The position numbers and the translations under genes are program-made. DNA of 37,736 nt from a virus (taxonomy: Duplodnaviria; Caudoviricetes): IMG/VR virus record IMGVR_UViG_3300036805_000228, positions 1-37,736 of that record; one strand, given 5' to 3'. The notes under the pieces are model-generated. The model worked only from the letters and a program-made list of their open reading frames with translations, was not told the origin of the DNA and did no database searches. Positions 1 through 37,736 of this stretch are shown piece after piece. The first letter of the stretch is position 1, and every line of letters starts with the position of its first letter.

Positions 1-480
1 AACAGCTCGGTGACCCCGGCGCTCTTGCGGCTGCCGATGGATCAGGTGCGGTCGGCGCTGGGCAACATGACCAACAAGTACAAGAAATTCAAGATCCAGA
101 TGACGGTGGGCCAGCGGGCGGCATACGAGAATCTTGCCGGCCAGCAGACCGCCATCATGTCGACCAGCGGCAAATTCTCCGCGTTCGATCTTCTCTTCGA
201 CGGCGATGCCTCGGTAGCGGGCAACGTCATCATCGAGAACATTCACGCGCATGCGCAGCGGATCGACTACTTGAACCTTGAGCGGTGGGGCAAGATCAAG
301 TGGGGCAACCCGCCATTCTGGTTCGACTCTGAGGGCCGCAAGGTCTTCCAGCAGGTCGGCACGAATGGTCAGATCACGTCCGGCGCTGCGTCGTTCCTGA
401 TCGACACGGTGCAGTATTACACCGACAACCCGAAGGCCCAGAGCACGCTCTACAACGTGCGGCAGCCGGTCGGCTACTAG
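1..480 (+). CDS. Major capsid protein, C-terminal part (5' truncated by the window)
   Basis: Frame is open from base 1. Ends ...RIDYLNLERW...QYYTDNPKAQSTLYNVRQPVGY, resembling the (C/T)xNPxA-type C-terminus of HK97-fold podoviral capsids. Lies upstream of adaptor/tail genes and is followed by a hairpin. Confidence 0.7.
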   Translation, partial: NSSVTPALLRLPMDQVRSALGNMTNKYKKFKIQMTVGQRAAYENLAGQQTAIMSTSGKFSAFDLLFDGDASVAGNVIIENIHAHAQRIDYLNLERWGKIKWGNPPFWFDSEGRKVFQQVGTNGQITSGAASFLIDTVQYYTDNPKAQSTLYNVRQPVGY

Positions 481-506
481 AGACAACGTAAAAACAGACA
501 GCAGTA

Positions 507-563
507 GCCCGAGGGCCGAGGCCGGAGAGCAACACCTAGAAAGACTCCGGCCTCCAGTCGGGC
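507..563 (+). promoter_or_regulatory. Intergenic stem-loop after the capsid gene
   Basis: GAGGCCGGAG (518-527) pairs perfectly with CTCCGGCCTC (545-554). Outer GCCCGA (507-512) pairs with TCGGGC (558-563). No U-tract follows. Confidence 0.55.
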
Positions 564-576
564 CAGCCGAGGCGAA

Positions 577-1281
577 GTGGACAAAGATTATTACGGACCA
601 GAACTGTACGTGAAGGAGCTTGTCCGCGCCGGCGGGCTGAATCCTTATGGATTGCCGCTCTTTCGACTAGTGCTCATTGGCAAACGTACCTGCAAGCTAG
701 CCTTTCAGTGGGAAGACTGGCCCGACGATGTGCCTTACGAGCAGCGTCATGGCATTGTGACCAACCCCGATACCGGGAAACCCGTCGAATCGCCTTGGCG
801 TCCGCTGCAGACCAAGATCGAGATGCGCGAGGTCATTTACTACCACGATCAGAATCCCGAGGAATGGCTCATCGAGCGCTGGTGGCCGCCATTTGAATCG
901 CGCGAAGCCTGGTTTGCGCCCAATCGCTGCGTCAACGGCAATCCCGACCTGCCTAAGTCCGGGCCCTATCCCGATGAAGGCGCATATCTCTTCGTGGCCG
1001 GCACCTTCGAGAAGCCGCCCGAGCTGGGCATGCTGCTCGACCTCATTGCCATGTGGGCGAAGAACCGCGAGAGTATGGAGCGCGACGCGGTGAAGTACAC
1101 CAAGCAGCAGGAAGAGATTGCGCAGTGGAACTACGAGCAGCGAGCGGCGAAGAAGCTTGCCGAGAGCGAAGCGCACATCAAGGACCTGCTTTCCCCCATC
1201 ACTACCATGTCGCTCGGTGCCGGCCGCTGGCGCCAGCAAATGTATGAACGTGCAGGATTCCGCGGCCACATCGGCAACTAA
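577..1281 (+). CDS. Hypothetical phage protein (234 aa)
   Basis: GTG start with GAGG upstream; codon usage and position fit the late operon. Confidence 0.8.
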   Translation: MDKDYYGPELYVKELVRAGGLNPYGLPLFRLVLIGKRTCKLAFQWEDWPDDVPYEQRHGIVTNPDTGKPVESPWRPLQTKIEMREVIYYHDQNPEEWLIERWWPPFESREAWFAPNRCVNGNPDLPKSGPYPDEGAYLFVAGTFEKPPELGMLLDLIAMWAKNRESMERDAVKYTKQQEEIAQWNYEQRAAKKLAESEAHIKDLLSPITTMSLGAGRWRQQMYERAGFRGHIGN

Positions 1282-1299
1282 AAAGGAGAGTTAGAAGAC

Positions 1300-2298
1300 A
1301 TGGCTCGAGCAGCGACACCGAAATTACCCGAGTATTCGATTGAAGAGCAGCGCGCCATTACCCAGTCGCAGATCGCCAAGCCGGGTGAGGCTCCGGGCCG
1401 TCCCCAGGATCCGCTCTTCCGGCAGCGCAGTGCCACCATGCAGCGTCGCCTCGCACACTCGCGCACCCAGCCGGCGACGCTCATCAATTGCCTGCCCGAG
1501 CCTCTGGCCGTAAACTCCTGCATGCCGGATCTGAGCCGGCGCATTCCCTCCTGCAAGCTGAACGACGAGTTCACCGCCTATTGCTGGGCCGCGCCGGTGG
1601 TTGAAGTCATCATGTCCGAGGGCGTGCGCACTCCCATCGACTACGTGCCGCGGCAGATGGCCGAAGAGTTCGAGCGCGAATACACGGGCGAAAACGGTCC
1701 CGGTGGCGTGATGATCTTCGACGGAACGATCGAGGAATTTCTGGACGCAAAAGAGAACGATCCAGAAACCAAACAGCGCTTCGCCGATTGCGTCGAACGC
1801 GCCGTAGTTCGAATGACGACCCGGTATATCGACGCGAACAACTCCTGGAATACGCCGAATCACCAACTCTCGGCGAACATCACGCACATTCATCGCGATG
1901 CGGCCTCGCGGCTCAAGCACCTGGGACGGTTGCCGGAGAATGTCGAGCCGGAGTGGATGGACCTCAAGACGCAGCAGCAGAACGTTTCGAAGCCGTGCCC
2001 GGTGTGCCGCACCGTGCCGAGGCCGGGCGCGATCATCTGCACTACGGGAAGCTGCAATTACGTGTTCGACGTGGCCGCAGCCTTTGAGGCCAGGCTCATC
2101 GACGAGAACTCGCCGTTGCTCGAGCGCCTCACCCGCGCCGAGGTCGAGAGGCTCGGTGTATCCGCCTTTGTTGCCGAGACCACGGACGAAATTGAAGCTC
2201 GGCTGCGCAAGGGCAAAACGAAGCCGCTTTCGCTTGTCGCTCAGCAGCAGTTGCGCGAGATGCAGAGAGCGCAGCAGGACGACCAGCCGCTTCAGTAA
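1300..2298 (+). CDS. Hypothetical protein with a zinc ribbon (332 aa)
   Basis: AAGGAG SD; CPVC-x10-CTTGSC cysteine cluster. Confidence 0.8.
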   Translation: MARAATPKLPEYSIEEQRAITQSQIAKPGEAPGRPQDPLFRQRSATMQRRLAHSRTQPATLINCLPEPLAVNSCMPDLSRRIPSCKLNDEFTAYCWAAPVVEVIMSEGVRTPIDYVPRQMAEEFEREYTGENGPGGVMIFDGTIEEFLDAKENDPETKQRFADCVERAVVRMTTRYIDANNSWNTPNHQLSANITHIHRDAASRLKHLGRLPENVEPEWMDLKTQQQNVSKPCPVCRTVPRPGAIICTTGSCNYVFDVAAAFEARLIDENSPLLERLTRAEVERLGVSAFVAETTDEIEARLRKGKTKPLSLVAQQQLREMQRAQQDDQPLQ

Positions 2299-2329
2299 AG
2301 CCAAGAGGGAAGAGAGAGGAGGCGCGCCG

Positions 2330-3016
2330 ATGCAATCCCAGGATGCCGACGACATTGTGAGACGTGTCGGCGCGCTGCTCGACGACCCGAGCAATTCACA
2401 GTTTGACCAGGACTACCTGATGCCCTTCATCGATCAGGAGTTTGGCGAATTGGACAACGAACTCGAGGCGCTGGGCGCTCCCTACGCACTCGATCAAGTT
2501 GTCGTCACGCAGCCGGCAAATACCAGTTCGCTCGCCGCGTTCATGGCCGCCGGGCAGCCGCTTGCCGACATGAAGCTCCCATCCGACATTTGGTGGAAGC
2601 TGGCCGGCCAGCCGGACATCAACTATCAGCAGTCGACCGGCCCGGTCACGCAACTGGCCTTCGTGCCGCCCGGCGGACAGGGCGCATGGCAGTGGACTTT
2701 TCTTGGTGGCATGCTGGCCATCACGCCGTCGGCATCCCCGGTCGACCTGCAGGTCACCTTTCAGGTGATGTCGACCAACATCATCGACCCGCAGACGGGG
2801 GTCATCATGGGCACCGCGGCGATCCTTGCGCTACGCGTCGCAATCTATGTGGCGACGCTGCGCGGCATGCCCATGGTGCAGATGCTCATGGCGAAGGAAC
2901 CGAAGGCCTCACGCAACTTCAAGATGGCGCTCAAGAAGCCCCGCCAGGGCGTGCCCATCATGGCTCGCAAGACGCATGGCCGCATCGTGCGCGGCGCACC
3001 GGCCGGATACGTTTAA
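2330..3016 (+). CDS. Putative head-tail adaptor / tail tubular protein A-like (228 aa)
   Basis: Start reassigned to ATG 2330 (GAGGAGG SD). N-terminus 'IVRRVGALLDDPSNSQFDQDYLMPFID' fits the phage adaptor pattern; position between capsid and nozzle-like gene. Confidence 0.65.
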   Translation: MQSQDADDIVRRVGALLDDPSNSQFDQDYLMPFIDQEFGELDNELEALGAPYALDQVVVTQPANTSSLAAFMAAGQPLADMKLPSDIWWKLAGQPDINYQQSTGPVTQLAFVPPGGQGAWQWTFLGGMLAITPSASPVDLQVTFQVMSTNIIDPQTGVIMGTAAILALRVAIYVATLRGMPMVQMLMAKEPKASRNFKMALKKPRQGVPIMARKTHGRIVRGAPAGYV

Positions 3017-3076
3017 AGCCGGCGCAACCTTAACGCTTCTGTACCCGCGCCTCGTGCGCGCTTGGAGGAAATAAAC

Positions 3077-3481
3077 GTGGCCAACTCCATCATTCTTGTC
3101 GGCGCCGATCGCTCTCGCCGTCGCACCACTCGCACGTTCGAGTTCGGAATCAATTCGAACTACGTCAATCCGGGACCGAACTACTTCGACCCGACAACGG
3201 CTCTCGACCCGAACTACCTGGCGGCCGGCATCAGCGGCCTACTCGATCCCTTCCTCAGCAAGAATCTCGAGATCGTCGCAAAAGCGACTACGCTCACTCC
3301 ATGCATCGTTGCCGGCGTCGTTTATAAGCTCTACGTCATTCCCAGCCCGGTCCCGACGAGTTGGGCCGACGCCTTCGTCTGGAAGCTCATCAGCGATGCG
3401 GGCGCGGAACTGGCGAATGGTACGGCGACAGGCGTGGTTCTTGCGCTGGTCGAGATGGTCGGTCCGAACGGGTCTCTCTAA
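3077..3481 (+). CDS. Hypothetical virion protein (134 aa)
   Basis: GTG 3077 preceded by GGAGG; beta-rich composition; within the structural operon. Confidence 0.7.
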   Translation: MANSIILVGADRSRRRTTRTFEFGINSNYVNPGPNYFDPTTALDPNYLAAGISGLLDPFLSKNLEIVAKATTLTPCIVAGVVYKLYVIPSPVPTSWADAFVWKLISDAGAELANGTATGVVLALVEMVGPNGSL

Positions 3482-3484
3482 CCC

Positions 3485-6196
3485 ATGGCGAACTTCGACG
3501 GCGCGCAACCGCAGGCAGTTCCTCGCTTCGGCTCACTCGTACAGTGGGACGACACGCGGCAACTGCCGCGCGGTCTGGCCGCCGTCGTTCGCAATTCGCG
3601 CTACCGCGCTGAGTCAGTCGGCACACGATGGGGATTCAAGCGACGCCTGCTGGTAGCTGCTGGCCAGGCGCTCGTCGCAGGAACCGTGGTTCGCTACATC
3701 GCCGAGGACACCACCGGCGACGAATACATCAACCTGCTTACCTATGCCCAGGGCACGGGAGACATCTACTCCGCCGTACCCTTTGTGCAAGCCGGCGTCA
3801 CGAAACTCACCACTTCCGCATGGTCGACTGCGACTAGCCTGCCGCTCGCTCCGGGCCTCAATCCGGTTATGGCGCAGGCCTTCAATAAAGCGATTGCCGC
3901 CATGGGCGACCTGTCGCGTGGCCAGGCGCCGAACCTGATGTTCAATCCGGCCACCGGCAACCTCGACCCGCTGAGCGATAAGCCGGTCGGCACGCCGTGG
4001 GCGCCCTTGACCCGCTACCGGGTTGGGAATATCGCCTGCCCGAGTAGCTTCCTCGATGACGGCTCCGGCACCGGCGGCGGGAATTGGATTGTCGCGCAGA
4101 ACGGGCACCTTTACCGCTGCACCGTATCGGGCGTTACCGATGTCGCTCCGCCAGTCTGGCCGACGGGATCGGGCGCGATCGTAGTCAACGGCAGCGCAAC
4201 CTTCCAGGAGATGCAGCTCGGTGCCTATACCGGGCTGCCGAACGCGCAGGCGCCCATAACTCCAACGACTGCGGCCGATGGCGCCTCACCTATCATCGAC
4301 GGCGCGACCGTCTTTGTAGTCCTCACCTACAACTCGACTCTGGGCGAAGCCACGAACGACCTCATGGATTCGCAGGGCAATCTCAGCCCGACGGTGCTGA
4401 TGTTCAAGAACACCACGGGGGGCCCGGTTGATCTGAGCGTCATTATGCCGGCGATTCCGGCGCAATACGGCACTGGCGGCATCTTCGGCCCGACGCAGGG
4501 CGCGTCGAGTTACAACGTCTACGCCTATATCGTGCAAGGAATACCGGACTCGACGCAATACACCGACCCTAGCTTTTATGCGCAGGTCGCTGCGAATAAG
4601 GCGCCGGGTTCAAGCGTGACCATCTCTGCCTATCCGACTGGTCTGGTGCTGCCCCAGGTGACGACTGCGCCAGTCGCGCCGGCAGGAAATGTCGACGTCG
4701 GCGTGCGGTACATGATTGTGCTGTTTCAGGATCGCAACGGCACCATTACCGGCTACACCACGGCGGTACCGTTCCGCATCGAGGTCACGGCCGGCGGCTA
4801 TCGGGTCTTTGTCGACCCGCTGCCCATAGGGCCTTACAACACCGCAGCACGGATCTGCGCCTTTACCGTCGCCGGGCAGAGCTCGGCTGGACCGTATCGC
4901 TACATCTTTCAGGATGACGTCGAGTCGCCCGGTCAGGGCCAGCCCGACGTGCCGATCACCGCGACCGTCATCAACGACAACGTGACCACATCGGCGACGT
5001 TCAATTTCACCGACACCTATCTGCCGGGCGCGAGTGATGTTACCAATTACTCCGCCCGCATCGAGGCCCCGCCGTCGAGCGACGTCTACTTCTCTGAAAT
5101 GTTGAGCATGGTCGTGCTCACCGGCGGCTATCAGGTGCCGAGTGGGCACTTCGTCTCGGACCTGAACGATCCCGGCGCCTTCCGCCTGCCTGGCTCGAAT
5201 ATCCAGATCGCCGAAGCGAATGGCGATCGCACGGTTTGTTGGCGCGAGCTGCGCGACATCCAGATTTCCTGCAAGGAAAATGGTGGCTACGTGGTCACGC
5301 CGAACGATGGCGACCCGTCCACATGGGCCGTCTTGCCGCTGTGGCGTAAGCGTGGACCGGTCGGGCCAAAGGCCATCGACATCTATTCCGCCGACGATTC
5401 GGACTTCATCGTCTTCGCGCATCGCGACGGCCTCTGCCGCGTTACCGGCACTGTCGCACCGCTCATCTCGCGCGAAATCCAGCAAATCTGGAAGACGATC
5501 AACTGGGCTGCGGCACAGCAGATCGTCGTCAAGATCGACGGCGTCAACGAAGAGGTCCGCGTCTCATTGCCGGTGAACGGCTCGACCACGAACAACCTGG
5601 TTATCACGATCAACTATCACTGGGGCTGGGGCGAGCCGGTGATCTTCGCGCAGCGTCAGGGCAAACTGGTGCCCAATATCGAAGGCCGCAAGTGGTCGCT
5701 CGACGACCTCGCGCATGCGGATATGTTCTACGTGCCGCAGCGCTTCTCGAAGAATGTCGCGCTCGAGGATGCCGACCTCGCCAACAACCTCATTGCCTTT
5801 GGCTATGACGGCGCCATCTACACAGAAAATGAGAATGTGTACCACGATGAGGATGCGAATGGTAACCCGGTGGGCTACTTCTGGAATTGGGAAGAGGTTC
5901 TAGGCCAGTCCGACCTTAACGAGTATCAACTCCTTGGTGGCACGGTAGGCATGACCGGTTCGGGCGCGATCAACGTCTATGCCCGCGACGACCAGGCGAA
6001 GAAGGTGCCACTCACCAAGCAGAGCCGGCAGCTCATCCTGGTCAACGGCAAGGAAGTAAACCGCGACCTCTTTGCGCAGAACTATTCAACCCGTTTTGCC
6101 ATGGGCTTCGACAACGGCGGCGTGGCCGATTGCTGGGCTGAAGTTCATGTCGCGACCCTCTACAAGCGCAAGTGGCAGACGTTGCGGAAAGGGTAG
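3485..6196 (+). CDS. Putative tail nozzle / P22 gp10 or T7 gp12-like protein with inserted beta-rich modules (903 aa)
   Basis: Size, position after the adaptor, propeller-like C-half with 'ISREIQQIWKTINW', and a CBM-like motif near 3998-4210. Confidence 0.6.
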   Translation: MANFDGAQPQAVPRFGSLVQWDDTRQLPRGLAAVVRNSRYRAESVGTRWGFKRRLLVAAGQALVAGTVVRYIAEDTTGDEYINLLTYAQGTGDIYSAVPFVQAGVTKLTTSAWSTATSLPLAPGLNPVMAQAFNKAIAAMGDLSRGQAPNLMFNPATGNLDPLSDKPVGTPWAPLTRYRVGNIACPSSFLDDGSGTGGGNWIVAQNGHLYRCTVSGVTDVAPPVWPTGSGAIVVNGSATFQEMQLGAYTGLPNAQAPITPTTAADGASPIIDGATVFVVLTYNSTLGEATNDLMDSQGNLSPTVLMFKNTTGGPVDLSVIMPAIPAQYGTGGIFGPTQGASSYNVYAYIVQGIPDSTQYTDPSFYAQVAANKAPGSSVTISAYPTGLVLPQVTTAPVAPAGNVDVGVRYMIVLFQDRNGTITGYTTAVPFRIEVTAGGYRVFVDPLPIGPYNTAARICAFTVAGQSSAGPYRYIFQDDVESPGQGQPDVPITATVINDNVTTSATFNFTDTYLPGASDVTNYSARIEAPPSSDVYFSEMLSMVVLTGGYQVPSGHFVSDLNDPGAFRLPGSNIQIAEANGDRTVCWRELRDIQISCKENGGYVVTPNDGDPSTWAVLPLWRKRGPVGPKAIDIYSADDSDFIVFAHRDGLCRVTGTVAPLISREIQQIWKTINWAAAQQIVVKIDGVNEEVRVSLPVNGSTTNNLVITINYHWGWGEPVIFAQRQGKLVPNIEGRKWSLDDLAHADMFYVPQRFSKNVALEDADLANNLIAFGYDGAIYTENENVYHDEDANGNPVGYFWNWEEVLGQSDLNEYQLLGGTVGMTGSGAINVYARDDQAKKVPLTKQSRQLILVNGKEVNRDLFAQNYSTRFAMGFDNGGVADCWAEVHVATLYKRKWQTLRKG

Positions 6197-6246
6197 GTGG
6201 CATAAGAATGGCTTTCTTTGGCCATACTTATACCAGCAATTAAATA

Positions 6247-7713
6247 ATGGCGAAGAACAACGTCGTCGACACTTCGAAGATCAATCAGGCCGCAGGCAAA
6301 AACATGGACCTGCGGTCGACGCTCTATCAGATCGCGAAAAATCTTCAGCTCTCAGCCACGGTATCGAATACCGGCAACAAGAGCGTTCCGGGTGAATCAG
6401 TCGCTACGGTCTCGCTGCTCGGCTCGACTTATGTCGTGCAGCTCACGCTGCCGGGCACGCAGTCGCCGGCCTCGGTGGTGCAAGGCGTGCAGGCCGCAAA
6501 GGCCGCGACGCAGGCCTCGAATACCGTTGGCATCACCGCGGTCTATAACCAGATCCAGGCGGCAACGACGCCGCGTTTCGATGCCGGATCGAACCTCCAT
6601 CAGTACGGTGGCGATACGGGATCGGCGCAGGCCTACTGGTCGATCGACGACCTCGGCTCCGGGCAGTATTACTTTCGCACCCGGCAGAGCTACGACGGAA
6701 CCAACTGGAACCTTTGGAAGCTGGCGAATGGTGGTAAGCCGGTGGGCGGCCGGGGCGAGTCGGTAACGGTTGAGGACGTCGTCAACGGGGTTGCTGCGGT
6801 GTTCGCCCTGCCGGCCAAGGAGACGGTCGCCTTCGTCTCCGGGCTGTGCGCGAATGGCGGAAGCTACACGCTGCCGGACAATCTTTATACCTCGGCCATG
6901 ATGGCGATTGCCGGCCCCAATGGCTTCAAGGACACCGGCCACCCATCCCACGGCATTGAGCAGTGCGACATCGAGATTCAAGGCGCGCCCGCGACTGGAC
7001 TCATCGGACCACCCGATTTTCCGACTCTGGTGACCATGCTCTATCAGGACGACAGCGGCAATGAGTGGCAAGGTTCGGCAAACATATTCGCCTTCGCCTT
7101 CGACCCGCTCGGCACGAACGTGAGCATGGTCAAAACCGCTTCTGCCGACTGGGCGGTCTTCCAATTGCCTGGAGGCGGAAAGCTGGCGGTCGCTGCCGGC
7201 AACGCTGCGGATGGCGCAACCGTTGCCCTGCCTCCCGGATTTTCGATGGCGAATGCGCAGGCAGTCACTTCGCCGCAATCCGGATTCAGTTCGCCCAACG
7301 ATGCGCACGGTGTTCAGAGTTGCTCGATCGACGCCACCGGCCTGATCTCGATGACGTTTCAGGATGGCTCGGGAAACGTCTGGCCCGGCGTTGCCCAATT
7401 CCTGATCTTCGCCTACTCGCCGGGGCTGCTGCTGAATGCCGGATTCCTTGAAATCAACACGCCGGGCGGCTCGCAAGTAGCGCTCGGATCGGGTCACGCG
7501 GCCTCGGGAACCCGCATAACACTCCCTAGCGGTTACGATTGGTCGAAGGCGCTGGTCTTCGCGGCGCCGCGCACCTTCAACGATACCGGTCATCCCATGC
7601 ACGGCGTTTCTGTCTGCTCCGCGGATCGCGGGTATTTGCAACTGGCCTATCAGGATGGCGAAGGCAATACTTGGGATGGCAGTTTGTCTTGGCTCGTTTT
7701 TTGCTGGCAATAA
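6247..7713 (+). CDS. Putative tail fibre / receptor-binding protein with three tandem ~100-aa repeats (488 aa)
   Basis: Three copies of '(L/T)P..G..LP..HG(I/V)xxC..(Y/F)QDxxGNxWxG..FA(F/Y)'; FN3-like 'YYFRTRQSYDGTNW' upstream. Confidence 0.6.
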   Translation: MAKNNVVDTSKINQAAGKNMDLRSTLYQIAKNLQLSATVSNTGNKSVPGESVATVSLLGSTYVVQLTLPGTQSPASVVQGVQAAKAATQASNTVGITAVYNQIQAATTPRFDAGSNLHQYGGDTGSAQAYWSIDDLGSGQYYFRTRQSYDGTNWNLWKLANGGKPVGGRGESVTVEDVVNGVAAVFALPAKETVAFVSGLCANGGSYTLPDNLYTSAMMAIAGPNGFKDTGHPSHGIEQCDIEIQGAPATGLIGPPDFPTLVTMLYQDDSGNEWQGSANIFAFAFDPLGTNVSMVKTASADWAVFQLPGGGKLAVAAGNAADGATVALPPGFSMANAQAVTSPQSGFSSPNDAHGVQSCSIDATGLISMTFQDGSGNVWPGVAQFLIFAYSPGLLLNAGFLEINTPGGSQVALGSGHAASGTRITLPSGYDWSKALVFAAPRTFNDTGHPMHGVSVCSADRGYLQLAYQDGEGNTWDGSLSWLVFCWQ

Positions 7714-7732
7714 AAGGGGGTATGCTCGCGCC

Positions 7733-8212
7733 ATGTTATGTCATTGCGGTTGCGGCGAAGAGACTCGACTCCCCTATCATCGCTATATTCGCGGTCACCA
7801 GAGGAAGCAGTCGCTTCGCCCCTATTACACAGTTGAAGACCGCGGCTATAGAACTCCATGCTGGATGTGGGCGCGCGCAATTCATGCGACTTACGGTTAC
7901 GGGGTTTGCGCACTGCGGCACGGGACGCGGAGGGCCCATCGCGCTTATTTCATCGACCGCTATGGACCGCTTCCCGACGGGAAAGTACCGGACCATCTCT
8001 GCAGGCAGCGAGCATGTGTAAATCCCGAGCACATGGAGGCTGTTACTCAGGCCGTCAACGCTCAACGCGGATCAAGGGCCAAACTAACCCCGATGCTAGT
8101 CGTTGCAATTAGGGAGTCAGCTACTCGCGGCAGTTACCCGGAGGTTGCACGTAGATTCGATGTGCATCCCGCAACCATCTGCCGAATCGTCCAGGGGAAA
8201 CGATGGGCCTGA
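7733..8212 (+). CDS. HNH homing endonuclease with C-terminal HTH
   Basis: CxCGCG N-terminus, CWMW, AHR, DHLCRQRACVNPEHM and a terminal HTH (EVARRFDVHPATICRIVQGKRW). Start reassigned to ATG 7733. Confidence 0.9.
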   Translation: MLCHCGCGEETRLPYHRYIRGHQRKQSLRPYYTVEDRGYRTPCWMWARAIHATYGYGVCALRHGTRRAHRAYFIDRYGPLPDGKVPDHLCRQRACVNPEHMEAVTQAVNAQRGSRAKLTPMLVVAIRESATRGSYPEVARRFDVHPATICRIVQGKRWA

Positions 8213-8640
8213 TGCCGCTCGACTGGCGCCGCCGCTCCTACGACCTCACCTGGCGCATTGCCCGGCCGGAAGACATGGAGACGCTGCGCACGCTCCACCG
8301 CCGCGATGGTGGGCGCATCAACCCCTCGGTACTACCGAACCTCGAAGAGCCTCCCGTGCTGGTCGCCTTGGTCGCCGAAGACGAGCATGGCGAAATCGTG
8401 TACGGCGCATACGTTGAGGCGATTGCGCATATCCGCGCTATCGGCGTGCATCGTCACGGACTCGAATCGCTCATCGGGCTAAAATCCGCGCTCGCGAGCT
8501 TCCTGCGCGCAGCCAAATTTCGCATGGTGAAGGTGAATTTCAGGCGGCAAATGACCTTCGCCGTCCGGCCCCTGCTCATTCAGGAGGGATTCGTTGAGGA
8601 GGATCAACAAGGGCCGAATTTTGCGTACAGGCTCAGATAG
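8203..8640 (+). CDS. Putative GNAT-fold (acetyltransferase-like) protein
   Basis: 'WRIARPEDMETLRTLH...LVAEDEHGEIV...LIQEGF' resembles the GNAT outline. Such genes commonly precede podovirus ejection proteins. Start may be 8212 (TGATG overlap). Confidence 0.5.
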   Translation: MGLMPLDWRRRSYDLTWRIARPEDMETLRTLHRRDGGRINPSVLPNLEEPPVLVALVAEDEHGEIVYGAYVEAIAHIRAIGVHRHGLESLIGLKSALASFLRAAKFRMVKVNFRRQMTFAVRPLLIQEGFVEEDQQGPNFAYRLR

Positions 8641-8681
8641 AATAGCGGTGCCGCACACAGCGAGCCGTGGAGGGCTCCCCG

Positions 8682-9194
8682 ATGGACCTGATTGCGCAGG
8701 CCGCGACACCGCTCGCCCCATCCTATCGCGAGATTCAGCTTAGCCAAGGCAAAGTAGCAATTGTTGATGCCGATGACTATGAAGGCCTAGCTGCCTTTAA
8801 GTGGTACGCGAAAAGAGGCGGCGCTTCCAAAAATCGCTGGTATGCCACAAGAAATTCCCTAAAGCACGAAGGTATCGGCCGGACTATCCCAATGCACCAA
8901 GCCATCATGGGCACGCCTCCCGCGCCGGGGCTCACCGTGGATCATCGCGATCACGAGGCGACCCTCGACAATCGCCGCAACAATCTGCGATGGGCGACCT
9001 GCGGGGAACAAATGCGCAACCGAGGCAAATTCTCTAATAACACGAGTGGCTACAAAGGCGTGTATTGGCACAGCGCGGCGAGAAAATGGCGGCCACTTCT
9101 CGTCGTAGATAAACGTCGTATCAGTCTTGGCCTCTACGCGACGCCCGAAGCAGCCTATGCCGCGCGCTGTCAGGCCATTGCGCGACTCGCATAG
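8682..9194 (+). CDS. HNH-AP2 homing endonuclease
   Basis: LSQGKVAIVDADD, VDHRD...LDNRRNNLR (HNH), NTSGYKGVYW...LGLYATPEAA (AP2). GGAGGG SD before ATG 8682. Confidence 0.92.
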   Translation: MDLIAQAATPLAPSYREIQLSQGKVAIVDADDYEGLAAFKWYAKRGGASKNRWYATRNSLKHEGIGRTIPMHQAIMGTPPAPGLTVDHRDHEATLDNRRNNLRWATCGEQMRNRGKFSNNTSGYKGVYWHSAARKWRPLLVVDKRRISLGLYATPEAAYAARCQAIARLA

Positions 9195-9196
9195 TT

Positions 9197-9438
9197 TTTT
9201 GGTATGAGTTCCATGGTCACCCAGGGCTGCGATGAAACCATGGCATTACCGGGTCCGATGGGACAACTGGCACCGTTGCTGGATGGTCGAGTGGCGGGTG
9301 CAGGCTATCGTCGATGGCACTTACAGCCCGATGCAATGCTTCGGGGAGTGGGACATTGCGCGCGACTTCGCCCTCGAAGCGGCGCGGTCTGATTACAGCT
9401 ACGCATAGCCATTCCCTCACCCTTTTGGTATGAGTTCC
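9197..9438 (+). repeat. 16-bp direct repeat TTTTGGTATGAGTTCC (9197-9212 and 9423-9438)
   Basis: Exact duplication read from the sequence; both copies are intergenic and follow a GCATAG gene end. Confidence 0.85.
9232..9408 (+). CDS. Small Trp-rich hypothetical protein (58 aa; not in the ORF track)
   Basis: Own translation: MKPWHYRVRWDNWHRCWMVEWRVQAIVDGTYSPMQCFGEWDIARDFALEAARSDYSYA. Mostly G/C third positions; fills the space between the two repeats. Confidence 0.6.
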   Translation: MKPWHYRVRWDNWHRCWMVEWRVQAIVDGTYSPMQCFGEWDIARDFALEAARSDYSYA

Positions 9439-10026
9439 TGCGTTGTGAGGGGGTGCCTTATCGGCGGTGATGCGGGTACCAATGCGGCGAAATCAGAGAA
9501 CACCGATAGCACCAACTGGGAAAACTCCGGCGTCGGCAGCTATAACGCCGATCTGGGCAGTTACATGAGCAACGTCAATAGTGCTCTGGCTGCCGGCAAT
9601 CCCTATCAGTCGACCGCTTATAAAACCTCGCAGAACCTCGAGACCTCGGGCGCGATGAACGCGGCCGATACCGCCGCCAAGGCAGCCACGCGCGGCGCGG
9701 CGCTGCGCACTGGCGAGAACGCCGCGGCGGTCAATCCGAGCACTTCCGAGAATGCGCTTGCCGCGCAGCGCACGCAGGACACCTACAACGCGACCCGCGA
9801 CACGGCGAACGATCAGGCATGGGAGCAGGAGAAGCAGGGCCTCATGGGCCAGCAACTCGCCGGCGCGAACTCGCAGGCTGCAGCCAATGCGAACTATGGC
9901 CAGCAGCGCAGCTCGGCCACGCAGGGACTTCTCTCGCAGCAGGAGCAGGAAGACCAGATGTGGGCAGGCCTCGGCACTGCGGCCATGGGCGACCTCGGTA
10001 AAGGACTCACCGCGGCTTATACATAG
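9430..10026 (+). CDS. Putative ejection (DNA pilot) protein, P22 gp7 / T7 gp14-like; true start uncertain (possibly 9460)
   Basis: A/Q/N/S/T-rich helical sequence with a G/A-rich hydrophobic C-terminus; first of a series of ejection-type genes. Confidence 0.6.
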   Translation: MSSCVVRGCLIGGDAGTNAAKSENTDSTNWENSGVGSYNADLGSYMSNVNSALAAGNPYQSTAYKTSQNLETSGAMNAADTAAKAATRGAALRTGENAAAVNPSTSENALAAQRTQDTYNATRDTANDQAWEQEKQGLMGQQLAGANSQAAANANYGQQRSSATQGLLSQQEQEDQMWAGLGTAAMGDLGKGLTAAYT

Positions 10027-10037
10027 GAGCACTCGAA

Positions 10038-11462
10038 ATGCCACCAACGGTGCCTTTTGTCGCCGACGAAGAAGATCAGGACGACCCGGCAAACGACCTG
10101 TACAGCGGTCCCGCGCGCGGCAAGGATGACGACGCGAACGATGATGACGCGAACACCGGCGCACAGCCGCACGGTGCCTCTGGCAAATTCGGTCCCAGCG
10201 GATCGGGCAAAGACGACGGCTCTTCTGCCATGCCCGGCCCATCGACCGCCGTTTCGGCAGATGCCGACGAGCAGGCCTTAGTCGCGCCGAAATACACGGC
10301 GCCCGACCGCACCGCGCTCAACGCCGCGCAAAGCAAGCTGACCAGCGACTCTGCCGCCATCAACCGGGCGGAGTATAAGCCGAAGTGGTATGACCGCCTG
10401 CTCGGTGGCGTTGCCGGCGGACTGAGCGGTGACGTGGAAGGCGGCCAACAGGTCACCAACCGGCGCCTCATTGGAGCGCAGAAACAGCAGGCGGCGAACG
10501 TGGCCGCTGATACCACGGCGCTGCAGGCGGAGCAGGGTAAGATCGCCGGCCAAGATCAGGACTTCGAACACCAACTGCAAGGCCTTCATGGCCAGGTGGC
10601 AGCGGCGAACGCAAACTCGCTCACCGGCGAGCGAGCCGCCAAGGCGGAGAAATACGATGCGGCGATCGACCCGCAGTCCATCCATCAGGGCGACGATGGC
10701 CAATGGATCGGCACCACCTACGGTGGAAAGCAAGTACCAACCGCGCAGCCGAAGTGGGCAGCGCCAAAACCGCCGCCGACGCCGAAGACCTATGAGGAGC
10801 TGGTCGAGGCGTCGAAGGACCCGCAATACAAGCCCGAACAGCAGAAGGCCTTCTCCGATGCGGCCAAGCAGATCGAGTCCAAGGAAGTGAAGAAGTTCTC
10901 GGCCACGGCGCCGCGGCCGAGCGAAGGTGAAGTCCAGTATGGCGACTGGAAGAAGGCATTCCAGCAGCAGAACGGCCGACCTCCCAACTCAGACGAAATC
11001 AACGCGTATCGGCGCGGCGGCCAGGGTGGCGAGGGTGGCGTTAACAAGACGGATTACAAAAACCCGGAGGAAGCGCGGAAGGCAAAGGATACCGCCTTCA
11101 CCACACAGCAGAATAATTACGACATGGCGCGCCGGCGCATCCTCGCGAGCGACTCTTCAGCGGCGGATAAGCAAAAACAGATCGCGGATCTCGACCAGCA
11201 GAACAACCAGGCCAAACAGACCATTCAGTCGGACTTCGAATCCTCGCTGCGCCAATTCAACCCCAGCCGCGGCCAGGTCGGCTCGCCAGCGCGGCAGGCG
11301 CCACCGGCAGGTGGCCGGCAACAGCCGATCATCGCGCCGAAGAGCGGGCACCGGCTGGCCATCGGGCAGCAGGTCAATGTCCCCGGCAAGGGCATGCGCT
11401 ACGTCACCGGGTACGTCAATGGCAAAGTGCAGGTAGACACGAAGCCACCCGCGAGAGGCTAG
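10038..11462 (+). CDS. Putative ejection / internal virion protein (474 aa)
   Basis: AGGAG SD; low-complexity D/Q/A/P/K composition; 'KPKWYDRLLGGVAGGLSG' motif; coiled-coil segments. Confidence 0.6.
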   Translation: MPPTVPFVADEEDQDDPANDLYSGPARGKDDDANDDDANTGAQPHGASGKFGPSGSGKDDGSSAMPGPSTAVSADADEQALVAPKYTAPDRTALNAAQSKLTSDSAAINRAEYKPKWYDRLLGGVAGGLSGDVEGGQQVTNRRLIGAQKQQAANVAADTTALQAEQGKIAGQDQDFEHQLQGLHGQVAAANANSLTGERAAKAEKYDAAIDPQSIHQGDDGQWIGTTYGGKQVPTAQPKWAAPKPPPTPKTYEELVEASKDPQYKPEQQKAFSDAAKQIESKEVKKFSATAPRPSEGEVQYGDWKKAFQQQNGRPPNSDEINAYRRGGQGGEGGVNKTDYKNPEEARKAKDTAFTTQQNNYDMARRRILASDSSAADKQKQIADLDQQNNQAKQTIQSDFESSLRQFNPSRGQVGSPARQAPPAGGRQQPIIAPKSGHRLAIGQQVNVPGKGMRYVTGYVNGKVQVDTKPPARG

Positions 11463-11466
11463 CCGG

Positions 11467-12240
11467 ATGGCCACTCAAGCCGTCACCCCGGAGCTGCATC
11501 CCGACGAAGTCGAAGACCAGAGCATCCAGCAGGCAGGCGACGTAGGCGCCACTTACGCGCCGGCGCCACTGCAACGCGCGACCGAAGACCTGGGCGTTCA
11601 GTACGTGAAGCCGCCCGACGACCCGAATGTCGTGCGCCAGAATGAGGTCTCCTCCGGAGCCAAAGTTATCGCTGGCGTCGAGCAGGGCGAGCCGCGGCAA
11701 GTCGACGTCGAGGATCCCGCCACCTTCAAGGCCAACGCGCAGCAGGTAGCGCCGCATGAGCTGTACCACCTATGGGTCGGCAACCTCACGCCATCGGTGG
11801 CCGCGCGTATTCCCATCAGCAAGTCGATGGATGACTACAAGCAGCCCACGGCCGAGGACCTCAATGCCATGCGCGCCAAGGGCATGACGTTGCTCGATGT
11901 GCCGAGCGAGAAGGCTGGGCAGATGATGGCCTGGTCGGCGCTGCACCCCGAGGATCAAAAGTTCCAGGCGGCGATGAAGCCATATCTCGACGACATGCGC
12001 AAAACGTCGCCCTCGGTCATCCAGGCCACCGGTCCAAACGATGCCACGATCAACACCCGGCCGCGCGCTCCGCTAGGGCCGCCCGACAACATTCCGGGCA
12101 TGGAAGGCTTTTATCACCACATCGAGCCGGGCGCCAACCGGCTCATCACGCGTGCCACGGCCGCGAAGTACGTTCAAAAAGCGAATGGAAATCCAGCCGT
12201 CGCCCGAGCTATGGCGGCGCACGACGGACACAGGTTCTAG
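11467..12240 (+). CDS. HExxH zincin-like metallopeptidase-domain protein, probably virion-associated (257 aa)
   Basis: 'VAPHELYHLW' motif with downstream 'PSEKAG' glutamate; located among ejection-type genes. Confidence 0.55.
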   Translation: MATQAVTPELHPDEVEDQSIQQAGDVGATYAPAPLQRATEDLGVQYVKPPDDPNVVRQNEVSSGAKVIAGVEQGEPRQVDVEDPATFKANAQQVAPHELYHLWVGNLTPSVAARIPISKSMDDYKQPTAEDLNAMRAKGMTLLDVPSEKAGQMMAWSALHPEDQKFQAAMKPYLDDMRKTSPSVIQATGPNDATINTRPRAPLGPPDNIPGMEGFYHHIEPGANRLITRATAAKYVQKANGNPAVARAMAAHDGHRF

Positions 12241-15200
12241 ATGCCAGATACCGCAACCATCACGCTCGACCCGTCCGAGGTTCAGGAGGCCAGCAGCAGT
12301 TCTGCCGTGCCCACGCTCGACCCATCCGAGGTCGCCGACAATTCGGCGCCGACGATGTCAAAAACCGAAGCCTCCGCCGCGCTCGACCAGTATTCCGGCA
12401 ATATGGGCAACCGCCCGGTATCGCGGCCGGCCGGCACACCCATGCCGCAGTTCACCCCGCCCAGCCAGCCACTTGATGCTGCGTCCCAGGCCTTCGAGCA
12501 GAACGTCGAGGCGTTGCCCGAGCAGGAACGCACCGAGTTCCAAAACGCAGCGCCGGCACCGAAGACCATCGCCGAGACGGCTAACTATCGTCCGCAATTC
12601 GCGCTTACCGGCGTGCATCCCGGCAACATCACCAAACCGGCCCAGCCAGCCGCGCCGAAGATGCAGACTTCCGCAGAGCGTGCCGCCGCGGCGGTCAGCC
12701 AAGACCCGAATGTGCGCTTTGGGCGTGCGGCGATCGGCACCGGCCCGGCAGTCCAGACACCGGTGGGCGCGGCAGTCCAATCGGCCAAGACCGGCGCGTC
12801 CGAGATGAAGCAGGGCCTCGATATGCTCGGCCCCGACTTCGCGCCGAACTCCGACCCGAAGCAGTTAGCCGTCGGCTACACCCATCTCATGAATGGCATC
12901 ATGACGGCGACCGGGCCGGAGGTCACCCTCGCCATGGGCGAGAATCCCTGGCCGTTTATCAAGGGTATGGTCACCGGCGCGATCACTGGCGAGGCTTCGA
13001 AGAAACTGGTCCAGGCAGCCGGTGGCTCGCCCGAGTATCAGGAGCTTGCGAAAACAGCTGGCTTCTTCCTGCCGACCGTGGCCGGCGCGCTTACCGGTGC
13101 CCAAGGCATGCTCGAAACCCGTGGCGTCACCACGCGCGGCACGGCCGAGGCCTTTGGCGGAGGCGCGAAGGGCGGATTCGAGGTCGATCCCTACACGGTC
13201 AAGGTAGCCGGGCGCGTGGGACGTACCGGCATCGGCGCCGAGTTCGAGCGCTTTCCCGGGGCCAAGGCGCAGCGCGCGGCCAACTACGGGCAAGAGGCTG
13301 CGCCACCGCCGCCCGATCCCGCCATGCAGCAGCATCAGGCGGATACCGCTGCCGCAGTGAAGGCGCTCACCGATGGCGCTGCGGCCGATGCGAATGCCGC
13401 GCGCCAGGCTGCCGGCGTTCCGCCACCGCCGCCACCGAAACCACCGATGCCGGCCGGCATGGATCAGGGCGAACTGCGCCCGGCGGTCGTCTCTAATCTG
13501 GCCAAGATGGTGCAGATAGCGCCACCCCAGATGCGCGCTGGCATGTTCCTCGAAGCGCACGCGCAGCTTGCCGGCTGGCTGGGCACGCAACGTACGGTCA
13601 TCCTGCCCGACGGCAAGATGCAGGTTATCGACTCGCCCAAGAAGGCCGAGACGGTCGCGCAGGACATCCTCAACAACGAGGTCGAGCGCCATCAGCAGGC
13701 CCATCAGGACATGCTCGACCAGCGGGCAGAGCAGCAGAAGCAAGCCGAAGAGCAGGCGAAAGAGGAAACCGAGCAGGCAGCCTCACAACCGAACGAAAAA
13801 GGGGAAGAGGAGAATCCGCTCCTCAACCGGGCCAAGACCATCCTCGCCGCCAACCAGGATGCGCCCCCGGTACGGCAGGTTGCGCTCTTGCAGCGCCAGC
13901 TTCGCGTCGGGCCAGGATTGGCTCAGCAGCTTCACGCCAGGGTCACCCAGGCGCTCCAGGTGCCGGGAACCGGCAACATGGTCGGCTCTTCAACCCACCC
14001 CGTCACCGAAGAGCCGCGCGAGCAGATCGACCAGCAAATCGCCTCGCTGGCTGGTGGCACGGTGCCGGTGGTTCATTTGCCCGAGGGAACGCAGTACCGT
14101 CCCGCGATCCCGCCGGGCATGAAGATGATTCGCGTCTCAGGCGATGCGCCGGGCGCGGGCATGTACCTCTACAATCCCGCCAAGATTCAGGCTGCGGCGA
14201 TCAAGGAAGCCGCCAAGAACGGCACCCACGGCGACCTGCTCGGCCACATCGCGCAGAAAGAGGACATTCCCGGCATGAAGGTGCCGGCGGTGCTTCAGGC
14301 GAAAGCAGCCGATGGGACACCGATTCAGGAGTCGGTCGTCGACGCAGCCGACCCGGCGATGGTGCGTGCCCAGGCCGAGGCGCTGCGCGAGCGGCATCCT
14401 GGCGCAGCCGTCCAGGCGCGGCATCCCAAAGCGGCCATCAACGAGCGCGATCACGCACTGGCCCGCTCGGCCACGAACGGCGGAGACATTTTCGATCACA
14501 TCGCGCAACAGCGAGGAAAGGAGGAAAGCCATGCCGAAGTACGCAAGCAGGCAGCAGGAGAGATGGGCCAACAGCCCAACGGGCCGGAGGGAACTGGGAC
14601 CGGCGGAAGTAGCGAAACGGAACGCGGCCAGCAAGGGCGCGAAGCTACCCGCCAAGGCACCGGCGCGGAGGAAGTAGCAACCCATGCCCAAGGGGCGGAA
14701 GGAGGTCGCGGAGAGCCAGAGCGGGCGGGGCAGTCGGGAAAGGCTGCCCCGGCCAAATACGATTACGGCAACACGCAAGCAGATATTCCGGCAGGGAGCG
14801 ACGCGGCGAAAGCTCTGGCTGCAGCGCGGAGCCGCATCGACAAAGCTGACCTCGCGCCTACTTCCCACGGTGGCAACGATGAGGGCCTGGAGACGGAGCC
14901 GCACATCACGGTGCGCTATGGGATCAAGGGCGAAGACACCGCTGGTATCCGCGCGTTCCTCGAGAAGCAGGCGCCATTCGAGGCGACTCTCGGGGCGAGC
15001 GATGCCTTCCCTCCAAGCAAGTCGAGCGACGGCACCGCGCCGATCATTGCGCCAGTTGAGTCGTCCGATCTGCGTCGCATCGAGGCCGAACTCGACAAGC
15101 ATGGCGATTTCATCGACCGCACTTTTCCCGAATACAAGCCCCATGCAACGATCGCCTATGTGAAACCGGAGGCCATCGACAAGTACAAGGGGATGCCAGA

Positions 15201-18200
15201 GACGAAGGGCAAGACCTTCCTGGTGCGCTCTATCAGCATTTCCAAGCGCGATGGCAGCACGGAATCCGTTCCGCTCCACGGCGAGCGCCGACGGGACACA
15301 GCAGAACGCCGGCGCATTGCCGAGATGTCGCCCGAGGAGATGCGCCGCGAACTCCTTACATCGGACAAGACCGGGCTGCCCAACCGCCGCGCCTTCGAAG
15401 ATGCCGAGCATGCAGCGCCGGCCAAGGCGATCGCCATGTCGGACGCCGACGGGCTGAAGGCGTTGAACGACCGGTACGGCTACGCAGCCGGCGACCAGCT
15501 ATTGAAAGCCAAGGCTGAGGAGCTGCAGGCGGCCGGGGTCGAGGCCTACCACGACAAGGGCGACGAGTTCCTTTACCGTGGGGAGTCTCCGGAGGAATTG
15601 AGCCGCAAGCTCGAGGTCGCGCGCGAAGGCCTGCGCAACCGCGAAATTGAAGTCACGATGAAGGATGGCACCGTTCGCCGGTTCAAAGGTGCTGACTTCA
15701 GCTATGGAATAGGGAAGGATGCCGATGCCGCAGAATCCAAACTCAAGCAGCACAAGGCCGAGCGGGAAGCCAGCGGCGAACGCGCCCGCGGAGAGCTTCG
15801 CGGCATTCAAGAAACTGGACCCGAAGCAGATCGCAGACGTGAAGGTGCTGCCGAGAAAGCGCCGCTTGCCAAAGGTGACAGGGGCATCCGATTCAGGGAT
15901 GACCACGGTGTCGAACGAACTGGCACAGTCCTCCACACCAACGACCGCATCACCCGCCTACGACTGGGAAGCGGCGCAGAAAACACAGTAAAGAACGCGG
16001 ACGTCATCGGCGCGCGACCGATTCCCCATGCCGGCGAAGTGGGCGAGCTCCACTCGTCGCAGATGGAGCGGTCCCCAAAAGACTTCCAGTACAAGGTCTC
16101 GAACATCGGCGAGGGCGGCGTCTCGAACCTGCTCAAAGGCAGCGAGTGGAATCGCGACCTCTCGGGCATCGTCTCCGCCTGGCGCGACCCGGCCACGGGC
16201 AAGGTCTACGTGGTCAACGGACACCACCGCCATGAGCGCGCCGAGGCGACCGGTGGCCAGAACCTCGCAGTGCGTATGCTCGATGTCGACAACCGCGAGC
16301 AGGCACGCGCTGTAGGCGCGCTGCAAAACATCGCTGAGGGCCGCGGCACGGCCATCGACGCGGCCAAGTTCATGCGCGATTCAGGCATGACGCTCGAGGA
16401 CCTGGAGAAGCGCGGCATCTCGATGGGCGAAGCCACGGCGCAGAACGGCGTGGCGTTGGCCCGGCTCGACCCCTCGATCTTCGAGCAGGTAGCCATCGGA
16501 AAGCTCTCCGAGCGCAAGGGCGTCGCCATCGGGCGGGCGACCGACAACGCGGCTACGCAAGAGGCCATTGTCAAGATGATTGCCAAGGCTGAGGCGCGCG
16601 GCCGGCATGTGAGCGAGGGCGCAGTCCAGGAGCTTGCCCGCTTTGCTGCCAGCGCCGGAGAAACCGAGCAAACCGTCGAATCGCTCTTCGGAAACCGGGT
16701 CGAAACGCAGAACCTTGCCTTAGAGAAGGCGGACGTATCGGCATACATCCAGAAGCAACTGCGCCAGGAGAAGACGATATTCGGCGCCGTCTCAAGCGAG
16801 GCGCGAGCGAAGACGCTTTCCCGAACCGGGAACAGGATCGAAGCCGCCAAGAATGCGGCCGAGGCGACTGCTGCAAGCCAGGCGCTCGAGGTGTACGATC
16901 GGCTGAGCGCGCGACGTGGCCCGGTCGACGACGCGCTGAATGCCGCAGCCAAGGACATCGCCGATGGCAAGCCAGCCAACAACGCCAAGCAGCGCGCCTA
17001 CGAAGCAGTCCGCGCCGCAGTACGCGAAGCTCTCGGAAGTCTCGAAGCAGAAGGTACTGGGCGAGTTCAGCCGGATACAGGGCGAGGAGCGGAAGCGCAA
17101 GAAGAAGGACGACTCTCAGCCCAAGAGCTAGAGGACGCCGGCCAGTCCGGCATTTCGTTTACCCCTGAAATTCAATCTCTGTTCACGCGCGACCGTGGGC
17201 CCGTTTCCCCACGCGACGCCACGCCCGAGCAGCAGGCCAGGGCGCAGCGGCTCACCACCTCCGACCCGAAGTTTCCCTATCTCGATCGCGCCGGCGTCGC
17301 CAAGCTCTACCAGCAAAACCTGCGCCGCGCCGTCACCGAGCCGGAGACGCCGACCCTGCCCGGCCTCGAGCAGCACGTCGAAGCGCATACCCGCTCGGCC
17401 GAGGAAGTCTCTGCTGAAGCGCTCAAGCAATCGGGCGCCAAGGACATCTCGAGCGCGGCCGGTCGTATGGAGCGCGACGCGCCGTTGTTCCGCGAGAGTG
17501 GGGCGAGTGAGCAGGGTGCGCTCTTCACCAAGCCGAAGCCACCGCAGCCGGGTGCCGGGCAGCAGGCCATTAACTTCGAAGTGCCACAGGGTTTCACCGA
17601 ACACCCGGTAGAGAAGCGAACGACCTACTATCGCGACGCCGAGCGCGCGAAGAACTTCTCCCTTAACTGGAATTTGAGCCATGCCCGCGCTATCGTCCAT
17701 GCGGCGGCCGAGGGCGGGGCACCGGTAGTCGAACTCAACCCGCACGCCTATCAGGCGATCAACAAGATCATTCAGGCCAGCCGAAACATGGCGCTTCCGG
17801 ATTGGGGCGGATGTTACTTTACGGCAGACTCAGCCCGGCGTCTCGAAGCGCAAATTGAGGAGCATTCCCAAAAGGCGCTGGGTGCTGGCGACGATCTCCT
17901 CACGGCTTTGCGCAGCGGCCGCGCGCCCGGAGGCGGAATCATCCTGCTACGCGGTGACATCGGCCAGAACGGTGCCCGCGAAGAACTGGCGCACTGGTGG
18001 TTCGACCAGAACATTCAGCGGTCGGGCGAGGCTAGAAACATGGCCGATGCCCTAGTCGCGAGTCCGGTCATGCAACTCGCCATCCGGCAACTCATGCTGC
18101 AGGGCTATCCCATCAAGCAGATGTCCGATGTCTTCCTGCTCAACGAAGCTATGGCTAAGACGCTGGCCGATGCCGGTGGCGAACTCATGCCGCTGCGCTC

Positions 18201-21200
18201 CGAAGACTACCGGCTGCTGCTGAATCAGGCGCTGAATCACTTACAGCGGGAGATGACCACAGTTACCTTTAGACAGGCGCTCAACGCTTTGCCCGAGGTT
18301 TCACCCGCGGCGCGTGCAATCATAGACGCCTGGAGGCAGCGCAATGATGACCTCGGACGGCAGTCACTTCCGACCACTGGAACGGCCGAATCAGAAAAAG
18401 ACCTCTCCCATACTAGAGGCAATAGCGAAGGCAGCTCGCGCCCTCCGCCAGAAGGGGCAGACGCCGGTCTTCTTTTCACGCCCCAAAGGCAGTCCGCAGA
18501 ACCCCGAGGGCGAGACGAAGTAGGCTTCGGCGCGACCGCCGATGGCATCTCGCCCGAGGCCATGAGTCGCGTGCCCGGCGCCGAGATGGCGCACAACGCT
18601 CGTGCCTACGTCGCCGACCAGACGGAGAAGGTCGCCGGCTCCCGCGAACTGTCCGAGGGTATTGCCAAGCTCGAAAAGCAGTATGAAGCCGACGTCATCC
18701 GCGCCAAGCAGGCTATGGAGTCGATGCCCGGCAAGGCGGCCGACCAGGAAGCCATCTATCACTTCCTCGAAAATCCCGACGAGACGCTGAATCCGTTGCA
18801 GGAGCAGATTCTCTCCGAGACCCTGGCCCCGGTGCAGTACGAATCCGAGCGCATCTGGCAGAAGCTCAACGCTGGCCAGATGCCGGTCGACAACTACGTG
18901 CACCGCATCGTGCGCGAGCGCGGTGGTCTGGTCGACCGCATCGTTCAATCGGGCGGCGTGCGCAAGCTAACCGGCAAAGGCAACATCTTCCGCAAGTCGG
19001 CCGGCGCGCTCAAGCGGCGCACCATGATGGCCATTCAGCATGACACCACCGGCGACCGCCAGGTCGTGTCCATCAAGAGCGGCCGCGTCACGCAGTGGAA
19101 GGATGGCGAGCCGCGCGATCGCGGCGACCTGCGCTCCGGGCTGACCACGCGCCTCGAAGACCTGGATCCGCATCTTGAGGCCGTTGCCAAGAACATTGTC
19201 GACACCGATCAAGCCATCCGCGATCTGCCGCGCAGTGATCGCCAGGCCGCAGCCGATAAGCTGCAGAAACAGATCGACAAACTCGAAGCGACGCTGTCGA
19301 CGGTCGCGGGACGCAAGGCGGAGGCAGGGAAGGCTGGCCAGCTTCCCGGCAATCTGCGTCGGGAAATCGCCTCGCTCACCGCCAAGCGCGACACCGTGCT
19401 TTCCACCCCGCTCGATCGCTACAAACTCAGTAGCCGCGGCGAGGACCAGATGCGCCGGCTGAAAGAGAAGCAGACGACCTACACCAACCAGCGCGCCCGT
19501 CTGCTCGAAAAAATTCCGACCGAGCACATGATGGACAAGCTCTGGAAGGACAAGGACGGCCGGAACTGGCGCATCACCCAGGCGACGACCAAGGAAATCG
19601 AAGCCCATACCGGGCTGCGCTACTACCACAACGCTGCGGCCAGCGTCTTTTCGAACTACCTGGAACTGCGCAAGGCGGAGCGCGCCTTCGACTATCTAGA
19701 GGCCTATAAGAGTTCGCCCGAGTTCGCACGCATCGCTGTCCATCCCTCGACCCAGGTCGCGACCGGCAAAGCAGTCGACGTGCCCGAGGGCTGGCAGACC
19801 ACGACTCTGCCCACCTTCGCCGGCTACTACTTCGAGCCGCACGTCGCCGAGGTCCTCGACCAGTATGCGAAGCAGCTCCAGGCGAAAGGCCCGAGCGTCT
19901 TCGAGAAGGTCGGCGCCTTCCTGCGGACCGCGATCTTCTTCAACCCGCTCATGCACATCCCCAACCTGCTCAGCCATTGGGCGGTGGAGAAGGGTGTCTC
20001 CGGCCTGGTCAACCCGTTCGGCTACGGCCGCAGCCTGCGCGCCCTAGTGAAAGCGGTCGACGCGGTGAGCCATCAGAACCAGGACTTTCTCGATGCGCTC
20101 GATGCCGGCGGGGCCCTGCAATCGCAGAAGTTCGAGACCCAGCAGTTTGCCGACGTCATGATGAAGAAGATTGTCGACGAGATGGAACGCGATCCCTCGA
20201 CACTGGCCAAGCTCGCCCGAGCACTCGGCTACGCGGACCCGCGAAAGCTGATTGCCGCAGTCTACAAATTCTCTGGCCGCGCGACATGGTACTCGAACGA
20301 CATCCTCTTTCTGCAGTCGGCCTACGAGAAGGTGGCCAAAGGCGTGACACTCGAAGCCGCGCTGCGCGAGACGGGCAAACACATCCCGACATACCGGCTG
20401 CCGGCGCGCATCTTCAACTCGAAGGCCATGGCGACGCTGATGTCCAATCCGAACCTCACCATGTTTGGCGCCTACCACTACGGCGCGCTGGCCTCTTACG
20501 GCAAAGCACTGCGCAGCGTCTTCGCTCCCGCGGCCGAAGCCGGAGAAAACGCCGAGGGCGACGGAGTGAACGAAGCCGGGCGGACCTCGACCGAAGAGCG
20601 CGCGCATGGCCTCGACATCATGGCCGCTATCGGGCTGATGACCTTCGTCGCGCTGCCGGCCATCGACCAGGTGTTGAAGCGGGTCACGGGAAACAGTCGC
20701 GCCGAGCTACGGCGCCCCGGTGCCTCGACCTTCGTCTATAACCTGACCAAGCTGATCGAGGGCGAGGAGACCCCGGTCGAGTTCGCTGAGTCGGTCGTTA
20801 CGCCGGCGGTGGGCACCAAGGCCGCGGTCGAGCTGGCCTTCAACCGGGATCTGCGCACCGGCCATAACCTTTACGACCCGCATGCGCCGGCGAAGGAACT
20901 GGGTCGGCAGGCGGGCGAATATGCCGCGTCGCAGGTGGGACCGCTCAACCAGATGCAGCGCGTGCAGCAGGGCAGCATGGACCTGCGAAAGATGCTTTAC
21001 CAGATGGTCGGCGTGGGCTTCCCGCTCCATGGTCCCGAGCGCCGCGCCATCGAAATCAACGCGGCCAAGCTCTCGGCATTGCCGCAAAAAAGCGCGGAGC
21101 GGCGGCATGGCATCCTGCGATCGCGCGCCTTGCACGATGCCTGGGATGGGGACTTCCGTGCGCTCAACAAGCTCGATGCCTCCGACGAGTTCACCGAGAA

Positions 21201-21408
21201 GGAAAAACGGGCTATCTGGAAAGAGTCGATGGAGTCGCCCTTGTTGGCGCAGACCCACAGCATGGGTTACGACGAAGTGCTTTCCGTCTATCACGCCCAC
21301 GGCGCCACGCCGGAGGAGAAGGAATTACTGCGCGAGGTACTCGATCGGAAGCTCGCCAACCTTATCAAGGGTGGCAAGGATGTCGAGGATGAAGAAAAAC
21401 CCGAGTAA
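12241..21408 (+). CDS. Giant polyvalent internal virion protein (3055 aa): FtsK-gamma-like, 2H phosphoesterase, GGDEF, SH3-like, ParB-like and degenerate zincin domains, helical C-terminal region
   Basis: PHITVRYG (His ~aa 888) and PHATIAY (~968); TGLPNRRAF / DADGLKALNDRYGYAAGDQLL / KGDEF (~1106); YVVNGHHR (~1326); REELAH (~1914). Occupies the slot of the largest podoviral ejection protein. Confidence 0.85.
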   Translation: MPDTATITLDPSEVQEASSSSAVPTLDPSEVADNSAPTMSKTEASAALDQYSGNMGNRPVSRPAGTPMPQFTPPSQPLDAASQAFEQNVEALPEQERTEFQNAAPAPKTIAETANYRPQFALTGVHPGNITKPAQPAAPKMQTSAERAAAAVSQDPNVRFGRAAIGTGPAVQTPVGAAVQSAKTGASEMKQGLDMLGPDFAPNSDPKQLAVGYTHLMNGIMTATGPEVTLAMGENPWPFIKGMVTGAITGEASKKLVQAAGGSPEYQELAKTAGFFLPTVAGALTGAQGMLETRGVTTRGTAEAFGGGAKGGFEVDPYTVKVAGRVGRTGIGAEFERFPGAKAQRAANYGQEAAPPPPDPAMQQHQADTAAAVKALTDGAAADANAARQAAGVPPPPPPKPPMPAGMDQGELRPAVVSNLAKMVQIAPPQMRAGMFLEAHAQLAGWLGTQRTVILPDGKMQVIDSPKKAETVAQDILNNEVERHQQAHQDMLDQRAEQQKQAEEQAKEETEQAASQPNEKGEEENPLLNRAKTILAANQDAPPVRQVALLQRQLRVGPGLAQQLHARVTQALQVPGTGNMVGSSTHPVTEEPREQIDQQIASLAGGTVPVVHLPEGTQYRPAIPPGMKMIRVSGDAPGAGMYLYNPAKIQAAAIKEAAKNGTHGDLLGHIAQKEDIPGMKVPAVLQAKAADGTPIQESVVDAADPAMVRAQAEALRERHPGAAVQARHPKAAINERDHALARSATNGGDIFDHIAQQRGKEESHAEVRKQAAGEMGQQPNGPEGTGTGGSSETERGQQGREATRQGTGAEEVATHAQGAEGGRGEPERAGQSGKAAPAKYDYGNTQADIPAGSDAAKALAAARSRIDKADLAPTSHGGNDEGLETEPHITVRYGIKGEDTAGIRAFLEKQAPFEATLGASDAFPPSKSSDGTAPIIAPVESSDLRRIEAELDKHGDFIDRTFPEYKPHATIAYVKPEAIDKYKGMPETKGKTFLVRSISISKRDGSTESVPLHGERRRDTAERRRIAEMSPEEMRRELLTSDKTGLPNRRAFEDAEHAAPAKAIAMSDADGLKALNDRYGYAAGDQLLKAKAEELQAAGVEAYHDKGDEFLYRGESPEELSRKLEVAREGLRNREIEVTMKDGTVRRFKGADFSYGIGKDADAAESKLKQHKAEREASGERARGELRGIQETGPEADRRREGAAEKAPLAKGDRGIRFRDDHGVERTGTVLHTNDRITRLRLGSGAENTVKNADVIGARPIPHAGEVGELHSSQMERSPKDFQYKVSNIGEGGVSNLLKGSEWNRDLSGIVSAWRDPATGKVYVVNGHHRHERAEATGGQNLAVRMLDVDNREQARAVGALQNIAEGRGTAIDAAKFMRDSGMTLEDLEKRGISMGEATAQNGVALARLDPSIFEQVAIGKLSERKGVAIGRATDNAATQEAIVKMIAKAEARGRHVSEGAVQELARFAASAGETEQTVESLFGNRVETQNLALEKADVSAYIQKQLRQEKTIFGAVSSEARAKTLSRTGNRIEAAKNAAEATAASQALEVYDRLSARRGPVDDALNAAAKDIADGKPANNAKQRAYEAVRAAVREALGSLEAEGTGRVQPDTGRGAEAQEEGRLSAQELEDAGQSGISFTPEIQSLFTRDRGPVSPRDATPEQQARAQRLTTSDPKFPYLDRAGVAKLYQQNLRRAVTEPETPTLPGLEQHVEAHTRSAEEVSAEALKQSGAKDISSAAGRMERDAPLFRESGASEQGALFTKPKPPQPGAGQQAINFEVPQGFTEHPVEKRTTYYRDAERAKNFSLNWNLSHARAIVHAAAEGGAPVVELNPHAYQAINKIIQASRNMALPDWGGCYFTADSARRLEAQIEEHSQKALGAGDDLLTALRSGRAPGGGIILLRGDIGQNGAREELAHWWFDQNIQRSGEARNMADALVASPVMQLAIRQLMLQGYPIKQMSDVFLLNEAMAKTLADAGGELMPLRSEDYRLLLNQALNHLQREMTTVTFRQALNALPEVSPAARAIIDAWRQRNDDLGRQSLPTTGTAESEKDLSHTRGNSEGSSRPPPEGADAGLLFTPQRQSAEPRGRDEVGFGATADGISPEAMSRVPGAEMAHNARAYVADQTEKVAGSRELSEGIAKLEKQYEADVIRAKQAMESMPGKAADQEAIYHFLENPDETLNPLQEQILSETLAPVQYESERIWQKLNAGQMPVDNYVHRIVRERGGLVDRIVQSGGVRKLTGKGNIFRKSAGALKRRTMMAIQHDTTGDRQVVSIKSGRVTQWKDGEPRDRGDLRSGLTTRLEDLDPHLEAVAKNIVDTDQAIRDLPRSDRQAAADKLQKQIDKLEATLSTVAGRKAEAGKAGQLPGNLRREIASLTAKRDTVLSTPLDRYKLSSRGEDQMRRLKEKQTTYTNQRARLLEKIPTEHMMDKLWKDKDGRNWRITQATTKEIEAHTGLRYYHNAAASVFSNYLELRKAERAFDYLEAYKSSPEFARIAVHPSTQVATGKAVDVPEGWQTTTLPTFAGYYFEPHVAEVLDQYAKQLQAKGPSVFEKVGAFLRTAIFFNPLMHIPNLLSHWAVEKGVSGLVNPFGYGRSLRALVKAVDAVSHQNQDFLDALDAGGALQSQKFETQQFADVMMKKIVDEMERDPSTLAKLARALGYADPRKLIAAVYKFSGRATWYSNDILFLQSAYEKVAKGVTLEAALRETGKHIPTYRLPARIFNSKAMATLMSNPNLTMFGAYHYGALASYGKALRSVFAPAAEAGENAEGDGVNEAGRTSTEERAHGLDIMAAIGLMTFVALPAIDQVLKRVTGNSRAELRRPGASTFVYNLTKLIEGEETPVEFAESVVTPAVGTKAAVELAFNRDLRTGHNLYDPHAPAKELGRQAGEYAASQVGPLNQMQRVQQGSMDLRKMLYQMVGVGFPLHGPERRAIEINAAKLSALPQKSAERRHGILRSRALHDAWDGDFRALNKLDASDEFTEKEKRAIWKESMESPLLAQTHSMGYDEVLSVYHAHGATPEEKELLREVLDRKLANLIKGGKDVEDEEKPE

Positions 21409-21436
21409 TTCTTGCGCTGTTGCACAATAAGCACGG

Positions 21437-22021
21437 ATGCCCAGACGGAAAAAGACGAAGGCCGCGCCACCGCTGCGGCGCTCGACCGGACCGCCCATCA
21501 GCGAATTAGAGATGGCCTTTTGCCATTACCTGATGGGATCGGACGCCGAGGGCAACCGGCGCACCGCCGAGCAATGCGCGACCATGGCCGGGCTACCACG
21601 GGAGGACGCTCAGACGATTGCCGCCTCGGCCCGGGTGCGCAACTACTGCGATCAGTACACCAGCGAACTGGCGCGGCAGATGGCCTGCCAGGAAGCGATG
21701 CGGCGCGCCGACTACGAGCTGTCGCCGATGGCCATTGCCGGTGAGCTCTTTTACTTGCTGAAGCATGGCCGTGACGAGCGCGCCCGGGTGGCGGCTGGCG
21801 CGAAGCTGCTGGATTGGCTGGGTCCGCTCGACGACCGCATGAAGCGCGCGACCACCGAGGACCTGCGTTACTTTGCCGACCATGGCCATTGGCCGGAAGA
21901 GCGCCTGCTGCGCCAGCCGCGCCCCACTGCGCCAGCGCCGGGAACCACTGCACCCAACCCGGTGATTGACCAAGTGATCGAAGCGAATGCGCCGCGGCCG
22001 GCTATGGAGTTCGACTTTTGA
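21437..22021 (+). CDS. terS: Terminase small subunit (putative)
   Basis: HTH-like 'ELEMAFCHYLMG...TAEQCATMAGL' and 'RVAAGAKLLDWLG'; overlaps the TerL start. Confidence 0.7.
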   Translation: MPRRKKTKAAPPLRRSTGPPISELEMAFCHYLMGSDAEGNRRTAEQCATMAGLPREDAQTIAASARVRNYCDQYTSELARQMACQEAMRRADYELSPMAIAGELFYLLKHGRDERARVAAGAKLLDWLGPLDDRMKRATTEDLRYFADHGHWPEERLLRQPRPTAPAPGTTAPNPVIDQVIEANAPRPAMEFDF

Positions 22022-22776
22022 TTGCCGCAGATACCAACCGGACCAGCCCGCTACTTCGGGCGATGGCTCTGCGCACGCTCTCCCGCCGCACCCAGGAACT
22101 GGAGATTGCGACCGACACGCCGGCCGAAGATACCGAGGCGCACCGCGAACATACGGAGAACCAGGTTCGCCTGGCCATGGCCATTCCTGCCGGGTGGCTG
22201 CTGAAGCACACCAAAACATACAACGAGCACTGGGCCGATGAGGGCATGGCGTCGCCCGAAGAGCCGTTCCCCGACTATCCGTACCTGCACTACACGCTCG
22301 AAGTGCTCTCCGATCCCGAGGAGAAGGTCATCTGCATCGAGAAATCGCGCGACATGATGGCGTCCTGGCTGTGTGTCGGCTTCTTCACCTACATGGCGCA
22401 AAAGCGGCCGCGCACGCAGTGCGTCTTCCAATCGCAGGAAGAGGAGAAGGCCTTCCAGCTTATCGACTACGCGAAACAATTGTGGCGCTCGCAGCCACAA
22501 TATTTGCGGGATGCCTACCCACTCACTCGCGATGTGGACGACTTTGCCAAGGGCGAGCTGGCCTTCCTCCACGGCTCGGAATTGTTTGCCATCGCCGGTG
22601 GCGCGAATAAACTGCGCTCCTATCACCCATGGGGCTATCTCAACGACGAGACGACCTTCCAGGCCGAGGCCGGCAAGAGTTACGCGAACGCGCTCGCGGC
22701 CTGCAACAAGATCGTGCTCAATTCCTCGGCCGGCTCCGCGTGGTACGCAGATTTTCGCAATGACGTAAATGTGTGA
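22018..22776 (+). CDS. terL: Terminase large subunit, N-terminal ATPase part
   Basis: Walker A variant EKSRDMMASW, Walker B GYLNDE, coupling motif LNSSA. Ends shortly after, with no nuclease domain. Confidence 0.85.
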   Translation: MIAADTNRTSPLLRAMALRTLSRRTQELEIATDTPAEDTEAHREHTENQVRLAMAIPAGWLLKHTKTYNEHWADEGMASPEEPFPDYPYLHYTLEVLSDPEEKVICIEKSRDMMASWLCVGFFTYMAQKRPRTQCVFQSQEEEKAFQLIDYAKQLWRSQPQYLRDAYPLTRDVDDFAKGELAFLHGSELFAIAGGANKLRSYHPWGYLNDETTFQAEAGKSYANALAACNKIVLNSSAGSAWYADFRNDVNV

Positions 22777-23302
22777 ATATATAGGGATTATGGGCGGCAG
22801 AACGACGAAGGAATATCAGCGGGCATACGCGAAGCGCCGCAGCGTATACAAGGCGCAGAAGTCCCGGGAGTGGCGCGCTCGGCATCCGGACCCCAAGGCC
22901 TACTCGCGCGCTGCCGGCAAGAAGACCTATCAGCGCAACAAGGACTACTATGCCAAACGTAACCGCGCCTATTACCTGCGGATGATGGCCGAGAATCCTC
23001 GGTACAGTGCGGAGCTTCAGCGAAGATATCCAGAAGCCAGCAAGGTCGCGCGCCAGCGACGCATCGCGCGCATGGCAAACGCGGAGGGCAACATCACGCC
23101 AGCGCAGTGGCGCGCGGTCTGCACCCGTTACGGGAACAAGTGCCTCTGCTGTGGCAGGCGACCGCCCGAGGTCGGACTCACCATGGATCATGTCATCCCG
23201 ATTTCAAAGGGCGGCACTCACACGGAAGACAATATCCAGCCGTTGTGCGGCTCCTGCAACAGCAGGAAGCACACGCGGATTCTGGATTACAGGCCTTTCT
23301 GA
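22769..23302 (+). CDS. HNH endonuclease inserted between the terminase halves
   Basis: CLCC...LTMDHVIPISKGGTHTEDNIQPLCGSCNSRK; basic R/K/Y-rich N-terminus. Alternative start at 22790. Confidence 0.92.
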   Translation: MCEYIGIMGGRTTKEYQRAYAKRRSVYKAQKSREWRARHPDPKAYSRAAGKKTYQRNKDYYAKRNRAYYLRMMAENPRYSAELQRRYPEASKVARQRRIARMANAEGNITPAQWRAVCTRYGNKCLCCGRRPPEVGLTMDHVIPISKGGTHTEDNIQPLCGSCNSRKHTRILDYRPF

Positions 23303-24480
23303 TGAGCCAACGGATGGAGGAAGTTTGGCAAGAGCTCGACGAGCTAGAGCCGCAGTCGATGGTCGAAATTACCCGCGGCCTGGGCATCCGTCGCAAGGCA
23401 CCAGCCACGCTCGGCAGCCGCGGCATTCCGGTGCTCACCCTGCACTATTCGGCCGATCCGCGCCGCGACCCGGAGACGCCCGAGGGCGCGCTATGGGTGC
23501 AGCGGCAGCGTAACGACTACCCGTCGCAAGGTGACTGGGACCGCGAGATGGAAATCGACGACCTGGCCGGTGGTGGCGAGCTGCTGCTCAACCCCCTGCT
23601 CAAGGCCTACGCCAAGCTCATCATCATCACCGACCCGGCGTGGAAGCCGAACCCGCGCTGGGACTGCGTCGAAGGCTTCGATCACGGCGTCTCGAACGCG
23701 ACCGCCATGGTCAAGAAATACATCGACTTCAACGGTGACCGCTATTTATGCGGGGAATACTATAACTGGCGCCGCGACCCGCGCGGCCCGGATCCCGGAT
23801 GGTCGAACGAAATCTGGCAGAACGCGCCCGGCTTGAATGCGCTGCATGCCCTGCGCAAGCCGCGGTGGTGCTTCGCCGACCCGTCGATCTTCAATCAGAA
23901 GAGCCAGGCGCAGAAGGACGGGACCTTCGCCTTCGTGAATACCATCTATCGCGAGAATGGCGTCAAGTTCCTGCAATCCTACCCGGAGTCATTGACCCGC
24001 AGCGACGAGAGTTACATGACCCGGCTACGCGAGCACTGGGGTGGCCTGGATGTCGACGGTATGCGGCCAACGCTCTACATCGTCTGCCGCAACGAAACCG
24101 GATTCCGCCAGCCGGGCTTCCATCCCTACGACTGCCCGAATTTGCTTTGGGAGTGGCGGCGTCGCCGGCGTGTGGAATTGACCGACCGGCAATTGCTCAC
24201 GCGCAACCAGTCCGACCAGGTGGTGCAGAAGGACAATCACGCCTGCGACGCGGACAAGTATTGCGAGATGCCCTTGCCGCGACCGACGCAAAAGAGCGTT
24301 GAAGAGATATTCCAAGACACCATCGTCGGACCGACGAACAAGGCTCTCGCCGAGCGCGGGCAGCCACCGCTCAATCCAATGTCGCAGGCGATCGCGCAGC
24401 AGCGGTTCCTGGCGCTCGGCGCCGGGCAGAAGAAATCCAAGCAGGTCTCGATGCGGAACAAGGCGCGGATGCTACGGTAG
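23302..24480 (+). CDS. terL: Terminase large subunit, C-terminal part (lid plus RNase H-like nuclease; 392 aa)
   Basis: Start reassigned to ATG 23302 (TGATG overlap). LHYSADP, WDREMEID, GFDHG, ADPS, KDNHACDA terminase motifs. Confidence 0.85.
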   Translation: MSQRMEEVWQELDELEPQSMVEITRGLGIRRKAPATLGSRGIPVLTLHYSADPRRDPETPEGALWVQRQRNDYPSQGDWDREMEIDDLAGGGELLLNPLLKAYAKLIIITDPAWKPNPRWDCVEGFDHGVSNATAMVKKYIDFNGDRYLCGEYYNWRRDPRGPDPGWSNEIWQNAPGLNALHALRKPRWCFADPSIFNQKSQAQKDGTFAFVNTIYRENGVKFLQSYPESLTRSDESYMTRLREHWGGLDVDGMRPTLYIVCRNETGFRQPGFHPYDCPNLLWEWRRRRRVELTDRQLLTRNQSDQVVQKDNHACDADKYCEMPLPRPTQKSVEEIFQDTIVGPTNKALAERGQPPLNPMSQAIAQQRFLALGAGQKKSKQVSMRNKARMLR

Positions 24481-24723
24481 TCGCTGCCGGGAAATGCCAC
24501 CATACGTATCGGCAAGGTGCGACGGCCTCTCCATCCAGTAGGGCAAGCCGTACCAAAACGGCGCTGCGCCCCATTCCACTTTCCTCCATTTGTTGATGTC
24601 AAGATAATCGACGCGCGGTTCAAGGGCGACAATCTCCGGCGCGACCGCAGACAGCGCGCGCACGGGCAGCACCTTCGCGGCGAGAACTGCGCTGGCGAGT
24701 TTGAAGAAATTGCGGCGGTTCAT
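24472..24723 (-). CDS. Small protein with a Tat (twin-arginine) signal and a capsid-like peptide (83 aa)
   Basis: MNRRNFFK, hydrophobic stretch, VRA cleavage-like site. RVDYLDINKWRKVEWGAAPFWY aligns without gaps to capsid residues encoded at 259-324. Confidence 0.75.
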   Translation of the reverse strand: MNRRNFFKLASAVLAAKVLPVRALSAVAPEIVALEPRVDYLDINKWRKVEWGAAPFWYGLPYWMERPSHLADTYGGISRQRLP

Positions 24724-24747
24724 GGTCGCCATCATTGCACACACAGA

Positions 24748-24780
24748 GGAAAGCCCGGCTTGCGCCGGGCCTTCCCTTTT
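24748..24780. terminator. Probable bidirectional intrinsic terminator at the strand junction
   Basis: 12-bp stem GGAAGGCCCGGC-GCAA-GCCGGGCTTTCC on the - strand (one G-U pair, GNRA loop); CTTTT tail on the + strand. Confidence 0.7.
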
Positions 24781-24803
24781 GCCACAGATGCAGTGCTCAC
24801 AGC

Positions 24804-25601
24804 TTACTGTGAGTGCTGTTCTCCCTGCTGCGCCTGTTCGCCCTCGGCGCCTTGCTGTCCCTGTTCACCCTCGGCGCCCGACTCGGCAGCGCCTTCGACC
24901 GGTGCAGCACCGGCATCGCCTTCCGGCAGACCGCGTTGTCGGCCGGCCGCTTGTGCCTGTTTAAGTAGCGCCTGAGAGCGAGCGGTCGGAGGATTGATGC
25001 GCTCGGCCACCACGCTGGCAGGATTCTCCGGCGTAGGCTTGGCCATGCCGCCTTGGGCAACTACGTCGGTGGCAGTGGCTCCCTGCGCCGGCACCAGCGA
25101 GTCTTTGACCGGACCGCGACCAGCCTGCCCGTGCGACTCGCGCTGTGCCAGAGCGGCAGCGACGGTTCCCGCAGCCTCGGTGTCGAGCACCATGGCCGGC
25201 AGGTCGATCGCCTCGGCCGCATCGGGCAGCAGGTCCGTCCAGTAGACCGATTCTCGTCCCGCCGTCACGCTGGCTGCGGTACCGTGATGCACCGGACCGG
25301 TTCGGGTGAACGCCTTCGACCAATCCGGGCTGCCCAGCATCCGGCGGTCGGGATTCGACAGATAGACGACGGTGAGATAGGGTTCGCCACTCTCGCCCAG
25401 ACGTTGCTCGTCGAGCGAGGAACTGCCGGTGACATAGGCCAGCCGGGCCATGGCCACGCCGTTCTCAATGACGTGAACGCGCACCACGTCGCCAACCTGC
25501 GGTGTCACGGGAGCGCTCTGTTCCGGTTGTGGGGTAAGTTCGGGTTCCGTAGGCTCGTTCGGAGGCGGCTGCTGGGGATCGACAGTTAGCGTGTTTTCCA
25601 T
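24804..25601 (-). CDS. Hypothetical protein (265 aa) with low-complexity termini
   Basis: GAAAGGA SD; globular core 'PQVGDVVRVH...RLAYVT' flanked by P/E/Q-rich tails. Confidence 0.75.
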   Translation of the reverse strand: MENTLTVDPQQPPPNEPTEPELTPQPEQSAPVTPQVGDVVRVHVIENGVAMARLAYVTGSSSLDEQRLGESGEPYLTVVYLSNPDRRMLGSPDWSKAFTRTGPVHHGTAASVTAGRESVYWTDLLPDAAEAIDLPAMVLDTEAAGTVAAALAQRESHGQAGRGPVKDSLVPAQGATATDVVAQGGMAKPTPENPASVVAERINPPTARSQALLKQAQAAGRQRGLPEGDAGAAPVEGAAESGAEGEQGQQGAEGEQAQQGEQHSQ

Positions 25602-25673
25602 TTTTGCGTTAGTCCTTTCAGGATTGAGCCGTCAAGCTCGCTGCCCATGTTAGATGGTTCCATGGGCCACCGG

Positions 25674-26993
25674 TCAGTCGAAAAACCTGTAATGCGCAAG
25701 ATTCGACTGCACGCGCACGTCGCCGGTCGGCCCGTTGCGCTGCTTGGCGATGATGAACTCGGCAATATTGGCGATGCTCTCGTCGTTGCGATCGTAGTAG
25801 CCCGGGCGGTGAATGAAGGCGATGGTATCGGCGTCCTGCTCGATGTTTCCCGACTCGCGCAGATCCCCCAGGCGCGGCTTCTTGTCGGCGCGGCCCTCGA
25901 CTTCCCGCTTGAGCTGCGCCAGGCAAACCACCGGAACATCGTGCCGCTTGGCATAGCCGCGGAGCGCCCGGCAGTAGAGGCCTAACTCGCGGTCGCGCGT
26001 GAGTTCGCGCGAGGTATTCGATGCCATGTATTGCAGATAATCGACGACCAGATAATCGAGCCGGCCGGCCATCTCGGCCTTGGCGACCACCTGCTGCGCC
26101 GTCAAATCGCTGGTATCGTCGATGAGCAGCGGCGCGCGTTCTATCTCGGCCAGTGCGTGCGTGACGTAGTTCGTCGCGATGAAATCCTGGCCATCGGTAA
26201 TTTCTGCCATCCCGAGGTCGGCGATCGAGCAGACCAGCCGGTCGAGGATGCCTTTCTCCGATTGTTCGAGTGAGAAGAAGCCACCGCGGAGACCTTGCAC
26301 TACCGATAACTCATGGCAGAGATTGACCGCCCATGTAGTCTTGCCCATGCTCGGCCGCGCCGCGATGATGATGAGTTCGCTCGACTGCAGGCCGCCGGTC
26401 ATCTGGTTGTATTTCTTCCACGGCGTGAGCAGTCCGCGCTTCTGCCCCGGCCGCTGCTGGTACTGCTCGACGGTGCCGTAGGCCTGGCGATAGTAGTCGC
26501 CGACCGAGCGCAGGCCTCGACCCATGGCGCGCGCCGAGATGCGCTGCAGGTTGCGTATGGCGTCATCGGCGATGACCGGCGCCTCGGCCTGGTCGAGTCC
26601 ACCTTCCATGAGGCTATTGCCGGTGCGCACGATGTCGCGCATGGCGCTGCGCTCTTTGAGGATTTGGCAGTAGTCGAGCACGCCGGCGACGGTGCGCAGC
26701 ACCACGCCCTCGGTGAGCGATGCCACGTAGCCAATGCCACCGACCGACTCCAGTTCGCGCGTGCGCCGCAGATGATCGAGCACGGTGATGGTATCGACAT
26801 GCCGCTGCTCGGTGGCCATCTTCGCATAGGCGCGGAAGATGCGGCGATGCGAGTCGAGTGAGAAGTCATCTTCTTCGAGTTCGGCAGCGCAGGTGGGCCA
26901 GTAAGTACGGAACTCCAGCAGCAATAGGCCGAGGATACTTCTTTCGGTATCGGGAGACGCAGGCATCCCGCGCTCATCCATTGGTTCGGACAC
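25674..26993 (-). CDS. dnaB: Replicative DNA helicase DnaB
   Basis: ARPSMGKT, FFSLEQ, VVDYLQ, LAQLKR, DLRESGNIEQDAD, IAKQRNGPTG, plus the DnaB N-terminal domain. Confidence 0.97.
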   Translation of the reverse strand: MSEPMDERGMPASPDTERSILGLLLLEFRTYWPTCAAELEEDDFSLDSHRRIFRAYAKMATEQRHVDTITVLDHLRRTRELESVGGIGYVASLTEGVVLRTVAGVLDYCQILKERSAMRDIVRTGNSLMEGGLDQAEAPVIADDAIRNLQRISARAMGRGLRSVGDYYRQAYGTVEQYQQRPGQKRGLLTPWKKYNQMTGGLQSSELIIIAARPSMGKTTWAVNLCHELSVVQGLRGGFFSLEQSEKGILDRLVCSIADLGMAEITDGQDFIATNYVTHALAEIERAPLLIDDTSDLTAQQVVAKAEMAGRLDYLVVDYLQYMASNTSRELTRDRELGLYCRALRGYAKRHDVPVVCLAQLKREVEGRADKKPRLGDLRESGNIEQDADTIAFIHRPGYYDRNDESIANIAEFIIAKQRNGPTGDVRVQSNLAHYRFFD

Positions 26994-27022
26994 GAAGCCC
27001 CACTATATTTTTTAGAAAAAGA

Positions 27023-27084
27023 AGCGCGCGCCTACCATTCCCAATTAAATTTGCGGCGGATAGGCCGCAAGATAGGCGCGCGCT
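27023..27084 (-). promoter_or_regulatory. Nested inverted-repeat element upstream of dnaB (terminator/attenuator-like)
   Basis: Perfect 12-bp IR AGCGCGCGCCTA (27023-27034) / TAGGCGCGCGCT (27073-27084) enclosing a 7-bp IR (27051-27057 / 27064-27070). Followed on the - strand by TCTTTTTCT. Confidence 0.55.
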
Positions 27085-27095
27085 CTGCCAAAGGT

Positions 27096-27749
27096 TTAAT
27101 TCGCCGCTGCCGCTTTCGCCGTGCGGTGTTTGCGCGTGCCGGGCGAGTGGAACTCTTCGTCGCGCGATGGGTCCATGGTGTTCGCGTTCTCGCCGTCGTA
27201 GCCGGGCAGTGTGGGCTGGTTATCGGGCTTCACCTTGACATTCAGCGGCGCATCGAAATCCATCACATCCTGGCCCTGCGAAAAGGCTACGGCGAACTGC
27301 TGGTGAAAGTGGGCATGCAGCCAATTGTGCAGTTGCAGCGGATCGGCGCAGCGCACCTGAAACTGCAGCCAGATACGTGTCTTCTCTTCGAGGCCTTCGC
27401 GCTCGAGCGAGAACTTGGCCATCTCGCAGGCGGTGAGCAGCAGGGCGCGCTCTTTGGTGTCGGCAGTGGCATAAACCTCCATGGTCATGCCTGGCATGGT
27501 GCGCGACTTATTGAAGACGATGCGAGCGGCGCCGTGCGTGTCCTTCGCGACGTAGGCCATGGCGTCGCCGATCCAGCCCGGCATCCCAGTGACCTCGCCG
27601 GTCAGCTCCATGGAGAGCATCAGCTTTTTCTGCGAGATGGCGCCATCTCCTTCGGCATCGCCGCGGCCGCGCAGCGGTACGTAATTGTCGAGATAGCAAT
27701 ATTTCTTAGAACCGGGAAAAAACGTGCGTCCGAGCGGGTTCAACTCCAT
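27096..27749 (-). CDS. Hypothetical protein (217 aa)
   Basis: GGAGG SD; lies within the - strand operon. Confidence 0.75.
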   Translation of the reverse strand: MELNPLGRTFFPGSKKYCYLDNYVPLRGRGDAEGDGAISQKKLMLSMELTGEVTGMPGWIGDAMAYVAKDTHGAARIVFNKSRTMPGMTMEVYATADTKERALLLTACEMAKFSLEREGLEEKTRIWLQFQVRCADPLQLHNWLHAHFHQQFAVAFSQGQDVMDFDAPLNVKVKPDNQPTLPGYDGENANTMDPSRDEEFHSPGTRKHRTAKAAAAN

Positions 27750-27767
27750 GGGATAGCGCCTCCAGTT

Positions 27768-28298
27768 TTAAAACGATGGGTCGTGATCGAAGTCCAGCCT
27801 AGCAGGTTCGCGGTGTACCGGAACCGGCTTGCCGGCTTTTTTCTCGCGCTCTAACTTCAGGTTGCGCCACTTCAACTGCTGCGCCTGCGCGGCATCAAGC
27901 AGCCTGGTCTGGATCCTCGACCAATCCTGCGGCACCATCGAGAGGCCGGCGGCCATAAGGATGCGGAAGCTATTCGCGCAGATATTACCTTTGAGGCGGT
28001 TGCAGTGGTCGCAACAAGGCAACAGGTTTTCGAGGTCATAGCTGCCGTTCTGGCCGCGCGGGATCATGTGGTCCAGGGTCAGATTGAGAATGTCGATGAC
28101 GAGGCCGCACTCGTAAGGGCAGCGAAAGGCCTTGAGCGCGGCTGCGTTCGAACCCGTCCCGCCACCGAGCTGGCGCCAGAGCCAGAGCGTGAACTGGTCG
28201 CGTGTAAAGGGTAGCTTTACACCGTCACGCTTGGCGTAGGTCTGCTGATAGCGATAGAGCGCTTTGGCGCGATCATCGAATTGGAACTCGTCTATCAT
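27768..28298 (-). CDS. HNH endonuclease
   Basis: CPYECG...LTLDHMIPRGQNGSYDLENLLPCCDHCNRLKG. Start reassigned to ATG 28298 (ATGA overlap). Confidence 0.85.
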   Translation of the reverse strand: MIDEFQFDDRAKALYRYQQTYAKRDGVKLPFTRDQFTLWLWRQLGGGTGSNAAALKAFRCPYECGLVIDILNLTLDHMIPRGQNGSYDLENLLPCCDHCNRLKGNICANSFRILMAAGLSMVPQDWSRIQTRLLDAAQAQQLKWRNLKLEREKKAGKPVPVHREPARLDFDHDPSF

Positions 28299-28621
28299 CC
28301 GGCATCTTTTTCGACTTCCAGCAAGATACGCGCGCCAAGCGCGACGCGCGCCGGCTTGCTCAATCGCTGCGCCATCTGTGCCAGAATTGTGACCTGGTTG
28401 CGTTCGCTGCCGATGAGCGCCAGTCCGATGGCAACGCCCTGGCCTTCGGTGTGCCGGCTGATTCCGAAGACGACCTGCTGCATGTCGCGCGCATGCGCCC
28501 ACGCTTCGAAGCCTCGCGTATCGTCGATGGCCATTTCGGCCGCCTGCGTTTCCGTTGGCTTGGGGTCGCGCGGGTAGGTTGGCCGCGCATCCCTGCACTC
28601 GTCGAGCAGAACTCTATCCAT
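28295..28621 (-). CDS. Hypothetical protein (108 aa)
   Basis: GGAGG SD; ATGA coupling to the next gene. Confidence 0.65.
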   Translation of the reverse strand: MDRVLLDECRDARPTYPRDPKPTETQAAEMAIDDTRGFEAWAHARDMQQVVFGISRHTEGQGVAIGLALIGSERNQVTILAQMAQRLSKPARVALGARILLEVEKDAG

Positions 28622-28639
28622 TAGAAATCGCCTCCGGTT

Positions 28640-30415
28640 TTACGGATTGAGAAACAACAGATTAGACCCGGCCACTTCTCCGGGTGCCGGGATTTCGGCC
28701 AGGCCTAGCTTGATGATTCGGGAGAGCGGCCGCACGAAGCCACCACTCGTAATGTTCGAGTAGCCGCATTCAACGGCAAGATCGGCACGCGCAATCGGCT
28801 TTGGCCAACGCTTGATGAGCACGCGCAGCATCTTTTCCGCCGGTGGCCCCATGAGCGTAAAGAATTGACTGTGCAATTCCGCATCGGATGCTGGCGCCGC
28901 GACGTGTAGCGTGGCCTGCCGGCCCTGCTCGGTGAGGCGCAGCGCGCCGTTGCCTCCGGACGCGTAACCGGCTTCGACCACTGCGGCGACGGGCCGGGCG
29001 AACCCTCCGCTGGTGATATTCGAATAGCCGGCGAAGAGCGCTACCTGCAGACGTGGCACCGGACAGACGCCCACGGCCTCGAGTTTCGCGATCGCCTCCA
29101 GAATATTCATCATGGGACCGCTTAGACCGTTGCGATTAGGCTGCGCCCGTGGCAGCGACCAGGACTTGACTTGCGGAGGTGGTATCGGTGGTCGCGTGGG
29201 AATCTTTATCGTTTCGAGTATCTTCACAGGTGCAGATTTCTGCGCGTCGGTGATCGCGTCGCGGAGGTCACGGCGGGCATCGTTCACTACTTCAACCAAG
29301 ATGGCTGCGTTGCCCGCCGCTCTTCCGAGTAATTCCTCTAGGCTATCCGCGATGAGCTTGCGGGCGTGACGCTCATTGCCGAGCGCGATCAGACTATTGC
29401 GAAGCTCGCTGCGTACGGCGTCGAACTGCTGGGCATCCGTCGTCGGCACAACATTTCGCATCTGCTGCATCTCTCGATCAAGCTCGGCAATGCGCGCCTT
29501 GAGCAGCCGCGGGTCGTTCGCCTGCTTCTCGGCGACGGTGGCCTTGATGCGTTCGCCGAGTTTCTCGAGGTCGATCGGCGCGAAGACCTTCGGCACCTGC
29601 TTGCGCTGTCCCGGCTTCGGCGTGGCGCTCGAGTCGAACGTCTTGCGCTTGCGCACCGTGGCCCTGGCGAAGATGTCGAGCTCGGGCGCCCACACCCAGG
29701 CATCGCCCGTAGGCAGCGACGGCAGGCTTGATTCCATCTCTGCGGCCAACGCCGGATCCGCTTTGGCATTCACCCATTCGCGGATCGCTTTCAGATCGAG
29801 CTGGTGGTTCATGCGCAGCGCGAACAGGATGTCGGTCGACGTCAGGACGTCCTTGTTGAGCACTTGTGCGCGCTGCGTAATCATCGTGATGCCGATGCCC
29901 TTGATGCGGCCGCGGCGTACTACATCCTGCATGGCACCCAAACATTTCGCATCTTCACTGCCCCACGTCTTTTGCGGTGCGTAGATGTCGGCCTCGTCGA
30001 CGAATAGGTGCATCGCGTGTTTGTTGCGCAGGTAGAGCGTAGCTAGGAACGGTGCCATGAACTGAAAGACCTTCGACTTGGAAAAGCCGGAGAGGTCGAG
30101 GATGCAGGAGAAGCCGCCTTCGACGATCGCCTCGGCGGTCACTTCGCCGGCAGTGTGTTCGAGTGGCACGTCGGCGCGATCGCCACCGAGGATGGCAACC
30201 GGATAGCCCGGCCCGTGGCCATCGGCGGAACTCTTGAGTCCGTACCACGCGCCGGTGGCGTCGATGATGACGACCTGAATGCCGTTGTCGAGCATCTCCT
30301 CGGCGATGACGCTGCCGGTATAGGTCTTGCCCGCGCCCTTCTTGGCGAGGATGGCCATGGTCGAGGTCACCGCTTCGGCCGGCAGGCTGACTGCAGAGGA
30401 AATCTTCAACTTCAT
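28640..30415 (-). CDS. HerA/FtsK-superfamily ATPase (DUF87-like) with coiled coil and duplicated C-terminal winged-helix-like repeats
   Basis: AKKGAGKT, VVIIDATG, LFVDEAD, RRGRIKGIG, ITQR motifs; GYSNITSGGF occurs twice. Start reassigned to ATG 30415. Confidence 0.85.
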   Translation of the reverse strand: MKLKISSAVSLPAEAVTSTMAILAKKGAGKTYTGSVIAEEMLDNGIQVVIIDATGAWYGLKSSADGHGPGYPVAILGGDRADVPLEHTAGEVTAEAIVEGGFSCILDLSGFSKSKVFQFMAPFLATLYLRNKHAMHLFVDEADIYAPQKTWGSEDAKCLGAMQDVVRRGRIKGIGITMITQRAQVLNKDVLTSTDILFALRMNHQLDLKAIREWVNAKADPALAAEMESSLPSLPTGDAWVWAPELDIFARATVRKRKTFDSSATPKPGQRKQVPKVFAPIDLEKLGERIKATVAEKQANDPRLLKARIAELDREMQQMRNVVPTTDAQQFDAVRSELRNSLIALGNERHARKLIADSLEELLGRAAGNAAILVEVVNDARRDLRDAITDAQKSAPVKILETIKIPTRPPIPPPQVKSWSLPRAQPNRNGLSGPMMNILEAIAKLEAVGVCPVPRLQVALFAGYSNITSGGFARPVAAVVEAGYASGGNGALRLTEQGRQATLHVAAPASDAELHSQFFTLMGPPAEKMLRVLIKRWPKPIARADLAVECGYSNITSGGFVRPLSRIIKLGLAEIPAPGEVAGSNLLFLNP

Positions 30416-30621
30416 TTGCTCACCTTGCGGGTGCGGCGCACCGTGATGCCGCCCGTCTTCTCGCAATCATGGGTGTAGCCGGAGGGCACCAGCTCGCCGC
30501 AGAGCGGACAGTTCATCTCGATGCCGATGACGGTCAAGGTAGCCTTGCCATCGCCATCCTCGCCGGGCCGGTCGTCCTTGTAGTCGATGGAGATGGACCC
30601 CAGGCTGCGCTTGATCTTCAT
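30412..30621 (-). CDS. Small zinc-finger-like protein (69 aa)
   Basis: CPLC...HDC; ATGA overlaps on both sides. Confidence 0.65.
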   Translation of the reverse strand: MKIKRSLGSISIDYKDDRPGEDGDGKATLTVIGIEMNCPLCGELVPSGYTHDCEKTGGITVRRTRKVSK

Positions 30622-31070
30622 TGCTTCGGGCCTTTCACGTCCAGCGTATGGAAGTCGCGCGCCACTTGTTCGGCTGCCGCAGCTTCGGCCTGCTTGCCCA
30701 GCCCTTGTTCGATCATGGCGTAGGCGGTGGCGAGGATCTTGTTCTGGTCGGGATTGAGGATGGCGCCCTGCGCGACGGCGAACATGGCGCAGGCCGCGCA
30801 ACCGTCGGCGCGGCAGACGGCGCGACTGCGAATTAACCCGGCCAGGCTGGCGCCATCCTCGGTGGGAAGCGGTGCCGATAGCGGCTTCAAGACGACGGAT
30901 CCGTTGAAAATGAAGCAGTGGATACCAAAGCGCACCAGCAGCTTGTCCAGTTCCTCCTGGAACTGCTGAATAGCGATCTGCGCCTCATTCGAATTGGTGT
31001 ATTCCCGCCCATAGGGAACGTGTTCCACGTCGGGCGGGAGAGTGAGGGATGGGGGATTGAGGTTCTTCAT
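30618..31070 (-). CDS. Hypothetical protein (150 aa)
   Basis: ATGA overlaps with both neighbours; CxxxGCxxC motif. Confidence 0.7.
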   Translation of the reverse strand: MKNLNPPSLTLPPDVEHVPYGREYTNSNEAQIAIQQFQEELDKLLVRFGIHCFIFNGSVVLKPLSAPLPTEDGASLAGLIRSRAVCRADGCAACAMFAVAQGAILNPDQNKILATAYAMIEQGLGKQAEAAAAEQVARDFHTLDVKGPKQ

Positions 31071-32926
31071 GCGGCAACCTCTTCGGGCGTGCGGCGCAAC
31101 TCCGTCGCCTGCGTATTGCCATTGGCATCGAGCGCGAGGCGATAGAACGCGGTGCCTGGCGCCGGTGGCGCTTCCATCTTTTCGTCGGTGACCAGCAAGA
31201 TGGCCTGCTCAAGACGTTCGTCACTGAGTAACTGATTGAAAAGTACCCTGCGGCTAGCCGTATCAAGCGTGTCCACGCGGTCGATGACCAGAAAGCCCAG
31301 CCCGAGATGCACGGCCAATGCGACCTGAAAGGCGATCCCGAAACGTAACTGCTGCGACTCGGAGAGCAGGTCGAGGTCGATCGAGCGTTTGCCAAACTCC
31401 AGGCGGAAGACATACGGTTCGAGCGACAGGTCGATGGTGTAGCCCCATGGTTGAAGAATCGCCGTCATGCTGTGCGCGAACTGGCCGACGTAGCGGTCGA
31501 GCAGTTTGACGCGGAGGCCTTTAGGGCCCAGAACTTCGCAGGCGCGATCGAGCCGGGCCTTTTCCTGCTCGAGCGCCTCGCGCGCGGCCCAGGCCTTCTC
31601 GGCATCAGCGCGACGCTGCACCGCCATCGAAGCGCTGGTGTGAATGTTCCAGCCTCGCTGGATGCGCTGCTCTAAGTCGGCGATGGTCTCGTCGAGTGGG
31701 GCGGTATTCGGCGTCTCACCGGCCGCCGAGCCGAGCGCGGCGCGTTCCTTGACCAGCTTGCCCTGGCGCTTGCGCAGGTCTTCCAGTTTGCCCTCGACCC
31801 GCTTGAGATTGCCGGCAGCCTGGTTGTGTTCGCTCACCCGGCGGGCTGCGTCCGCGGTATCGCCGAGCGCGTCGGATACGGCCTTGACCTGGTTGCGCCG
31901 CAAGTTGGCCGCAGTCGATGCGGTAAGCAGCGGGCCGAGCAAGGCCTCCAGAACCTCGGCGGTGATGGTCTGCTGGCAGGTCGGACAAGCGGGATTGTCC
32001 TCGAGTGCGCCGGCTCGCTCGACCGCAGCGGATGCCATCCTGGCGACTTGTTCGGCGGCGATATAGTCTTCGTGCAGTTTCCGCTGCTCGGCTTCGTGGC
32101 TGGCCGTGTCCTGATACTTCTTGAGCGTGGCGTCGCTCATCATGAGCTTTTGTAGCCGCTCCGCCTCGCGCTGCTGCTCGTCGATAAAGTCGTTTAGCTC
32201 GCGCTCGCGCTGGTCGAGGTCGGCGAGTTTGCCGGCGCGCTCGCCCGACTCCTTGACTAGATCCCGGCGCTCGGTCTTGGCCTGCTCGAGTTCCTGCTGG
32301 CGAACGGCGATTTGCTGGCGCACCGCTTCGACGTCGACCGCCTCGTCGCTCGGCTTCTCCGGCTCGCGCCAGTCGCGAATCTTGCGGTTCACGTCGGTAC
32401 GCTCTTCAAACGCGATCTTGTACGCGTCGTCGATGTCGCGTAGTACGCCGCGCTGACTGCTCACAAATCCTTGGCCTAGCGCGTCGAGCGCTTCGGCTGG
32501 TATCGCGGCATCGGGCGGAATGACCAGCGCGGCCAGCAGGTCGCGTTGCTCCTCGGGCTTGAGGCGAAAGAAATAACGCGTCGAGCACAGGCACGACCAG
32601 ACATCGCGCGGTAGCGCCGGCAGCTCGCCGTTTTTCGACTGGAAATTGCGGCCGCCCTTCTCGGTGAGCGAGGTCCGCATCCGCATACCCGATGCCAGCT
32701 CGCCGGTGATGACGGCCTTGTCAGCGCCCGCGAGGATGAGCCGGTGGGCACCTTGGCCGTTGGCACCGGTTGCGAGCGTGCGGCCGGCCAGCAGGATGCC
32801 GAGCGCCTCTTCGATGGAAGACTTGCCGACCGCATTCTCGCCGCGGATGGCGGTGATGCGCTCGAGCGCGAATTCGGTCTTCAGGTGAGAGCGGAAATTC
32901 TCGATAGTTAGCCAGTTAAAACGCAT
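31067..32926 (-). CDS. Rad50/SbcC-like SMC-family ABC ATPase with zinc hook
   Basis: IENFRSH, GENAVGKS, long coiled coil, central CPTC, LSESQQ signature, LVIDRVDTLD Walker B/D-loop. Confidence 0.88.
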   Translation of the reverse strand: MRFNWLTIENFRSHLKTEFALERITAIRGENAVGKSSIEEALGILLAGRTLATGANGQGAHRLILAGADKAVITGELASGMRMRTSLTEKGGRNFQSKNGELPALPRDVWSCLCSTRYFFRLKPEEQRDLLAALVIPPDAAIPAEALDALGQGFVSSQRGVLRDIDDAYKIAFEERTDVNRKIRDWREPEKPSDEAVDVEAVRQQIAVRQQELEQAKTERRDLVKESGERAGKLADLDQRERELNDFIDEQQREAERLQKLMMSDATLKKYQDTASHEAEQRKLHEDYIAAEQVARMASAAVERAGALEDNPACPTCQQTITAEVLEALLGPLLTASTAANLRRNQVKAVSDALGDTADAARRVSEHNQAAGNLKRVEGKLEDLRKRQGKLVKERAALGSAAGETPNTAPLDETIADLEQRIQRGWNIHTSASMAVQRRADAEKAWAAREALEQEKARLDRACEVLGPKGLRVKLLDRYVGQFAHSMTAILQPWGYTIDLSLEPYVFRLEFGKRSIDLDLLSESQQLRFGIAFQVALAVHLGLGFLVIDRVDTLDTASRRVLFNQLLSDERLEQAILLVTDEKMEAPPAPGTAFYRLALDANGNTQATELRRTPEEVAA

Positions 32927-32931
32927 CCGTG

Positions 32932-33195
32932 TTAGACCCCTTTATTGGTATGCAGAAAAGCCATCTGCTTCTTGCGGCCCTGCCGCTTCTTGAACTCGGC
33001 GCCATCCGGGCAGGTATAGAAGTGGCTGGTGACCAGAGCGTTCGCGCCGTCCATGGGATCGAGCGGCATTGATTTGCCGTTTGGACTAGTCCACCATTCC
33101 ATTTTTCGGCCACAGGTACGGCCTGAGCAGTCACCGCGCGACTGGAATTTGTAACCCTGCTCGATCAGTTCATTGCGTGTCCTGGGGAAGCTCAT
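32932..33195 (-). CDS. Small zinc-binding hypothetical protein (87 aa)
   Basis: CSGRTCG...HFYTCP; coupled within the operon. Confidence 0.7.
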   Translation of the reverse strand: MSFPRTRNELIEQGYKFQSRGDCSGRTCGRKMEWWTSPNGKSMPLDPMDGANALVTSHFYTCPDGAEFKKRQGRKKQMAFLHTNKGV

Positions 33196-33419
33196 AACTG
33201 GTCTCCGAGATATTCGAACCGGCCCTTGACCTCGCCGCTAGGCCATTCCACGGGGTCGTTCCACAGCGCAAAAGGACGAACCCGTAGCCGCGGACCGGGA
33301 AGATCGGCTCCCGTGAGCGAGACATAAACGACCATGCGCTCGTCCGTTTCGCTATGTGCGGCAAGTCCCAGGCACTGGTACAGGCCACCTTTGTAGTGGC
33401 GATAGACTCCGCTTTTCAT
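33192..33419 (-). CDS. DUF1653-like protein
   Basis: YRHYKGGLY...AAHSET...VVY...VRP...RF pattern. Confidence 0.85.
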   Translation of the reverse strand: MKSGVYRHYKGGLYQCLGLAAHSETDERMVVYVSLTGADLPGPRLRVRPFALWNDPVEWPSGEVKGRFEYLGDQL

Positions 33420-33619
33420 CGGCGAATATCTCCCTTTTCCCGCTGATTGAGCTTCGCGATCTTGGCGCGCAGATCAGTGCCGAGCCGCTCTTCGTCGATA
33501 AAAGAAACGCGCGGGCAGATAGCCTGGCTGACCTCGACGTCGCGAAGCTGCTGCTTCTCTTCCTCGCTGAAGAACTCGCGAATGCGGTCCCATGTCTGCG
33601 CTGTCACGAGCATGGTCAT
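33416..33619 (-). CDS. Hypothetical protein (67 aa)
   Basis: Start/stop overlaps with both neighbours. Confidence 0.65.
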   Translation of the reverse strand: MTMLVTAQTWDRIREFFSEEEKQQLRDVEVSQAICPRVSFIDEERLGTDLRAKIAKLNQREKGDIRR

Positions 33620-33921
33620 TTAATCCAACCTCTCGCGCGGGCGGCGTCGATGATTCGCTGGCAGAGCGAATCGGCATCTTCCCATTCCCCCTCGGTAATT
33701 CGTATTTGAGTCCATTCCTCCATCGCGAGTCGGTGCCGTTCCCGTGAAGTCTGGTTGGTGCCCTTGGCGCCGACGAAGCATGCGGCACCCTCTGGATTGC
33801 CGGATGGCATAATCCAAGGAAAGAGGGTTTGGCCCAGATCATCCAATAATTCGGCATCGAGAGCGTCTAACCCTGCGCGTGTACGGTCGATCACTTCTAC
33901 CCACATCTGCAGCGGCTTCAT
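33616..33921 (-). CDS. Hypothetical protein (101 aa)
   Basis: GAGGAGG SD; abuts the upstream stop. Confidence 0.7.
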   Translation of the reverse strand: MKPLQMWVEVIDRTRAGLDALDAELLDDLGQTLFPWIMPSGNPEGAACFVGAKGTNQTSRERHRLAMEEWTQIRITEGEWEDADSLCQRIIDAARARGWIK

Positions 33922-35079
33922 CTACCAGTCCTCCTCTGGCTCGGCCTCGCCGATGTTCGCGGTGGTGAGCACGGTGTCGAGCTTGGCGGTCTTCACCACC
34001 AGCGGTTCGACCTGGTGCTGCAGGCTACGCCGCTTATTGGTGTCGAGCTTGCCTTTGACCGTCGACGAACTCAGGTTGACGGAATTGAGGAAGACCTGAT
34101 CGCCGGCAGCCGCACACCATTTCTCGATGACTGGCAACACCTTTGCGGCGGGATAGACGCGGCGCTCCTTCGGCGCCGGCCCATAAGACATCTCGGTGCC
34201 GTTCGCGTCGCGGGCGACGATCGCTCCGCCGCGTGCCTGGATGGCGTTCTTGAGGATGCTTCGCGCGAACTCGGCCCGCTTGCCCAGGAAGACCAACTCG
34301 CGCACCAACTCCTCGGCATCCTGGCCTTGCGGATTGGTATCGGCGACCGGGCAATCGCCGAACTGGAGTAGCGGGCAGTAGTGGCAGCCAGCGTGCGGGA
34401 TGGCCTGGAGACCCGATAGGCCGTCCTCGTCGTAGATGTCGTGATAACGCTCTTGTCGCGCCCGCCAGCGCGCCATCTCGGCCATCATCTTCGGCAGGTC
34501 ACTACGCTTCCAGGACACCGACCGCGTGCAATTGGGATAACGCACGAAAACCAGCCGGAACTCGACCTGCTCGACCCAGGGCATCGTCTGCATGGCGAAT
34601 ACTGGATACATGAGCGACTGCGGCGTATTCGGCTCGAACGGCATGGGATGCGACTTGTAATCGTCGACGCGCAGCAGGTTGCTCTCGAAGGCAAACAAGG
34701 TGTCTGGCTTGCCCTGGTACACGGCAGCACCCGTTGTGGGCTGGAAATTCTCATCGAGCGCAAACGTCTCTTCGACCGCGACGATGTGCTCGTAATCCAC
34801 CTTGTAGCTATCGCGCAGGCCATCGCAGATGCGCCCGGCTTCGGTCGAGATAGCCGCAGCGATATGGTCGAAAGCCTTCCAGTCCGATGGCACCTTGCGC
34901 TGCCCGCAGTGGGCAACGTAGGCGCGCATGACCTCATGGACTTCGGTGCCACGATAGGACTGCTCGGTGTCGGCGCTACGCCGGCCGTCGATGAACTGTG
35001 CGCCGTAAGAGTGTGGGCAGGCCATAGTTTCTACCGTGGATTGGCGCAGCGGTGGAATGACAGTGAGTGTGGTGGTCAT
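33922..35079 (-). CDS. PD-(D/E)XK exonuclease (Cas4/RecB/AddB-like) with probable Fe-S cysteines
   Basis: ACP...GTEVH...E...GKPD...DDYKS...Q..MY...CHYCPLLQFGDCP. Confidence 0.85.
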   Translation of the reverse strand: MTTTLTVIPPLRQSTVETMACPHSYGAQFIDGRRSADTEQSYRGTEVHEVMRAYVAHCGQRKVPSDWKAFDHIAAAISTEAGRICDGLRDSYKVDYEHIVAVEETFALDENFQPTTGAAVYQGKPDTLFAFESNLLRVDDYKSHPMPFEPNTPQSLMYPVFAMQTMPWVEQVEFRLVFVRYPNCTRSVSWKRSDLPKMMAEMARWRARQERYHDIYDEDGLSGLQAIPHAGCHYCPLLQFGDCPVADTNPQGQDAEELVRELVFLGKRAEFARSILKNAIQARGGAIVARDANGTEMSYGPAPKERRVYPAAKVLPVIEKWCAAAGDQVFLNSVNLSSSTVKGKLDTNKRRSLQHQVEPLVVKTAKLDTVLTTANIGEAEPEEDW

Positions 35080-35405
35080 TTGAAGTCTCCATCGTGAACA
35101 ATGGCTACGTCGCCGTGGATCTGGTGTAGTGTTCCCGGCTTACAAACCGAATGGTAGAGTTCGGTTGCTTTGGGATTTGCCGGCTTGCCGTCGATCATGC
35201 CGGTGTCGTCGCACAGCATGACGACCATCGCATTGCCGACGGCATCACGCCGTAGCGTCACGCTGTCCAGGCAGCTTGCGCCGACGTCGGCTTGAATCCC
35301 GCGCAATGTCGGCCGGCACTGGAAGCGCTCGACCGCGCCAGTGGTGCGAACGATGAAGTACTCGCCGCGCCGCACGTAGGTGAGCGGATGGCGTTTAGAA
35401 GTCAA
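35076..35405 (-). CDS. DUF3846-like protein
   Basis: LRGIQADVG...MLCDDTG...PANPKATEL...IHGDVAI pattern. Confidence 0.6.
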   Translation of the reverse strand: MTSKRHPLTYVRRGEYFIVRTTGAVERFQCRPTLRGIQADVGASCLDSVTLRRDAVGNAMVVMLCDDTGMIDGKPANPKATELYHSVCKPGTLHQIHGDVAIVHDGDFK

Positions 35406-36501
35406 ATCTGCCCCCTTTCGCCGGTGCGGATGCCGCGGGCTTCTTTGGCGCCGTCTCGGCCTCGACCTCTTTCGTCTCCGATTCAGCGGCTTTCGTCTCG
35501 GCCTTGGCGGGCGCAGCGGCCTTGGCTGGTGCCTTCGCCGGCGTCGCTGCGGCTGCGGTCGATACGCCGCGTCGCTGCGCCGTGTCGATCTGATCCTTGA
35601 GGTAGGTTAGGTGCTCGACAGAGCGGCCGCGATATTGCTGCCGGCTGACTGTCTTCTGGCCCTCGTTCCAACCGAGCTGCGTCATTGCGGCCTCGATGTT
35701 CGCGGTCTCGAGCGTGCCAAAGACCTCTTCGACCGTCTTATCGCCGGCCATAATCTCTTTCTGCATGACCTTGAACGCGAGCAGTTTCTCGCCGATGATG
35801 TCCTGCACGCCCTGAACCTGCAGGGTGCTGAAAAGCATGTCGCCGGTGATATCCGCGGCCTTCGCCCATTGCAGCAGTTCGTCGCGTGTCTTGACCGTGC
35901 TCTCGAGGTTGCCGATGGCAACCTCTTTGCTCTTGAGATAGGTGGGATACCAGACGCCCTTGCCAATGCCGTTGAGTACGGCGTTGCGGAAGGCGATCGA
36001 GGCCGCAGCCATACCAGTCACGCCCACCATGTCGGCGTTGAACCGCGCGCCGTCCTTATTCGTGATGCGTCGCGCAACCTCACGGCCGTGCCGGTAGTTG
36101 GTCTCGCAATCAAAGTAAATGCCCTGCGCGCGAACAAACTCGGCATCGGACCCGACGACGCGGCAAAGCGTCATATTGTTGCCCCATGACGCGGCCAGGA
36201 TTTCAGCGAAGCGAACCGAGGCGCCCATCTTGTTGCCACCGGCCCGCGGCAGGGAGTAGTTCATCTCGAGCGCGATCGCCGGCGAGTAACAGGTTCGCTC
36301 CTCGAGCGTCTTGAGCACGCGCGACATGATCCGCGGATATTTGCGCGCGAACTCCATCTGCATTTCCAGCTCGCCCTTGTTGAGCTTGGTGAGTGCCTGC
36401 GAGTCTTCGCCGATTTCGCGATCCTCTTCGCCGAGGTCATCGGTGGGCGGCAATACCTCGGGTTCGGGGGATGTGGGCTGGGTCTCGCGCTTTGCAGCCA
36501 T
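35395..36501 (-). CDS. Putative single-strand annealing / recombination protein
   Basis: AAGGAG SD before ATG 36501; ARKYPR...YSLPR...GASVRFAE...WGN...AASIAFRNAVL core. Function inferred from linkage to the exonuclease. Confidence 0.55.
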   Translation of the reverse strand: MAAKRETQPTSPEPEVLPPTDDLGEEDREIGEDSQALTKLNKGELEMQMEFARKYPRIMSRVLKTLEERTCYSPAIALEMNYSLPRAGGNKMGASVRFAEILAASWGNNMTLCRVVGSDAEFVRAQGIYFDCETNYRHGREVARRITNKDGARFNADMVGVTGMAAASIAFRNAVLNGIGKGVWYPTYLKSKEVAIGNLESTVKTRDELLQWAKAADITGDMLFSTLQVQGVQDIIGEKLLAFKVMQKEIMAGDKTVEEVFGTLETANIEAAMTQLGWNEGQKTVSRQQYRGRSVEHLTYLKDQIDTAQRRGVSTAAAATPAKAPAKAAAPAKAETKAAESETKEVEAETAPKKPAASAPAKGGRFDF

Positions 36502-36520
36502 TAGATAGCTCCTTTTTTGC

Positions 36521-36688
36521 TTAAATGCCGAATTGTTGTTCCAGGTGTTCGCGAATAAAGGTGCGAACACCGTCTTTCTTAGGTGCGACTCTCTCGATGT
36601 TCTTGAGCGTCACTTGCGACAGGCGCACGGTGAGTGCGACGCGACGCTGCGACTTCCTGGGTAGGGCTTTCTTCACAACTGCTGGCAT
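36521..36688 (-). CDS. Ribbon-helix-helix (Arc/CopG-like) regulator (55 aa)
   Basis: VALTVRLS strand followed by two helices (..TFIREHLEQ); GGAGGA SD before ATG 36688. Confidence 0.7.
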   Translation of the reverse strand: MPAVVKKALPRKSQRRVALTVRLSQVTLKNIERVAPKKDGVRTFIREHLEQQFGI

Positions 36689-36735
36689 GGGTGATTCCTC
36701 CGGGCGGATGACAGACAAGGCAACTGCATAGGAAG

Positions 36736-36751
36736 AGTACACCATTGGTGT
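36736..36751 (-). promoter_or_regulatory. Putative operator/promoter motif AGTACAC-N4-GGTGT, copy 1
   Basis: Contains palindrome ACACCA-T-TGGTGT; upstream of the RHH gene; matches copy 2. Confidence 0.5.
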
Positions 36752-36817
36752 GTAGTTTGGGCCGGCACTGGGGATGCCGGCCGCCGAAGCAGGGCGCGCA
36801 GGACATGTGGACGATGC

Positions 36818-37123
36818 TCACTCGTCACCCCGCAGCAGATGCCCACGACCGGCGTCGATCATGGCTTCGCGGTAAGACGTGGGTTCGGGGCGATCCGCGG
36901 CGACGAGCGGACGTGGATCCGGCTCAGGATTGCCGAAGCGTTCACGCTCCTCGCTGGTCAGATCAAACGACGTGAACTGCGCCAGTAGGCCGCGGCTGTA
37001 GTTGTCGGCGTGGCCGAGGAAGCTAGTCGCCTGGGCCAGCGTGCGGAACTGGTACTTGCGTCCCAGATGATGGGCGTACCAGTTCATCTTGTCGTAATCG
37101 ACAGTGAAGGGCTTGTCAGGCAT
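36818..37123 (-). CDS. Hypothetical protein (101 aa)
   Basis: GGAGGA SD; overlaps the upstream gene end. Confidence 0.7.
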   Translation of the reverse strand: MPDKPFTVDYDKMNWYAHHLGRKYQFRTLAQATSFLGHADNYSRGLLAQFTSFDLTSEERERFGNPEPDPRPLVAADRPEPTSYREAMIDAGRGHLLRGDE

Positions 37124-37358
37124 GAGACTTATCCTCCACGGTCACGTCGATCGTCTTCAGCTCGTCGACGGGCTGGTAATAGGGTTTGGCGTCGCCCGAA
37201 AGCAGGCGCACAGTGGCATGCAACGCTTTGGCCATGTCGGGATGCGCTTCGCGGTAGTCCTCGGCGTAGGCTTCGAGCCGGATGCGCAGACGCCCGAGAG
37301 TCTCGGCCTGCTCGGCGGGAATCATCCAGCCACATACGGGAATGCATTTGATTGGCAT
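37116..37358 (-). CDS. Hypothetical protein (80 aa)
   Basis: GGAGG SD before ATG 37358; first gene of the leftward unit. Confidence 0.6.
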   Translation of the reverse strand: MPIKCIPVCGWMIPAEQAETLGRLRIRLEAYAEDYREAHPDMAKALHATVRLLSGDAKPYYQPVDELKTIDVTVEDKSHA

Positions 37359-37381
37359 AGCAGGAAGTGCCTCCGACAGAC

Positions 37382-37428
37382 ATAGTACACGCGCGGTGTA
37401 CCGGCGCAAGTAGGAAATGTAGGAAATG
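37382..37428 (-). promoter_or_regulatory. Leftward sigma70-like promoter overlapping operator copy 2, plus a GTAGGAAAT tandem repeat
   Basis: - strand TTGCGC-N16-TACTAT; palindrome GTACAC-N5-GTGTAC (37385-37401); GTAGGAAAT x2 (37410-37427). Confidence 0.5.
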
Positions 37429-37469
37429 AGACATCCCGTCGAGCACCTTGGTATACCCTAGCGAACACC

Positions 37470-37736
37470 ATGGCTCTCGACCTTGCCTACTTGGTACTCG
37501 AAAGGTGTCCCCTGCGCGGCCAGCTTTTTCGCGCTTTGCTGATCGTCGCGCTCGACGCGGATGACAAGGATTACGTCCAAATCAGCGTGCGCAAGCTCGC
37601 CCGCTGGGGCCGCTTCACCAAGCGCCACGCCCAGGAAATGTTCGAACAACTGCAGCGCCAGGGTTGGCTCTTGCGCGCCTATGAGCGCGGCGATAGTCGA
37701 GCTCGCCGCCTGGTCATCCGGCGCCGGTTGCTCAGC
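37470..37736 (+). CDS. Winged-helix (HTH_36-like) protein, possibly a replication initiator N-terminus; 3' truncated and absent from the ORF track
   Basis: Own translation: MALDLAYLVLERCPLRGQLFRALLIVALDADDKDYVQISVRKLARWGRFTKRHAQEMFEQLQRQGWLLR..., open to the window end. Matches the 'LLxxAxxADxxxxxxxSxxxLA...LxxxGWL' pattern. Confidence 0.7.
   Translation, partial: MALDLAYLVLERCPLRGQLFRALLIVALDADDKDYVQISVRKLARWGRFTKRHAQEMFEQLQRQGWLLRAYERGDSRARRLVIRRRLLS

What the first reader, a model, noticed from the sequence alone, without database searches (positions are those of the whole stretch)
24472..24723. Tat-signal micro-protein carrying a copy of a major-capsid peptide: candidate capsid-mimic system
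Seen: the ORF starts MNRRNFFKLASAVLAAKVLPVRA (twin-arginine motif, hydrophobic region, cleavage-like site). It then has RVDYLDINKWRKVEWGAAPFWY (24550-24615), aligning without gaps to capsid RIDYLNLERWGKIKWGNPPFWF (259-324): 11/22 identical, most others conservative. DNA identity is only 38/66 and 7 of the 8 identical non-Trp residues use different codons, pointing to protein-level conservation or capture from another phage, not recent duplication. The next segment, GLPYW...TYGGISR, resembles from memory the GL...TYGGIxR motif found earlier in such capsids, so the gene may be two capsid fragments in shuffled order. It lies downstream of the terminator hairpin, antisense to the late transcript end, so it is probably separately expressed. 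Established: several defences sense capsid protein (CapRel, Lit via the Gol peptide), and Tat can export bound partner proteins. Inference: a decoy for capsid-sensing immunity, an assembly poison for competing phages, or an adaptor dragging capsid-binding factors to the membrane. I know of no described system like this.
Basis: partly seen in the sequence, partly recalled or inferred. Interest (0 to 1): 0.9.

Follow-up and report, generated by a model that had tools for sequence, protein, structure and literature searches.

The report
Export-tagged mini-mosaic of capsid motifs
A soil phage carries an optional 83-residue gene, kept under selection, that joins an export-type (twin-arginine-like) leader to two reshuffled, conserved pieces of its major capsid protein; unrelated phages show the same design, and it likely serves as a decoy for host defences that detect capsids, though this is untested.

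Summary
Observation confirmed, but the ORF is on the minus strand. Residues 37-58 match the window's capsid (11/22; 0 of 300 shuffles reach the score). Residues 59-79 match an earlier capsid stretch, seen in a 98%-identical relative, so the order is swapped. The capsid is HK97-fold. The gene has five homologues and dN/dS 0.17 against the one with DNA. It is absent from 38 capsid-bearing relatives and sits elsewhere in G006. Relative G008 has an independent leader-plus-same-segment gene. In a leader-only survey, 7 of 18 such small ORFs in near-complete phage records matched a long protein of their own record, against 10 of 907 control ORFs. Others carry terminase, sheath or tail pieces. The leader scores below Tat-family cut-offs. 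Export, expression and binding are untested. Best reading (0.4): a membrane-directed decoy for capsid-sensing immunity. Rivals: assembly poison, or Tat jamming. Ten literature searches found no description. This scan has noted the design in at least 12 other genomes.

The parts
24472..24723 (-). 83-aa micro-protein gene (possible start 12 nt upstream, at 24735); its end overlaps the terminase stop by 9 nt, convergently
   Evidence: homologues; dN/dS 0.17
24655..24723 (-). Tat-like leader, residues 1-23: RRxFxK, hydrophobic stretch, basic residue and V-R-A / A-V-A cleavage-like sites
   Evidence: sequence; Pfam PF10518 15.4 bits, below cut-off 22.7; mean column conservation 0.80 in the family
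24550..24615 (-). Segment B, residues 37-58 = capsid residues 355-376 (L002 numbering): strand, short helix, strand in the model
24532..24549 (-). Segment A, residues 59-64 = capsid residues 234-239 (short helix after the inserted beta domain)
24487..24507 (-). Segment C, residues 73-79 = capsid residues 246-252; continues segment A (2 extra residues here, ungapped in homologue P0082)
24731..24741 (-). Candidate extended -10 element 7 nt before the ATG (would give a leaderless mRNA); a lead only
   Evidence: 1 of 1152 window ATGs fits the strict pattern and 3 the loose one; the pattern was defined after seeing the site
24753..24770 (.). Hairpin between the converging late and leftward operons, probably a bidirectional terminator; the gene lies beyond it on the minus strand
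   Evidence: + strand; folds on both strands
1..480 (+). 3' end of the major capsid gene (HK97 fold); 259-324 is the segment matched by the micro-protein
   Evidence: model of relative L002
23302..24480 (+). C-terminal ORF of the split large terminase; left neighbour
   Evidence: N-terminal ORF hits phrog_2; both ORFs syntenic in 13 of 13 records; the C-terminal ORF's label is my inference
24804..25601 (-). 265-aa conserved last gene of the leftward (DnaB) operon; right neighbour

Best explanation
The gene is a selected, optional phage gene that fuses a twin-arginine-like leader to two conserved capsid segments in swapped order, and it likely acts as a decoy that would bind a host capsid-sensing defence protein and hold it at, or send it through, the membrane before real capsid is made. 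Shown here: the gene, its modules, purifying selection, patchy and mobile distribution, and repeated independent origin of the design. Inferred: expression ahead of or apart from the late genes; recognition of the leader by TatBC; stalling at the membrane, because the unfolded aromatic passenger would export poorly; binding of a sensor without activating it, because a 60-residue piece would lack the second site or the oligomer that activation needs.
For: Both segments lie in the top 6-7% of capsid windows by conservation (94th and 93rd percentile). Sensors are argued to target conserved, hard-to-mutate capsids (PMC12578639, passages). Thoeris separates binding from activation: the V273A capsid still binds ThsB1 but does not recruit ThsB2, so a binding-only piece is conceivable. 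A competitor precedent exists: DSAD1 occupies the tail-tube site of DSR2 (PMC11087589, passages). The same kind of leader carries pieces of other virion and packaging proteins: 8 of 75 ORFs hit terminase, sheath, head or tail families. 7 of 18 leader ORFs match a long protein of their own record against 10 of 907 controls (Fisher p 5e-9). Patchy presence, changing position and changing segment choice fit an arms-race accessory gene. The likely hosts have TatC (2 of 2).
Against: No sensor, binding, export or expression was shown. The leader is below all curated Tat cut-offs. The site-by-site match of conservation with the capsid (rho 0.49) drops to rho 0.28, p 0.19, without G/P/W columns. The two Thoeris escape sites lie about 60 A apart on the folded capsid monomer, and a review names the need for oligomerisation as the only shared trait of the triggering capsids in one screen (PMC13728456 section 13), so short peptides may not be recognised at all. 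A capsid peptide can also trigger defence (Lit/Gol; recalled). 11 of 18 leader ORFs matched nothing in their own record, and G008 has capsid-piece ORFs without a leader, so leader and capsid piece are separable.
Confidence: 0.4

Rival explanations
1. Assembly poison against related phages: made in a lysogen or early in infection, the peptide would swap into folding capsid subunits of a superinfecting relative and tether them to the membrane.
For: The invariant residues are near-invariant capsid residues (D357, W364, P373, W375, G234, P236, G249, R252), typical of structural cores. The segments fit many capsids of the group about equally (own stand-in ranks 10 of 105; G008's gene fits a distant capsid best). 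Relatives include proviruses. A stand-alone promoter candidate exists. Capsid-derived interference is known (SaPIbov5 Ccm; abstracts).
Against: It would poison its own capsid, whose segment B is nearly identical to its relatives', and no self-immunity is apparent. The G006 copy overlaps the upstream stop codon inside an operon, which points to lytic-cycle expression. No copy was found in 401 genomes of the host family (weak, since prophages of this group are rare).
Confidence: 0.2
2. The leader is the active part: the protein jams or sequesters the host Tat translocase, or stresses the membrane, and the capsid pieces are convenient hydrophobic, unfolded cargo.
For: The leader is as conserved as the cargo (0.80 vs 0.68-0.86). 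Cargo varies widely among 110 leader ORFs. Tat substrates with exposed hydrophobic unfolded regions abort late and cause growth defects (PMC13673990, passage). The mature part has 4 W, 4 Y and 1 F in 60 residues. An earlier scan note reports a phage TatA beside such genes (not checked).
Against: It does not explain the strong preference for capsid and virion pieces, or the independent reuse of the same A/C segment in G008 and L244. [quoted passage not shown]
Confidence: 0.15
3. Helper for the phage's own head assembly: a membrane anchor or chaperone adaptor that recruits capsid subunits or a host folding factor.
For: It matches the own capsid's conserved segments. G008's leaderless capsid-mosaic ORF lies in the structural operon.
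Against: Absent from 38 capsid-bearing relatives, 12 of them at least 90% complete. It lies outside the head operon, on the opposite strand here. Segment choice is inconsistent between phages.
Confidence: 0.1
4. Decayed capsid remnant or chance match with no function.
For: No expression data. No Shine-Dalgarno at either start (though 5 of 18 other starts also lack one). No confident fold (pLDDT 49 on 6 sequences).
Against: 0 of 300 shuffles reach the score. Five homologues at 53-63% identity keep the module order. pS 0.71 vs pN 0.30, bootstrap ratio 0.28-0.60. Synonymous sites against the capsid are saturated (pS 0.96).
Confidence: 0.04

Closest known systems
Twin-arginine (Tat) signal peptides (PF10518, TIGR01409)
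   Same: RRxFxK motif near the N-terminus, hydrophobic stretch, AxA-like cleavage site, basic residue before it.
   Different: Scores are below the curated cut-offs for this protein and for the four homologues with an intact leader that were scanned. The passenger is a 60-residue capsid mosaic with no predicted fold, not a folded enzyme. It is phage-encoded.
DSAD1 (anti-DSR2, phages SPbeta and phi3T)
   Same: Small phage protein proposed to occupy the site at which a sensor binds a virion protein (PMC11087589, passages).
   Different: The passages read describe DSAD1 as a steric competitor of the tail tube, with no export leader mentioned. Here the candidate is built from sequence of the trigger itself, and competition is not shown.
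SaPIbov5 Ccm (capsid homologue that redirects and blocks helper phage)
   Same: Capsid-derived protein used to interfere with capsid biology (abstracts of PMC8569155, PMC5052747).
   Different: Ccm is a satellite-encoded capsid homologue involved in making small capsids. This is a 60-residue permuted digest with a membrane leader, encoded by the phage itself.
Capsid-sensing defences (CapRel SJ46, Sau-Thoeris; Lit/Gol recalled)
   Same: They define the kind of target a capsid decoy would need (PMC13728456 and PMC12578639, passages).
   Different: These are host sensors, not decoys. Whether any recognises these segments in Acidobacteriaceae is unknown.
HK97-fold major capsid proteins
   Same: Source of segments A, B and C.
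   Different: About 43 of 427 residues, permuted; cannot form the fold.

Membership tests
Tat substrate (PF10518/TIGR01409) | Twin-arginine consensus RRxFxK near the N-terminus | tested here: met
   RRNFFK at residues 3-8; RRNFLK in 4 of 5 homologues, the fifth called without this part
Tat substrate (PF10518/TIGR01409) | Score above the curated cut-off | tested here: not met
   PF10518 15.4 vs 22.7; homologues 16.5-21.3; TIGR01409 no match in G000, 15.1 in G006, 17.0 (over 16.7) for G008's independent gene
Tat substrate (PF10518/TIGR01409) | Hydrophobic h-region and peptidase site | tested here: inconclusive
   Kyte-Doolittle 15-mer peak 1.6, with a Lys inside; V-R-A and A-V-A seen by eye; no SignalP or TatP available
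Tat substrate (PF10518/TIGR01409) | RR-dependent export through TatABC | not testable with these tools
   TatC is present in 2 of 2 likely host genomes, which shows only that export is possible
HK97-fold major capsid protein (the window's gene at 1-480) | HK97 fold | tested here: met
   Model of relative L002 (81% identical over the overlap), pLDDT 81.5; Foldseek E 1.9e-10 to 7f38; VIA Z 22.4, rmsd 4.1, 310 aligned; HK97 1ohg Z 15.9, rmsd 4.1, 262 aligned
HK97-fold major capsid protein (the micro-protein itself) | Full-length fold with segments in capsid order | tested here: not met
   83 aa, order B-A-C against A-C-B in the capsid
Competitive anti-defence proteins (DSAD1 type) | Binds a sensor at the trigger site and blocks activation | not testable with these tools
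   No sensor identified
Ccm-type capsid-redirecting proteins | Satellite-encoded capsid homologue producing small capsids | tested here: not met
   Encoded by a phage with its own head, terminase and replication genes; fragment only

The most novel reading that the evidence does not exclude
Phages run a modular decoy platform: a reusable twin-arginine leader is repeatedly fused to digests of the most conserved, immune-sensed parts of their own virion and packaging proteins (capsid, terminase, sheath, tail), and the host's Tat machinery is used to pull the matching immune sensors out of action. Each cargo would then map an epitope that a bacterial sensor reads.
Probability: 0.3. Interest if true: 0.93.

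Novelty: categorically new. Interest (0 to 1): 0.76.

Why it matters
The architecture is real, selected and recurrent across unrelated phages, and I found it in no paper in ten searches of the open library. If it is a decoy, it would be a counter-defence built from the trigger's own sequence and coupled to a host export pathway. The cargo segments would also give a ready list of candidate sensor epitopes, which makes the open question of what bacterial sensors recognise on capsids directly testable. If it is an assembly poison or a Tat jammer instead, it is still an undescribed phage tactic.

Tried and rejected
Complex prediction of capsid plus mature peptide was not available (queue full; nothing was folded), so there is no verdict on binding. 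AlphaFold of the micro-protein on 6 sequences gave pLDDT 49, which is uninformative and was not used for a fold search. Pfam, PHROGs and NCBIfam do not name the capsid, and a PDB sequence search gave 0; the label rests on the fold. ESM Atlas: all hits for the micro-protein were under 0.9. No DNA was found for P0004, P0005, P0081 or P0082: metagenome scans, a genome scan and viral scans gave nothing new, so dN/dS rests on one pair. L009 shares only the leader and was dropped. Not found in 401 genomes of the host family (no positive control rang). No RNA holder was listed. Run X2 does not cover the middle of the ORF, which shows nothing. The sigma-70 scan found 0 promoters. The conservation correlation was rejected as firm evidence after removing G/P/W columns. 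A capsid-like look of G008 ORF L091:15072-15539 was not confirmed. PF17236 did not name the unannotated targets. The HXS paper (passages) gave no support for a Tat-exported defence. Literature searches: (0 papers; 6; 18; 0; 0; 7; 0; 12; 0), 132 (17); no listed title or abstract start describes such fusions. Most subscription papers are outside the library, and no supplements were read.

Full report
1. Observation. The ORF reads on the minus strand, 24723 to 24472, 83 aa. The local score of 91 against the window's six frames compares with a mean of 45 and a maximum of 66 in 300 shuffles; BLASTP gives E 8e-10. A public contig covers the locus without differences, though it may be the source sample.

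2. The matched gene is a major capsid protein. No family library names it. A model of relative L002 built on 75 sequences (pLDDT 81.5) matches HK97-fold capsids (Foldseek E 1.9e-10; VIA Z 22.4, rmsd 4.1, 310 aligned). Relatives are phages of about 68 kb, some of them proviruses. Named homologues are mostly from Acidobacteriaceae bins (three of four names, the fourth a Patescibacteria bin; two of two contigs), and both of the latter genomes have TatC. The host is inferred.

3. Anatomy. Residues 1-23 form a Tat-like leader. Residues 37-58 (B) correspond to capsid 355-376. Residues 59-64 (A) and 73-79 (C) correspond to capsid 234-239 and 246-252. The capsid order is A-C-B; the micro-protein order is B-A-C. 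The A-C part of the window's own capsid is off the contig, so I used L001 (98% aa identical over the overlap). Against it the A-C stretch beat 1999 of 2000 shuffles; for the five homologues 0, 5, 31, 0 and 0 of 2000 shuffles reached the score, and P0082 aligns to the capsid profile there without gaps. All six members hit the capsid profile (E 6e-12 to 9e-5). Both segments are in the top 6-7% of capsid windows by conservation; since we detect fragments through conserved motifs, part of this may be detection bias. The leader carries the motif but scores below Pfam and TIGR cut-offs, so I call it Tat-like.

4. A real, selected, optional gene. Searches of 5.8 billion and 1.84 billion proteins gave five homologues at 53-63% identity with the same module order. 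Only P0006 (L022, record G006) has DNA. Over 76 codons pS is 0.71 and pN 0.30, dN/dS 0.17 (0.12 in the mature part), bootstrap pN/pS 0.28-0.60. Against the own capsid, synonymous sites are saturated (pS 0.96), so the copy is old or came from another phage. The own stand-in ranks 10 of 105 capsids (91 against a top score of 97), so the donor cannot be named. In 38 capsid-bearing records (6 further loci not held), every match of the family profile fell inside the capsid gene; 12 records were at least 90% complete, some of them distant phages. In G002, G003 and G006 the next gene ends 73-78 nt after the terminase stop; in six others different small minus-strand ORFs fill this slot. G006 has its copy about 23 kb away in an accessory cluster, overlapping the upstream stop codon; its capsid gene lies outside the record. 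Site-wise conservation follows the capsid's (rho 0.49, permutation p 0.002), but not significantly once G/P/W columns are removed (rho 0.28, p 0.19).

5. Expression context. The gene lies beyond a hairpin that folds on both strands, with a weak U-tract on the minus strand. The consensus scan found no promoter, and neither start has a Shine-Dalgarno, as is true for 5 of 18 other starts. An extended -10-like element sits 7 nt before the ATG, the only strict match among 1152 ATGs, but I defined the pattern after seeing it. Read-through from the leftward DnaB operon and a leaderless transcript are both open.

6. The design recurs independently. G008, a complete relative, has an 89-aa gene with an unrelated leader (over the TIGR01409 cut-off) and the same A-C segment (score 59, maximum 52 in 1000 shuffles). 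It also has a leaderless 124-aa ORF with capsid 366-398 followed by a motif from near residue 70, and a weaker third ORF (8 of 1000 shuffles reach it). A scan on the leader alone (42 of 64 parts of the viral collection) gave 119 loci and 110 distinct ORFs. Three hit this capsid profile: P0006, L166 (capsid N-terminus) and L244 (A-C again; its 25%-complete record shows no capsid gene). I sent 75 of the 110, chosen by eye for length and a plausible leader, to PHROGs. Eight hit virion or packaging families (terminase 2, sheath 1, head 2, tail collar or fibre 3; for two of the tail ones the best hit is of unknown function), two hit only unknown families, and 65 hit nothing.

I then took the 33 leader-bearing records of 30-80 kb and fetched 25: all 19 that are at least 90% complete, plus 6 chosen partly for capsid-like looks. 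Leader ORFs matched a long ORF of their own record in 10 of 24 cases, controls in 11 of 1102, shuffles in 0 of 480. In the 19 unselected records the counts were 7 of 18 against 10 of 907 (p 5e-9). Of the ten targets, four are annotated major head proteins (one of the four at a marginal E 0.001 in PHROGs but over the Pfam cut-off). One more resembles clusters where 41% carry a capsid family and has a homologue among the targets. Two are unannotated proteins of capsid size and two are 751-896 aa. Caveats: controls come from a crude ORF caller and include non-genes; three leader ORFs look related to each other; two hits are marginal (E 3e-4 and 6e-4). Earlier notes of this scan report the design in at least 12 other genomes and once with terminase. 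They prompted this test and are not counted as support.

7. Mechanism. I favour a decoy (0.4). Capsids are established triggers: CapRel binds the major capsid protein, and Thoeris ThsB1 binds it, with binding separable from activation (PMC13728456, passages and section 13; PMC12578639, passages). DSAD1 shows that a phage protein can occupy a sensor's trigger site (PMC11087589, passages). A partial capsid could bind without activating, and the leader would move the complex to the membrane. Unfolded hydrophobic passengers abort late in Tat transport (PMC13673990, passages), so stalling is more likely than clean export; co-export of a bound partner is recalled, not read here. Against: no sensor is known for these segments, known sensing may need the folded or oligomeric protein, and a peptide can itself be a trigger (Lit/Gol, recalled; one search found 0 papers). 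The poison (0.2), Tat-jamming (0.15), own-assembly helper (0.1) and remnant (0.04) readings are set out with their tests; about 0.1 is left for something else.

8. Comparison and novelty. It works, if at all, like DSAD1 or Ccm but belongs to neither family. It is Tat-like without passing the family thresholds. Ten searches listed no paper describing such fusions, judged from titles and abstract starts; the library lacks most subscription papers. I rate the architecture categorically new, with function untested; interest 0.76.

Noticed in passing
window 22018-22776, 22769-23302, 23302-24480: The large terminase is split into two ORFs in 13 of 13 records of this phage group; here an HNH gene sits between the halves.
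   Followed up: partly
window 12241-21408: A 3055-aa protein, probably ejected with the DNA, has a 2H-phosphoesterase (PF13563, residues 881-1005) and a GGDEF-like domain (1043-1110). It may act on nucleotide-signalling defences.
   Followed up: no
L090:6918-7301 (-) and L092:41-337 (-), record G008: Capsid-fragment ORFs without a leader; the first joins capsid 366-398 to a motif from near residue 70 and sits inside the structural operon.
   Followed up: partly
record G062, 24086-24472 and 24475-24915 (+): A leader-bearing ORF and the adjacent leaderless ORF both copy the N-terminus of the record's major head protein.
   Followed up: partly
L156:195-623 (-); L152:601 onward (+); L216:96-323 (-): Tat-like leaders in frame with a tail-sheath C-terminal piece (E 1e-19) and with terminase ATPase sequence. 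The L152 frame is 530 aa open, so it may be a whole terminase behind such a leader.
   Followed up: no
window 7655-8212, 8667-9194, 22769-23302: Three HNH endonuclease genes inside the late operon.
   Followed up: no
L018 after the terminase stop (record G004): An integrase-like ORF and a tRNA-like end occupy the slot that holds the micro-gene here (read by eye), suggesting an insertion hotspot.
   Followed up: no
L009:10001-10441 and 10731-11132: An AT-rich large-phage fragment has two nearby ORFs with RRNF/KRNF leaders and no capsid match tested.
   Followed up: no
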